From a bacterium (GTDB lineage Bacteria; Auribacterota; Auribacteria; Auribacterales; Auribacteraceae), in contig JACKPL010000004.1 in assembly GCA_024233545.1 (NCBI GenBank), forward strand, positions 153,391 to 217,390: a DNA stretch of 64,000 nucleotides, given 5' to 3'. Made by a program: the position numbers and the translations under genes. Positions 1-64,000 of this stretch are shown here, piece after piece. The notes beneath the pieces were generated by a model that was given only the letters and a program-made list of their open reading frames with translations, had not been told where the DNA came from and made no database searches. The stretch's first letter is position 1, and every line of letters begins with the position of its first letter.

Positions 1-1085
1 CCGCATAATCTGGTAACGGCTGCTGAATTCAGTTATCGATTCCACTGTCACGCCGTCGTCGCCGTAACTCGTTACCGTGACGATGTTGCCGCATTGCCGC
101 TCGGCTACTGACGATACCTTCTGTCTCGCCGGACTTCTTATGGATTCTTGTTATCGCCCGCATATCCCACCGATACGAACCGTCATGTTGGCACAACAAT
201 ACCGTACTCTCAACTACATTCGCAGGAACTTTATAGTCAACCAACGTGCCAAATAACGTCATCAACGCAGACAAACGGCCTCGCTTGTCGCTCACCTGCA
301 ACTTCGTATCGCCGCAGCGTCGTTATCTATGGGCACTGCGTCGCCGTATAATCTGGTAACGGCCACAGTTGAACTCAGTTATCGATTCCACCGTCACGCT
401 GCCGCGCCGTAACTCGTTAATGTGATTGATGTTTCGGCATTGTCAAGTTCAGCTACTGACGATACCTTCTCGTCTTCGCCGGACTCTTTTCTATAATTCT
501 TGTTATCAGTTCATATCCCCACCGATACGAACCGTCATACACAACAATACCTCAACTACATTCGCAGGAACTTTTATATCAACCAACGTGCCAGTCAACG
601 TCATCAACGCAGCAGACAAACGGCCTGTCGCTCACTCTGCACCTGTATCGCCGTCATTATCTATAATGCCGCTGCATAATCTGGCAACGCCAGTTGAACT
701 TCAGTTATCGACCACCGTCACGCCGTCGTTTCGTAACTCGTTACCGTGACGATGTTGCCGGCATTGTCAAGCTCAGCTACCGACGATACCTTCGTCTCGC
801 CGGACTCTTTCTGCGCATTCTTGTTATCGTCTACATATCCCCACCGATACGAACCGTCATACACAAATACCGTACTCTCAACTACATTCGCAGGAACTTT
901 ATAGTCGACTAACGTGCCAGTCAACGTCATCAACGCAGACAAACGGCCTTCGTTGTCGCTCACCTGCACCGTATCGCCGTCGTTATCTATAATTCGTGTC
1001 GCCGTATAATCAGGCAACGGCCAGTTGAACTCAGTTATCGATTCCACCGTCACGCCGTCGTCAGCAAATGTCGTGATAGTAATAA
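1..1085. repeat. At least three near-identical tandem DNA repeats of about 330-345 bp, running off the window start. Recurring motif ...cgtataatctggtaacggcc...ccaccgtcacgcc...gtaactcgtta... begins near 1, 345, 674 and 1004, with a diverged copy beyond about 1085. The repeats encode the ~110-aa C-terminal module of the RHS/TSP3 protein. The copies at 1-717 lie beyond the stop and carry indels.
   Basis: Direct alignment of the sequence against itself. The minus-strand translation of each copy gives ...VQVSD(N/K)(E)GRLSALMTL(T/F)GTLVDYKVPANVVESTV..., and the 90-aa ORF at 29-301 is a frame-broken copy. Confidence 0.85.
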
Positions 1086-3660
1086 AATTGCCATCATTAT
1101 CTAATTCAGCAATCGATGATAATTTTGTTTCCCCCGTTTCATGGAATTGATTTTTATTGTCATCGACATAACCTGCACGTAAATTCGTATCATATTCAAA
1201 AACTGTACTTTCTTCAACTTGCCCAGGATCAGTATAATCGCCAAAAGGTGACGTTAGTGTCTGCAATGCGACAAGCTGGCTATTAAAATCGATGACTTGA
1301 ATAGTTGATTTACCCTCGGGCTGATTTACCTGACGGGAAGTAAGGTATCCGAACAACGGTTTGTTAAATTCAGTGATCGATTCAATTGTTGTGCCATCGG
1401 GAGCAAATGAAGTTAAATTGATTAAATCACCAAAATTATCAAGTTCAGCGATTTCATCCTTTAATGTTTCACCTCCATCGAGTATGCCATTGGTATTTGT
1501 ATCGACATACCCCGTACGGAAATTTTGTTTGGTATCATTATCGAAACTATATTGATATACAGTACTCTCGAGAACAGTGTCGTCAGGGGCTATTTCCTGT
1601 AATAAAACGAGGCGAGATTGAGCATCAAAAACCTGAAGGAGTTCGCTTCCGTCCGGCCGTAAACTATGGTTAGTGACAAACCCCTCTTGAGGCTTATCGA
1701 ATTCTGCAATATTTACCGGATTAAGGCTGTCATCAAATGTTGTAATATTAATTAAACTGTTATCGATTGAATCAAGTATGGCACGTGAACGCAATAATCC
1801 CGTTACCGGATGATTAAGCCGTTCTCTTCGAATTAACCGCCCAACATTTGTAGGATCGGTTCCGTAGGAAAAGTAACTGACCGTTTGGGTGCCGGTATCA
1901 TTATCAAAAGAAGTTTGTTCGGTTAAACGTCCATTTAAAGAGAATAAAGACCTTACTTCATCGCCTGTCAACCCATTATGTGTCGTTTGAGTATTGAGAT
2001 TACCGTTGGGATAAAATCGCTGGATAGTAAAACCATCGCCCCGAGCGGCAGATTCATCAATAGTGATAGAAGAAAGTACACCGCTTCCATCAAACTTTTG
2101 AATGGTGAGATCGCCATCACGAGGTGTATCAAACGCAGTGATTGAAATCAAATTCTGATTACTAGACAAAACTGCGCGTGCTATTGGAGAATCTTCAGGG
2201 TCTTTGACACCATCACCATCCACATCATTGTATTCGGTACGAATTTCGCCACCCACGTTTCCAGAATCATTGTCAGGAAGGTATTCAAACAACGTGCGCG
2301 TCCCCGGTTCTTGAAGAGCGCCATTGATAAATAATTTTATTGTTTGAGTTATAAGGTTGTCATCATTATCAAATACTTGAATTGTTTGGTTGCCGTCAGG
2401 ATCGGTTGAAGTAACTCTTCTACTTCCATCGGGAAAATTTTGTACTTGAGACGCGCTTCCACCGGATGCAATTGTTTCTAACACGTTTCCTTCGTTATCA
2501 TAAATAGTGAGAGTACCGCTTTCATCGATTACAGTACGGTCTTTTTTGGGAATAGTTACATTAAAATTATTTGTTTCAAGATCAATTTCAAAACTGGTTG
2601 GATCGGCATCCGCAAGACCATCACCATCAGTATCATTTCTGAATTGATCGGGGATTCCATCGTTATCCGTGTCTATGCCCTGCCCATCAGGCACGCCATC
2701 ACCATCAACGTCAATACCCCATATGCCGGTTTCATTGTCATAGAAAGCATCAGTGATGCCGTCATTATTCAAATCGACTTCTTGATAACCGGTTTGGATT
2801 TGTTTAAATATCTCCAGACTGATATTCCCTTGCGCATTATTATTTGTTACCGCATAAAACTCAGGGGTTACTAAACCTTGGATTGTCAAATCAGGGTCGT
2901 CTTGCCGCCCTTGACTGGTTTCATAAACATATGTTCTGATACTAGTTAACGTAATTTGAAATTCGGCGGTATATTCGACTCCAAACTGATAACCAGTAAC
3001 AACGTCAATGGATTGAGTGCCTTCATCAATGACACCATCTTCTTCTCGATAAAAACTATATACAAGCTTTAAATCGCCATTCTGGGTACTGAGAGACAAC
3101 AAGTTTTCCGTATAAATATATCCGCCGCCCGGTTTTGTTACACTGCTTATGTCTTCAAAACCAGTGTTAAAAAATGTAGAATCGTTTTCGAGGGTAAACC
3201 GCACTTTATAACGCGGCAATTCGCTTCGATCCGCTAAATCTATGCGCAAGGATTCATCAATCGTTATGACTTCCTCGAGTCCATAAGACGTTTGATTCTG
3301 ATCATTATTTCCGTTACCTGCACCTTCTTGTCCAGCTCCTGGAATGTCGTTGTCACCTTCGGTTTGAAAGAAAGGATTCTCGGGGCCAATATTGATGGGA
3401 GGGGGAACGGAGGGCATAAAAGGGGTTTCTTCGACATTCTCTCCATTACCAGAGAAATCTGTTTCTCCACTGGGGAGATCAAGCTCTTTGGGCAACGGGT
3501 CGTTTGTAGGATCAGGCGATTGCGCCCAAATGAGAGTATTCTGCCCAAATAGTATTGATTCTATCATCAGAAAAACTACAATTCGTTTCCAAACTGAGCG
3601 TTTTCTGCTGAAAAACCAACTACCAATGTCCAATGTAACATTTGTTTGAGGGTTCATCAT
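718..3660 (-). CDS. Secreted repeat protein of 980 aa. It has an N-terminal signal/anchor segment, thrombospondin-type-3-like calcium-binding Asp repeats (DxDxDG/NDTDGDG, encoded around 2590-2790), and many degenerate YD/RHS-like repeats (xQVFDxxxxL, TIYDNEGNVL, VSDNEGRL). No C-terminal toxin domain and no PxxxxDPxGL motif were seen.
   Basis: ORF translation. Motifs: DLNNDGITDAFYDNETGIWGIDVDGDGVPDGQGIDTDNDGIPDQFRNDTDGDGLADAD, plus repeated ~110-aa modules ending the protein. A hydrophobic segment IVVFLMIESILFGQNTLIWAQS follows the N-terminal charged region. Confidence 0.7.
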   Translation of the reverse strand: MMNPQTNVTLDIGSWFFSRKRSVWKRIVVFLMIESILFGQNTLIWAQSPDPTNDPLPKELDLPSGETDFSGNGENVEETPFMPSVPPPINIGPENPFFQTEGDNDIPGAGQEGAGNGNNDQNQTSYGLEEVITIDESLRIDLADRSELPRYKVRFTLENDSTFFNTGFEDISSVTKPGGGYIYTENLLSLSTQNGDLKLVYSFYREEDGVIDEGTQSIDVVTGYQFGVEYTAEFQITLTSIRTYVYETSQGRQDDPDLTIQGLVTPEFYAVTNNNAQGNISLEIFKQIQTGYQEVDLNNDGITDAFYDNETGIWGIDVDGDGVPDGQGIDTDNDGIPDQFRNDTDGDGLADADPTSFEIDLETNNFNVTIPKKDRTVIDESGTLTIYDNEGNVLETIASGGSASQVQNFPDGSRRVTSTDPDGNQTIQVFDNDDNLITQTIKLFINGALQEPGTRTLFEYLPDNDSGNVGGEIRTEYNDVDGDGVKDPEDSPIARAVLSSNQNLISITAFDTPRDGDLTIQKFDGSGVLSSITIDESAARGDGFTIQRFYPNGNLNTQTTHNGLTGDEVRSLFSLNGRLTEQTSFDNDTGTQTVSYFSYGTDPTNVGRLIRRERLNHPVTGLLRSRAILDSIDNSLINITTFDDSLNPVNIAEFDKPQEGFVTNHSLRPDGSELLQVFDAQSRLVLLQEIAPDDTVLESTVYQYSFDNDTKQNFRTGYVDTNTNGILDGGETLKDEIAELDNFGDLINLTSFAPDGTTIESITEFNKPLFGYLTSRQVNQPEGKSTIQVIDFNSQLVALQTLTSPFGDYTDPGQVEESTVFEYDTNLRAGYVDDNKNQFHETGETKLSSIAELDNDGNFITITTFADDGVTVESITEFNWPLPDYTATRIIDNDGDTVQVSDNEGRLSALMTLTGTLVDYKVPANVVESTVFVYDGSYRWGYVDDNKNAQKESGETKVSSVAELDNAGNIVTVTSYETTA

Positions 3661-4091
3661 TTTTCCTTCCGGTTATAAGTGGATTTTTCTTATATAAACT
3701 ATGGTAAAATCAATCATTAAAAACAACACGAAAGGGGCCTTCAGTGTTTTACATACACCTCTGACCCTCATATTTTTTTATGAATTCCTTTCACAAAAAA
3801 TATTTCTTTAAAACTTTATAAGGTTGAGTAACTTATGTATTTAAAGTATACTCTATTTTTTTTAAAATTTCAATCTTCTGAAATCTTAAAACGGCATATA
3901 ATTACATTATTATATTATATACAACATATTTTAATGGTTAAAATTACACAAAAAGTTATTTAAAAGATAAATTAGTATAAAAATTTCTTTTTAGAACAAT
4001 GCATGAGTTATCTAATATAATCGGACGGGTAAGAATAAAAAATGAGAATAAAATACTTCTCTAGACAAAGTATAATATTCTCTAAAGTAGT
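3661..4091 (-). promoter_or_regulatory. Intergenic region of 430 bp, extremely AT-rich (long A/T runs, ATATTATAT-type tracts), between the rpe stop and the RHS/TSP3 gene start. Probable promoter/regulatory region for the 718-3660 gene and 3' UTR of the rpe operon.
   Basis: Base composition and position only. No specific -35/-10 call is attempted. Confidence 0.35.
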
Positions 4092-4742
4092 TTATTCAGA
4101 AGCCACACGAAGATTTCTCATAGCAATAATGGGGTCAGGTGAGCCAAACACCGCAAATCCAGCAACAGCAATGTCAACGCCGGCTTGAGCGGCTAACCGG
4201 ATAGTATCAATGTTTATCCCTCCATCCACTTCAATTTGTATATGCGGATAGAATTTATCTATTAACGTTCGCGCCTGTTGTATTTTTGTTATCATTTGAG
4301 GAATAAATGTTTGCCCTCCAAACCCAGGATTTACTGTCATTATAAGCAATAAGTCTATGTCCGGCAGGACATATTCAACTGCAGACAAAGGCGTAGAAGG
4401 GTTTATGGCAACTCCACATTGAATTCCTAATTTTTTTATGTGCTGTATCGATCGATGAAGATGAATTGATGCTTCGGCATGAATGGAAAGTATATCAGCT
4501 CCAGCTTTCACAAAATCATCGATATATTTATCCGGCGTTTCAATCATAAGATGAACATCAAATGGTAAAGTACACATTTTTTTTAAATCAGCAATTAGTT
4601 TCGGGCCGAACGTAATCGCAGGAACGAAATGCCCGTCCATTACATCCAAATGCAAGTATTCCGCCTTCCCCTTTTCTGCAATGGCAACAGCTTCTCCGAG
4701 ACGCGCAAAATCCGCAGATAAGATTGACGGCGCTATTTTCAT
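4092..4742 (-). CDS. rpe: Ribulose-phosphate 3-epimerase
   Basis: 216 aa. N-terminus MKIAPSILSADFARLGE...LHLDVMDGHFVP, with typical Rpe TIM-barrel signature motifs. Confidence 0.9.
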   Translation of the reverse strand: MKIAPSILSADFARLGEAVAIAEKGKAEYLHLDVMDGHFVPAITFGPKLIADLKKMCTLPFDVHLMIETPDKYIDDFVKAGADILSIHAEASIHLHRSIQHIKKLGIQCGVAINPSTPLSAVEYVLPDIDLLLIMTVNPGFGGQTFIPQMITKIQQARTLIDKFYPHIQIEVDGGINIDTIRLAAQAGVDIAVAGFAVFGSPDPIIAMRNLRVASE

Positions 4743-4758
4743 TATGTCTCTCCCGTAT

Positions 4759-6024
4759 TTAAAAATGGAAAATTGATCTCAGCCGAGATTCGTTTTTTAA
4801 AGGGCTTATAATCGACATATTCAACCTTTCGTTAGTAAATAATGCATTACTGACCCTTAACAAATCTTCCGCAGAAACTTTAGTAATTTGCTCAAGAATT
4901 TCATCAATTGACTGCACTTGCTTTTGGGTAAGAAGCGTTTCTCCTAACCACATCATTATATTCATTGTTTTTTCCAAGCCCAATGAGAGTTGGCCAATAG
5001 TATACTGCTTTGCCCTATCCAATTCTTCTTTAGGAACTAATTCGGTTTTAAGATTTTTAAGTACCGAAAGAATTATCTTGATGGTTTTTTCTGTTGATTT
5101 AGGGTCGGTCCCTGCAGAAATCACCACTGCTCCGGTATCAATGAATCGTTCGACAGAAGAATGAATCGAATAAGCCAAACCATGTTTTTCCCTGACTTCT
5201 TGGAAAAGGCGAGAACTCATATTTTCGCCTAAAACCGTATTTAAAACCTTAAGAATGTATCTATCGGGATGTGTGCGAGAGTAAGCCCTTATTCCCATTG
5301 CGATATGTGACTGTTCCGTATCTTTAGAAAGCAACTTAATCTCAGGGGCACTTTGTTTTTCTATCACTGCATCGGAAACTGGCACTGGATAATGCGAGCA
5401 TGTTGTGCTTAAACATTGGCAAATAGTCTCCACAACAGAATCATGTTTGATGTTGCCTGCTACAGAAACAACAATATTACTTAACGTATACAGCCGTTCT
5501 TTATATTCAACGAGCTGTCGATTGGTAACTGCATCTACGGTATCTACGGTACCAATCAACATTTTTCCGAGAGGTTGACCGGGCCATAGTACCTCGCTCA
5601 ATATGTCGTGGACATATTGAGCGGGCAAATCGACATACATCATTATCTCTTCTTTAATCACGGGCTTTTCTTTTTCAATGTGCTCATCGGAAAAAGTCAC
5701 ATTTGATGCCATGTCCCACAAGACATCAAACGTATGGGCAAAATGTTCGGCAAGTACTCGCGCATAATAGCACGTATACTCTTCACCAGTGAATGCGTTG
5801 AGAGCTCCGCCGATTCCTTCTATTGCTTCCGTAATTTCTTTTCCGGAACGTTTTTCGGTGCCTTTAAAAACGAGGTGTTCTATAAAATGAGAGATGCCGC
5901 TTAATGCGGGTGTTTCATACCTGCCCCCTGCACCAATCCAAATTCCAACAGACACAGAATTCATGTGAGGCATTTCGTAACTAACTATTTTTAATCCATT
6001 TTCGAGGGTTTTAATGTGCCTCAT
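4759..6024 (-). CDS. M16-family (pitrilysin/insulinase-like) zinc metallopeptidase
   Basis: 421 aa. Inverted zinc-binding motif HFIEHLVFKGT (HxxEH) near the N-terminus, and the length typical of bacterial M16 peptidases. Confidence 0.8.
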   Translation of the reverse strand: MRHIKTLENGLKIVSYEMPHMNSVSVGIWIGAGGRYETPALSGISHFIEHLVFKGTEKRSGKEITEAIEGIGGALNAFTGEEYTCYYARVLAEHFAHTFDVLWDMASNVTFSDEHIEKEKPVIKEEIMMYVDLPAQYVHDILSEVLWPGQPLGKMLIGTVDTVDAVTNRQLVEYKERLYTLSNIVVSVAGNIKHDSVVETICQCLSTTCSHYPVPVSDAVIEKQSAPEIKLLSKDTEQSHIAMGIRAYSRTHPDRYILKVLNTVLGENMSSRLFQEVREKHGLAYSIHSSVERFIDTGAVVISAGTDPKSTEKTIKIILSVLKNLKTELVPKEELDRAKQYTIGQLSLGLEKTMNIMMWLGETLLTQKQVQSIDEILEQITKVSAEDLLRVSNALFTNERLNMSIISPLKNESRLRSIFHF

Positions 6025-6040
6025 AGTACATAATCCTTTT

Positions 6041-6454
6041 TTAGCGTAAACTATCTAAATATGACTGCAACAGCAACTGTGCCGCCATCGAATCAATAAC
6101 TTTTTTGCGTTTTTTACGAGAGACATCCGCCTGCAATAATACTTTATTTGCCTGAATTGTAGTTAACCGTTCATCCCATAACTCAATCTGTATAGGAATC
6201 GCCTGTCTGCACGCATCGGCAAAACCCATTGTTTTTTGGCTTCGTTCTCCTAGTGTTCCGTTCATGTTCTTTGGAAGACCGATTACTATGCAAGTAATTT
6301 GGTATTCATCGACTAATGAACGTAGCTTTAAAAGAATAGAATCTATTTTATCATTCTGAATAAACGCCAATGGGCTTGCAATGAGAGCTGTTGGATCGCT
6401 TAAAGCTACTCCAATTCGTGCATCGCCATAATCTATGCCTAAAAAACGCGCCAT
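6041..6454 (-). CDS. ruvX: Holliday-junction resolvase-like protein RuvX (YqgF), pre-16S rRNA nuclease
   Basis: 137 aa. N-terminus MARFLGIDYGDARIGVALSD matches the YqgF/RuvX signature (LGxDxGxxxIGVAxSD). Confidence 0.85.
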   Translation of the reverse strand: MARFLGIDYGDARIGVALSDPTALIASPLAFIQNDKIDSILLKLRSLVDEYQITCIVIGLPKNMNGTLGERSQKTMGFADACRQAIPIQIELWDERLTTIQANKVLLQADVSRKKRKKVIDSMAAQLLLQSYLDSLR

Positions 6455-7561
6455 TTATAGATATCTCTTAAAATCAGGATTGCCGTCAAGGATTTGTACA
6501 ATCTTTTTTACGTCTTGCGCATTATTCTTATTGCATACCAAAACGGCATCATCGGTAACAACCACAATTAAATCTTTAATTCCTACTCCGGCAAGAATTT
6601 TCTTATCAGAAACCATCAAACAATTATCAATTTCATGCGCAATACAGTTCCCCTTCAGAACATTGCCTCTTTCATCGTTGGGAAAATGTTTTGCTACGGA
6701 ATCCCATGCTCCAACATCATCCCAATCGAACGTACTTTTGGCACATACGACATTACCCGCCTTCTCCATAATACCATAGTCAATTGAAATATTTTGCATC
6801 GAAGGATAGCATTCACCAATACATTTTTGAATTTCTTCGGCATTTCGCGAACTAAAAGCATTTACAAACCGATGATAAGCATTATAGATGTCAGGCAGAT
6901 AGCGCTGAAGGTCGCGCACAAACACTTCCGACCTCCACACAAACATTCCGCTATTCCATAAATATTCGCCGGATTTTAAATATCTTTCTGCAATTTCATG
7001 CATCGGTTTTTCTTTAAAACTTTTTACCGTAAAGAATTCTGTTTCACTTTGACTTTTTTGCCGCTCACCACAATGAATATACCCATACCCTGTCGAAGGA
7101 AAATGAGGTTCAATCCCGATAGTAAACAATGCGTCTTCACTGACAGCATAAGATATGACGTCTTCCAAGGTTCGAGTAAATGATGCCGTCTGGTGAATAA
7201 CATGATCTGCCGGCAAAACCACCATTACTGCATGGGGGTTTTGAACACTGCAATATGCGGCGGCAAGAGCAATACACGGCGCGGTATTTCGCCCGCATGG
7301 TTCTCCAATGATATTTTCGCCTATAAACTCAGGTAGTACCGCTTTAATAGCAGGAACTTGAGATTGGTTTGCAACAATAATCATATTTTCAATCGGCACA
7401 ATCGAGTTGATTCGATTAACCGTTTCTTCAAGCATGGTTTTATCTGAAACTATCGGCAATAATTGTTTCGGAGTATCAATGCGGCTTTTCGGCCAAAACC
7501 GTTCGCCTCTGCCGCCAGCCATAATTACAACAAAAACATTTTTATCCATAATAACTGCCAT
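6455..7561 (-). CDS. Mannose-1-phosphate guanylyltransferase (GDP-mannose pyrophosphorylase), short form without a PMI domain
   Basis: 368 aa. Nucleotidyltransferase motif VIMAGGRGERFWPKSRIDTPKQLLPI. Its start is adjacent to the ruvX stop (6454/6455). Confidence 0.8.
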   Translation of the reverse strand: MAVIMDKNVFVVIMAGGRGERFWPKSRIDTPKQLLPIVSDKTMLEETVNRINSIVPIENMIIVANQSQVPAIKAVLPEFIGENIIGEPCGRNTAPCIALAAAYCSVQNPHAVMVVLPADHVIHQTASFTRTLEDVISYAVSEDALFTIGIEPHFPSTGYGYIHCGERQKSQSETEFFTVKSFKEKPMHEIAERYLKSGEYLWNSGMFVWRSEVFVRDLQRYLPDIYNAYHRFVNAFSSRNAEEIQKCIGECYPSMQNISIDYGIMEKAGNVVCAKSTFDWDDVGAWDSVAKHFPNDERGNVLKGNCIAHEIDNCLMVSDKKILAGVGIKDLIVVVTDDAVLVCNKNNAQDVKKIVQILDGNPDFKRYL

Positions 7562-7566
7562 TGATT

Positions 7567-8361
7567 TTATCTTAATGGTTTTAGTAAATCATTTACAAAA
7601 TTCGCAACTTTCTTTGGGCCAAGCGGATCATTTCGATATTCTTTGATTCTGCGAACAATAGCGCTTCCAACAACAACGGCATCTCCATACCCGGAAACCT
7701 GTTTTACTTGCTCCGGATTCGACACGCCAAAACCGATAGCTACTGGTTTTTCTGTTTTTGATTTTATAAAATTGACATTTTTTTTAATTTCTGAATCAAT
7801 ATTAGATTGTTCCCCCGTCACACCTGTATGCGATACATAATAGATGAATCCTGTGGATAAACGAACAATCTCATCCAGCCGGCTATTTTCAGTTGTCGGC
7901 GATACAATAAAAATCATATCAAGATTGTTTCTCATTATAACGGGATAAATCTCCAAAGATTCTTCAGGAGGCAGATCAAGAATCAATACTCCATCAATAC
8001 CTGCATCGCTGGCATCTTTTGCGAAATTCTCAATACCGTATTGAAAAACAGGATTCAGATAGGTAAAAAGAACAAGAGGAATTTTATTTGTTTTTCGCAC
8101 CCGTTTAATTATTTCAAAAATGTGACTAATTGAAGTGTTGTGTTCAAGAGCACGCTCAACAGCTTCTTGAATAACAGGCCCATCGGCTAGAGGGTCGGAA
8201 AAAGGCACGCCGATTTCGAGAATATCAACACCGATACAACTTAACTCCTGAATTAAATTTTCAGTAAACTCTAATGTTGGGTCTCCGGCAGTAATATACG
8301 CAATAAAACCTTTACGGTTTTTTACTTTTAGGGAATTAAATATTTCGACAATTCTAGACAT
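7567..8361 (-). CDS. trpA: Tryptophan synthase alpha chain. The track ORF starts at 8379. The Met at 8361 ([11 protein letters not shown]...AGDP) gives the canonical N-terminal spacing, so the start is set there.
   Basis: Motifs [26 protein letters not shown]. The 8-nt overlap with the trpB stop suggests translational coupling. Confidence 0.88.
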
Positions 8362-9559
8362 TTTTGCCTTTCTTTTCATTTAACAGCCTTTGCACTTCCA
8401 GCACATCTTTATCACCTCGCCCCGATAGATTAACAACAGTAACCGTTCCTTTCGGAGGAGGATTTTTAAGTAAATATGCAACAGCATGCGCTGATTCCAA
8501 TGCCGGTATAATTCCTTCAAGTTCGCTCAATAAAAGAAAGGCTTGAAGCGCTTCATCATCTGTAACAGACACATATTTGCATCTGTCCGTTTCATGTAGA
8601 AAACTATGCTCAGGCCCAATAGCCGAATAGTCCAATCCTGCAGAAACAGAATGCGTTTCTTGAATTTGCCCTTGTGGATTTTGGAGAACAAATGTTTTTG
8701 CACCTTGAAAAACGCCAATTTTCCCTCCGGCAAAACGTGCCGCATGTTTTCCAGTATGTATACCGAAACCACCCGCCTCAACACCGATCATTTTGACTTC
8801 CGTATCATTTAAAAATGGATAAAAAAGACCGATCGAATTGCTTCCTCCGCCGACACATGCCACTAATAAATCCGGTAACCGCCCTTCGCAATCAAGTACT
8901 TGCTGTCGAGTTTCTCTTCCTATAACTGATTGAAAATCACGCACAATCATTGGAAATGGGTGCGGGCCGCATACCGAACCCAATATATAATGAGTCGTTT
9001 TTACATTTGTTACCCAATCGCGTAACGCTTCATTGATGGCATCCTTTAATGTTTTGGAACCTGATTCAACACCAATTACTTTTGTACCCAGTAACTGCAT
9101 CCGAAATACATTCAGCGACTGCCTGCGTATGTCTTCAGTACCCATGTATATATGGCACTCGACACCAAATTTTGCCGCAACAGTAGCAGTTGCAACACCA
9201 TGCTGGCCAGCGCCGGTTTCGGCAACAATACGTTTCTTTTTCATCCTTAACGCAAGAAGAATTTGCCCAATTGCGTTATTTATTTTATGCGCTCCGGTAT
9301 GACACAAATCTTCCCTCTTTAAATATATTTTTCCTCCGCCAATATATTCTGATAACCGAGATGCACAATAGAGAGGTGTAGGACGTCCAATATATGTTGC
9401 ATTTAATCTGCTAATCTCTGCACAGAATGAAGAATCGTCTTTTAACGATAAATAGGTTTGTTCCAATTCTCTAAGCGCACTCATCAGCAACTCTGGAACA
9501 AACCTGCCCCCATACTGGCCGAAATATCCTTTTGAATCAGGGAAAATGGTGTGTTTCAT
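8354..9559 (-). CDS. trpB: Tryptophan synthase beta chain
   Basis: 401 aa. [10 protein letters not shown] and the PLP-lysine motif HTGAHKINN. There is a 4-nt overlap with the trpF stop. Confidence 0.92.
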
Positions 9560-10194
9560 ACTGTATTCCTCACGTTATATGACGAAACAATTTTAAATAG
9601 GCTGTTCATTAAGTTACAATCCTTCTTGCCATGAGCAGATTCCACACCACTGCATACATCAATAACTTCCGGCGTGTAAGTCTTTAATAAATCCGATACA
9701 TTCTTGGGAGTAATACCTCCCGCAATAATGATTTTTGTCTTCATAGATGTATCAATTTTATTTAAAAATTTCCAGTTAAATTGTTTACCGGTACCTCCAT
9801 AAGAACACACGTGATAGGTATCAAGCAAAAAATAATCTACCGGAAAAGAAGGCAGTTTTCCAATGTCTTCTTCAGTTTTAACCCGTATCGCTTTAATGAG
9901 TTTTTTCCATCTCATTTGTTCGCAATATTCAATAGATTCATCACCATGCAATTGAATGCAATCAAGCCTGCACTGACTTACAACAGCCTTCACAACATCG
10001 GGGTTTTCATTGACAAATACACCGACCATATGAATAAACGGAGGCATCATTTTGATGATATGCGCGGCATGTTCCGGTTCAATATACCGCGGGCTTCCGG
10101 AGAAAAAATTAAACCCGAGCGCCACTGCGCCGCACCGAACAGAAAGTAACGCATCTTCAATTGAAGTAATTCCACATATTTTAACACGTACCAT
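9556..10194 (-). CDS. trpF: Phosphoribosylanthranilate isomerase. The track ORF runs to 10263. The likely real start is the Met at 10194 ([10 protein letters not shown]), which overlaps the trpC stop by 14 nt.
   Basis: VKICGITS...ALGFNF motifs and a TIM-barrel PRAI of about 210 aa. Confidence 0.85.
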
Positions 10195-10993
10195 ACCCAA
10201 GAACCCCAAAAATTTCATCGAACTGCTTGCCAATATCATCAGCCTGCATGAGACTTTCACCAATCAGGAGAGCATCAACATTTAATGAATTTAGATATAC
10301 GACATCACGAGCTGTTTGTATCCCGCTTTCGCTAACCGAAATTATTCCTCGGGGAATTTTTTCTAACAGCCGTTCCGTAGTCTGTAAATCAACAGAAAAC
10401 GTACGTAGGTCTCTATTGTTTATTCCAATGACGTCAACATGATCAAGAGCCAGTACTTTTTTTAAATCAGTATCATCGTGAATTTCAACAATATAACCCA
10501 TTTGAAAAGAATCACATAGTTGAATAAAATCATTCAGCTGTTTCGCAGAGAGAACAGAGGCTATAAGCAGAACTGCTCGGGCTCCCGCGATAAGTGCTTC
10601 TTTAATATGATACGCATCGATGGTAAAATCTTTACGCAATATCGGAATAGTGAGAGTCTTTGATAACTCTCTGATATAGTCTAATGAGCCGTGAAAAAAC
10701 TGCTCGTCTGTTAGGATAGAAATAGCATTAACTTTCTTTTCAACATATACTTGGGCAATCTCTTCATAATTGAAATTTTTTCGGATAATACCTTTTGAAG
10801 GCGATGCTTTTTTAATTTCAGCAATGATTTTAATCGGTTTATTGTTTTCTCGTTGAATAGCTGTTTTAAATATATTTTTTTTATACCTAAGGGACTGTTG
10901 ATCAATACATTGATCAAGCGTTCTTTCAGGATTGGTTTGTTTTCGGGTGGACAACTCCTGTTTTTTCACCTCTATAATTTTATCGAGAATCAT
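10181..10993 (-). CDS. trpC: Indole-3-glycerol phosphate synthase
   Basis: 270 aa. ILDKIIEVKKQEL...IIAEIKKASPSKG...ISILTDEQFFHGS are classic IGPS motifs. Confidence 0.9.
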   Translation of the reverse strand: MILDKIIEVKKQELSTRKQTNPERTLDQCIDQQSLRYKKNIFKTAIQRENNKPIKIIAEIKKASPSKGIIRKNFNYEEIAQVYVEKKVNAISILTDEQFFHGSLDYIRELSKTLTIPILRKDFTIDAYHIKEALIAGARAVLLIASVLSAKQLNDFIQLCDSFQMGYIVEIHDDTDLKKVLALDHVDVIGINNRDLRTFSVDLQTTERLLEKIPRGIISVSESGIQTARDVVYLNSLNVDALLIGESLMQADDIGKQFDEIFGVLGYGTC

Positions 10994-11363
10994 TTTATGT
11001 GATGCTCCGGTATCTTCTATAATACATCTTTTGTCTCAAGCAAGTATAAACGGAAAGAAAACAAATACGCAAAGCTGAAACCGAACAATAACCCCTTTAA
11101 AGATCACTGTATAAATTCCTATGGCTGAGCAAAAATCATCGTTCAAGAATTTAAGTGCTTTCTAAAATAGAAATATATCCAAACCGTTACACTTTTCAAA
11201 AAGCACTATTATAACAAAGTTTACTAAAAAATCAATCGGAATGAACATTCTTCGCTGAAAGGAATGAAAACAGGAAAAAATCTTGAAAAGTATATTGTAA
11301 GACTATCAAAGCTTCAGGCACTTTTTTTATTAAAAAATTATTTATTGGGCGAAGAATGGTGTT

Positions 11364-11696
11364 TTAGTCCCACTTACTAAAAATGAAGAAAACCGATCCG
11401 ATCATCAAGGCAAATCCCATAATATAATTCCATTTCAAACCTTCTTTTAAATAAAAAATGGAAAAAAGGCAAAATATAGTAAGCGTAATAACCTCCTGAA
11501 TTGTTTTTAACTGCGCGGCTGAAAAGTATCCATGCCCAATACGGTTAGCGGGCACTTGAAAACAATATTCAAAAAAGGCGATACCCCAACTTGTTATAAT
11601 AACAATCCAAAGAGGAGACTCTTTGTACTTTAAGTGTCCATACCAAGCAAAAGTCATAAAAATATTAGAAATTATTAAAAGAATTACTGTATACAC
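11364..11696 (-). CDS. Small DMT-superfamily membrane protein (DUF486-like), 110 aa, probably 4 transmembrane helices
   Basis: FAWYGHLKY motif and a hydrophobic profile. Its start codon overlaps the stop of the upstream permease (ATGA-type overlap at 11696). Confidence 0.6.
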   Translation of the reverse strand: MYTVILLIISNIFMTFAWYGHLKYKESPLWIVIITSWGIAFFEYCFQVPANRIGHGYFSAAQLKTIQEVITLTIFCLFSIFYLKEGLKWNYIMGFALMIGSVFFIFSKWD

Positions 11697-13369
11697 TACT
11701 CATCACCTGATTGCATAACTATGTTCGATGAATGTAACAACGCTTTGTCAATATTTTGCAGAATATTATCTTTCCCGACAAGTTCAACAATACCGGATTT
11801 CTCTAATTTATCAACAAGGTACTGCTTGATACCTGATAAAATAATGACAATATTCGATTTCTTGGACTGGAGAACAACTTGCCGCAACACATGCAAAGCA
11901 GTCGCATCAATACTCGAAACATGACGCATTCGCAATATTCGAACTTTCGGATTATTCTCCACATTACTCATGGTCTCCATAAATGTAGAGGCCACACCGA
12001 AAAAAAACGGACCGTTAATTTCGTACACTTCTACCCCAATTGGTATAACTTTTTTATTTAAAGCATCAGGATCATCCGGTTCATCACGGTCTTCTTCATC
12101 GAGGTATACTCCCTTTATCTCGTTAATACTTGTACATAATGACAAGCGATGAATAAATAACAATGCCGCAAGAACAATCCCTATCTCAATAGCAACAGTT
12201 AAATCAAAAACGATAGTAAGCACAAAAGTCATTATTAAAACAATTGCATCATTGCGCGGCGCTTTGAGAATCATACCAAACGAATGCCATTCACCCATAC
12301 GATATGCCACAATGACGAGTATTCCCGCTAAACAAGAAAGAGGAATTAAAGATGCCCACTTCCCAAACAGAATCATTATCAACAGCAAAGTTACAACATG
12401 AACTATTCCTGCGACAGGAGTCCTTCCTCCGCTATGGACATTTGTTGCCGTCCTCGCGATCGCTCCTGTTGCAGGAATACCGCCAAATAGCGGCGATACA
12501 ATATTTGCAACGCCTTGCGCCACAAGTTCCATATTCGATCGATGTTTTCCTCCAATCATACCATCGGCAACAACAGCCGATAGAAGCGATTCTATGCCGG
12601 CAAGCAATGCAATCGTAAATGCCGCTCTTAAAAGACTATGCAGTGAATATATATCTAAGGATGGCAATTTTGGCAGGGGAATTTTATCAGGAATTGCTCC
12701 AAAACGAGTTCCGATTGTTTCAACAGGAATATCAAACCAATATACCACTAATGTTGTAAACACAATTGCAATAAAAGAACCGGGGAGCTTTCGGGAAATT
12801 CTCTTTGTAAAGAGAATAATAAAAATGGTACTGAGTGCAATTCCCAATGCAAAAGGATTCATCGTTGGAAAATTAAGAAAAAATAACCGCCATTTTTCAA
12901 AAAATTCTGCTGGGACTTCTCCCATATTAAGTCCTAAAAAATCTTTAATTTGCGAAGAAAAAATAATAACCGCAATGCCTGAAGTAAATCCAATTACAAC
13001 AGGGTAAGGAATAAACTTAATTGCCGATCCCAATCGGGCAAATCCCAATATACATAGAATTATGCCTCCTAAAAACGTTGCTATAAGAAGGCCCTCGGTA
13101 CCATATTCTTGAACAATATTATAGACTATTACAACAAATGCCCCTGTCGGCCCGCCAATTTGTACCCTGCTTCCCCCTAACACAGAAATAATAAAACCTG
13201 CTATTATAGCAGTGACTAACCCTTTATCAGGAGAAACACCGGAAGCAATTGCAAAAGCAATACACAAAGGCAATGCTACAATCCCAACAATGACTCCAGC
13301 AATGAAATCTCCTTTAAACAGTGTCCATGAATAATCTTTAAGTGTATCAAACAATTTTGGTTTTAACAT
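11696..13369 (-). CDS. SulP-family anion (sulfate/bicarbonate) permease with a C-terminal STAS domain
   Basis: 557 aa. N-terminal GDFIAGVIVGIVALPLCIAFAIASGVSP and multiple TM segments. The C-terminal ~120 aa is a soluble STAS-like domain. Confidence 0.85.
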   Translation of the reverse strand: MLKPKLFDTLKDYSWTLFKGDFIAGVIVGIVALPLCIAFAIASGVSPDKGLVTAIIAGFIISVLGGSRVQIGGPTGAFVVIVYNIVQEYGTEGLLIATFLGGIILCILGFARLGSAIKFIPYPVVIGFTSGIAVIIFSSQIKDFLGLNMGEVPAEFFEKWRLFFLNFPTMNPFALGIALSTIFIILFTKRISRKLPGSFIAIVFTTLVVYWFDIPVETIGTRFGAIPDKIPLPKLPSLDIYSLHSLLRAAFTIALLAGIESLLSAVVADGMIGGKHRSNMELVAQGVANIVSPLFGGIPATGAIARTATNVHSGGRTPVAGIVHVVTLLLIMILFGKWASLIPLSCLAGILVIVAYRMGEWHSFGMILKAPRNDAIVLIMTFVLTIVFDLTVAIEIGIVLAALLFIHRLSLCTSINEIKGVYLDEEDRDEPDDPDALNKKVIPIGVEVYEINGPFFFGVASTFMETMSNVENNPKVRILRMRHVSSIDATALHVLRQVVLQSKKSNIVIILSGIKQYLVDKLEKSGIVELVGKDNILQNIDKALLHSSNIVMQSGDE

Positions 13370-13404
13370 ATTTTACTAACTTTTTGGTTGTATAAGTTCA
13401 CTAC

Positions 13405-13436
13405 GATAAAAGGCGAACCAAATAGGTTCGCCTTGA
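13405..13436 (-). terminator. Hairpin downstream of tRNA-His on the minus strand. It is a 10-bp stem (AAGGCGAACC/GGTTCGCCTT) with a 5-nt loop, followed by UUUUAU.
   Basis: The inverted repeat at 13410-13434 can be read directly. The U-tract is short. Confidence 0.5.
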
Positions 13437-13444
13437 TTTCAAAG

Positions 13445-13520
13445 GGTGAGTGAGCGGGTTCGAACCGCCGACCTTCTGGGCCACAACCAGACGCTCTAAC
13501 CAACTGAGCTACACCCACCG
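13445..13520 (-). tRNA. tRNA-His (anticodon GUG) with a genomically encoded G-1 paired to discriminator C
   Basis: The reverse complement folds as a cloverleaf: G + GTGGGTG / TA / GCTC AGTTGGTTA GAGC / G / TCTGG TTGTGGC CCAGA / AGGTC / GGCGG TTCGAAC CCGCT / CACTCAC / C. The anticodon loop is TTGTGGC and the acceptor stem has one G-U pair. CCA is not encoded. Confidence 0.9.
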
Positions 13521-13596
13521 CAAATTTTCCAAACATATTACATAAAGAATCATAATAACTCAATAAAATTCTTATATGCATCTCCGTAATATAAAT

Positions 13597-13630
13597 AAAA
13601 CAGGGGCATATTTATTATGCCCCTGTTTTA
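13597..13630. terminator. Bidirectional rho-independent terminator: AAAA-ACAGGGGCATA-TTTAT-TATGCCCCTGT-TTTA. It is a perfect 11-bp stem with an A-tract on one side and a T-tract on the other. It lies 26 nt past the stop of the giant gene (13656).
   Basis: Perfect inverted repeat read directly from the sequence, with flanking A/T runs in both orientations. Confidence 0.75.
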
Positions 13631-13655
13631 TTACAGCACTTAATGCCGGTTTTTA

Positions 13656-16600
13656 TTACTTGACTTTTATATACAATGGTTTCGATACTGCACTATTTCC
13701 GCTACGATCATACGCTTTGACCTCAACTTTTATCAATTCGCTGTTCGTATCTTTTGGAATCATATATGAGTATGCAAAAGTACCGACCTCACTATCGATT
13801 TGATAAACGCTTTCGTCATTCGCAAAAACTTCCACTTTTATAACACCTGCTGAATCATAAAAATCAACGAGCAGGTAGAGTGTCGTACCGGGTAAGTATC
13901 CATCAGCAAAACGAGCTGAACTTCCCGTAGAAATAACGCTTACATAAGGAGCATGTTTCTCAGCAACTACATCTCTGTCCCAATTAACATTATCGACCAT
14001 AATGGCTCCTTCAGCCTCATTATTAAATACTGTAAGGCTAATAGTACTATTGGAACCGGCATATTCTGCAACTGGAACGGAGAATCGCTTTGCTAGAGCT
14101 ACGATTTCTACCGCATCGTTGCTGGAAGCAGATGTCAACTCTACATCACCGCTATTGATTTTGACCATCATTTTTAGTGGGCCGTCAATGTCAATAGCAG
14201 AAGTATTAGTAATTGATACATAATAATCCATCGTTGAATTTGCCCGGTTGAAATGCCCTATTCGCTGTACAACGTTAAGCATCGGATCAATGATAGCTCT
14301 TTCACCCTCAACTTCACCTTCAATATTCATACTAAAATCAAACCGAACGCCAGCATTCAGCTTAAACGAAAGAAGGAATGTTACAGCCTCGCCACTATCC
14401 AATGCCGAATTAATAATAATATACGGATCAAGCAAAACGCCTGTTGTCTCAAGCTTACTATCGACCACAACAAACTCTTCTTGCCCGCCATTCGAACCCG
14501 CAAGATGAACAATGACTTTCGGTTCTTTAGATAAGCGCACTTCGCTATCCATCAGATATGACACATCAAATAATAGGTATCTTGATTCAGCCGGAACAAT
14601 AGCGTCATTGAGCCGCAAATACCCGTTTCCGTTAATCAAAGCGGAATAATTTCCTTCGATTGCTGATAAAGTATTGTACTCCCTAACAACGGATACTTGT
14701 CCTTCATATGCGAATCCTTCCAATGTCCCCGATTCAAATCCACCATTAATAATCGGCGGCACTTCTTGAACCTCATTTGAAGTACTGTCATCGTCACCCG
14801 GGGATAAATCCCCTTCACCGCCACCGCCACTTGTAATGGCAAATGGCATATGAGCATATAAGTTATCGTAATAATAATACTGAGGCCATTGATACAGTGC
14901 CCACAAATCAGTATCAATTTCTAAGTCAAACGCATGAATCTCATAATCTGATAATTCATATATGTTATTATAGAATAAAAATGTCGATTGAATACTTTCA
15001 ATTGAACTGCCCGGAAATTCCATATTTTCCGCATAGTATTTTATTACATACTTGTAATACCGCGACAGCTCGTATTCTCGGGTCAGCAACGTTTCAAACG
15101 TATCAACGACGGTGTCAGTACTATCATAGAATGTACCGTATACCTTTAAATAAATACCATAATTATAATAGGTAAGTTCCAAACGTACGGCATCAGCAAT
15201 ATTACCACCGTATCCGCCATAACCACCGTATCCGCCATAACCGCCTAATCCCAACTCATCATTGCCATCGCCAGGACCAAAAGTCAATGGACCACCGCCA
15301 TAACCACCATAACCACCCATATTCAGATCGATATAAATAACACCGGAATCCTCAAAATAAGTGATCTCCCTATATCCTAATGCATCATGCTGGATATATC
15401 CATATCCGCCATATAAAGCCATACTGAAGTAATACCCTCCACGATATGACCATCCGACATTCTCTATTCCCGGATTGATTCCATTGGTATCGATCATTTC
15501 CATATATTCTGAATAGAGTACATGTACTTCGTCGCCAATAACTTTCAGTGCACCATTGACAGTAAACTGACCATTCTGTCCGCTTAATATTTCATCAGAT
15601 GCAACAATATCATTCGTGCTTACCGGGAAACCGGACGGAATAATAGACAATGGTGTTAACCTCATGAGGAACAGTTTAAAGCTATAGACTTGTGTATCAT
15701 ATCGCGTGTAGAGAACAACCAATTCATTTTCATTATCGAATTCGCATTCAAGAGCGGTAAAATATGAACTCGTCCTACTTTGATTGTTAAATGATTGAAT
15801 CATACTCGTATCAATCATTGTTTCGCCGGTTGTTCCATTGATCATTTTGTAATACACTTCATAAATACTCGACGTGTTCGGATAACGAGTCCACACAGCA
15901 TGCACATTGCCATCGTTGTCAACCGCAATATCCAAAGCTTTCATGTATGCATAAGAAGAAGAAATCGATGTATCGGAATACAACGTCATTTCAGGGATAA
16001 GAACATTGCCGTCGTTATCTAATTTCGTATATTTAATACTCGCAAGATATGCGTTTCGATTATCTTCAATCCATGCAATATGCGCATTATCCGAATCATC
16101 AACATCAATTCGTGCACAATAATTGTAGGATATCGGATTACCGAGCCCGCCAGCATCCATGGCATTGAGAACCGTTGTGTTCGTAATGATCTCATTATCA
16201 ACGTCAACAACAACATGTTGCACATCGGGATCATAGAATAATGTATACACAAAATGCTGTCGGTCTCCGCTATCTTTGTCCGAATCAATTTGCTTCAATT
16301 TATAGCTCTGATAATAACTGAAATAGGACTCTAATTTCGTCTCAATTGGCATCGTACCATCATTATCTAAGAAGAAATAGGACAGATGCGGGCCTCCAGT
16401 TTGATCTTCATGTATCATTAACGTTCCAACGCCATTGCCTGAACGTTCAATAACCATTTGATAATACCGTTCACTTCCTGTAGTAGGTATTACAACCTGA
16501 TGGTAATCATCAGACTCAATTGTCTCATCTGTTCCGTCGATAAGAACTTCTATAACATCGGGAACGAATCCTGTCGAATCGGTATTGATATTTGCCGGAT

Positions 16601-17390
16601 TTAACCCGAAAGCTAATTCGTCGGCATCGGGTATACCATTCAAATTATTGTCAGACTGGAATGTTCCTTGAGCAACAAGCGCACCACCTTGCAAACTTAC
16701 CGTAAAAACAATAGATCCGAAATAGTTCAGATTACGTATGATGTACGGCTGTCCATCATTGAAATAAGTACCTTGTGCTTCATTATCCATTGTAACAATC
16801 ATCTGGCCTGATACATCATTGGTAATATCAATTCTCTTCCCATCCTGATACACACCGATAACTGAGAAACGCGCCCGATCATAAATCAGTGCATTAGCCG
16901 GTTCAATTTCGATAGATGAAATAGGAATAACCGTAACAGTAACCATCGAAGAAACTGTTGAATTTTGTGAAAGATCATAGGCAGTCGCCTCAAATTGATT
17001 ATTAGGATCGCCAAGTAGCGGTGTCGTAAAATAGCCAATATATGGTGCGTTAGAATCAAGAACACCATAATGGCCGATCCAATAAATAAGCATATGATCG
17101 ATTGCAAAATTATCTTCGGCTGTTGCCTCCATAATAATATCATCACCTGCATAAACCGGTCCTTCATTTATGGAGAAAACCTGTACATTATGCGGCGGCA
17201 CAGGATCCGGCTCAATAACTACGGTAACAGCTGTACTATTATATACATTCCCTGATAAATCAAAGGCATGTACTTCAATTATTGAATTGGTAATGCTTGA
17301 CACTGGAGGGAATATAGCATTAACAAAATATTGACCGCTATCATTACGAACCGCTACCGCATCATTATCGATGATCAGTTCGATAGTCAT
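13656..17390 (-). CDS. Giant-gene segment 5 (C-terminal), 1244 aa. It contains Ig-like (Big) domains, a CBM4_9-like NGGFE module (about 14250-14760) and a Gly-Tyr low-complexity linker. It ends in an Ig-like domain with no recognisable sorting signal. It has no signal peptide, and its ATG lies only 11 nt after the previous segment's stop, so it is probably a frame-shifted continuation.
   Basis: ORF translation. Ig-like patterns (A.D..GN.S......V.V) recur throughout. The frame opens at 17408, only 4 nt before the upstream segment's stop. Confidence 0.8.
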   Translation of the reverse strand: MTIELIIDNDAVAVRNDSGQYFVNAIFPPVSSITNSIIEVHAFDLSGNVYNSTAVTVVIEPDPVPPHNVQVFSINEGPVYAGDDIIMEATAEDNFAIDHMLIYWIGHYGVLDSNAPYIGYFTTPLLGDPNNQFEATAYDLSQNSTVSSMVTVTVIPISSIEIEPANALIYDRARFSVIGVYQDGKRIDITNDVSGQMIVTMDNEAQGTYFNDGQPYIIRNLNYFGSIVFTVSLQGGALVAQGTFQSDNNLNGIPDADELAFGLNPANINTDSTGFVPDVIEVLIDGTDETIESDDYHQVVIPTTGSERYYQMVIERSGNGVGTLMIHEDQTGGPHLSYFFLDNDGTMPIETKLESYFSYYQSYKLKQIDSDKDSGDRQHFVYTLFYDPDVQHVVVDVDNEIITNTTVLNAMDAGGLGNPISYNYCARIDVDDSDNAHIAWIEDNRNAYLASIKYTKLDNDGNVLIPEMTLYSDTSISSSYAYMKALDIAVDNDGNVHAVWTRYPNTSSIYEVYYKMINGTTGETMIDTSMIQSFNNQSRTSSYFTALECEFDNENELVVLYTRYDTQVYSFKLFLMRLTPLSIIPSGFPVSTNDIVASDEILSGQNGQFTVNGALKVIGDEVHVLYSEYMEMIDTNGINPGIENVGWSYRGGYYFSMALYGGYGYIQHDALGYREITYFEDSGVIYIDLNMGGYGGYGGGPLTFGPGDGNDELGLGGYGGYGGYGGYGGNIADAVRLELTYYNYGIYLKVYGTFYDSTDTVVDTFETLLTREYELSRYYKYVIKYYAENMEFPGSSIESIQSTFLFYNNIYELSDYEIHAFDLEIDTDLWALYQWPQYYYYDNLYAHMPFAITSGGGGEGDLSPGDDDSTSNEVQEVPPIINGGFESGTLEGFAYEGQVSVVREYNTLSAIEGNYSALINGNGYLRLNDAIVPAESRYLLFDVSYLMDSEVRLSKEPKVIVHLAGSNGGQEEFVVVDSKLETTGVLLDPYIIINSALDSGEAVTFLLSFKLNAGVRFDFSMNIEGEVEGERAIIDPMLNVVQRIGHFNRANSTMDYYVSITNTSAIDIDGPLKMMVKINSGDVELTSASSNDAVEIVALAKRFSVPVAEYAGSNSTISLTVFNNEAEGAIMVDNVNWDRDVVAEKHAPYVSVISTGSSARFADGYLPGTTLYLLVDFYDSAGVIKVEVFANDESVYQIDSEVGTFAYSYMIPKDTNSELIKVEVKAYDRSGNSAVSKPLYIKVK
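15190..15330 (-). repeat. Low-complexity Gly-Tyr repeat (GGYGGYGGGPLTFGPGDGNDELGLGGYGGYGGYGGYGG) inside giant-gene segment 5
   Basis: Plus-strand repeats of accaccgtatccgccataacc. Confidence 0.8.
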
Positions 17391-17401
17391 GTTATCGCCC
17401 G

Positions 17402-20400
17402 TTACGCGTCAAATGGGATCAATACGGAGCTTTCGCCGCCAATATAATGGCGGTCATTGATATCAGCCGGTAAATCCAGTTCGACTGTTGGAGCGCCTCC
17501 AAGATCATGATATATATTCACAATCGCCGCTTCTCCCGATTGAACAATCAGTTGATTGCCATAAATATAGCAATCGGTAATCTGATATTCAATTGGTACA
17601 TTAGTAAATTGAGAAACAGAACCAAGTACTATTTCCGAACCCAGAGAGGATGTATCAAGGAAAAACACATCGTTCATACCATGTATAACCGTAAAATCGC
17701 CAATTGAATCAATACCCATAGGCATTTCTCCATCCAAATCGTCTATGAGAATGAAAGCTGGCGTACCAAAACTTAATGGCGTTTGGGTAATTCCTACTGA
17801 GAACAACCCACCGATTTCGTCTGTCGCATATAAGACGGAATCTTTAACTTCCAAATCGCCAAAATCCGGTAATGGAGCTTCTGGAGCAGGTGTATAAAGC
17901 GTAATTGTCTGCAACAGTTCAAGGTTATCCAGTTCATACACATGAATTTGTCCCCTGCGGGTCAAGCGGTATAGATTGTCTTCAGTTGCTTCCAACGCAA
18001 GTGTCCCGCTGTCATTGTCCTCTATTCCCGGCAATACTACAGGCGAATTCGGGAACCGTACATTGAGTACCCACACACCATCGTCATGGCCGACATATGC
18101 CCGATCGCCATTAAGCAATATAACGCCTTCACGGTTCTCTATCGTTTCATCATCCAACTGAATCTGCGCCTTAAGATTGAAATCATACGGATCGAAGCTA
18201 GCGCCCATTACAATAAATTGCGTAGATGACCAGCCGCTATAAGTGCCGACACCGTAGATAAAGCCATTTTCGACAACAAAATGATACAATGAATAAGGAT
18301 TTGCAGTCGAAGTATATACCAACCTATTCGCTGTTGATATTCTCGGCACGTTTCCAAGGAACGAAAGCTCGCTACCTGCAAACTCAAGTTCCCCGCCAAT
18401 ACCTGTTTCACCTACACCAGACTCACCTTCTCCCCCTCCACCGGGTATAAGCGAACTAATATCATATACTTCTAGAATCTGATACGAGGTAATATATAGT
18501 TTATCGTCAAGAACATACGTATCATAGACGTCGCGATCATCATATCCGGCAGTCGGCTCTGCTTCAAAGAGCAGATTAACTTGTACCGATATCTTACTTG
18601 AACGATTGCCGGCATAATCCTGAGCAATTACTCCAACAGTCATTGGATCAGAATAGACGTTTACCGGTATAACAATCGGACGGTCAAATGTTCCGTCTTC
18701 TTCCGGTGAAAGAACATCAATGATATCGTTATCGAAGTAGATTTCAATAATCTCAACCATGGATTGTGTCCCGGAATTATCCGTTGACACCCCTATAACA
18801 TCTACCCACGATCCGCCGATTACCGTTTGTCCGGCAATAGGTTCGGTCATGGTTACAGCAGGAGCTTCAGTATCATCAAGTATGGTTATTGCAATCTTAT
18901 CGCTTCGTCCGATATTACCGAACATATCTTTCGCCCGAACCTCGATAGTTAACACATCGGAAGCACCATCAATGATCGGCAACCTCTTAAGAATGGTAAG
19001 CGACGACTGGCCATTGGCATTTATCGTTTCAGCCTTGATATTATTGTAGAACATTTCAATAGCATCAATGTTTTCATCAACTGCAGATATTTGTATAGAT
19101 AATAAATGCCCTTCAAAATACGATTCATTATCAAGCGGCGAGACGATCGTAACAACCGGCACAGCAACATCCGGCAACAATTTATTGATTCTGCCGAATA
19201 CCGCAACAGGGCCTGCAACACTATTCTGCGCGACAACCGTTCCGGTTTCCACATCAATTTTTGCAATGAGATTATCCGCTTTTGAAAACACAAACAATGC
19301 ATTCTCGATTGTATCAAACTGTAATCTATCCGGTGATGGCACAGACCATGAATCCACTTCATTCAGTGTTGTCGGGTCGAATACCAGAATAGTGTCATTA
19401 TCCGGCAGAGCGGCAAGTATCCGTTCTGAGCCGGAGATAACAACCGATTCAATACTCGATATCTCAGAATCAACTGTTCTAAATAATCCAGCCGCTGATG
19501 TAAACGGGCCAGTATCAATTCTTGCTATCTCATATTGGTTTGCAGACTGATAAAAGCGTCCGACATACAAGATATTACCTGCCTGATTCAGATTAATCGC
19601 TGTTCCTCTGTATGCACTTGCAGATGTAAAACCTGTTAATGATCCGTTTCCTGTAGTCAGGTCATAGTTGGTAATACGAGAACACCAATAACTTGGATGT
19701 GACCCATCCTCATACCCATATTCCGCAATATATATTCTTCCATCAGGTGCGGTTACCGTACCTCGAGCACCCCTGATATACTGGTAGCCATACGGAGATG
19801 TAGACGGTGAATCGATATTCATTACCGTAACATAATCAAATGGATATTCAGGGAATAACAACGCAAACAACTGTGAGTTTTGTTCAGCCAACTCTACAGT
19901 TTGCGTGCGGAAATACTGGTTGCCGGTTCGATAGCTGAATACCTGTGCATTAAAATCAACCATTCCAAGTTGTTCACGCTCGCTTTGCGTATCATACATC
20001 GCGATAAACAACTGATCGCGTTGTTGATGATATTTTGCATCGGTTGCGACAAAATTAACTCCGGTTGATATTCCTAAATCTCCCGCTATCAAGGTATTGG
20101 TATCTAAATCAAATAGAGCGCCAGCATTATTGACCATCAAAAGTTGATTATAGTCGCTTCGAACGACTGTCAAAGCCACAGAATCAGACGTCATTAACCC
20201 TGCATAGTCAACTGCAATAACCTCAATTGTCGCCGATGCTTCAAGCGCATCTTCCTCAATCGGAATTGATGTTTGGTAAGGAGCTCCTCCAAGGTTGAGA
20301 TAGGCTTCGGTTCCTAAGAATTTTACAGGAACTCCATTATACAACACTTGGACAAATTTAATGTTATCGGTGGCATCACTTATTTCGACATTAAGTACGA

Positions 20401-23400
20401 CGAATGAATCAGCATAGGCTGTTTCGTTATCCTCTGGAATAACGATTGACACAACCGGCGCATCGGTATCATTAAGAACAGTTACTGTCTGCGGCGCCGA
20501 TTGAGCCCTGATTCCCGAAACATCTGTTACTTGAGCATATACTTCAAACGACGCAACATCAACAGGAACTCTATAAGTAAATGAATATGGTCCAACGATT
20601 TTCTCTTCAAAACGTTCGCCATTGATATACAATGATACATTTCGTATGCCGATGCTCGAAGTCGGAAGCGCAGTAAATGTCAATGCCGTCCCTTCTGTCG
20701 CGCTGGAAGGCACACCATTCAACACAATCGAAGGAGGCACAGTATCAAAAATTGTCAACAGGTGATAATCGACATCTCTTGTTCCGATAGGCATAGCGAT
20801 ATCTTCAATATTCTTTGTTGCTATTTCAATCTTCCGAATATAATTATTACTGGTTGCCATATAGAGATACCTGCCGTCATCGCTTATATCCATAGCATAG
20901 ATTGACGGCAATGAAGCCATATCAAGCCAGAGTTCCGCTTCACCTGTTTCAGGGTTATACATATAAATGTCATCAGGCGAATCATAGAACATGAATACGC
21001 GGAGCCCCATAGGTGTCAACCCGCCAACAGGATACTGGCCGCCGACATTAGTTTTTATTTGTGTAAATGAGGTCGATGCCGTATCAATCTCATACAATGT
21101 ACCATTATTATTCGTATTGGTAATATATGCCTTATTGCCGTATGGCAACATAACCATCTCATAATCCAAACCGACTCCTGACGAATCGCTATACCTTTTC
21201 ACTTCTGAATAATCGTCCAGATTAAATACCAGTATTCTGGAATAGGTCGGGTCAGAATAAGTGAACGATTGATTGCTTACATACAAATACTGTCCATCCG
21301 GAGTTACCACAACACTCCACGGATAATAGAGGCGGGTTCCCGTATTTGACGTAGTAATTTGATGAACAACAGTAAGGCTTTCCAGAGAAACAACCATAAC
21401 CTTATTATTATACGCACTTGTAATATATGCGAGTTTCCTTACCGCATCAAATGCAATGTCACGCGGCCCATCAAATCCATCGGAATAGGTGAAAACCTTA
21501 ACAATTTCACGGGTAAATTTATTGAACACAATTACTTCGTCATTTCCTTGACGGAATAAGAACCCATACTGCAAGGGTGATATCTTTATGTAATCTGCAT
21601 TATTGATTAACAATTCAGTTGTCGCATGCGTTATGTCATCAGTGACAAATAATCTGTAAGCTGACGTATAAGCTATTGAGAATAATTTGCCTTGTTTTAC
21701 AAATGTCTCTGGGCTTGTTATACCGTTAAGTATATTCGACAGATCGCTCACATTACCAGCGCCGTCAACCGCAACCGCAGTAATTGTAAACACCTGACTA
21801 TTCGATACATTATCGTCAAGATACAATATTGTCTGATAAGGCGGTACAGTAGCTACCGCTGTCGAGCTGTTTACCCCATCAAAAAGGGTGTATTCCACAC
21901 GGCTGATCGATGCGTTGTCTTGCGCATTGGCGGTTACGACAACCGGCATTCCCGCGTTTACACCCACTAAATCGGTTACCGCGGCGATCGTTACGGTCGG
22001 TGCTATGCTATCGTCAACAACAGTTATTGTAATAATTGAGCTCAATGCTGAGTTCCCTGCAAAATCATACGCTTTCGCTTGAATCTCGAAAGGCGTTGCT
22101 CCTGATGGAACATTTCCTACAAACGGGAAGGCAAACGGTGTTTGAGCATCAGTTCCAAGCAAGCCGCCATTGAGGTAGTATTCAACAAATTCTACTCCTT
22201 GATTATCGTCAACAGTTGCGACCAAGGACACCTCTTCTCCGACAAGATATGATTCTTTTACCGGATCAGCGGCAAGTTCGATAGTCGGATTTACTGCATC
22301 AGTTGCCGTACTCATCAATATCCTGCGATAAATACCCGAAGTCGGATAGTACGTATGCGACCAGTCACTGGTTTTAATAACGCTGTACCCTGTATTAGAC
22401 TGATAGTAAACAAATAAATACTTACCATCAGGAGTAAAGTCCGAATCCATAGGCACATATGGTAATGAAACGTTGGCAATAGATGTATAACTATCAGAAC
22501 TGAGCCCACCTTCTATCTTCCTGATATATATGATGTTTGAAGACCTATAGGCAATAGCCATTACCGAAAGGGTGTCGCTTACTTTTCCAATGGAGATATT
22601 ACCGTTATTAACATTAATATCTACGTTGTAATAGTTGGATCCAGTATCTGCATGGAACTTTCTATAGTCGTCAGTTGAGTAAGGCATGTAGATTAAATCA
22701 TTGGTACCATCAAAATAATTCTCCACATCCCATCCATAATTCATAGCGATTGCTGAAGGCAATGAACCAGTCGATTCAAGATTCGTTACCGTCCATCTTC
22801 TGGAATAATACGTACTTGAATTATACGTAGACGGCGAAGCCGCCCATAACGTATTTCCGCTGTGGCTCAACGCCAAATTCACCCTTACATATTCACCTGA
22901 GTTATTATACAAAGACGGCCCGTCGTAGCTGGTTGTGAAAATCGGGTCTCCGGTGCTTTCAGGATCAATACATACAGGAATATCAAGCACCACAATCTTG
23001 CTATTTCCAGTAGGTGATGAGGAAGAAGAATTCCACTCGGTGGATACGTATGCAAAACGGTCATTCTTATCGATAACGATTGATGAGAACCGTCCTTTAA
23101 ATGTTCCTGTATCATCAATTTCACGAACCAATGTGCCTTGAGGCATTTTGTATACGCGAATCTTATTAAATGACTGTGATGTGGAAGCTGATAGAGCAAA
23201 CAAGTATTCTCCATCGTGAGTCGATGCCATGTCGGTAAATTGTCCGCTGTTTGTTCCACCCGGCGCATTAAGAACCGATGTCATCCCGTTAAAATCGAGA
23301 CGGTGTATTTCGCGCTGATTATACGAAGCGGCAACAATTATGTCAAATACCGGTTCTAGCACATTTAAAGTAATAGAAGTTGATGCTGAATTGCCAACCG

Positions 23401-26400
23401 AGTCAATTACGGTAACTGCAATAACAGAATCTTCTCCGATAACACCATTATCAAGACGGAATGTTGCCGCCGTGAATGGCGGTTGAGTAACCGGCTCTTC
23501 AGCACGGTCATTAACACTGATTTGCACTTGAGCAATACCACCGTCATCGGTAATATCAAGAGCAAGTGTAACAAGCGAATTCAAGCGTGCATCCGAACCG
23601 TGAGCCGGCGAAAGGATAGCCACATTCGGGGCTTGCGTGTCTGCCACTACTCCATAAGTAACAGGTACCATTGCAGTAGTATTCCCTGCCGCATCACGCG
23701 CAACAGCCCTCACAACAATACTTTGTCCTTCACCGGTGAACGCCGGTACCTGCATTTGAATCGGATACGATGGCGCTACGGTAGAAATACCCATGGATTC
23801 ATTATCCAAGAGCAATTCGACCTGTTGCAGTACAAAATTATCCGTCGCATTAAACGCTACATTCACTCGTTTCCCTTCGACCAATTCAGTGCCTTGAACC
23901 GGCGAAGTAACGAAAATTGTCGGCGGAACATTGTCAAACATTTTTCCAGAATACATTGGTCCATAATTATAATTTGTCGACTCTATTCGGATGATCGGCA
24001 GTAACGTGACCGAATCAACAACGTCTGTTGCGCCGGAACTGCTGGCATCGCCATTAAAGAACAACGCTTTGCCGTCCGGTGTCAATTCGCCAAAATCCGC
24101 ATCATAAAGGTCAAGGCTGACTGTTGCCTCAACTTGCAGAGTATCAGCATTGATCTTGTAGATGGTTTCAGGCCCGGTAACAGTAACAACAAATGCTTTC
24201 GGCCCTTCGGGCGTATATCCTGCCGCAACAGCATATGAACTGCTGTTTAATGCTATAACTTTTTCCACACTTAAGGTATCGAGATTGATAATAAACAATC
24301 TGCTGTTTCGAGTCGACACAAACGCATACGGCGAACCTGCTATGGTTGCAACTTCATACGGTGTATACTGCGATGTTGTGCCCGGTTCAATGGTCGGTAT
24401 ATTTTTGATAATCATACCGTTCACCGCATTCATTACCGTAATGCCGCGTTCCGTACCGGAATGGTTACAAACCAAGATATATTTTTCGTCAGCAGAACGG
24501 AATAAACGTTCCGGTTGGTCAATAGTCTGAAAATCGGATATGGAGAACAGATAGTTAAAACCGGTGTGGCCAAGTGTATCAAATACATCTATCTTATCAT
24601 GGTTAGGACGAGCACAGAACAACAAGTCTTCGTTTTTGGATAACATAAGCGCTCTGGAATAGATGTCATATGTCCCTGTATATTCGTAATCCTGTTCTCG
24701 GTTTCCATTCAAAAGGTTAAAACGATACAATCTCCCGTAATAATCCGTTCGAGCCGTATACGCTTTTTTACCATCTTTTGTAGCAACAATATTGTATGGG
24801 TAATACGAATTGCCGCTTCCATAATCTGCAATTCGCTTATAGGATTTTGCATCAAAGACAGTAAATGTATAGGCACCGTAATTAGGTTTAAGAATAACAT
24901 CCATAAGAAATGGTTTCGAAGCAACCGTGAGAGATACAACACTGCTTACTGCCTGATTGCCGTTTTCATCAAAGGCGCGAGCATAAAGATCAAGTACGGC
25001 TCCCTCGTTTTCCGATAACCTTAACCCAAAGTCATACGGCGCTTGGGTATCGTTGTCAAATAATGCGCCGTTAATATAAAGTTCGACAAGGGCGACCCCT
25101 GCATTATCTGTTGCCGCCACATTGACAAACAATACATCGGTAGCGCCGATTTTATTTCCTGTAGCATTTGTACTGGCAATTGAAACTATCGGAGCAGTAT
25201 TATCGGGAACCACATCAACAAGAATCTGGTCTGACGCGGATGCTCCGCCAAAAGTAAATGCTTCAACTTCTATTACAACATCATTAAGCGGTGTAGATAC
25301 ATCGGGTAATGTAATGGTTGTTTCAAACGGCGGCGTATGCATGATATTGACTACAGTGCCGTCAATTTTAAAATGCATATCCGATACCACTTTCGGGTTA
25401 CTGACATCAACTTTGACAAGCAGTTTTGCACGCGAGGTGTACGTACCCGGCAATGGCGATACCATAGAAACCGTAAACGGTATAACCGCTGATTGATCGG
25501 GTGTTAATAAATATCCAACACCGTTTTCTCCATAAACCGAATACAGCTTTTTAATAATAGTAAAAGAATCAATATCGACAATTGATAACTCGCCCACTCC
25601 ATTTGTCGTTGTTGCAACAAGTAATTTGGTCGGATCAGACTGGGGCACTGTTAGACTCGCAATGTCTCCAAACCCACTCAATGTTGCCATTACTGTATCT
25701 GTCTTGGGATCGATCTTAAAAATAGTATTTTGAGTATCGCTTGCAATAGGTACATAACCTTGCGATGACACACCAGATACTAGGTTTTCAAGGTCATATG
25801 TCAGAGGAATTATCGTTACAAACTGTTTAGTAGCCATATTCATGACTTGGATATCTTCACTGTAATAAGTCGCAAAATAGGCTTTGGTTCCATCTGCAGG
25901 AATTGTAACTTTCCGCAGTGTTTCATTGTTCTGGCTTGGAAATGTCTGAGTGGCCTGCGAAATCAGATTGACTACTGCAATGGTATTCGAGTTATTGATT
26001 GTATAAATCTCTGTCCCATCAGGCGAAATATCCATATCGTAACCGTTAGTTGGTACATAAATAAAACTTTGCATGGTATCAGTCTGAGTATTAATCAGGT
26101 TGATTGTAGTGTTATAATCGAGAACGTATGCCAGATTGAGTTCTGGTTTGAATATGGCTTCCCACTGATTTGTTCCGTTATAAGAAGTAGCCATATTTAT
26201 TGTCTTTACATTATATGTCAACGGATCAATAGCATACATACCTCGTACATTTCCTGAAGCAACATAGATACGGCTTCCGTCAGGCGAAATATCAACTTTA
26301 TTGGCAGAAGTAACCGGAATTGTTGCCTCTATAACTCCAGTCTCAACATTGATAACCGAAACGCTATTCGCACTGGAATTCGGTGAAAGAATTCGGGCAA

Positions 26401-29400
26401 CGAGCGGTACATCAATAGTAATTGTTACAGAATCTGTACCAATATTGCCTGTCATGTCATATGCAGTAACTTCAATTGTTGCTGATTGGTTTGTCATTGA
26501 AGCAGGAATACGAAGGAGCACTTCCCGCTGATCGCTATCGATTACAATCGGCACACCGCCGCTTAGCGTTACCTGAATTGCATCAATACTGCCGCCTATC
26601 GATGATGAATCATCCGCAGTAAACGTAACCAAAACATTGCTGTTTGCATAGACTGTATCATTATCTTCCGGTGAGATAATTGATACAACAGGCGGTGCAG
26701 TATCTTCAAGTACTGACAAATTAACCGGTAAGGATTCGCCGACATTTCCTAACCAATCTGTTGCCCGCAGCTTGATTGAGATATTCGACGCATCGGTAAC
26801 TCTCGGAATCAATACCGATCCTGCAAACGGCAATTCAGGGTCTGTATCAGCCAACAAGACTTGGAAACCTGTTCCGTAATCCATCAGCAGTTCTACCGAC
26901 CGAATAGGCAGAGCATCAAGGATTGAAGCTTCGACAATAAGTTCTATATTTTCGGATACAGATGTTCCATCTAAAGGCGATGTTATAGCAATTACCGGAG
27001 CATCTCTATCATCAGGTATATTGATAACCTGAGTTGCAGTAGAAATACTGTTGTTGAAGAGGTCTCGTGCACGTAACGAGATTGAAAAATCAGTTCCGAA
27101 TTCTTCAGGGCTGACTGGAATACTCATAGTAAATGCCGGGCCTTTTGCCGAATCGAGAGACCTGCCGTTTACAATAAGTTCGACCGTTGCCTGATCGTCA
27201 TCACTCGCTGTTCCCGTAACCACTATCGCATCATTGTCAAACATTATATTTGTAGCCCCAAATACCGGCATACCTTTTCCGACACCAAAATCAAATTCTG
27301 TTAATGTAGTGCTTGAAGACAATCGCGAAACATATACATAATATCCGTGCACTTTAACCGTTTCACACGATGAATTGAGTGTCCATTGAGTCACTAAATC
27401 CAACGACGGGAGCGAATAGACATCAAGACGATCGTATTTTACTTGATAGAGATAATTACCGAATACATCAATACCATCAGAATCTTTTCCAGTATCCGAC
27501 AAATAAAGTATTCTTGTTGGAGTTGCCTTGCTTGTATTGAGATCAAATACAACTATCCCGTAATAATCTATACTTGCATAAAGCTTGTTGTCTTTAATAG
27601 CCAAGCCGTTATGATTATTACTGCTTTGAGTGTCAAGCTGTGCTAATTCCTGCATGTTTGCAGGGTTGCTGACGTTATATGAGAATAATGCATCCTGATC
27701 GCCAACGTACAAATAATTCTTAGTATTATCCAGTATGGCTGAATACGGAAAATCATTTGTCGGGCGAACAAGAGATTGGATAAAAACGGGGTTTTCTCTA
27801 TCAGAAATATCGTAAGAAACAATACTATTGTTATATATCGTAAACAACGTATCATTTCCATTATATACAGCGAAATAAGCATTAAGAGAGATTACTTTAA
27901 CTCGTCTAATCTTTGTGGGCTCGCTAATATCAAATATGTACATCCCGCCTCCATCACTCGGCGCATAGAGATAATCGCCGGCGATAGCAAAATGATATAC
28001 ATATCTGCTGTCCATTGTATCTTGGCTGACTAAATTAAACGTACCGATATCAACAACGCGTATACCGCTACTGCCGCCAAGAAACGCATACTGTCCTCGT
28101 ATCTCAAACCACTCGCAATTTGTAATGTTTATTGAGCGAGTCTGCCCATTGAAAATGAACGCAGGATTAAGCTCGACTACTGCTTCTGAACTTAACAATT
28201 CATCATCAGTCACAATGACATTCAATGAAAGCGGTTCATCCAAATCAGAGTTTGCTACAGTAAAATTCACACTTACCGATGTCGGCGTACCGGGATCGCC
28301 GGTATAGGAATTGTTGTAATAGATTTGCGATCCATTCTGCAATACTTCTATGGTATTGATCGAAGGTGTAAGCCCAAGGTCTTTCACCCTGAATTGCAAT
28401 GTATGAACTGCACCCGCCCTAATGATGTCTCCATCTTCATGCGAAGTAATCTTAACTACGGGGGCGCCATTTTGAGAAGTGGTAATCGTTACGTCAACAG
28501 CATCGCCTTGGTTTCCGGCGACATCGTATGGCGTTACGGTAAACACATTATCGGTCAATAACCCGTTTATTCCAAAGTTAGTTTCAAACGTTACTAAATT
28601 GAGATCAGACCACCCATCCGGTACAGGAAGAGTCACTATATCGAGAGGTTCAGCGCTTCCGCCGGAACCGATTTCAATCTTATCAACCCAAACAGTATCT
28701 CTTCCACTGCATACACTGCCGTCTTTGTAATACATAAACTGTAAATTATGCGTTCCAACAGTTAACGGAGTGCTAAAGAATGTCCATCCCGAATAACCGC
28801 CAACATTGAGCACTAAATTACCATCAACATATAATCGCAATTTATCACAGCATGATTCTGTTTCGAGCTTGTAATAGAACGATATTGTCGTTGCTTCAGG
28901 AATATCAACGGTCAAGAACATCGAACTGTTTTGACTATCCGTTAAAGATGTTGGGCCTTGAGCTGAATACGACCCTTCATATTTTTCGTCAGTAGTAATA
29001 TTCCAGAATCTGTTAGAACTGCCGGTGAATGTCCAAGCTTGTGCGCTGAAATCGCCGGTTTCAAAATCATCAGAATACCCTTGAGAAGGCATAACAAATG
29101 CGGTTTCATCAAAATCAATGACGATATGGTCGACCGCAATATTATCGGTAACCGTAATCGCAACATCAAGCAGTTCGCCGACTGTTCCTTGAGTATCCCC
29201 TGTAACATTCTGGACAACAGGATTGATGGTATCTTCACCGATATTCAATGTGATTAACGATGTATACCCAACATTTCCGCTTAAATCCATTACGCGGGCC
29301 TGCATAGTTACCGAACCGGCATTTTGTGCATAATAGTACAGTTCATAAGGCGGCACAAAATCTTTCTTGTATGGTTTTCCGTCAACAAGAAATTCTACCG

Positions 29401-29644
29401 TCACCGCATCTTTGTTTGTGACATCAACTTCAACGATCGCCGTATCATCGAGTAAAATGGTGTCATTGTCAGAATGCGATACGATGTTTGCTATCGGTGC
29501 ACCAGTTTCAAACGCATTCAATTCATATACACGCACACCATTATTATAATTACAGACAAAAAGCAGATTACCGTATATATCCATGTTGCGGAAAGTGTTG
29601 CTTCCAGAAATTGTACCGAGCAGTTTAATATTATTGCGAATAGC
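17402..29644 (-). CDS. Giant-gene segment 4, 4060 aa from the ATG at 29584. The frame is open and repeat-like back to a TAA at 29645-29647. It has an N-terminal LVIVD-type repeat and no signal peptide, then Ig-like domains and a MAM/CBM-like jelly-roll with Cys pairs (about 28640-29075). At least three YVTN-type beta-propeller repeat arrays follow, interleaved with tandem Ig-like domains.
   Basis: ORF translation. YVTN repeats include DISPDGSRIYVASGNVRGMYAIDPLT, LAYVLDYNTTINLINTQTD, EIYTINNSNTIAVVNLISQ. The in-frame sequence upstream of the ATG (AIRNNIKLLGTISGSNTFRN-MDIYGNLLFVCNYNNGVRVYEL) continues the LVIVD-like repeat. Confidence 0.8.
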   Translation of the reverse strand, partial: AIRNNIKLLGTISGSNTFRNMDIYGNLLFVCNYNNGVRVYELNAFETGAPIANIVSHSDNDTILLDDTAIVEVDVTNKDAVTVEFLVDGKPYKKDFVPPYELYYYAQNAGSVTMQARVMDLSGNVGYTSLITLNIGEDTINPVVQNVTGDTQGTVGELLDVAITVTDNIAVDHIVIDFDETAFVMPSQGYSDDFETGDFSAQAWTFTGSSNRFWNITTDEKYEGSYSAQGPTSLTDSQNSSMFLTVDIPEATTISFYYKLETESCCDKLRLYVDGNLVLNVGGYSGWTFFSTPLTVGTHNLQFMYYKDGSVCSGRDTVWVDKIEIGSGGSAEPLDIVTLPVPDGWSDLNLVTFETNFGINGLLTDNVFTVTPYDVAGNQGDAVDVTITTSQNGAPVVKITSHEDGDIIRAGAVHTLQFRVKDLGLTPSINTIEVLQNGSQIYYNNSYTGDPGTPTSVSVNFTVANSDLDEPLSLNVIVTDDELLSSEAVVELNPAFIFNGQTRSINITNCEWFEIRGQYAFLGGSSGIRVVDIGTFNLVSQDTMDSRYVYHFAIAGDYLYAPSDGGGMYIFDISEPTKIRRVKVISLNAYFAVYNGNDTLFTIYNNSIVSYDISDRENPVFIQSLVRPTNDFPYSAILDNTKNYLYVGDQDALFSYNVSNPANMQELAQLDTQSSNNHNGLAIKDNKLYASIDYYGIVVFDLNTSKATPTRILYLSDTGKDSDGIDVFGNYLYQVKYDRLDVYSLPSLDLVTQWTLNSSCETVKVHGYYVYVSRLSSSTTLTEFDFGVGKGMPVFGATNIMFDNDAIVVTGTASDDDQATVELIVNGRSLDSAKGPAFTMSIPVSPEEFGTDFSISLRARDLFNNSISTATQVINIPDDRDAPVIAITSPLDGTSVSENIELIVEASILDALPIRSVELLMDYGTGFQVLLADTDPELPFAGSVLIPRVTDASNISIKLRATDWLGNVGESLPVNLSVLEDTAPPVVSIISPEDNDTVYANSNVLVTFTADDSSSIGGSIDAIQVTLSGGVPIVIDSDQREVLLRIPASMTNQSATIEVTAYDMTGNIGTDSVTITIDVPLVARILSPNSSANSVSVINVETGVIEATIPVTSANKVDISPDGSRIYVASGNVRGMYAIDPLTYNVKTINMATSYNGTNQWEAIFKPELNLAYVLDYNTTINLINTQTDTMQSFIYVPTNGYDMDISPDGTEIYTINNSNTIAVVNLISQATQTFPSQNNETLRKVTIPADGTKAYFATYYSEDIQVMNMATKQFVTIIPLTYDLENLVSGVSSQGYVPIASDTQNTIFKIDPKTDTVMATLSGFGDIASLTVPQSDPTKLLVATTTNGVGELSIVDIDSFTIIKKLYSVYGENGVGYLLTPDQSAVIPFTVSMVSPLPGTYTSRAKLLVKVDVSNPKVVSDMHFKIDGTVVNIMHTPPFETTITLPDVSTPLNDVVIEVEAFTFGGASASDQILVDVVPDNTAPIVSIASTNATGNKIGATDVLFVNVAATDNAGVALVELYINGALFDNDTQAPYDFGLRLSENEGAVLDLYARAFDENGNQAVSSVVSLTVASKPFLMDVILKPNYGAYTFTVFDAKSYKRIADYGSGNSYYPYNIVATKDGKKAYTARTDYYGRLYRFNLLNGNREQDYEYTGTYDIYSRALMLSKNEDLLFCARPNHDKIDVFDTLGHTGFNYLFSISDFQTIDQPERLFRSADEKYILVCNHSGTERGITVMNAVNGMIIKNIPTIEPGTTSQYTPYEVATIAGSPYAFVSTRNSRLFIINLDTLSVEKVIALNSSSYAVAAGYTPEGPKAFVVTVTGPETIYKINADTLQVEATVSLDLYDADFGELTPDGKALFFNGDASSSGATDVVDSVTLLPIIRIESTNYNYGPMYSGKMFDNVPPTIFVTSPVQGTELVEGKRVNVAFNATDNFVLQQVELLLDNESMGISTVAPSYPIQMQVPAFTGEGQSIVVRAVARDAAGNTTAMVPVTYGVVADTQAPNVAILSPAHGSDARLNSLVTLALDITDDGGIAQVQISVNDRAEEPVTQPPFTAATFRLDNGVIGEDSVIAVTVIDSVGNSASTSITLNVLEPVFDIIVAASYNQREIHRLDFNGMTSVLNAPGGTNSGQFTDMASTHDGEYLFALSASTSQSFNKIRVYKMPQGTLVREIDDTGTFKGRFSSIVIDKNDRFAYVSTEWNSSSSSPTGNSKIVVLDIPVCIDPESTGDPIFTTSYDGPSLYNNSGEYVRVNLALSHSGNTLWAASPSTYNSSTYYSRRWTVTNLESTGSLPSAIAMNYGWDVENYFDGTNDLIYMPYSTDDYRKFHADTGSNYYNVDINVNNGNISIGKVSDTLSVMAIAYRSSNIIYIRKIEGGLSSDSYTSIANVSLPYVPMDSDFTPDGKYLFVYYQSNTGYSVIKTSDWSHTYYPTSGIYRRILMSTATDAVNPTIELAADPVKESYLVGEEVSLVATVDDNQGVEFVEYYLNGGLLGTDAQTPFAFPFVGNVPSGATPFEIQAKAYDFAGNSALSSIITITVVDDSIAPTVTIAAVTDLVGVNAGMPVVVTANAQDNASISRVEYTLFDGVNSSTAVATVPPYQTILYLDDNVSNSQVFTITAVAVDGAGNVSDLSNILNGITSPETFVKQGKLFSIAYTSAYRLFVTDDITHATTELLINNADYIKISPLQYGFLFRQGNDEVIVFNKFTREIVKVFTYSDGFDGPRDIAFDAVRKLAYITSAYNNKVMVVSLESLTVVHQITTSNTGTRLYYPWSVVVTPDGQYLYVSNQSFTYSDPTYSRILVFNLDDYSEVKRYSDSSGVGLDYEMVMLPYGNKAYITNTNNNGTLYEIDTASTSFTQIKTNVGGQYPVGGLTPMGLRVFMFYDSPDDIYMYNPETGEAELWLDMASLPSIYAMDISDDGRYLYMATSNNYIRKIEIATKNIEDIAMPIGTRDVDYHLLTIFDTVPPSIVLNGVPSSATEGTALTFTALPTSSIGIRNVSLYINGERFEEKIVGPYSFTYRVPVDVASFEVYAQVTDVSGIRAQSAPQTVTVLNDTDAPVVSIVIPEDNETAYADSFVVLNVEISDATDNIKFVQVLYNGVPVKFLGTEAYLNLGGAPYQTSIPIEEDALEASATIEVIAVDYAGLMTSDSVALTVVRSDYNQLLMVNNAGALFDLDTNTLIAGDLGISTGVNFVATDAKYHQQRDQLFIAMYDTQSEREQLGMVDFNAQVFSYRTGNQYFRTQTVELAEQNSQLFALLFPEYPFDYVTVMNIDSPSTSPYGYQYIRGARGTVTAPDGRIYIAEYGYEDGSHPSYWCSRITNYDLTTGNGSLTGFTSASAYRGTAINLNQAGNILYVGRFYQSANQYEIARIDTGPFTSAAGLFRTVDSEISSIESVVISGSERILAALPDNDTILVFDPTTLNEVDSWSVPSPDRLQFDTIENALFVFSKADNLIAKIDVETGTVVAQNSVAGPVAVFGRINKLLPDVAVPVVTIVSPLDNESYFEGHLLSIQISAVDENIDAIEMFYNNIKAETINANGQSSLTILKRLPIIDGASDVLTIEVRAKDMFGNIGRSDKIAITILDDTEAPAVTMTEPIAGQTVIGGSWVDVIGVSTDNSGTQSMVEIIEIYFDNDIIDVLSPEEDGTFDRPIVIPVNVYSDPMTVGVIAQDYAGNRSSKISVQVNLLFEAEPTAGYDDRDVYDTYVLDDKLYITSYQILEVYDISSLIPGGGGEGESGVGETGIGGELEFAGSELSFLGNVPRISTANRLVYTSTANPYSLYHFVVENGFIYGVGTYSGWSSTQFIVMGASFDPYDFNLKAQIQLDDETIENREGVILLNGDRAYVGHDDGVWVLNVRFPNSPVVLPGIEDNDSGTLALEATEDNLYRLTRRGQIHVYELDNLELLQTITLYTPAPEAPLPDFGDLEVKDSVLYATDEIGGLFSVGITQTPLSFGTPAFILIDDLDGEMPMGIDSIGDFTVIHGMNDVFFLDTSSLGSEIVLGSVSQFTNVPIEYQITDCYIYGNQLIVQSGEAAIVNIYHDLGGAPTVELDLPADINDRHYIGGESSVLIPFDA

Positions 29645-30090
29645 TTAGCATCCCATACAGCAATACCGGTTAGCGTTGAGTTGCTCGAAACAAATGCAAT
29701 ATCGCCGATTGATAACAGACCGCCCCATTGATAATTGTGTCCTGATGGGGATTCGGTATCAACCCATGATCCCGTAGCAGTAGCGCTTGCGCCTCGCGCA
29801 TCAGCAACAGCTATCCGGCTACTTCCTACAACCAACACATAGTCGCTATCTAACGCCTGCAGATACCGAGTATAGTAATAATAACTATTGTTCAACCAGT
29901 TATTTGTCGTTCCTGACAGCGTTTCGACATCAGAAATATCTGCATTTAACAATGAGAAATACGGATTGGAATACTCACCTGTCCAATATGCCATATTGCC
30001 TTCCAACCATACACCAAATGCATAATATGAGCTGGTTTTACTGCTGTAGTATTTCGCTCGCCGACATAACGGTAAGACAACGTAGGCACG
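29645..30090 (-). CDS. Giant-gene bridging segment 3, in the third reading frame (track ORF 29518-30006, 162 aa, starting at TTG). It carries protein-like LVIVD-type sequence and connects segment 2 to segment 4 through two frame changes.
   Basis: The frame-C translation is ...YAFGVWLEGNMAYWTGEYSNPYFSLLNADISDVETL...DSDYVLVVGSSRIAVADARGAS...IAFVSSNSTLTGIAVWDAK. It is protein-like precisely where the flanking ORFs' own frames turn into non-domain-like text. Confidence 0.65.
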
Positions 30091-33000
30091 GTCGGATTCG
30101 TATAATTCACATTTGAAATATCGAGCACCTGTAGTTGATGCCTGTATGCCGCCGTAAAAGCATACTGTCCGCGCACTTTAACATCATACACATTTCCATT
30201 TGTACCGAAATTATGAGTTCCGACATGAACAGGCTGAACCGGGTTCGCAATATAATACGTACCCAATCCGGAAGATGCGCGGGCAACATAGACAAAATCA
30301 CCTTGATAATCAATATTATGAGCGGCTGTCGTAGAGAAAGTACTTTGCGACCTGTTGATGAGATCAATCACCGCTAAACTTGAATTGTTTGCCACATACA
30401 TCCACTTCGGCGACACAGTTGTCGGTAAACTGGATTGATTCGTAACAGGATCACCGACCACATACACATCTTCTGCGGCAAATGATCCGCCGGTAACACT
30501 TCCATTGTTGTACAGACGGTATAATTCGCCCGAATTAGTGATTTCCCTGATAGCAAAAGTGGTAATGAGTTCAACAGGCGCAGTAATGGTGAAATTATCA
30601 CTGATATCTTCAGCACGCACTTTAAGCTCTGTAGTGTGGCCTGCATTCCCGGGGACAGTCAAGGAATACGAATAAGGAGTGGTTGTATCGGTAAACACTA
30701 ATGCACCGTCAACAAAGAATTCTACTGCGCTAATTAAACCGCTATCTTGTACATTCGCTTCAATTGACACCACTGATAGCCCTGCAATAACTTCTAACCC
30801 GTTAACCGGTGATGTTATTGTAACCGACGGCGCCGATAAGTCATCAGTCACCGCAAAAGACTTTTCAGCTAAGAGAGTTACATTGCCGTTAATATCCTGC
30901 ACTGCGCCCGATATCACGAGCGGAAGAGGAGGATTGCCCAAAGGCAATGGCACGTTTTGAATAGTGAACGGCGGTTTATTAAATAATGTTTGTACGCCGT
31001 TGACATTAACTGTAACAACCTGAATACCTAGATTGTCCTGAGCCGATATATCGACCGTAGTTGTTGTTCCTTCAAGGAGGAACTTATCATCGGTAGGCTG
31101 AATAATACTTATAACAGGAGATTCATTATCTTCCAAAACAGTAACAGCAACTTCCAGTGCTGATGTGAACGTAATATTTCCACCCAAATCAATAGCATTT
31201 GCATTGATAAGAAGCGTTGAAGGCCCGCTGTTCGGGGCAGTAAGATAATCGAATTGGAATGGAACAGTATTATCTACTGCGACCACTTCACCATTAACAA
31301 GAAATTCGATAGTAACGCCAGTATCATCTGTTGCAGAAGCGGTCAACAGGATTGAATTGCCTTCAATGACTTGAGTCGGCACAACGCTAACGGATTGAAT
31401 TTGCGGAGCTTCCAACTGGCCGCTGATAAGCCTCAGCAATCGTATTCCGCTGGTATCGTTAGCAATATATGCAATGTCGCCAACCACATCGATATCAATA
31501 GCATCAGCTCCGGTACTTGCATTTCCTACTAATGTCATCTCAAATGGATTCTCAACGTTAACCATTGCTATTCCATTTGTTCGGTCTGAAACAAAGGCGA
31601 TAGAACCGACAACATCCACGTATTGTGTTTGACTTAATCGATTAGGACCGGATAACTTGCGCGCCAATCCCATACCGATTAATTCTGCAGTTTGCTCTTT
31701 AAGCTGATATGACAACAAACCAATACCATAATCGGCAATATATACAATATTGTTATTGATACTGATTCCTCGCGCATCGCCGGAAGTGTCGTAGGTATTT
31801 TTTAATACCGGTGAACGAGGGTTACTTATATCGATTGTAGCCATACCATTTGTACCTTGAGTCAATATAAGCACATTACCTTGAATTGCTATTTTCTTCG
31901 GCCCTGTTACCGATATTTGCGAACCTGAAATTTCAAATGGCGTTGCAGGGTTATTTAAATCAAGCACGGTTAATTTATTTGCCGTTTCATCTGAAACAAA
32001 AGCAAACTGGCCGCGAACCTGTACATCATTAGCGCTTGAGAATATATTTCCCGTCTCGCCAATAAATTCCAATTCTTCATTTTCAAACCTGAAAATCACA
32101 AAATTCGTAGATGTTATTGCATATATTGTATTTTGAATGACTACCAGATCACTAATAGTATACGTTGCATCACTCGTAACAAGGCTGATATTGAGCGGAT
32201 CGGATATATTCAATACAACCAAGCCGCCTGCACCGTCAGCAACGAACGCATAATCGCCGACTACTCTCATATGAGTTGCATCAGTCGTCGGGAAATCAGC
32301 TAAAAATTCTGTACTAATGATAATATCAAGAGTAATCGGTGCAGATATTCCAACTTGCCCTACCGAATCGATCGCTTTAGCACGGATATCTACCACAGCG
32401 CTTCCCGTACCGTTTGGTATCTTGACTGTACCGGCATAAGGTGCAGTTGTATCGACTACTGATGCGCTGTCGTTATCCTGAACACCATCAACAAAAACGA
32501 AGAACCGAACGCTTTGTATTTGCCCGACATCGTCTGATGCATCTGCCGTTGCAGTAATTTCCGAACCGGACGCAACAACGGTATAAACAGGTGGAGAGGT
32601 CACAACCACATTCGGCGGCAAATCGCCCGTAATGGTTCCTGTAATAGTCACCACCGTACTAGAATCTCCTGCATCGTCTGTTGCGAAAACAGATATTGTC
32701 ATGGTCTCGCCTTCAGCTGTCGCAGGGATAGGATAATTACTCACTGTATACGGCGAAGAATTTCTCACAAATTGCTGAGTAATCGGCGCACCGGCTCCTT
32801 GAGATATCTCAATATCAATTGTAACTGATCCGATTAGCGGAATCTGGTTATTATTGACATCTTGGTCATACGCAAAAGCCTGAATGGTAAGAACATCACC
32901 TTCAGTAACCTCAAAACCATTAACCGGCGCAAGGAATCCCGCAATCGGCGGTATATTAGTTAGCGCGTTTACCGTTGCAGTGGCAGTACTGGACACCATC

Positions 33001-35108
33001 GTTTCATCAAATGCTGTTGCTGATACCGTTACAGAATAATTGCTTGATGCAACCGGCAATACAAACGATGCCGCATAGGGATACGTTGTATCATTCTGAT
33101 TAAACAGAATTGTACCGTTGTCATATTCTGCAGTAAAGGTTACGCCGTACACAGCAATATCATCTGTTGCCTGAGCACTGATCGTCACTGAATTACCCAT
33201 GAGCTGACGCGGCATAACCGATAAATTGGACAAGGTTGGCGCTTGATCGGAACGTTTGGATATTGTAACCGTCTCGGATGGCGAAACGTTTCCATTGATG
33301 TCGATTGCGGTTACCGAAGCGCTTGCTTCCGTTAATCCTGACGCCAAATGAGTCATTCCCAGTTTATTTTCCGCAACATCGAGAATGCTCTTATTCACTT
33401 TAATCATTGTGTACTGCCAGTTTTCACCCGGCACGAAGAACACCGTTTTGCCCGACAATGTTTGATTGAGTTTCCGAGCTGTCCCATCAAAATAATCGAA
33501 CATTGCACCACCGGGCGCTCCCTTAATATAATAGTTCTTAGACACATCAATCAAACTCACTGTAGGTGCACTTGTTCCGGGCGTAATACCGACAATACCT
33601 GTTACTGAATCGAAATCTTCATCGGTATTTGTTGTGCCATACGTAATCTGAATAAGCCCTGTTTTAAAGAGTGTTATCTCATAGTGGTTAATTGAACTTG
33701 TCGAACCATAGACACCTAAATAGAGGTGATAATAAAGGATTAACCTATCAGGATACTGCGCATATGCAACATACCGGTTATACGGAGATGAATATGCATA
33801 ATCCCACCATTGCTGGTCAAACACCGCTGATATGCGTGGACGGGTATTCAGGAAAGCATCTATTGATACTGTCTGGTCATTATCACCCTGAGCTTGGCTG
33901 GAATTGCCGCTAAAGGTCAAGAACCCGCTGTTATGAATGTAAACCGTCGAATACGTAGTACCGTAAAATGGGAATGTAAACCCTTGGCTAAAATTAAGAG
34001 TCATTGGGTTTGTATCATAATAATAACCTGTTAAATTTCGGGCAATACCTAAATATCCAACCTCACTGACCACATCGTTGAAGGTTCCGGTCAAGTCAAC
34101 GCCTTGCGCTGAGAGGGTGTAATCAACAACCTTAATATTATCGGTTGCAGTTGCCATTACCAGCATTGACGATCCGTCAACAAACTGTTGGCTCGTCGGT
34201 AAAATTACAGAAACAGAAGGCGGATCGAAGTCTTGTAACCGATTGATAGTCCGAGTTGCAATCGCCACATTGCCATTGATATCAACCGCTCGTACCGTAA
34301 ATACCACTTGCTGAGGATCAACCGGGCCTTGTTCGATTTCATGTGCCAACTGTAATGAAATCGGTTGTGCAGTAGGCACAGCGTTGTATATCTCAACATT
34401 ATTCGCTGAAATAATTATGTGCTCAACAGTAAGGTTATCACTGGCATCAATGTTGAGATTAACAATCGTTCCTTCAAAGAAATTTTCATTTTCGGACGGT
34501 GTATTGATTGCAATAGAAGGAATCTGGTTATCCATCAATGTTGCAAACGATATCGGATCAGCAAGATCACTTTCCATACCGGAAAGATTTATCGCGCGCG
34601 CAGTATACTCATATGGTATTCCTGCCGATCCCGGAGCGGTAAGATGATAAAATTCATAGGGTGCTTTATTCGCTATGCCCGCAGGCTCACCGTTAACAAA
34701 GAATTCTACTGTGATATTGCCCGGCACATCAGGCACTGCTGTAATTATCGCAGTCTCGCCTTCAATAACATCGGTATCATCAATCTGCATTGTTAAGGAC
34801 GGCACTGCGGTTTCACCGAAATCAAGCCTTGCAATCATGAGGTAAGAATTAGTCAGTGGCGATATCAAATAGTTTCCTACTATTTTCATTTCACGCAAAT
34901 CATTGCCGACACCAAGTTCGCTATGTGACAAGGCATTGATCTGTTCAATATCACTCGGATTCGAAACATCATACACAATCAGCCGATTTCCACTGTCATC
35001 ATTTTGGAATAAATACTGCCCGATAACTTCAATGGTGCGCACTTGGAAAGCGCCTGTTGCACAACCGGCTTGAGTCAACGTATTTTTATTTAAATATATA
35101 CGCCTTCC
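29946..35108 (-). CDS. Giant-gene segment 2, 1710 aa from a TTG at 35078, with the frame open to 35108. It has LVIVD beta-propeller repeats, tandem Ig-like domains and no signal peptide. Its last ~45 codons (below about 30087) look out of frame relative to bridging segment 3.
   Basis: ORF translation. LVIVD repeats include AIQGNVLILTQGTNGMATIDISNPRSPVL, IVYIADYGIGLLSYQL, QYAFTAAYRHQLQVLDISNVNYTNP. Confidence 0.8.
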   Translation of the reverse strand, partial: GRRIYLNKNTLTQAGCATGAFQVRTIEVIGQYLFQNDDSGNRLIVYDVSNPSDIEQINALSHSELGVGNDLREMKIVGNYLISPLTNSYLMIARLDFGETAVPSLTMQIDDTDVIEGETAIITAVPDVPGNITVEFFVNGEPAGIANKAPYEFYHLTAPGSAGIPYEYTARAINLSGMESDLADPISFATLMDNQIPSIAINTPSENENFFEGTIVNLNIDASDNLTVEHIIISANNVEIYNAVPTAQPISLQLAHEIEQGPVDPQQVVFTVRAVDINGNVAIATRTINRLQDFDPPSVSVILPTSQQFVDGSSMLVMATATDNIKVVDYTLSAQGVDLTGTFNDVVSEVGYLGIARNLTGYYYDTNPMTLNFSQGFTFPFYGTTYSTVYIHNSGFLTFSGNSSQAQGDNDQTVSIDAFLNTRPRISAVFDQQWWDYAYSSPYNRYVAYAQYPDRLILYYHLYLGVYGSTSSINHYEITLFKTGLIQITYGTTNTDEDFDSVTGIVGITPGTSAPTVSLIDVSKNYYIKGAPGGAMFDYFDGTARKLNQTLSGKTVFFVPGENWQYTMIKVNKSILDVAENKLGMTHLASGLTEASASVTAIDINGNVSPSETVTISKRSDQAPTLSNLSVMPRQLMGNSVTISAQATDDIAVYGVTFTAEYDNGTILFNQNDTTYPYAASFVLPVASSNYSVTVSATAFDETMVSSTATATVNALTNIPPIAGFLAPVNGFEVTEGDVLTIQAFAYDQDVNNNQIPLIGSVTIDIEISQGAGAPITQQFVRNSSPYTVSNYPIPATAEGETMTISVFATDDAGDSSTVVTITGTITGDLPPNVVVTSPPVYTVVASGSEITATADASDDVGQIQSVRFFVFVDGVQDNDSASVVDTTAPYAGTVKIPNGTGSAVVDIRAKAIDSVGQVGISAPITLDIIISTEFLADFPTTDATHMRVVGDYAFVADGAGGLVVLNISDPLNISLVTSDATYTISDLVVIQNTIYAITSTNFVIFRFENEELEFIGETGNIFSSANDVQVRGQFAFVSDETANKLTVLDLNNPATPFEISGSQISVTGPKKIAIQGNVLILTQGTNGMATIDISNPRSPVLKNTYDTSGDARGISINNNIVYIADYGIGLLSYQLKEQTAELIGMGLARKLSGPNRLSQTQYVDVVGSIAFVSDRTNGIAMVNVENPFEMTLVGNASTGADAIDIDVVGDIAYIANDTSGIRLLRLISGQLEAPQIQSVSVVPTQVIEGNSILLTASATDDTGVTIEFLVNGEVVAVDNTVPFQFDYLTAPNSGPSTLLINANAIDLGGNITFTSALEVAVTVLEDNESPVISIIQPTDDKFLLEGTTTTVDISAQDNLGIQVVTVNVNGVQTLFNKPPFTIQNVPLPLGNPPLPLVISGAVQDINGNVTLLAEKSFAVTDDLSAPSVTITSPVNGLEVIAGLSVVSIEANVQDSGLISAVEFFVDGALVFTDTTTPYSYSLTVPGNAGHTTELKVRAEDISDNFTITAPVELITTFAIREITNSGELYRLYNNGSVTGGSFAAEDVYVVGDPVTNQSSLPTTVSPKWMYVANNSSLAVIDLINRSQSTFSTTAAHNIDYQGDFVYVARASSGLGTYYIANPVQPVHVGTHNFGTNGNVYDVKVRGQYAFTAAYRHQLQVLDISNVNYTNPTVPTLSYRYVGERNTTAVKPAHIMHLVYGWKAIWHIGQVSIPIRISHC

Positions 35109-38100
35109 TCATTTGCGGCCGCATAGAGGTAATTGCCGTTAATTTCTATGTCGCGAATATTTTTACCACTTAATGCAGTAGTTACAAACACTGGAACCGG
35201 ACCGTTGGCAATACTATAAATCTTAACGCCATCGCCACTGGTTGCAATATAAAGTTTGTCTTCCGAATACAATACTCGTGTATAAGTGTAGCTACCATTC
35301 CTCGATAGATGCGAAATAATCTGAGGCATCGTGGGTCTAATCAAATCTATTGTATACAAGCCGTCATCATAATCCGCTATATATGCATAACGTCCGACAA
35401 CTGCCATGGATAAGGTATCATCACCAAGAGCATCGATATTGCCTAATGTACTCAATTTTGCATAATCATCGGTGATAAACTTAAATGTCTCTAAGCCTCC
35501 ATCATATGACGCAACATAGATTTTTCCATTCGCAATGCTCGAATCATAATAGGTATTGCTCGTGCTCAGCGTTTTCACTATTGATACAGGAAGGTAGACA
35601 AAACCATTCTGATCATAATACTCAACTTCCATATTCGGAGCAGGAACAAAATTGTTGTGATTCGCGCCGGTAATAATTGTCTCTATGTAATCGATAACAA
35701 TATTCCCCGGATTAGTGAAGTTAATGTTAATAACACCGTCTTCAAACGAAGGCATGAGCGATGCAGGAACGTTTAGCGTAGACAACGTTATACTGCCATC
35801 CGGTAAACTGATCGACTGGAATGACTTCAATTTATCCGAAAGGTTAGTATTCTCAACCTTGATTGTGTTTTGGTCTCGTTCGCTATTTTCCACATCGCCG
35901 GCGAGGACTTTTATCTGAGCGTATAATGGCGTAATGCCAGCAAGTGAAAATCCCTGAACCGCAGTGAAGGCACCTGAAAATAACCAACCATCGGTATATG
36001 TTGGGTCGGTCGCCTCGGCATTCGTAAAGAAATCGTTGGGATAACTTACCGCGCCGTCAATATCAAAGTCAGGCAAAACTCCGCCTTCTGCAAGCGGCGG
36101 AATAAAGCCGAAACCGTCTTTATCTCCTGACAAAACTACTACTTGCGTTAGCGAATCTGTACTTACTAGCAGTTCAAAATTTTTCAATTGATGCCCCGAT
36201 CCATACGGTTGATGGATACGAATCCTGCTTAAATCGATCGGCTGGCTAAAATACCACCATGCCGTTTGATCAACAAAATTCGGACTCCTTGCCCACCCAT
36301 TCCCTGAAGAAGCGATAACGCCATCATATGTCTCAGAAAGCGGATAGCCGCTTTGCTCAAAAGTTGCTCGCGAATATGCTATGCCAACTGGTGTTTCGCT
36401 AAATTCACTCAAGAATTCTATTTCGCCTAATACGAAATTATTATTTGAAGCAAACGTATTGATAACACGCAGTTTAACCATACCCGCATTAGGAATGGTG
36501 TCAAACGCAATTTCGATATATCCGGCGCCCGGATCAACGGGAACGGTAATCAACCCGCCGTTTATTTCCACATCTTTTTGAGCGTAATTTGCCACTCTAA
36601 CTGCACTGCCCGACCCAAAGGTTATATAGTCACGGTTTGCATCAAGCAATTCGAGGGTACTGGTACTCACTTGATTGACCACTTGTATGCCAACCACAAT
36701 TTCAATAATATAGGTTATAGTTTCACGGACATGCGGCACTGGCGGATGCGTATCAATCACGCGCGCTTTTACCCCAATCAACTCGCCTATTCTATCTGAA
36801 GGTATGCGGAACGAACCGCTCGTATCGAACAATTTATACTGGCTTGAACTCGGCGTTTTTACAGAAACAATGTGTTCTTCTAAATTTCCATCACTATTGC
36901 TGTCAAACGGATCATTCACCACCAGAAATTCGACACGAGCCATGCGCACATCATCGGAGGCGCTCACCGAGAAAGTACCGAATGCTCCTGCTGAGAACTT
37001 GTTATCATCAGGAAGATTGGTGAAGTTAATCGATGGAGGCGCATCGGCAAGAAGATTTACCGTAATCGGGTCTGACGGCATAGATTGCGAAGAATTGTCA
37101 ACCGCAACCGCATGCAACAACGCTTTACGCGACAACGTCGGATGAGAACCGCCCGACAATCCGAATCCATTGATTGAATAGTTCACGCCATTATCGGTAA
37201 CCGTTCCACTTATTTGATCAAGAGACGAATTCAATTGTAAACTCATTGCACTAATTTGATGGAGCGCATTATTAAGGATAAAGGTGATCGGCTCTACCAA
37301 TGATAGCGAATTATTTGTATTGTATTTTACTCGAGCATTTATGACAGTATTATTACCGCCAGATGACAACGTCATTCTTAAATCTGCTAAGCTGTTATAC
37401 TGTATAACTTGAATTGATGGTACAGCCAATAACGGCCATGATGTTGTGCCGGTGTACGTACCTGAGAAGTTGGGTGCGTAAATCGGCATAGCAATAGTTG
37501 CAATATAGAGATTCCCGCTGGAGGCGCTTGTATCTACTCCTTTATATTCATTATCAGCATAAAAATCAACTCGCGACATACCACGGTCATCTGTAGCGAC
37601 AGCACGTACTTCAATACTTGAACCTTCAAATGCATTCGAATTCGATGCCGGTTGAGTCATGCTCACTACTGGCGGATCATCATCATCAATATCAATCCGC
37701 ATTGCACTAGATTGTACTGTATGAGCCGCCACATCAACCGAACCGCCATAGTTATCTCGCAATTTCACATACACCGTAAAATATTTAACGGCCGGACTCT
37801 GAATTTCAGGAGCAGTAGCAGTATACCTAAAGTAACTCGCGCTATATCCTGAACTCGTCGATGAATCACGTCCTAGATAGATATCATTATCCCATTCAGA
37901 ACCATTCCATACATTCATATAGAAATCGCAATAATTGAACCAGCGGTCGTCATTCTTCGGTGAACTTACCACAAAATCAATGTTGAAGCTATTAAACTCT
38001 TTGACACTCGCCGGTAAACGGAATTCATCGCCGACGATGACAGGCGGTTCATCTCTTTTTACAAGCAACTGCCGAGTGATAGGTTGAATATGCCACACAT

Positions 38101-41100
38101 TATATCCATCTCTCACACGTGCCTCAATGATATCAACACGCGTTGCAACAGTCGGCAACCATCCCGGAGAATAACTCCAACTGCTTGATGCACTGAACGT
38201 TGAAGAAGCAGTATAGCCCCATGCCGCTTTTTGTGAACCGTTGATCCAGATTTCTGTTCGGTTTATACCGCCGGTAGAATCAGGGTCGGTAGCGCTTATC
38301 GCAATTGTAAAGGAGTTTCCTTCAATAACCGATTGCGCATCGTTTGCCGGTGCAGTAATTGTCACAACAGGAGGCAAATCATCGGTTACTGTTACGGCTA
38401 CAGACGGAGCCCATGGATTTCCTGTTTGACCGATGCTGTCAATAGCATAGGCGCTGACATGAATCGTAGCAGGAGCAATTCCAAATGGTACCGTGTAATT
38501 ATAATCATAGGGCGACGATGTATCAGTTTTGACGACAGTACCGTCAACAGTAAATACTACAGATTGTATTCCGACATCATCGGTAGCGGTAGCCTGCATT
38601 AGTATTTTACCGCCCTCGATCACTAGAGTACCACTACTGAATGCAGTGATAACTGGTTTTGCGTCAAGCACAACTTCGCCTGACACTGACGCCAATGCAA
38701 TATTTCCAGCCGCATCAACAATTTTAACATTAACTACAGCAGGGCCATTAGGCGTCGCATTGGGCACAGTATAGTTTTTATTAAAGGTAAACCTGAATTC
38801 ATTCGTTGGATCCTGTACTAACGTCACTCCGGTAATCTGAACCGTATTGAAACTGACTGTAATCGAATCGAGCAACCGATCACCGGTTACTGATCCGCTA
38901 ATATTCAACACTGCTCCTTGTTTAATGGAAAAACTGCTCGCAGGCGTTGCTAATACGATTGTTGGAGGAGTTGTGTCTTCTTGCCGGGTAATCGTTATCA
39001 GTTGTGACGGCGAAACATTTCCGTTAATGTCAGTTGCAATAACGTCAAACTCAATGATTGACGATGGCGTTCCACCGATAACCGGTACTTCATATACAAG
39101 AGAAATATCGTTAAACGGCGGAGCACCGAATAATGCAAAAGTATCATTATCTATAAGAATTTCAATCTGTTGCACAGCTACATTATCAAGAATATTTGTC
39201 ACATTGATATTGTACTTTAACCCTTCGGTATATGTTAAACCATGAACAGGGTTTACAATAGTAAATGTCGGCGGTTCCATATCCGGAACAGAAAGAATTG
39301 TTATAGGATCAGAGTCAACAGAATTTCCTGCAACATTGCGCGCACGGGCAAAGATTTCAAAGACCGTTCCCGCAGTATCAACCGGAATAGGCAGATGCAT
39401 AATTGCCGGCTCAGACCAATCATCTATATGCGCTAATTGCCCATTTACATAGAATTCAACCATCGCATCGGGATCATTCAAGCCTTGTGCAATAACCTCA
39501 ATATCAGTTCCCTCACTTGCATTTGAGCCGCTCGCCGGAACAGTAATTTGTAGTCCCGAAAGGATTGTGGAATCACCAAAATCTGCATTATATAAATAGA
39601 ATCGGTTTCCTGCTTTGATAAAAATCATATTGCCCAGTAAATAGCTGTCAACAACAGGATTATTTAACTTCATGAGGCCTAGGCTCTCGAGCGATTCTGT
39701 GGCAAGTACCTCAATTTCTCCCGAACTTAGCGTGACAAGCGAATGATATCCTCCAACAACCATATCAATGCCCGAACCTGCAAGGTTTAAGAAATTGTTT
39801 AACGAAAGATCGACATCTCTAAGAAGCAAATAATTATCATCAAACAATACTTGCATTTCATCGCCAATAAGTTTTAAGTGGCTTAAGGACGAAACACCGA
39901 TTTCATTCATATTTTTTGTGTACAATGAAATAGGATTTATCGGGTTTGTGATGTCATACACATTTATTGCATGTGGTTCTCCAACATATAGACTGCCGAA
40001 TTCTACTGCAACAGGCGAAATAGAATCGTTTTCAAATTCCACAAACGGCTGAGTTAACGATTTAATATTAACCACTTTCAAACCTTCGCTTGTCGCAACA
40101 TATACAAAGTTCCCTGCAGGCAGGATTGAGTGAATCGTAGGCAATGCAAGGGATGATATGATATGGCTATTGCCGCTCCAACCTGTTTGAGGGTTGCGCG
40201 CATCGATGATTACTAATTGCTGTGCAAGCACAACCAAGAGATATCCATGCTCATAAACCATATCTTTTATCGTACCGGCAACAGTACAACTCCCCACCAA
40301 ACCAGGAATAAATTTAGGTGTTGTACTCTCAACTTCAAGCACTTGCCCGACAAGATTCGTTACAGGTATAAAAGTTGCACCATCGGTACTTACTTCTATG
40401 CTTATATCTTTGATTCGCGAATTTTGTACTGAAGCATATTGGAATAAATCAATGCGGTTAACAGATGTAAGGTTTGTAACCGTATATGTTCCAACTGATT
40501 GAGGGAAGCCGCCCCATCCATTGTCCGTTGAATTTATTCCTTTATTTCCATCGATTGATTCGCTTATCACAAACCCCTGTTTATTTGAATTTGCGACAGA
40601 GAAAAGGAAATTAATTTTCGTACCGGATGTATTAAATGCTTCTATTTCGCTTAAGATAAAATCACTAAATGTATTATTTATTCTTAAACGAATCATCAAT
40701 ACATTGTCAACAGCATCGAAATTCAAGCGATATAAACTCTGGCCCGGATCATAATCAACAGTCATACGGTTATTTTCAAAATGAACCGCATCATTTGTTA
40801 TATCAACTGCTTTAATTTTGCTGCCGTCCGCGACAAAAACAATATTACCTGCTGGAGCAATTCCTTTGCCGGAAGCAGAATCCAACGCCACAGTATTGAG
40901 TTCTTTTAAACTCAAACCGATAGCAATCGTAACTTCAGCCGATGTTGTTGATGTATACCGGTCATATGCCACACCCTTTAAATTGACCGTTGAACCAAAT
41001 GGCTTTGCAGGAAGCATACCCTGAGCAACCCACTCGCCGCCTATCAACGAGGCTGTTCCGATAACTGCGTTATCAGCAAGCAACTCTACCTTTTCAATAC

Positions 41101-44100
41101 CCACATCATCAGTGACAGACATCTTAACACTTATGATTGATCCGCCTATAAATTCATCTCCGGAAACCGGTTCTAGAATTGATACAACAGGAGGCTGGTC
41201 TTCTACAACTTGAAGTGTTATTTCTTCAATTGTTTGTTGCCCCTTTGTATCGGTAGCAACTGCAGTCAATACCATATCTTGGGAAGTGACAAGATTTTGG
41301 AGCGGAGGAACAGTAATCGAGAATGTGTGGTTTAAAGGATTAAATACCGCACCCGGAACAGGTGGTTCAAAACCACGAATATTGCCGTCGACATAGAGTT
41401 CCAAAAGCGTAACGCCAAGGTCATCCGCCGCGTTTATTGTAACATTTATTTCGTTGTCCTCTACGATAGTACCGCCGTTTTCCGGTTCAACTATATGGAC
41501 AGAAGGAACTTGATCTTGAGTGACAACTATCGCTACAGGGTTGGAAACTTTAGAATTTCCGTCAAAATCATATCCTCGAGCATATAGCAGATGCTCATCA
41601 GGATTAACCCCTCTCCACGCTACGACAGGAACATTTGCCTGATATGTATAACTATTTCCGGTCGGTGATGTTACCCATACACCATTTGAATCATTATCCA
41701 TATAGAACAAGACTTTTTCAACAGAGATATCATCAGTAACAATTGCTTTTACGAGCAACTGTTTCCCTTCAGTAATCTGAGTGCCGACTACCGGTGAGAA
41801 AATATTTACGTTCGGCGGCCTGTTTTCAAAGAGAAGCACCCGCCGGTTTGCGGCACTGGCGGCTGGATTGGATGTTTGCCCTTTAATGTCAACTGCCACA
41901 GCATTAATATGCAATTCATTAAGCACAGTGGACGCAACAGTTTGATATGATGTCTTAAATTTTCCATCACTGCTCGGCGATACCGTTGCGATGAGTATTC
42001 CCTCAACAAAGAACCTCACTGATGCCACACTCACATCGTCAGTAGCTGTTGCAACGATATTAAATGAACGCCCTTTAACAAATTCCTGATCTTCAACCGG
42101 CTCAACTATCTGCGTAATCGCAGGAATTGCGTCATCTACGACAATCACAGTTATTTGGTGAGAAGAAGTTTGATCTCGGCTGTCAGTGACCTGTGCTTTA
42201 ATAGTGACATTTTGAGAACCAGTCACTTCGACAGGAGCAATATAGGTAAACTGATAGGGTGATGAAGCATCTTCAGCAACAAGTAGGTTATTAACGAAGA
42301 ATTTAACGAGTAAAGTGCTGTCTTCATCGGCAACAGTAGCTTGGATAAGTTTGGAGGTATTCTCAACAACCGATACATTATTTGCTGGCGACGTTATTGT
42401 TATTAGCGGTGGTTCATCATCCACTACTTTGAAATGACGCACTGCATCAGTGCTGACATTGCCGGCAAAGTCATATGCCCGAACAGTAAATGTAATAGTC
42501 TGCTCTCCTGTAACAAATGGAGTACGATAGAGGTACTGGTATGGAGAACTGAATACTTCAGCAACGACTGTTCCGTCGAGTATAAAGTCTACTTTTTGAA
42601 CCCCAAGGTTATCTGTCGGCGATGCAATAATCGGTATAGGTTTACCTTCTGTTACTTCTGCGTTTTCAAGCGGTGAAACAACACTGACAACCGGCACTTG
42701 AGTATCATTGAGGATGGTGAGAGTCTTGACGATTTCAGTTACGTTTCCAGCATAGTCAAATGCCTTAACTGTTAAGACATATGGAGTATCTTCGGTTACG
42801 AGCGGTATATAAAGATTGGTTGCATATGGTGAATTAAATATTGTTTCAACCAGATGATTTCCAACAAAGAACTGCACATAAGGCGTATCTTCGGTATCGG
42901 ATGCTTCAATTACAATCGGCAATAATGCTCCTTCAGATATTGAATTTGCTGTCGGTTGAACCAACGTCAACTGCGGCATATCCCCGTTATCCGGACGTAC
43001 TTTAAAGCGTATTGCTCCGCTGGAACTTTCATTCCCTTCAAGACCAATTACTTTTGCAGTAACCGCAAATTCTTTTCCTATGCCGAAATTGATTGGCGAT
43101 ACAGCACGCAATTCAAACGGCTCGTATTTATCTGAAAAGACCGATTCGTTATCGATAAAGAATTCTACCCGCGCCACACCAAACGGATCATCCACAGATG
43201 CCCGTACAGCATATTCTCCTCGGTATCCTATATTAAGAGACGTTTTGGCCGCAACATTGATAACCGGCCCAGCCTCAGACAACGGTAAAGTTGCCACATT
43301 TAACCCTGAATAACCATCAGCAATATACATAACATTCCGCAACGTATCTACACCTGAAGAATAATCGGGAGTATTTACCGTTGTTATAAACTGCGGATTC
43401 AGCGGAGTAGTTATTTTATATACCGTTACGCCATGGATACCGCTTGAAATAATCAAATTGTTGCCATCACGGGCAAAACTTATTGCATCGCTTGTAGGAA
43501 GGGTCGTAACAACAACCGGATTTTGGAGGTCGGAAATATCAATAACCTGTACTCCCACTCCGTTAATTGCGGCATACGCAACATTATGCTCTTCAACAAC
43601 AAGGACATCCCATGTAGATTTTCCAGCAGGCGGCGGAACAGAAGCCAAAATACTGGTATTTTCCGGATCAGTAAAATCAATAATCTGCATTCCGAGGAAT
43701 CCATCCGCAACGAATGCGGTAGTACCAACAATATCCACATTGAGAGAGTCGCCCGGAGTATTGAAAGACGCTTGGAATGCCGGATTACTTCCTGTCGACC
43801 ACTTTGTTATTCCTCCGCCTGTCGTATACAGGAACCCTTCGTCATACTGAACACTATTAACAGCTCCGAAACTACTGATTGTTTTGATTACGTTTGCAGA
43901 AGTAGGATTGGTGATATCAACAACCTTAAGACCGGTAAAACTATTTGCAATATAGGCATAATTCCCTACGATTTCTACTTCAACTAACTGACCGGTAATA
44001 TCAACGTTTTTGATAAGTTGCGGTTCGTTTGCTACCGAAATGTCGTAAACATTCAAGCCCATTGCTGTACCGACAACATACGCTTTATTTTTACTGATAG

Positions 44101-47100
44101 CAACATCTCTCGCTTCGCCGACAGTATTGACTTCTGCAATAATTGTTGCTGAAGTTTCACCTTCCATTGGATATTTGACCAAAGTATCGGCGCCAATAGC
44201 AGTTATAATGCCCAATCGGGTTCCATCAATTCCAAAGCCTATGCCGGAATTCGGTAAACTTCCAATAAAAGCCGGCTTTGCTTCATCAACTATATCTACG
44301 ACAGCCAACGCATTTTCTGTACAGCTCATAAAGATATAATTATCGATCTTACGCAGGCGCATCGTTTCACAGCCGAAACTCGTTGACCCAATGCTTGTTC
44401 CCTCAAGATTGGTAACCTTAAACCCTGATGTACCGTTTGCAATATAGAGCCTGTCTCCAACTGCAAGCACATCTCGCGCAGGGCCAACACTTAAATCGCT
44501 CATTGCGGCAAGAGTCGATCTGTTATACCGCTTGATTTTTCCAACAGCAACATAATAGATGTTATTTTCAGCCGCTACGCCCGTTGCACCGCTTGAGCTC
44601 GCCAGTGAACCGCGAATTTTGAGTTCTTGCGCATTGTTTATATCAACAACCAATGCATTGCCGCCTGTTCGCGCAATAATCAGGTCGTTGGCATATATCT
44701 TCATCTGAGTAATTTTACCCGATACAGGCAACTCATCTAATTTTGTAAATGCAAAATTTGCATTAAGTTGATATGAGATTACAGCGCCTTCACTTCCTAT
44801 ATAGAGGACATCGTTCGTCCACGCAATGCTGTAGGCAGGAATGTTTAATGATGAAAGGAGAACATCATTATCAAGATCATACACTTTAACGCCCGCTGTA
44901 CCTAATGCAAAGTATGCAATATCATTGTTAATAAACATATCTCGTAAGCCGTCAGTAATGCTTAAAATAGCAAGAGGCGCATTTAAACTGAAAGCGACTT
45001 CAACGTTATAACGATAATATTTGCTGGTTATATTTCCAGAATGGTCTATTGTCCGGCTGTAAAGCTCTAATACTGATCCGCGAACATCAAAAGGAAGAGT
45101 ATATTTTATTTCTTTAGACGCATCTGCAAACATCCATCTCTTGACTGTCGCTCCATCAATATCAATATGAATTTCTGTACTTCTGATATTGCGGTTATCA
45201 GAAATATTCAACCCATAACTCAAAGTCGTTCCGGCAAGTATAACCTTACCACTCGGATTTCTTGTGACTGAAACGGTGGGCGCAATAGTATCGCGCACAA
45301 TATTGATAAGTGTTTTTACTTCAGCGTTCTCGTTGCCGCCGTTATCAACCGCTATTGCCCAAATCTCAGCAGGAGTAAACTCATCTACTAAAGGCATAGT
45401 TGTGACTACTTCGTATGGAGGAACCGTATCAAACACAATTTCTTTCTCAAACAATTCGGTTCTAATGCCAATATGAACGCCGACAATCTGCCCATCATCG
45501 TCAGTCGCTTCAACTTGTATAAGCACATTCTCCCCTTCCATTACACCTTTCCCGTTAGTCGGCGTAATAATGTGCACTACGGGAAGAACTGGGCTTGAAT
45601 CAGTTAGAATCGTAATCGTCGCATTAACAGGGTTACTGGTGTTTCCGTTGACATCGGTTGCAATAGCACTCACAACAAAAGAACCGTTGCCTGCCGGAGG
45701 TACAACAACTGTCGTAGAATATGGATAATTACTAACAACTTCATGGCTGACACTATCAACAATAAATTCAACGCTTTGAACAGCCACATCGTCGGTTACA
45801 TCAGCAATAAGCATAAGTTTACTGCCTTCGATTGCATCTGACGGTGCAAACAACTGCACAACCGGTACGGAACTGTCATTGTCAACCGGTACTACAGTAG
45901 GAGTGGTATCTAAAGTATTGCCACCAATGTCCGTTATCGTACCGACAATTGAAACTTGATTTCCACTGACAAGAGATGACGGGACAGGAATCATTGCGGT
46001 TAAACCAAATGAATCGAGCGATGTAAAGAACCGTCCGTCAACTTTAATACCAAGCGTTGCCGCTATGGCGCTATCGGTGGTTACACTGACTTCCGTAATA
46101 CCACTCTCACTGATTGATGAGGCAGGAACGTTTAATGTCAAAATCGGAACTGTTAAGCCAAGATACCGGAGGGTTAATACATTTAAAGAATCAGTGCCGG
46201 CATCGGTGTAATATATCCTGTTGCCTTCAACAGTCACGCCTGATACTGTACCAACACCATGTAATAATCCCAAAACCGTATCGGTTAATAGGTCGATCAC
46301 GAGTAATCCAGCTTGGCTGTCAGCGGCAAAAGCGAGGTTTCCGCTTACTGCCATATCTGAAATCTGCAGGTCGGGATCAGTAATTTTTGCAGTCAATATA
46401 AAATCATTGCCGCTTACATCAAATTTACAAATATCGCCCGATTGAGTACCAACATATAATGTTGTGCCGAACAATGCGGTAAAAGAAGGATTCTCGCCCA
46501 ATGTGTATGTGCTGATAGATGGTTCGCCTTCGGATAAATTCGTGATATCATGCATCGTTAATGTTGCATCATCGCGAGCGGCTATCAGTTTATTGCCAAG
46601 TAATTCCAACCCAATAACACCGGCATCGCCGGGGGTATAATAATGATGAATGAGCGATGAATCAGCACCATCAATATTGAATAGTTTGATTCCTAACGCA
46701 CCATCGGCAACAGCGACACGGAATGTGTTAGCTGGATTTCCTTGTCCGAGGAATATTATATCCTTTGCGGCAAGCAATTCATTCATCGAAATGAGAAGCG
46801 CAGGGTTTGACTGATCAGAAACATCGACAACTTGCAATCCGGCAAATTCATCGGCAAGCACTAATACATCGCCGTAGACAACGCTCATGCGCGTATTGCC
46901 GCCGAAATTCATCGACCATAAGACGCTTGAGTTATCGGGGTCTGCCACATCAAGTGCAAAAGTATTTTGAGAACCACCGCTCACAAATGCGGTATTTCCT
47001 AAAACGGAAACATGGGGCAATTCTCCATTTAAACTATGCAATTGAGAGATATCTACAGTTGCGGGAATCACGGTAAATACTTTCTCGATAACCCGGGAAT

Positions 47101-50100
47101 TACCGGAGATATCCTGCAGATTAGCCCGAATTGTTAAGCTGATATTCGGTACAGCAATTGAAGGAACAGTAATCAGATGTTCTCCTAGTATCGATACTGT
47201 ACTCTGTACAACGCCATCCAAAAGAATGGTTATATTAGATACAACCGCATCGAGGTCATCGGCAGTATCGCCGTTAATAACTTCAACCATCAAATCTGTT
47301 TCTGATAAAATCGAATTCCCTTTGGGGAACGTTACAAGCTCTAGCTCACCCAACGCATCGGTATCTGCGCTGATATTGATAACAATATCCTCAATTTGGC
47401 TTTGATTGCCACCGGAATCACGTGCTCTCACTTTCAATGCAAGCGGAACAATACCAGCGACAACACTTGGTGTAGTAAAATCAAATATGTATGGCTTTTG
47501 AGTTAACGTTTGTAAGATATCTCCATCGTTATCAAGCAATTCTACAGCCGCAACATACCCATCGTCCTGTGCGTCTGCTTCAATTTGAATAAGACGGTTT
47601 TCGAAGAATGTTTCACCAGGCAACGGCGATACAAAGAAAACCTTCGGCGCAATCAGATCGTTCTTAATCTGGAATGTTACGTAAGATGCAACACTGACAT
47701 TGCCGGCAAAGTCATCTGCCCATGCACGTAATCTAATCAATGCTCCGTCGTCTTCCACAGTCTCTACATTATAATTAAACAGGTACGGCGGGCTTAATAA
47801 TGCCGGCTGAGCAATATCATTGATCTCAAGTGATACCTGATGTATATCCTTATTATCAAATGCCTTAACAGAAATAGGCAAAACTATTCCCTCCAACACT
47901 TCCGATCCGTTAAGCGGTGAAATAATTGCTACGTCCGGAGGCACTTGGTCGGGTGTAACATTAAACGCTTTTACATCGGAAACCCGGCGGTTAATAGTGT
48001 CAACAATATCTGCACGAATTTCCATCGGTATTGCCGCATCAACAAACGGCGCAAGAAAATTATACACGATTGTGGTTTCATAGACCGGCTCCTGCACCGG
48101 CGTAGAAGATGTGTTTGGCGTTAAATCGGTTGTTTGAACTTTTACGCCGTTAAGATAATATTCCACAACTTTAATCGGATAGAATGATACAATATCCGCT
48201 TCCACACCTAACCGTACACCTTCGCTTATTTCGGATGGAATATTGGTAAGAGCAATTACCGGAACAGGCGCCGGCAGAACCCTTAACTGAACGGTATAAG
48301 GCGCCGACACATTATTAGCGCTGTCCGTCGCTGAAGCATACAGCGTTAAAATACTTTCACTGTTAACATTAGGGATCTGGAACGATGCGCCGCTACTTGA
48401 AGTGCTCAAACCTGTTGTAGCACCATTCAAAGAATAATTCATCACTCGCGAAGATATACTGCTGAATTGATCGGTTGCTACATGCACCGGCTGTAAAAGA
48501 GCTCCGCTGTAGAAAGATTCATTTGAGATATATTGCTGTCCAGTATTTTTATTTCGAATATAGACAACAGGTGCCGTCAAGTCTCTGGTTTGGAATCGGT
48601 AATTTATCGGAACAAGTGCATTGCCATTTAAATCTTTGATGGTATCGTTCAAATAAATTCTATACCAACTGCTATCATCCAGCGGTTCCGATAATGCGAA
48701 TTGGAATTGATTGCCGGAATAATCCGTTTCGCTCCACGGATGCGGAGTAGAACCGGCAACATCTTTACGGATAACAATACTGCCTTCCTGAAGCAATGTC
48801 AGGTGCTGTACATCTTCAGAAAACTTGATTGTAAACGCGAGATTGACAGATTGGTTTGTTTGTTCCGAACGCGGAGTACTAACATCGGTAAGTACGGTCG
48901 GCCGTTTAATATCGTTGCGCTCAAGAGCATTATTTAAAAGTATTGTTGTAGCAAAGGGACGCTCAATTCTCAAATCAAGAAGGCCGATCGGGCCAGCCGG
49001 TGATGAAAACGTAATTTGCTCTGTACTGATAAAATCTTTTACATCCGTTTTCACATTATCAATATATAATAGAATATCTACAGTAAAACCTGCGCCCTGA
49101 ATTGTAACCGTTTGACCGCCTTCATTTGGTATTACCGTTGGTGAAATTGAAGTTACTGCCAATGGTTTTACATAGAAAAATGCATCATATTCGATCGCCT
49201 CGGCACCATCACTGGCGACAAGCCGTAACGGAACTGAACCGACAATAAAAGGTACCGGAGTAATAATTTCAATAGTATTATGTGTTATTGAAGAAATCGT
49301 AGCAGATTGAGTTCCAAGATACACATCGGTAACTTGAGAAATAACAGTATCGTTTTCATCCTCAACAACAAATCCGGTTCCTGTAATAGTAACGGTATTT
49401 CCGCCAATATTGCTTCCACTGCGCGGTTGAACATCAGCGATAGTCAAAGGCGGTATGCGATTTACAATAGCGCCTGTTTTGAATGTTGATTTAACCAAAC
49501 TGCCCAGTTCATCACCAACAATAGACGTATCTGCTAAATCAATCCTGATTTCATATTCAGTGTTAACCGGCAACACTGGATTGTTAAAATCCAATATAAT
49601 GGTGGATTCAACGATGCTTTTTGTAGTCGGCACCAAAACATTGTTCTTATACACACTGACACTTGTCGTAGTGACAAGCAATGGATCGATATGCGGCGGC
49701 AATTCTACCTGAATTGACGGTGTTGTCGACACAATTTCGCCACCAAACGGTTTTATGCTGTATATACTGTTAAATGGCAGAAATACTGTTTGGAATCCAT
49801 TTCCTGTTGCGACATTGATTACGCCGTTTTCCACATCATATGCCTGTATTGTACTAGCCGCGTCAAAGAAAGTAATTCGCCTAATACTCAACGGATTAGA
49901 AATATCAAAAAGACTTAGGCGTGACCCGCTGTGGAAATACATCAAGCCGGGTTTGATATCCATCAACAAGATATCCGTTGTAGACCAAACAGTATTGATT
50001 TTTACAATAAATGCCGGATTGCTAATATCAAAAATTTGTACGCCCGCAGTTGTCGCAATATAAACAAGGTTACCCTCGCGAATCATATAACGTGCGGTAC

Positions 50101-53100
50101 CCGTAATAGCCGTACTTCCAAGAAGTGCATAATCATATGTTTTGCGGTTACGCACCTCAAGATAATAAGTACTTCCAATTTTATTGATTACATACAATCG
50201 GTTTTGAGAGAAATCAAACTTTTGGAATGCACCGCTCGTTGGAGTAAACTGCCCTGTTGTAACCAAAGTAACTGTTCGGGAAATTTCACCCGGACCAGTT
50301 TGTTGGGAAGTAACCGTCATTTCGATAGTCAATAATCCAAGGTTATTTGTCAATACTTGCAATACATTCTCTTCTTGCGAAAATTGTAATACTGATGTTG
50401 ATGCAGGTAATGGAAGTGTTGCTTTGAGTTTCAGAATATTGATATCGGAAACATCGACTATTTTAAGCGTATTCCCCGCTACTACTCCGACGAAATTATC
50501 ATTTAAAATTTCAATTTGCGAGATTGTCCCGCCAAGGCTAATCGAAGCATTCGGGACAAAATCCGGGTCATTATGAGCAAGTACATTGATAATTTTCAGC
50601 GTTGATCCAGTACCAACGTATGCATTGAACCCTTTAACTTTAACCGTATTATAACTCCCCGACAATTTACCGGCTTGAGGAAGCACGAAAGAATAACTTG
50701 ACGATAACGTGCTTGTTATACCTGTTCCCAATATACCGCCCGGCGTTGTTACAGATACATCTATAGTTCCTAATCTATCAGGAGGAGTAGTTGCTGTTAA
50801 GGATGTAAAACTATGTACTTTAACATCCAATGCTGGAACACCGCCGAATTTTACAATAGAACCGGGATAAAATCCTTGGCTTCCCGTTAAGCTAACATCC
50901 AAATTGCCTGTATAAGTGCCGGTTACAGGGCTGACGCTAGTCAATATCGGCGCTGGCAAATACTGGAATGCCGCAAGCACCGTATGTTTCAAACCACCCG
51001 GATTTATCACGGTAGCCGCAACAGGGCCAGGTATATGAGGAGGTGTTATTGCAGAAATTCGCGTACCACCTTCTAATATCTGCGTATTTACCGCTTCGAC
51101 ACCGCCAAGGTACAATTTCGCTCCATTGACAAAGTTTGTACCGGTTACAATTATCGGATCTCCGCCTTCCTCTAATCCATACACCGGTTCAACTTTAGAT
51201 ATTGTTGGCTGTAACGTTGACGCAACAGATGCGGTTTTAAATACACTGCGGAATTCCGAAGCAAGCCCTTCATTTTGTAAATTCTTAATATCACGCGTTA
51301 CAACAATTCGATATGTCGTATCGGGTTGCAACGGCTGATTGGGTGTTAATATTAAAACCGTCCCGGTACGTACAGTCGTATTCACCAAACTTGCAGGAAC
51401 TTTAACGTTTGTTGCAACATCGAAAATGTAATAATATTCCGTACTGATTGTTTCAGGATTCATCAAAGTAGTAAAATATGCTTTGATTTGTGTAGTTACA
51501 GGAGCAAGTTCTCGATATCCGGGTTCAACTCTCAATACGCCGGCCGTTCGTATAGGCAGAATAACTACAGTACCGTCACCATTTACTTCAGTACCAATAT
51601 ATCCGGTATCAACATCAAGCGATACTGAGATTGCCTTACCGTCGACTGTTGCGAAATTGATGATCTCAGGATGTTCGAGGTCACTGATATCAAATACTTG
51701 AAATTCCCCTTCGCCAGCGGCGAGGAAAGCAGTCGTTCCGACAATGTCAACATCGGTTACTTCGCTCACGTTATTACCGATATTTTGAGGTACAATAAAA
51801 CTGAGCGTAATCGGTAAATCTCGAGCAGAAAAATCTATTACTTGTACTGAATTACCGCATGCGACATACGCAAGGTTGCCATATACACGAATATTATGCG
51901 CTTCTCCAGCTAATGTTATCCTACTCAACACTTCGAATGATGCAGTTGTGAGGTCATAAATAAATATCTCATGTACACCATTTTTATTAACTGCGACTAA
52001 CGCAACGTCACCACCCATACGAACTCGATATGGTGTTCCATCAACGGCAATAGTCTTAATGCGCAACGGATTTTCAAACGTTACATAATCCCATACTTCC
52101 AATTTATTAGTATTTTTTGCAACAATAACCCAATTTTTATCGGGAGCCGCCGATAAAGATTGGTCAGTTGTTGAAATACGATTTTTGATTACCGGATTTG
52201 CCGGTAAGCTGATATCGACAATATAGACACCCGGATTATGCGTAGCAATGAATGCTAAATTGTTGAATATTTGAAAATCTTCCATCAATCCCGTTCCGCC
52301 GAAATTCAAGTCTATTCTGCCGATTTCGCGAGGTTCGAGAGGCTGGCTTACATCCATAAGCGAGAATTTGCCTGGTTCACGGTCAATACCGGCAATTGCC
52401 AAGTTGCCTTCGCCTTCTACTATTTTTACCGGTCCAAGGTTTACTTGCGGCGGATAGGTTAATATGCTGTAAGTAAATCCATCTTCCAACACATCGGAGA
52501 AACCAAGAAACTTAACTGTTACATCAGTCGGCCCGAATTCACCCGATGGAACGATTATGCGAATAGTTGTGATATCGACCACTTTTATATCTTCAGCAGG
52601 AACATTTTCTCCAAAGATCACTTCGGTACCCGGAATAAAACCATCGCCCTTGATCGTGGCAAAAATACCGCCTTCTGCTTTACTCGTATTCGGTGAAATA
52701 GATTTTATTGTTACACGAGGAATAAAGACGAACCCCGCATACAAACTCTTTACCAATCCATCAGGGGTAATAATCTTTAATGCCGCAGGACCGTAATTAC
52801 GGTTACCTAAAGGCGGTGATAAGCAGGTAATTTTCCTCCCATCTGATGATACATTCACATTAGTAGCAACACGCCCGCCAATAATAATTTCTGAATTCGG
52901 CACAAAATTCTCGCCGGTAATTTCCAACGCAATACCGCCATCCGCAAGCAAATAGCGCGGCAGTGAGTCTTTAATCGTTGGAATTCTGTCATCCGCTGAA
53001 GCACCGGTAAAGAAATTGAATTCATAGTTACTAGTAAGATAATAATCTCCACCTCGAATATCCCGTAATCCGTTTGTAACAAGCACCTTATATTCAGAAG

Positions 53101-56100
53101 CCGGGTCAAGGTCTCCGGACTGCGGCAGAATCTCAATATACGATGCCCTGTCGGTGAAAAGAACAATCTGTCCTGCGGAATCGGCTTTGAACGATATGTT
53201 TTGCAGTTCCCAGACATCATTGACTTTCTTGAACAATTTTACCGTATCATTATCCGGATTCGGCGTATCGTCTAATGTAGTAGATATTACCGTAGCAGGA
53301 TTGATCGGACGTGAAAAATGAACGCGAATCGGTTGAACGACATCAACCGTTTCTCCAACATGCGGTTCAGTACCCACAACGTTTACAATCGGAATATTAA
53401 CGATATGTATATGGCTTGCGGCCGCATAGGCATTGGAACCTTTAATTTCCAAACCGCTTCTTGCTCCAGCAACTTCAGCATAAAACTTGATTTTCGGCGG
53501 TAAAATATTACCCGGATTATCTTTGTCTTTCGGGAATATATCAACAACCGTTATACTTTCACGCATAAGAGTAAAAGCTAATCCGCCAAGAACTTTCAAT
53601 CGTTTCCATGTCAAACGGTTCGTTCTTTCCGTCTCACTGCTTCCTGTTTCTGCGCCAAGCGAAAGAGGCTGTGCAAGAAGATTTCCATTAAAATCAAACA
53701 TTTTAAACAATACTTGATTGTTTACGCCACTTCCTGAAACCTCAAGAATATAGATGGTATCGCCGACAACTTTTAAGTCGCGCAAGTTACCCGGAATGGT
53801 AATTTTACCAAGAGTGTTAAGTTCAGGCGTATTGATATCAATAATCTGAACTGCGCTTCCTTGCGGGAAAAGGTCGTTATATACAGACACATATGCACGG
53901 TCACCTTGTATATCAACACCCGTTGCCCGTCCGAAAGTAGGCACCTGATCAACTACAAATGCTTTGGATAATTTATACGCATCAATAACCACAAGGCCTG
54001 CATCATCGCAAGCAACAAAAATCAAGTTATCGATCACATCCAATCCTAATGGCGTTCCCGGAACCTCAATAATCGATTCTTGGATAGGCCGAATCGGAAT
54101 AGAAATATCGAATACTTCAACATGCGGCGGTAAATCTCTACCGGTTAAGCGACGGTTAGACGTATCGGTAAACGGTACGGTAACATACAGTTTTTCGTCA
54201 AAGAACGATTTCGTTAAAGAACCCGTAATCTTCATTTCATTCGCATAACGCGGCGGGAAATTCGGAAGGTCTATGATATCTTCCGGCGGAAGGTCATAGG
54301 AGAAAATTCCAGCCAAAGCCCTATCGCCATTCGGGTTTTCTACCCAAATTTCAACTAACCCCGGAAAATCCGGATGAGGGTTATGGAACGTTATCTGCTG
54401 TAAACTGTTTACATCAAGATCAAGAGCTTCCAGAACACCCTCGAAGAAGACTTCTTCAGATACAAATTCTACTTTTGCGCCCGGAGCAATGGAGAAGTTT
54501 GAAGCACGAATAGTCATCAAAATACCGCCTTCAAGCCGGCCGCCTGTCGGTTCGAGGCTTAGTACCTCATCTGAAATAGGATCAAGATAAATCAACACAC
54601 CCATTAGCGTATTTTCAAGGCTAACTTGATCTGAGCCGACTGTTTCAGTATTGACTACCTTAATAGCCGCCGATCCGGCATTCGGATATGCAGGGACAGT
54701 AACACGCAACTCGTCTTCCGCAATATATGTCACGGATGACTGATTCAACTTGACTCCCGCTATGTATACTTCAGAATCGGGCAGGAACCCCTCACCATAA
54801 ATAGCCATGACATCGCCGCCGGTTGTAAACACTATATTCGACGGGGCTTTAGTAGGTTCATCAACTCGTGTATTGATATCAATTATACGCGGCTGAGTTA
54901 ACCCAACCGTCGCAGTATGGAAGGATGAGGTAAACGGCCGGTACATTTTACCGCCTTCTTGATCGGTAATATCAGAACTTACCCACATATAATAAAGCGT
55001 ATTGGGCAATAGATCATTATCGAGCGTCAAAATTGCGTATTCGGGACCTGTCGGGAACAATACATCCTGCTCAACAGTGACTTCACCGGTAACATAATGT
55101 TTTGTCCCGTCATTATCTTCATGCCAAACTTTAACCTTGTCAGCGGTAATAAATGCAGGATTCACATTTCTATTGAATCGAATAGAAATGCGGTCAATGT
55201 TGTTTGGCACTGTCTGGAATGACGCGGGGTATGTTTCACGTATATTCGTGAACGGCGTTAACAATATATTAACGCCTTTATTTGCCGATGCAAGAACAAC
55301 TGCATCTTCGACAATGGTAACGTCCTGAGCAAACTCTACGTTACCGGCACTGATTACTTTATGATCCAATGGATCGGTAATATCGAACACCTGAACACCG
55401 CCACCCTGCATAGCGGCAAAAAGGAAATTTCCGCGCACTTCAAAGTTACGGCAACTGCCCGGCGTTGTTATATCCCACGTTGTCAATACAATTTGATTGA
55501 CTATTTGCGGATTATACGGATCGCTGATATCGATAATATATATGCCGTCATTGAATTCTCCGACAAACGCATAATCGCCGTACAGTTCCAATCCGGTACC
55601 GTGATCGTCAAACTCGATCGTTGCGATTTCAACCGGTATAGGCGCACTCACATCAAGCACTTTAAACGATCCTTTATAATCCCATGGCGGACAATCCTTG
55701 CTACCCGGAAAATCTTTTTGGAATTCTGCCGCGGCAGTCCCCATGAATGCGTCTAAATGTGCTTCGTCGGCTAAAACCTCTTGTGTCTCAGGATCGACAA
55801 CAATCAGGCGAGTCCGGCCGCTCGCTTGAGCGATAGTTCCAGTGGTTAAGAACAATTTATCTCCACGCAACCGCAGGGTAACTGGGCTTTCGTAATCTAG
55901 CCCAAGCCCACCAAGTTCACCGTACGCGCCGCTTCTATCAATACTATACTCGCGTAACATGACCGGATCGGTTTTTGTACTGAAATCGACCAATGCGAGA
56001 GGGCCTCCGTATCCGAGAGGATGGCATTCAGGGAATCCGCCGCCGACACCATCGGAATACCACGACATAAATACCGGTACTAAAACAGGAGTATGAGGAG

Positions 56101-59100
56101 CTATACCGCCACCCGGCGTACCGAGCCCAAGGAACGCTAGGTTATTTTCAGCTTCGATAGACATTGCCGACACACCGCCGTCTCCATCGATACGCGGATC
56201 ATACATATGTTCGCCGAAACGGTATTCACGGCCTATCACATTGTTGCTGTTTACATCTTGCGCATCCATTAAGACAAGTCCGCTTAAGCCGTTGGCAATA
56301 AGCACTAACCGCTGAGCTTCCCGATAAATATCGTATTGGATGCCGGTAATATCACCCGAAGATACATTGATGCTGTTTACTTCCACCCAACTCGCTTGTG
56401 TACGATAATAGACTCGCGGGCCGTCATGAAGCGTTATGATTTCTTGATAATTGATGATGGTTACTCCATCATTATCATATTTTTTACCACTGACAACAAC
56501 ATCGCCGCCGTCGGTTATCAGATTTACAAAAATTGACATATACGTATTGGGCAATGTGAACGTAGTATTGTAATCGGTCGTCACGCCTTTGGCAATCGGC
56601 GTCTCTTCGAGTAATTTCACATCGCGCGCATCACGGTTTCCTTCCAACAGATTATAGGCAAGAAGCGGTTCCGTTGTAAATTTTTTGCTAAATGAACCGA
56701 AAGGAGTTGAAAAGTTTATATCTTCATGGAAAATGCGCATGGTAGTTACACCGGATCCATCAGCCGCCGCGCCACCGTAGTATGTCTGCAACAATCCCAT
56801 CATCCGTTTATATTCCTGAATTGTAGGACCAGTCAACGCACCACCGCCGACTAACGGTTCTTTCGGATCGCTGACGTCGTACAAAATAACACGGAACGAA
56901 CCAGCGACTTCTTTCGTCAATTTCGGGAAGAATTTATTACCATCCATTGTGCTTCCGCCGGTACCGATCAATAGTTTGCCTGCATTAAGCGGGTCTTGAA
57001 TGAGCCGGTTTGTACCTGTTGCCGCGGCCTTGACTAATCCTTGGAACGGCAAACCAAACCCAAACATATCGTCAGCAATAAACCGGTCGAATCCCGGTCC
57101 GCCAAATCCCGGATTGGTTATCATTACATCCTGAGGGCCGAATGGTCCCGGAGGAGCATTCGCCGTTATTTTCTTAACTGATATGAGATGTTGGTTAAAT
57201 ACATCCACACCAGCTATGGCAATAATACTTCCCGGACTGACAGTTGTTCCCGGGACAAAACCAGTACCATATACCCGAATTGCAGTTCCGCCTTGCGGAT
57301 TACCCCAATATGGTATAACAATGTCAAGCGTAGGAGGTATCGCATACAAGAAACCGCCCCGCAATGACGCTTCCATACCGCCCGGTACTACAACGCGAAC
57401 CGTTGCCGGTCCCGGATCAAGAGCGGCTGGAGTTATGGCACGCGCTAATCGTTTATCTTCAATATCAAGGTTAAGAGCAGGAAAATCACCAACATATAAT
57501 ACCATCCCATTTACAAAATTATCTCCGGTAACAACAATAGGAGTCCCGCCTTCAAGAGGGCCGATATGCGGTAAGACTTCTACTACGGCAGGAAATTTTG
57601 CATTTGGTATTGATGCTGTTTTAAATAAAAGTGTCCAATCATTGATTAAAGATTGACCGAATTCATCTTTAAGACCGGTTGTAACTCGAACTTCATATGT
57701 AGCGCTCGGCGCCAAATCCACACCATGAGGAATTCGAAACGCAATAGTATTTCCTACGGCAAGCAGATCGCCGGGAGTGGGCATAAGCTGTTCACCGGTA
57801 CCGAGATTTGTTAATTTAAATGTATCAGTGGAAACAGTATTTACATTCAATTCCTGACTGAAGTTTACACGAACTTCTTCCCATTCTATCGGAACCAATT
57901 CATTATATTCAGGCCAATACGATGAAACGCTAAAGACAGGGTTATTTGCCAAATAGAGATACCCTGTTTTCGTTGTCCGGGCAGTAGCATAAATTTGTCC
58001 AAGTACCTGTTCAACACGATTAGTTGTTCCTTTACCGGGGTCCTGAGTATATCCGAAAAGGTTAACAGTGCCGTCGACATCAAGATTTGCCATATCAATC
58101 AAACCGATGCTATAAGAACCATATGCAGTCGGAGCAAAATCGCCGCGCACAGCAACATCATATGCGGGTTGAGGAGCATGCCATGTCCCTATTACCTGCG
58201 GATTTGTTATATCCGAAAAATCCACAACAGTAACACCTTGGCTTTCACGAGCAAGATATAATTTTCCTTCGTAAATATTTGCTTTTGATGCGGTCATATC
58301 TAATGTGGCTGTAATTGGGAAATCGGGACGGCCGACATTAAAGAAATAAACCTTACCACTCCCCGGTGTGACATGCTGAGTGCTCCAGTCTTGTTCACCA
58401 GTCAGAATAACGCCGACATCACCTTCAATAGCTATACCGAATGCAGTTTCGTCGGTTTCCACCCAATCCACGATAAACGGGTTCTGAAGCGACGCAATAT
58501 CAATGACAATCATACCGTCATCACCGGCGGCCGCAAAAATAAGGTTACCCCTAAGCGCAATTTCGCCGACCGCATTACCAACTTCTGTTTGGGTAGAAAT
58601 AGTAAACGGCATTGATGGAATTTCATAATTCAATATTTCGACTTTACCCATCCGAGAAGGATCAGTATGGAAATAGGTCTCAGCACGTTCTTGAGGACTA
58701 CTTTGATATGACACTATAACCAAATCCCTTTCAGGAATCAGTTGAAGGCCACGCAATGAACCTTGGAATTTTTTGTTGCTGATGACACGCTTCAAGTTAA
58801 AACGTTTATCAGGATCAATCTCAGTAATATCGAGGTTGACAACATCCAATCCACCTGTTGTTGCGACAAATGCCCAGATTTGCTCAATTTTGAAATCGAT
58901 TGGGAAACCGCTTAAAGCAAAACTTGCATTGAGATTTTTAATATACCTAAACCCGTCTTCAAGAATATCAAATGTATTATCCGGATTTACTACTTTAACA
59001 TCAACAAACCCTATCAATCCATCGGGTGTTGTAGCAATAATCTTTTCATATGATATAACACGAACACTCGTTGCAGGCGAACTGCCAAAGAATACCTGAA

Positions 59101-62100
59101 CACGAGGCGACGGGATAAATCCTTTGCCGAATATCGTTACTTTTGTGCCACCCATTGTCGGGCCGCTGTCAGGGTCGCAAGAAAAGACTTTGAGTGAATC
59201 GACGTATGCATATAAACCGAATCGAACATCAAACGCACCGCCCGGATTCACCACTCTGATCGCGGCAGGTCCTTGGAAATTCTGCGGAGTAATTGCAGTC
59301 AGGACGGTCCCTTCATTTGAAATAACTTCATTCGTTGCAGGAATACCGCCAACAAATAAACTTGCCCCAGTTTGGAAATTCGTACCGTAAATTGTTATTG
59401 GCGCTCCGCCTTCGACCGGCCCGCCATCAGGAGTAACATCGAAAATTGTCGGTTTGATCGCTGTAACGCCAGTAGCAGTAGTAAAATGCATTTCATATGG
59501 GCCGACTAATGGAAAATCAGTGAAACCACTGCGTATATCTTCCGTCAATTTAACGATATACGTTGTTCCCGGTTCCAACGGCGCTGTTGGAGTATAACTA
59601 AATTCATACGCTATGACTAAACTGTCATTATTTAATATTTCAGGATGCGTATGGAGCAATTCGGGATAATCAAATTCGTTTACATACGTAATTTCTATTC
59701 CGTTTCCATCATTATCTTCAATCGAAATGGAACCGGGGACAATTTCGTTGCTGATTGCTGACCCTGTTAATTTTGAAATGAAAAACTTCCCATTCAAACT
59801 TGTTCCTGTATCGAGATTCCAAATAATCGGTTCGGATAACCTTGCAGTAACCTTTGTCGATACCGGCACTGCAGTAGCACCCGGTTTTGGGGATATTTCG
59901 ACAAGGTTAGTGATCGGCAATCCGACAATCATGACGCCTTCAGGGACATCCACAACGATGTTCTTATCGGGATGCTTTTTCTCTTCAACAGAGAATATTG
60001 CATAATTATCACCCATTTCTATATCTCTGGGGAACAATCCCGGCAATAAATCCATAGCATCGATGAGTTTCGGTTCTTCAGGATTGGATATATCGATTAC
60101 TTCAAGATAACTGTCAAGCAAGGCCGGCCATCCTGGAGGAGTTCCCGGAGGATTATCAGGATCAAATTTCGCCGCAGTAACGACCGCAAGGTTACCTACT
60201 ACTGCAACACCATTGGCAAAATAATCCGTGGAATAACCCAATAATTGAGAGAGGAATTGGTCAACTGCATTTTCATCATCAACCGTTCCGACACCGCTAA
60301 TATTGGTGCTGTAATTTAAACTCGCCTTTCGCCCGAACAAGTTCGGGTCAAGTTCGCTTATAACTCTCGGCTGGAATGGATTGCGAATATCAATTGCTTC
60401 AATGTCTATTTCAAAACCACCTGCATTCCACGCTATATCTCTATCAATAAACACTGGACAGTTGCCATTGCCCATCAAAGTAGTATTACCGATAACGGGG
60501 AAAGCCGGAGATTCAAGGTCAATCACAAATACTCGCGTCTCTTTGTTTACGGTACCAGTTAAATAAGCTTTAGTACCATGAATCAAGACAGACCGGCAAT
60601 TTAAATTGGTCGAAGAACCATTCACAACAAGCTGTTTTAACGTTCCAACGACAGACGGGTTCAATTTATCGCTGGTATCGACAAAATGCATGCCCGAAGC
60701 CCCTGCCGCAATCAATGCAAGTGAGTTAACCGCATCGACACCTATTGCCGCACCATCAAAAGGAATCCTTCCTGTCGAGGTGCCGGATGGAGCCGCAGGA
60801 TTGAGCGGAATAAACGGCGCGGAAGGTATAGTAACATCAACCACAACCATTTCAGGAGTACCAGTATCGAGATTATTAACCGGAGTCGAATCAGCAATAA
60901 GATACGCGTATTTTTTCATTTCTTGGGAATCACGATCGTATGCTTCGGTAACAGCCACATCGGTAGGCTTCAACCAAACCGGCGTATCAATACCACCCGC
61001 AGGAAATGCATTTTTAGGATCAACAACATTTATTATGCTCAAACTGCCGGCAACACTGCGTAATTGAGTATCAAGATATGTCTGCCCCGGACGAATGATG
61101 CGGCTTGTAACTGCCACATACGCATGGTCTCCATAGATGTCAATGCCTTTTGATATACCGGGAGATATTTCAGTCGGATCAAAATCTATTGACGACGGGA
61201 TAATATATCCGGGAGGATCATCCATGAATTCAATAAGGTCGGAATCATAATTTTCAAGAAATTGCGAGACAACCAAACGAGTATACAAGAACCCTTCCGG
61301 CAAGAGAGACTGTGTGCCGTCCTGATTGATAACCAACACATCTGCCGGCCCGAATTCTCCTTGTGGATAACGACATCGAATGCGGCGTGTGCTCTCTACA
61401 ACTATTTCTGTACACTCACGCCCATCAATTTTTACTATTGCACCGGGAGCAAACCCAAACCCGATCACCTCAATTATACCTCCGCCATTCAGTGACCCAA
61501 CAGCAGGAACAACAAATGATACCTCAACAGGAACGAGATACAGGTATCCGCCCATCAATACATCATATAAGCCACCCGGATTGGTTACGATAATCGCCGC
61601 AGGACCGAAGTTATTTGTCGGCGTCACACAGGTTATTGATTCACCATCGTTAGCGACTTCAACCTGCGTAGCAGGAAAACCGCCGACTGTTATCGATAAT
61701 CCATTAACAAAATTTTCGCCCTCTACGGTAATTTGCTGTCCGCCTTCAATCGGGCCAAATGCCGGCAACACACGGATTATGTGCGGCTGAACGGCTCCGT
61801 TTGCCCTAACAGTCTGAAACCGGCTCTTGAATTGAGCAATAAGGTAATCCAAACCGCTTAAATCTACTAAATCGGTAGAAACTGTAATCTCATATCGTGT
61901 ATTGATGCTTAAATCTTGAAGAGGCTTTACATCAATATGTGGGCCTTCGAAAGCGAACTCCACCGGAATTTTAATTCCTTCAGGATTAAGTTCATTTGCA
62001 TTGGTAATGTTACGCAAAACAATATGCCCTAACGATTCGCCGGTATTCGGATTAACCACAGAATCAGGATTGATTTGATCGTTAAATGTTATGCGTATCG

Positions 62101-63997
62101 TCGAATCAACCGGAACGTTTACTGCATCCTGTGCTGGAGAAATGTTAATGACATTTGTAAAGGGAATCTGAAGCACATAGCAGGTACTGCTCGACGCAAC
62201 AACTAAATATTCGCCAAGCGATTTAATATCACGTGCTTTACCGGGTATTTTCGCATTGGCAATCACTTCAGGAGCATTTATATCGGTTATGTTGATCACG
62301 TTCATTAACGTCTCGACCAGTTTGCCTTCCTGATCAACCGTTTCAGTAGTTGTAAACGCAAGGTTTCCTAATACTTCAACACCGAATGTACCGCCTGAAC
62401 GATGATCGCGCCGCTCAGGGCTCAAATCCAGCCTGCTGATAACAATAGGATCAGCGGGATTTGAAATGTCGATAATAGTCAATCCTGCATCAGGCGTTGC
62501 AAGAGCAAATGCCGCCTCGCCTGCTACATATGCCAAATTACCAACTACTTTTACCCGGTTTGCCAATCCGAAAGTATCTATGGAACCGATTTCAAATAAG
62601 TTCGGGTTGCTTAAATCAATAACGCTTAAACCTTCGAAACCGGATGCCATAATTGCATAGAGGTCATTGTATAAATCGACACCATAACTTGTTCCCGGCG
62701 TTACACGGAATCCTACGTGCATAGGCTCGAAAGGATTGCTCACATTGACTACTTGCAATCCAGCTTGCCCGGCAGCAATAAGAGCCAAGTCGTCTGTTAC
62801 GGTTACATCGTTTGCCTGATTAAGAGGCAATTCTATCCTGCTGTTATAAATCTGGAAGAATGGATTACGAACGTCAAATATATACAAATATGCATTGAGT
62901 TGGAATCCTGAATGCGCTGTGGCGGCGAGATATGCATACCCTTCATGAGTAACATGAATTGCGTACGGTGTCGCATTGAATTCTATTTTGCTGAAAAGCA
63001 CAGGGTTTTCCGGAGCGCTGATAATGTCGTAAATGCGCAATTCCCATGTATTAGGTTTCGCATAATGCGTCACAAAAACGGTATTGTCGGTAATTTCTAC
63101 CGCTTGGCGTCCAGTCAAAGCGCTTCTTGCTGATATACCAACTTCAAAACTAATCGGAATCGTATGCCCAACATTACCAGAGGGATCAACTGCCGATGCA
63201 GTTAATACAAAATCTTCACCCGGATGACCGAACGGCACCAAATATTCATATAACCATGGCGCATGTTTTTCACCGGGTGTCGGGTTATAATCGGTGAATT
63301 TTTCATCTCCATTGACAAAAAATGTAACAGAATCAGTACCGCCTAAATCGACAGAATTTGCACGAATAACCGCTAATGTTCCCTCTGTAATAACCGAGCG
63401 ATCCGCCGGATACCATAATGCAACGTTAGGTGCGACTGTATCGCGCAATGTCCCTATGATACGAACATTCGATTTTGTTGATTGCCCTCTATTGTCAAAT
63501 GCTATCGCATGAATACTGAATAAACTGTTTGAACCGCCTAACGGCGCATCAAATTCCGTGCGGTAAATATCCCCCCCGTCAAAAACCCCGTCAGTTTCTG
63601 CAAGGCTGCTGAAATTTGTTGCTATCAACTTATTATTTACATAGAAATCAACTTTGAAGACTTCAACATCATCTCGGGCGGAAGCTTCTATGAGAATTTC
63701 CTGCCCATCAAACACGACAGCACCATCGAGAGGCCGGCGCACTTCGCATGTCGGAGGAAAGTCTTCCGTAACTTTAATGGTTACAGTCGATGATTTAGTC
63801 GTTTGTCCAGCAGTATCTTCTACTTCAACTTTCATGGTTCGTTTTTGTCCACGGTCACCGTATGGTACAAAATAAAGCCATTCAAACGGCAATACAAAAT
63901 CACTTCCTTCGATTAAAAACTCACCACCCGGCTCTTCTTGAACCATCAATGTCGCCTTGACAATATCAATATCATCATCACCGACAGCGGTAACCAA
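35090..63997 (-). CDS. Giant-gene segment 1, a 28.9-kb uninterrupted ORF of >9635 aa. It is open to the window edge, so it is 5'-truncated and the N-terminus and signal peptide are not in the window. It is a multidomain extracellular-type protein. LVIVD beta-propeller repeat arrays lie at e.g. about 43200-45000. Several IPT/TIG domains are present, e.g. about 59170-59470. There are dozens of bacterial Ig-like domains. Two discoidin/F5-8-type-C-like jelly-roll domains lie at about 36050-36560 and 40250-40700.
   Basis: ORF translation. IPT/TIG example: KPTIFDVTPDGGPVEGGAPITIYGTNFQTGASLFVGGIPATNEV...AAIRVVNPGG. LVIVD example: VEIVGNYAYIANSFTGLKVVDITNPTSANVI. Discoidin-like example: DNGWGGFP...IDLFQY. 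Confidence 0.85.
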   Translation of the reverse strand: MVTAVGDDDIDIVKATLMVQEEPGGEFLIEGSDFVLPFEWLYFVPYGDRGQKRTMKVEVEDTAGQTTKSSTVTIKVTEDFPPTCEVRRPLDGAVVFDGQEILIEASARDDVEVFKVDFYVNNKLIATNFSSLAETDGVFDGGDIYRTEFDAPLGGSNSLFSIHAIAFDNRGQSTKSNVRIIGTLRDTVAPNVALWYPADRSVITEGTLAVIRANSVDLGGTDSVTFFVNGDEKFTDYNPTPGEKHAPWLYEYLVPFGHPGEDFVLTASAVDPSGNVGHTIPISFEVGISARSALTGRQAVEITDNTVFVTHYAKPNTWELRIYDIISAPENPVLFSKIEFNATPYAIHVTHEGYAYLAATAHSGFQLNAYLYIFDVRNPFFQIYNSRIELPLNQANDVTVTDDLALIAAGQAGLQVVNVSNPFEPMHVGFRVTPGTSYGVDLYNDLYAIMASGFEGLSVIDLSNPNLFEIGSIDTFGLANRVKVVGNLAYVAGEAAFALATPDAGLTIIDISNPADPIVISRLDLSPERRDHRSGGTFGVEVLGNLAFTTTETVDQEGKLVETLMNVINITDINAPEVIANAKIPGKARDIKSLGEYLVVASSSTCYVLQIPFTNVINISPAQDAVNVPVDSTIRITFNDQINPDSVVNPNTGESLGHIVLRNITNANELNPEGIKIPVEFAFEGPHIDVKPLQDLSINTRYEITVSTDLVDLSGLDYLIAQFKSRFQTVRANGAVQPHIIRVLPAFGPIEGGQQITVEGENFVNGLSITVGGFPATQVEVANDGESITCVTPTNNFGPAAIIVTNPGGLYDVLMGGYLYLVPVEVSFVVPAVGSLNGGGIIEVIGFGFAPGAIVKIDGRECTEIVVESTRRIRCRYPQGEFGPADVLVINQDGTQSLLPEGFLYTRLVVSQFLENYDSDLIEFMDDPPGYIIPSSIDFDPTEISPGISKGIDIYGDHAYVAVTSRIIRPGQTYLDTQLRSVAGSLSIINVVDPKNAFPAGGIDTPVWLKPTDVAVTEAYDRDSQEMKKYAYLIADSTPVNNLDTGTPEMVVVDVTIPSAPFIPLNPAAPSGTSTGRIPFDGAAIGVDAVNSLALIAAGASGMHFVDTSDKLNPSVVGTLKQLVVNGSSTNLNCRSVLIHGTKAYLTGTVNKETRVFVIDLESPAFPVIGNTTLMGNGNCPVFIDRDIAWNAGGFEIDIEAIDIRNPFQPRVISELDPNLFGRKASLNYSTNISGVGTVDDENAVDQFLSQLLGYSTDYFANGVAVVGNLAVVTAAKFDPDNPPGTPPGWPALLDSYLEVIDISNPEEPKLIDAMDLLPGLFPRDIEMGDNYAIFSVEEKKHPDKNIVVDVPEGVMIVGLPITNLVEISPKPGATAVPVSTKVTARLSEPIIWNLDTGTSLNGKFFISKLTGSAISNEIVPGSISIEDNDGNGIEITYVNEFDYPELLHTHPEILNNDSLVIAYEFSYTPTAPLEPGTTYIVKLTEDIRSGFTDFPLVGPYEMHFTTATGVTAIKPTIFDVTPDGGPVEGGAPITIYGTNFQTGASLFVGGIPATNEVISNEGTVLTAITPQNFQGPAAIRVVNPGGAFDVRFGLYAYVDSLKVFSCDPDSGPTMGGTKVTIFGKGFIPSPRVQVFFGSSPATSVRVISYEKIIATTPDGLIGFVDVKVVNPDNTFDILEDGFRYIKNLNASFALSGFPIDFKIEQIWAFVATTGGLDVVNLDITEIDPDKRFNLKRVISNKKFQGSLRGLQLIPERDLVIVSYQSSPQERAETYFHTDPSRMGKVEILNYEIPSMPFTISTQTEVGNAVGEIALRGNLIFAAAGDDGMIVIDIASLQNPFIVDWVETDETAFGIAIEGDVGVILTGEQDWSTQHVTPGSGKVYFFNVGRPDFPITATLDMTASKANIYEGKLYLARESQGVTVVDFSDITNPQVIGTWHAPQPAYDVAVRGDFAPTAYGSYSIGLIDMANLDVDGTVNLFGYTQDPGKGTTNRVEQVLGQIYATARTTKTGYLYLANNPVFSVSSYWPEYNELVPIEWEEVRVNFSQELNVNTVSTDTFKLTNLGTGEQLMPTPGDLLAVGNTIAFRIPHGVDLAPSATYEVRVTTGLKDEFGQSLINDWTLLFKTASIPNAKFPAVVEVLPHIGPLEGGTPIVVTGDNFVNGMVLYVGDFPALNLDIEDKRLARAITPAALDPGPATVRVVVPGGMEASLRGGFLYAIPPTLDIVIPYWGNPQGGTAIRVYGTGFVPGTTVSPGSIIAIAGVDVFNQHLISVKKITANAPPGPFGPQDVMITNPGFGGPGFDRFIADDMFGFGLPFQGLVKAAATGTNRLIQDPLNAGKLLIGTGGSTMDGNKFFPKLTKEVAGSFRVILYDVSDPKEPLVGGGALTGPTIQEYKRMMGLLQTYYGGAAADGSGVTTMRIFHEDINFSTPFGSFSKKFTTEPLLAYNLLEGNRDARDVKLLEETPIAKGVTTDYNTTFTLPNTYMSIFVNLITDGGDVVVSGKKYDNDGVTIINYQEIITLHDGPRVYYRTQASWVEVNSINVSSGDITGIQYDIYREAQRLVLIANGLSGLVLMDAQDVNSNNVIGREYRFGEHMYDPRIDGDGGVSAMSIEAENNLAFLGLGTPGGGIAPHTPVLVPVFMSWYSDGVGGGFPECHPLGYGGPLALVDFSTKTDPVMLREYSIDRSGAYGELGGLGLDYESPVTLRLRGDKLFLTTGTIAQASGRTRLIVVDPETQEVLADEAHLDAFMGTAAAEFQKDFPGSKDCPPWDYKGSFKVLDVSAPIPVEIATIEFDDHGTGLELYGDYAFVGEFNDGIYIIDISDPYNPQIVNQIVLTTWDITTPGSCRNFEVRGNFLFAAMQGGGVQVFDITDPLDHKVISAGNVEFAQDVTIVEDAVVLASANKGVNILLTPFTNIRETYPASFQTVPNNIDRISIRFNRNVNPAFITADKVKVWHEDNDGTKHYVTGEVTVEQDVLFPTGPEYAILTLDNDLLPNTLYYMWVSSDITDQEGGKMYRPFTSSFHTATVGLTQPRIIDINTRVDEPTKAPSNIVFTTGGDVMAIYGEGFLPDSEVYIAGVKLNQSSVTYIAEDELRVTVPAYPNAGSAAIKVVNTETVGSDQVSLENTLMGVLIYLDPISDEVLSLEPTGGRLEGGILMTIRASNFSIAPGAKVEFVSEEVFFEGVLEALDLDVNSLQQITFHNPHPDFPGLVEIWVENPNGDRALAGIFSYDLPPEDIIDLPNFPPRYANEMKITGSLTKSFFDEKLYVTVPFTDTSNRRLTGRDLPPHVEVFDISIPIRPIQESIIEVPGTPLGLDVIDNLIFVACDDAGLVVIDAYKLSKAFVVDQVPTFGRATGVDIQGDRAYVSVYNDLFPQGSAVQIIDINTPELNTLGKITIPGNLRDLKVVGDTIYILEVSGSGVNNQVLFKMFDFNGNLLAQPLSLGAETGSSETERTNRLTWKRLKVLGGLAFTLMRESITVVDIFPKDKDNPGNILPPKIKFYAEVAGARSGLEIKGSNAYAAASHIHIVNIPIVNVVGTEPHVGETVDVVQPIRVHFSRPINPATVISTTLDDTPNPDNDTVKLFKKVNDVWELQNISFKADSAGQIVLFTDRASYIEILPQSGDLDPASEYKVLVTNGLRDIRGGDYYLTSNYEFNFFTGASADDRIPTIKDSLPRYLLADGGIALEITGENFVPNSEIIIGGRVATNVNVSSDGRKITCLSPPLGNRNYGPAALKIITPDGLVKSLYAGFVFIPRVTIKSISPNTSKAEGGIFATIKGDGFIPGTEVIFGENVPAEDIKVVDITTIRIIVPSGEFGPTDVTVKFLGFSDVLEDGFTYSILTYPPQVNLGPVKIVEGEGNLAIAGIDREPGKFSLMDVSQPLEPREIGRIDLNFGGTGLMEDFQIFNNLAFIATHNPGVYIVDISLPANPVIKNRISTTDQSLSAAPDKNWVIVAKNTNKLEVWDYVTFENPLRIKTIAVDGTPYRVRMGGDVALVAVNKNGVHEIFIYDLTTASFEVLSRITLAGEAHNIRVYGNLAYVACGNSVQVIDFSARDLPITLSFIVPQNIGNNVSEVTDVDIVGTTAFLAAGEGEFQVFDISDLEHPEIINFATVDGKAISVSLDVDTGYIGTEVNGDGTVVILPIRTAGVLRVEPGYRELAPVTTQIKAYFTTLMNPETISTEYYYIFDVATNVKVPASLVNTTVRTGTVLILTPNQPLQPDTTYRIVVTRDIKNLQNEGLASEFRSVFKTASVASTLQPTISKVEPVYGLEEGGDPIIVTGTNFVNGAKLYLGGVEAVNTQILEGGTRISAITPPHIPGPVAATVINPGGLKHTVLAAFQYLPAPILTSVSPVTGTYTGNLDVSLTGSQGFYPGSIVKFGGVPALDVKVHSFTSLTATTPPDRLGTIDVSVTTPGGILGTGITSTLSSSYSFVLPQAGKLSGSYNTVKVKGFNAYVGTGSTLKIINVLAHNDPDFVPNASISLGGTISQIEILNDNFVGVVAGNTLKIVDVSDINILKLKATLPLPASTSVLQFSQEENVLQVLTNNLGLLTIEMTVTSQQTGPGEISRTVTLVTTGQFTPTSGAFQKFDFSQNRLYVINKIGSTYYLEVRNRKTYDYALLGSTAITGTARYMIREGNLVYIATTAGVQIFDISNPAFIVKINTVWSTTDILLMDIKPGLMYFHSGSRLSLFDISNPLSIRRITFFDAASTIQAYDVENGVINVATGNGFQTVFLPFNSIYSIKPFGGEIVSTTPSIQVELPPHIDPLLVTTTSVSVYKNNVLVPTTKSIVESTIILDFNNPVLPVNTEYEIRIDLADTSIVGDELGSLVKSTFKTGAIVNRIPPLTIADVQPRSGSNIGGNTVTITGTGFVVEDENDTVISQVTDVYLGTQSATISSITHNTIEIITPVPFIVGSVPLRLVASDGAEAIEYDAFFYVKPLAVTSISPTVIPNEGGQTVTIQGAGFTVDILLYIDNVKTDVKDFISTEQITFSSPAGPIGLLDLRIERPFATTILLNNALERNDIKRPTVLTDVSTPRSEQTNQSVNLAFTIKFSEDVQHLTLLQEGSIVIRKDVAGSTPHPWSETDYSGNQFQFALSEPLDDSSWYRIYLNDTIKDLNGNALVPINYRFQTRDLTAPVVYIRNKNTGQQYISNESFYSGALLQPVHVATDQFSSISSRVMNYSLNGATTGLSTSSSGASFQIPNVNSESILTLYASATDSANNVSAPYTVQLRVLPAPVPVIALTNIPSEISEGVRLGVEADIVSFYPIKVVEYYLNGVKVQTTDLTPNTSSTPVQEPVYETTIVYNFLAPFVDAAIPMEIRADIVDTINRRVSDVKAFNVTPDQVPPDVAIISPLNGSEVLEGIVLPISVKAFDNKDIHQVSLEINDIAQPALLSPPYLFNYNVETVEDDGALIRLRAWADDFAGNVSVASYVTFQIKNDLIAPKVFFVSPLPGETFFENRLIQIEADAQDDGYVAAVELLDNDGDILQTLTQKPYIFDFTTPSVVAGIVPLALKVRARDSGGNQSQIEDIVINISADTDALGELELVTFPKGNSILSETDLMVEVINGDTADDLDAVVSNITILLDGVVQSTVSILGEHLITVPSIAVPNISLTIRANLQDISGNSRVIEKVFTVIPATVDISQLHSLNGELPHVSVLGNTAFVSGGSQNTFALDVADPDNSSVLWSMNFGGNTRMSVVYGDVLVLADEFAGLQVVDVSDQSNPALLISMNELLAAKDIIFLGQGNPANTFRVAVADGALGIKLFNIDGADSSLIHHYYTPGDAGVIGLELLGNKLIAARDDATLTMHDITNLSEGEPSISTYTLGENPSFTALFGTTLYVGTQSGDICKFDVSGNDFILTAKITDPDLQISDMAVSGNLAFAADSQAGLLVIDLLTDTVLGLLHGVGTVSGVTVEGNRIYYTDAGTDSLNVLTLRYLGLTVPILTLNVPASSISESGITEVSVTTDSAIAATLGIKVDGRFFTSLDSFGLTAMIPVPSSLVSGNQVSIVGTITDIGGNTLDTTPTVVPVDNDSSVPVVQLFAPSDAIEGSKLMLIADVTDDVAVQSVEFIVDSVSHEVVSNYPYSTTVVVPPAGNGSFVVSAIATDVNGNTSNPVNATITILTDSSPVLPVVHIITPTNGKGVMEGENVLIQVEATDDDGQIVGVHIGIRTELFEKEIVFDTVPPYEVVTTMPLVDEFTPAEIWAIAVDNGGNENAEVKTLINIVRDTIAPTVSVTRNPSGKVILAGTTLSYGLNISDNRNIRSTEIHIDIDGATVKRWMFADASKEIKYTLPFDVRGSVLELYSRTIDHSGNITSKYYRYNVEVAFSLNAPLAILSITDGLRDMFINNDIAYFALGTAGVKVYDLDNDVLLSSLNIPAYSIAWTNDVLYIGSEGAVISYQLNANFAFTKLDELPVSGKITQMKIYANDLIIARTGGNALVVDINNAQELKIRGSLASSSGATGVAAENNIYYVAVGKIKRYNRSTLAAMSDLSVGPARDVLAVGDRLYIANGTSGFKVTNLEGTSIGSTSFGCETMRLRKIDNYIFMSCTENALAVVDIVDEAKPAFIGSLPNSGIGFGIDGTRLGIITAIGADTLVKYPMEGETSATIIAEVNTVGEARDVAISKNKAYVVGTAMGLNVYDISVANEPQLIKNVDITGQLVEVEIVGNYAYIANSFTGLKVVDITNPTSANVIKTISSFGAVNSVQYDEGFLYTTGGGITKWSTGSNPAFQASFNTPGDSLNVDIVGTTAFVADGFLGMQIIDFTDPENTSILASVPPPAGKSTWDVLVVEEHNVAYAAINGVGVQVIDISDLQNPVVVTTLPTSDAISFARDGNNLIISSGIHGVTVYKITTPLNPQFITTVNTPDYSSGVDTLRNVMYIADGYSGLNVATLPLSEAGPVINVAAKTSLNIGYRGEYAVRASVDDPFGVARVEFFIDNESVFSDKYEPFELRAVSPINFGIGKEFAVTAKVIGLEGNESSSGAIRFKVRPDNGDMPQLTLVQPTANSISEGALLPIVIEASDTEDTPYVQFFVGNHLVETIFNSPYATNLYIPLVTEDTPYVLTVKAFDYAGNVTEIVKTLTILNDTQVPVVSVVSPLENAEVTEGKPIPIIASPTDNLGVQKVDFILDGTVVAEVFSSPYQYLYRTPFVTGEQTITFTVRAYDFAGNVSTDAVRHFKVVDDEPPLITITSPANNVSVVENTSKLIQATVADEDSTLLVKFFVNNLLVAEDASSPYQFTYIAPVEVTGSQNVTIKAQVTDSRDQTSSHQITVIVVDDAIPAITQIVEPVEDQEFVKGRSFNIVATATDDVSVASVRFFVEGILIATVSPSSDGKFKTSYQTVASTVLNELHINAVAVDIKGQTSNPAASAANRRVLLFENRPPNVNIFSPVVGTQITEGKQLLVKAIVTDDISVEKVLFYMDNDSNGVWVTSPTGNSYTYQANVPVVAWRGVNPDEHLLYARGYDFDGNSKVSNPVAIVVTQDQVPSVHIVEPENGGTIVEDNEINVTINAADDLGVTLLELYVDGNIRGFEPPVPGAVFNPLNHTFSITVPPLQNLVTSQDMVLTAVATDTKGQQTIEEITLQVVEDQPPVVSILEPVSGDEFIGGSIISVKMSVTDDVGIEKVELLADNAVIGTASLIGGEWVAQGMLPAKPFGSTVNLKGVAYDRYTSTTSAEVTIAIGLSLKELNTVALDSASGKGIAPAGNIVFVADGSKIKAVDITNDAVHFENNRMTVDYDPGQSLYRLNFDAVDNVLMIRLRINNTFSDFILSEIEAFNTSGTKINFLFSVANSNKQGFVISESIDGNKGINSTDNGWGGFPQSVGTYTVTNLTSVNRIDLFQYASVQNSRIKDISIEVSTDGATFIPVTNLVGQVLEVESTTPKFIPGLVGSCTVAGTIKDMVYEHGYLLVVLAQQLVIIDARNPQTGWSGNSHIISSLALPTIHSILPAGNFVYVATSEGLKVVNIKSLTQPFVEFENDSISPVAVEFGSLYVGEPHAINVYDITNPINPISLYTKNMNEIGVSSLSHLKLIGDEMQVLFDDNYLLLRDVDLSLNNFLNLAGSGIDMVVGGYHSLVTLSSGEIEVLATESLESLGLMKLNNPVVDSYLLGNMIFIKAGNRFYLYNADFGDSTILSGLQITVPASGSNASEGTDIEVIAQGLNDPDAMVEFYVNGQLAHIDDWSEPAIMHLPIPVDTAGTVFEIFARARNVAGNSVDSDPITILSVPDMEPPTFTIVNPVHGLTYTEGLKYNINVTNILDNVAVQQIEILIDNDTFALFGAPPFNDISLVYEVPVIGGTPSSIIEFDVIATDINGNVSPSQLITITRQEDTTPPTIVLATPASSFSIKQGAVLNISGSVTGDRLLDSITVSFNTVQITGVTLVQDPTNEFRFTFNKNYTVPNATPNGPAVVNVKIVDAAGNIALASVSGEVVLDAKPVITAFSSGTLVIEGGKILMQATATDDVGIQSVVFTVDGTVVKTDTSSPYDYNYTVPFGIAPATIHVSAYAIDSIGQTGNPWAPSVAVTVTDDLPPVVTITAPANDAQSVIEGNSFTIAISATDPDSTGGINRTEIWINGSQKAAWGYTASSTFSASSSWSYSPGWLPTVATRVDIIEARVRDGYNVWHIQPITRQLLVKRDEPPVIVGDEFRLPASVKEFNSFNIDFVVSSPKNDDRWFNYCDFYMNVWNGSEWDNDIYLGRDSSTSSGYSASYFRYTATAPEIQSPAVKYFTVYVKLRDNYGGSVDVAAHTVQSSAMRIDIDDDDPPVVSMTQPASNSNAFEGSSIEVRAVATDDRGMSRVDFYADNEYKGVDTSASSGNLYIATIAMPIYAPNFSGTYTGTTSWPLLAVPSIQVIQYNSLADLRMTLSSGGNNTVINARVKYNTNNSLSLVEPITFILNNALHQISAMSLQLNSSLDQISGTVTDNGVNYSINGFGLSGGSHPTLSRKALLHAVAVDNSSQSMPSDPITVNLLADAPPSINFTNLPDDNKFSAGAFGTFSVSASDDVRMARVEFLVVNDPFDSNSDGNLEEHIVSVKTPSSSQYKLFDTSGSFRIPSDRIGELIGVKARVIDTHPPVPHVRETITYIIEIVVGIQVVNQVSTSTLELLDANRDYITFGSGSAVRVANYAQKDVEINGGLITVPVDPGAGYIEIAFDTIPNAGMVKLRVINTFASNNNFVLGEIEFLSEFSETPVGIAYSRATFEQSGYPLSETYDGVIASSGNGWARSPNFVDQTAWWYFSQPIDLSRIRIHQPYGSGHQLKNFELLVSTDSLTQVVVLSGDKDGFGFIPPLAEGGVLPDFDIDGAVSYPNDFFTNAEATDPTYTDGWLFSGAFTAVQGFSLAGITPLYAQIKVLAGDVENSERDQNTIKVENTNLSDKLKSFQSISLPDGSITLSTLNVPASLMPSFEDGVININFTNPGNIVIDYIETIITGANHNNFVPAPNMEVEYYDQNGFVYLPVSIVKTLSTSNTYYDSSIANGKIYVASYDGGLETFKFITDDYAKLSTLGNIDALGDDTLSMAVVGRYAYIADYDDGLYTIDLIRPTMPQIISHLSRNGSYTYTRVLYSEDKLYIATSGDGVKIYSIANGPVPVFVTTALSGKNIRDIEINGNYLYAAANEEGVYI

Positions 63998-64000
63998 AAT

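Follow-up and report, generated by a model that had tools for sequence, protein, structure and literature searches.

The 1.8 kb between positions 43201 and 45001 of the window, i.e., the whole 64,000-nucleotide stretch of DNA analysed here, consists, on structural modelling, of two LVIVD beta-propellers in tandem, each with seven blades, and forms one 'bead' block of a giant chain. This block probably belongs to a single secreted or surface-located protein, measuring at least 16,782 residues within the window, in which LVIVD and YVTN/lactonase propellers are carried on Ig-like spacers and which likely acts as an adhesive fibre. The features of the locus are collected in Table 1.

Table 1 Features of the giant-protein locus, in nucleotide positions of the window
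Feature	Position	Strand	Remarks
Propeller 1 of the flagged pair, degenerate, seven-bladed LVIVD (modelled)	44156..44959	-	G1 aa ~6348-6615
Propeller 2 of the flagged pair, canonical seven-bladed LVIVD (modelled)	43286..44149	-	G1 aa ~6618-6905
Big_7 Ig-like domain just upstream of the pair	45068..45283	-	G1 aa 6240-6311; window-trained Big_7 HMM
Big_7 Ig-like domain just downstream of the pair	43076..43270	-	G1 aa 6911-6975; Pfam and own HMM
ORF G1	35090..64000	-	9,636 codons or more, running off the window edge; N-terminus beyond the window
ORF G2	29946..35078	-	1,710 aa; Big_7 runs and LVIVD propellers
Short ORF Gs	between G2 and G3	-	bounded by junctions J2 and J3
ORF G3	17402..29584	-	4,060 aa; LVIVD and YVTN/lactonase-type propellers
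ORF G4, C-terminal part	13656..17390	-	1,244 aa; Big_7-like domains at both ends
Junction J1, G1 to G2	35090..35108	-	in GTATATATTTAA, inside an LVIVD blade; frames overlap by 18 nt
Junction J2, G2 to Gs	29946..30177	-	A4 run at 30036-30039 the most likely site
Junction J3, Gs to G3	29518..29644	-	likely near 29640; G3 ATG mid-blade
Junction J4, G3 to G4	17402..17408	-	same shift direction; 6-nt overlap; ATG 12 nt past the G3 stop
tRNA, downstream boundary of the giant locus	13445..13518	-	Rfam RF00005, 65.6 bits

An earlier note on this DNA had described many ~42-aa units of the VxVxGNYAYIANS type, and all four peptides quoted there are located on the minus strand, in frame with ORF G1 (nt 43903-43978, 44017-44086, 43513-43582, and 43387-43435). 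The blade consensus of the window (..g....v.i.Gn.AyvA....Gl.ViDis.p..p) has the same form, and adjacent blades start a median of 44 aa apart (range 36-58, n = 29 adjacent pairs). The assignment of these units to the LVIVD family was upheld by a profile check, in which PF08309 scored 63.2 bits (E 1.4e-17) over nt 43001-45100, against a Pfam gathering cut-off of 20.2. The AF2 model of the flagged region (model 1, nt 43201-45001; pLDDT 87.9) displays two all-beta domains, each composed of seven four-stranded blades, and the structures ranked highest for it by Foldseek are double propellers of the WD40 type arranged in tandem, e.g., Utp21 (4nsx). Within this model, the first propeller (residues 15-282) comprises ~27 strands in 7 blades with pLDDT mostly >85, and three of the seven blades pass the window-built blade HMM. 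The second propeller (residues 285-572) has 28 strands, equal to 7 blades, at pLDDT 90-98, and contains all four quoted peptides together with the best Pfam LVIVD stretch. On either side, the pair is bordered by a Big_7 Ig-like domain, the upstream one being the last in a run of three and the downstream one, with its Pfam match at residues 628-665 of a 700-aa query, the first in a run of eight. Big_7 (PF17957) reaches 200 bits over 8 stretches in the same quarter of G1 as the upstream domain.

The repeats are found far beyond the flagged pair. A blade HMM, seeded with a single unit of the window and refined by iteration, was run on the repaired giant frame at a threshold of i-E<0.01. It detected 61 blades that group into ~20 propeller-sized blocks, whereas the reversed sequence and all 5 shuffles gave none. 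LVIVD is also above the Pfam threshold in each of the four quarters of G1, in G2 (120.7 bits), and at aa 470-750 of G3 (34.9 bits), and outside the flagged region its scores in G1 and G2 range from 32.6 to 120.7 bits. A clean seven-blade unit lies at aa 929-1227 of G2, in which Big_7 scores 162.5 bits by Pfam. The AF2 model of this part (model 2, G2 aa 815-1390) has one seven-bladed core with pLDDT >90, matched in Foldseek by beta-TrCP-type propellers at an rmsd of ~3 A, while its Ig flanks are predicted without confidence. The whole propellers proposed in the earlier note are therefore borne out by predicted structure and by blade count, both the flagged pair and the G2 unit being modelled as seven-bladed. 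No solved LVIVD structure was found by a sequence search of the PDB. The four-strand blade and the propeller fold of the LVIVD family were predicted in 2004 (Adindla et al., PMC2447325) and again in 2021 (PMC8078820), and in the models presented here the LVIVD units are likewise predicted to be four-stranded blades closing into a beta-propeller.

Overall, the protein is a chain of roughly two dozen propellers spaced by Ig-like domains. As placed by window-trained HMMs, 50 Big_7-like, 14 TIG, and 8 Big_5 domains stand between 24 non-Ig blocks, in agreement with the alternation of propellers and Ig-like stalks that had been read from the sequence. Most of these blocks measure 300-380 aa or about twice as much. 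The best scores of all three spacer families are over cut-off, with 264.6 bits for Big_7 (PF17957), 177 for TIG (PF01833), and 98.6 for Big_5 (PF13205). The N-terminal part of G1 consists of a propeller, a Big_5, and two TIG domains repeated ~7-8 times, and after this cassette region LVIVD propellers set apart by Big_7 runs continue C-terminally. The Big_5+TIG+TIG cassettes or Big_7 runs may form short rigid spacers between the propellers, which are of the LVIVD type in the first two thirds and of the YVTN/lactonase type in the third ORF. In G3, LVIVD propellers are found at aa 1-33, at 485-733, and, weakly, at 3683-3851, and its centre holds five to six ~350-aa modules between Big_7 pairs. 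Three of these modules match YVTN/lactonase/YncE-type propellers, e.g., YVTN (TIGR02276) with 35.3 bits vs a cut-off of 27.85 at nt 25481-26482 and lactonase (PF10282) with 46.3 bits vs 21.7 at nt 20738-21790. Matches of the YVTN/lactonase type are confined to the G3 modules, and the flagged region is not of that type. In G4, LVIVD was detected neither by Pfam nor by the window blade HMM, and the 1,018-aa interior of this ORF has no family match. Recurrence of the LVIVD repeats in segments 2, 3, and 4, as claimed previously, thus holds for the second segment, holds in part for the third, where the centre is of the YVTN/lactonase type, and fails for the fourth. That account overlooked the second propeller family and also that its 'segments' are pieces of a single frame split by frameshifts.

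The longest uninterrupted ORF spans at least 28.9 kb, being cut by the window edge, and a single ORF of 16,782 codons (50.3 kb) emerges only after four frameshift repairs, the four frame breaks having the same sign and one base being added at each. At J1, the addition of a single T yields ...NEEGVYILNKNTLTQ..., with a blade HMM match running across the junction, and the repaired peptide scores 36.9 bits for LVIVD. For the peptide repaired at both J2 and J3, the LVIVD score is 36.8 bits. The frame is continuous across J1-J3, all of which lie inside propellers. Continuity across J4 is likely; the merged peptide there, however, has no significant Big_7 or Pfam Ig match. Downstream of the breaks, the frames are open for 1,721, 4,081, and 1,251 codons, and no in-frame nonsense codon occurs in the 16,782 codons. 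Such long open frames argue against old decay, and we infer that the four frameshifts stem from errors in assembly or sequencing, or else arose very recently. Two further ideas were considered and rejected: programmed -1 frameshifting, as no X_XXY_YYZ slippery heptamer is present in the short overlaps at J1 or J4, and a repeat-collapse artefact of assembly, as paralogous modules share no more than 38% identity and the DNA contains no long repeats. Because the gene is split into five ORFs in the assembly, it may fail to yield a single chain or may be silent altogether.

The locus could instead be a recently inactivated pseudogene, i.e., a once-intact gene for a giant surface protein that has suffered four real one-base deletions and lost its full-length product, which is considered rather unlikely. 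All four breaks in the 50 kb are of the one-base-deletion type, and the sites at J3 and J4 are not homopolymers of three or more bases, so that long-read homopolymer error fits less well there. The giant ORF and close relatives are also absent from the protein collections searched, as would fit a pseudogene annotation; however, the intact TrpA of the window is absent from them too, and incomplete genome coverage explains the absence equally well. Moreover, with downstream frames open for thousands of codons and free of nonsense codons, any decay would have to be very recent. Downstream of the giant gene lie the tRNA and genes for SulP, trpCFBA, a nucleotidyl (mannose-1-P guanylyl-type) transferase, an M16 peptidase, and rpe. 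None of the eight flanking genes is broken, but at 9.6 kb they are too short a stretch to discriminate, with ~0.8 breaks expected at the same rate.

It appears improbable that the propellers, instead of serving as adhesive binding modules, are catalytic units, such as lactonase-like hydrolases, or structural parts of the cell envelope, such as an S-layer-type coat. Some G3 modules do match lactonase, YncE, and PQQ-associated propellers, and the Foldseek listing also includes putative 6-phosphogluconolactonases. Yet the full-family scores in G3 are far under their cut-offs (22.9 vs 400 bits for YncE and 44.7 vs 287 for PQQ_ABC_repeats), generic repeat models alone passing; the conserved LVIVD positions (G-x-AYVA, GL-V-D-S-P) belong to the structural core, with no recurrent polar catalytic motif; and having ~72 Ig-like spacers is characteristic of a fibre and not of an enzyme. 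Very little weight can be given to the five ORFs being truly separate genes for several large proteins, independent or assembling after export, as, despite the G4 ATG 12 nt past the G3 stop with its 6-nt frame overlap and an ATG start also in G3 (listed starts after G1: 35078, 30006, 29584, and 17390), the end of G1 and the starts of G2, Gs, and G3 fall in the middle of LVIVD blades and the products would carry incomplete propellers, the TTG starts of G2 and Gs are there because the ORF lister simply begins at them, and none of the ORF starts, that of G4 included, is signal-peptide-like.

As a single secreted or surface protein, the chain would most likely function as a long multivalent adhesive or matrix-binding fibre, in which the Ig stalks may provide reach and the diverged propeller faces may offer many different binding surfaces. 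The putative binding function rests on the general behaviour of propellers because, to our knowledge, no LVIVD protein has a demonstrated ligand. Export and a surface location appear probable from the composition and the relatives of the protein. The repaired chain is poor in Cys (0.2%) and acidic (D+E 11.7% vs K+R 5.5%), with no convincing hydrophobic segment, and many homologues have signal-peptide-like starts (by eye) or T9SS sorting domains (PF18962). LVIVD is treated as a cell-surface repeat (PMC2447325; bioRxiv 10.1101/2022.05.06.490989), and the family has been linked to cell-surface proteins and Ig/PKD-like domains (PMC2447325). All domain families found in the chain are typical of surface proteins. 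At the C-terminus, T9SS, PEP-CTERM, LPXTG, and RTX models gave no match, and an anchor or sorting signal was likewise not detected. Many short LVIVD homologues are T9SS cargo, but neither Pfam nor NCBIfam places the Por_Secre_tail (PF18962) of such cargo at the C-termini of G3 and G4. With somewhat less than even confidence, it could further be speculated that the frame breaks reflect errors or variation within the population and that one polypeptide of well over 16,800 residues, made by an uncultured PVC-group, Auribacterota-like bacterium, presents its ~two dozen propellers of two families as a panel of binding sites for particles, partners, or prey.

Giant RTX adhesins of the LapA, SiiE, and MpIBP type are exported by type I secretion. 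Similar to these adhesins, the protein is very long, acidic, and Cys-poor, with long Ig-like runs that extend ligand-binding modules, yet it differs in lacking RTX nonapeptides and, on the downstream side, adjacent type I genes and in having its putative binding modules along the chain instead of clustered at the tip. No PF00353 match was obtained in any part, the 2 GGxGxD matches in 16,782 aa are chance matches, and no type I secretion (ABC/MFP/TolC) genes are present in the 13 kb downstream. In comparison with the giants of West-Roberts et al. 2023 (bioRxiv 10.1101/2023.11.21.568195), e.g., the RCC1-propeller giants of Oscillospiraceae, the locus, if read as one gene, would share a length of tens of kb, it is likewise built largely from propeller-forming repeats, and those proteins are also predicted to be extracellular with a proposed role in adhesion. 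In contrast to the Oscillospiraceae RCC1 giants, the propellers here are of LVIVD and YVTN type, regular Ig-like spacers replace one repeating domain, and the lineage is PVC-group and Auribacterota-like. Omnitrophota giants carry enzymatic and signalling domains, which were not detected in the protein described here.

Relative to the LVIVD family (PF08309), the same 42-44-aa unit and consensus are seen and scores are over cut-off, whereas the repeats are unusually degenerate (63 bits over 14 blades vs ~950 bits over 42 blades in P0242) and reside in a far longer protein. The multi-propeller LVIVD proteins from public metagenomes, P0242 (4,285 aa), P0241 (6,013 aa), and P0254 (7,218 aa), also have many LVIVD propellers per chain, with 14-49 blades by the window HMM, and several of this type have signal-peptide-like starts. 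In P0242, LVIVD is interleaved with many Ig_3, I-set, and fn3 domains, following the same bead-and-spacer logic. However, proteins of this type are less than half the length of the giant, have spacers of other Ig families or none, and, at 30-35% identity, are not close relatives; the TIG/Big_5 cassette and YVTN-type propellers were absent from those checked. No close homologue was found among 1.84 billion representatives, where the best identity was ~41% over matched stretches, and a 1,230-aa piece of G1 had no relative among GTDB species representatives. Nothing on giant or adhesin genes appears in a paper on Auribacterota MAGs (PMC9324843).

The protein stands out by its size, while its domain families, its bead-and-spacer layout, and its presumed adhesive role are of already known kinds, and because these are familiar the locus adds an entry to a catalogue and raises no new question. 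For annotation, it illustrates that same-sign frameshifts, when overlooked, turn one gene into five unrelated 'hypothetical proteins' or a pseudogene call. If the gene is intact, few bacterial genes on record would be longer; it comes from a candidate phylum that has hardly been studied, and chains of LVIVD/YVTN propellers would join the few architectures that reach this size. If it is made as one polypeptide, the product would rank with the largest known bacterial proteins and would be the longest LVIVD protein, exceeding those compared here more than two-fold.

The four repeat peptides quoted in the earlier note were all found in the frame of G1, the first of the consecutive minus-strand open reading frames (G1, G2, Gs, G3 and G4) of the giant locus, at nt 43387-44086. 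A 700-aa translation of nt 43001-45100 matched LVIVD (PF08309) with 63.2 bits (E 1.4e-17; cut-off 20.2) and displayed a Pfam match to the Ig-like Big_7 domain at its C-terminal end. Using a blade HMM grown iteratively from one single repeat unit, 61 blades were counted in the giant frame (i-E<0.01), compared to none in the reversed sequence and none in five shuffles. Adjacent blades have a median spacing of 44 residues, and the window's own consensus (..g....v.i.Gn.AyvA....Gl.ViDis.p..p) matches the repeat form described previously. The counts against controls, spacing and consensus thus identify the repeats as real, non-random and of that form.

AlphaFold2 modelling of nt 43201-45001, using a 44-sequence alignment of LVIVD homologues, predicted an all-beta structure (pLDDT 87.9) in which confidence drops at residues 250-280. 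The strands of this model group into two sets of seven four-stranded blades, one at residues 15-282 and the other at 285-572, as expected for the propellers proposed earlier. The first propeller is degenerate, with three of its seven blades passing the blade HMM, and the second is canonical. Foldseek against the PDB placed tandem WD40 double propellers on top (Utp21 4nsx, SSU-processome UTPs; E about 1e-17). A second model, of G2 aa 815-1390, showed a seven-bladed core (pLDDT 90-98) most similar to beta-TrCP-type and designed propellers (rmsd about 3 A over about 305 columns), while its Ig flanks fell below pLDDT 50, as the alignment left them uncovered. No solved LVIVD structure was found by sequence search, in agreement with PMC8078820, where LVIVD is among the repeat families modelled because no structure was known.

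Pfam LVIVD and the Ig-like TIG, Big_5 and Big_7 are found all along G1 and G2. With window-trained HMMs, 50 Big_7-like, 14 TIG and 8 Big_5 domains divide 24 non-Ig blocks, bearing out the suggested alternation of propellers with Ig-like stalks. The blocks are mostly 300-380 aa, corresponding to one propeller, or 526-673 aa, likely corresponding to two. Within the first ~5,100 residues, a unit of one propeller (~310-340 aa), Big_5 and two TIG domains occurs 7-8 times, and beyond this, runs of 2-8 Big_7 domains lie between single or double propellers. A 495-aa non-Ig block contains a discoidin (F5/8 type C) match (G1 aa ~7804-7882; nt ~40355-40591, minus) of 28.2 bits, exactly the Pfam cut-off, flanked by two isolated LVIVD blades; this match could mark a lectin-like insert. 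Identity between paralogous modules does not exceed 38% and long DNA repeats are absent, so the array is old and diverged, and a repeat-assembly artefact is ruled out on the same grounds.

In a stop-to-stop analysis, each open frame overlaps the next, by 18, 231, 126 and 6 nt, at breaks located at 35090-35108, 29946-30177, 29518-29644 and 17402-17408 (minus strand), respectively. The frame moves the same way every time (0 to 2 to 1 to 0 to 2), the pattern that a one-base deletion at each break would produce, and the end of G1 and the starts of G2, Gs and G3 fall mid-blade. Adding one base at each of four sites (T run 35092-35094, A4 run 30036-39, about 29640, and 17404-08) gives a single ORF of 16,782 codons, in which the blade HMM covers the G1/G2 junction and both repaired junction peptides score above the Pfam LVIVD cut-off. 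G1, G2, Gs and G3 share a single underlying frame, which likely continues into G4 across a weaker join: the shift has the same direction and G4 has no leader-like start, yet an ATG lies 12 nt after the G3 stop and no domain model spans the repaired join. No canonical slippery heptamer was found in the G1/G2 and G3/G4 junction windows. Assembly or sequencing error, or very recent change, would be the favoured origin of the breaks and old pseudogene decay the less favoured one, as none of the frames contains an in-frame nonsense codon across the repaired 16,782 codons and the downstream frames stay open for 1,721, 4,081 and 1,251 codons.

The claim that the same repeats recur in the other segments held for G2 (Pfam LVIVD) and for G3 aa 470-750, which gave 34.9 bits when scanned alone, but not for most of G3, where a whole-protein scan found no LVIVD at E<=0.01, nor for G4, which has none. 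Instead, central G3 (aa ~1035-3474; 19163-26491, minus) holds five propeller-sized modules (~350 aa) between Big_7 pairs, three of which match YVTN/lactonase/YncE-type propellers rather than LVIVD: one by TIGR02276 (35.3 bits; cut-off 27.85), another by PF10282 (46.3 bits; cut-off 21.7) and the third by sub-threshold matches only. The modules at nt 22292-23425 and 19163-20239 gave no significant family match. Similarly, no family reached significance in the 1,018-aa G4 interior (aa 132-1149; 13944-16997, minus), where DNDGNV..W-like motifs recur and a low-complexity run of GGY lies at about nt 15201-15323. This interior also contains an NGGFESG motif, of the kind that typically opens jelly-roll carbohydrate-binding modules.

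Features of the giant locus and its surroundings
Feature	Position (nt)	Strand	Remarks
G1	35090..64000	minus	9,636 codons or more, still open at the window edge
G2	29946..35078	minus	1,710 aa
Gs	29518..30006	minus	162 aa
G3	17402..29584	minus	4,060 aa
G4	13656..17390	minus	1,244 aa
tRNA gene	13445-13518	minus	Rfam 65.6 bits; ~140 nt beyond the last stop codon of the giant gene
980-aa ORF	718-3660	minus	DUF2963, 39 bits; otherwise without annotation

The giant locus lies in an ordinary chromosomal context, with an even GC content of ~0.40-0.46. Downstream are the tRNA, a SulP/STAS permease, trpC, trpF, trpB and trpA, and further on a nucleotidyl (mannose-1-P guanylyl-type) transferase, an M16 peptidase, rpe and the DUF2963 protein, which has a sub-threshold T9SS sorting-domain match mid-protein. 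A hydrophobic 110-aa ORF (11364-11696, minus) stops where the SulP gene starts. Some 370 nt of apparently non-coding DNA lie ahead of trpC. Antisense to the flagged propeller is a TTG-initiated 154-aa ORF (43523-43987, plus), with comparable antisense ORFs at 57183-57656 and 60606-61067; these are presumably spurious, owing to the long open frame on the other strand.

TrpB has a 100% identical counterpart at NCBI, followed by a match of 79% identity. Its nearest named relatives belong to Candidatus Auribacterota (70-72%), a phylum of the PVC group. For the giant protein, neither exact DNA nor a close protein relative was found in GTDB representatives or JGI metagenomes. All 120 matches listed in a word-indexed protein search carry PF08309 at <=34% identity, many with T9SS sorting domains, and are <=1,024 aa; as this search reports only proteins up to that length, the lack of long homologues there is no evidence. 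An exhaustive search of representatives gave 26,355 LVIVD relatives at E<=1e-3, topped by long multi-propeller proteins (up to 7,218 aa; identity <=~41%) with 14-49 blades each by the blade HMM, several with signal-peptide-like starts. One of them, the metagenomic protein P0242 (4,285 aa), contains 26 LVIVD stretches alongside numerous Ig_3/I-set/fn3 domains in a propeller-plus-Ig chain as here, so this architecture already exists, if uncharacterised.

With the repeat family, predicted fold, blade counts and Ig alternation of the giant protein established, it may further be exported to form an extracellular fibre and could act in adhesion. A domain repertoire typical of surface proteins, an acidic composition with 0.2% Cys and no convincing hydrophobic segment, and homologues that appear secreted, judging from T9SS sorting domains and signal-peptide-like starts, support such a fibre. 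Counting against a firm claim of export or adhesion, no signal or anchor was seen in the part covered by the window, neither RTX repeats nor a T9SS tail was found, and no LVIVD protein is known to bind a ligand. The fibre reading also draws support from the literature, which describes LVIVD as a repeat of surface proteins with a possible role in attachment (PMC2447325; 10.1101/2022.05.06.490989) and generally ties giant repetitive proteins to adhesion (10.1101/2023.11.21.568195). Sequence and structure prediction support the interpretation in the earlier note to the extent that they can. The giant is a very large new protein with a propeller-plus-Ig layout of a known kind, and it would gain in interest should the 50-kb frame turn out to be intact.
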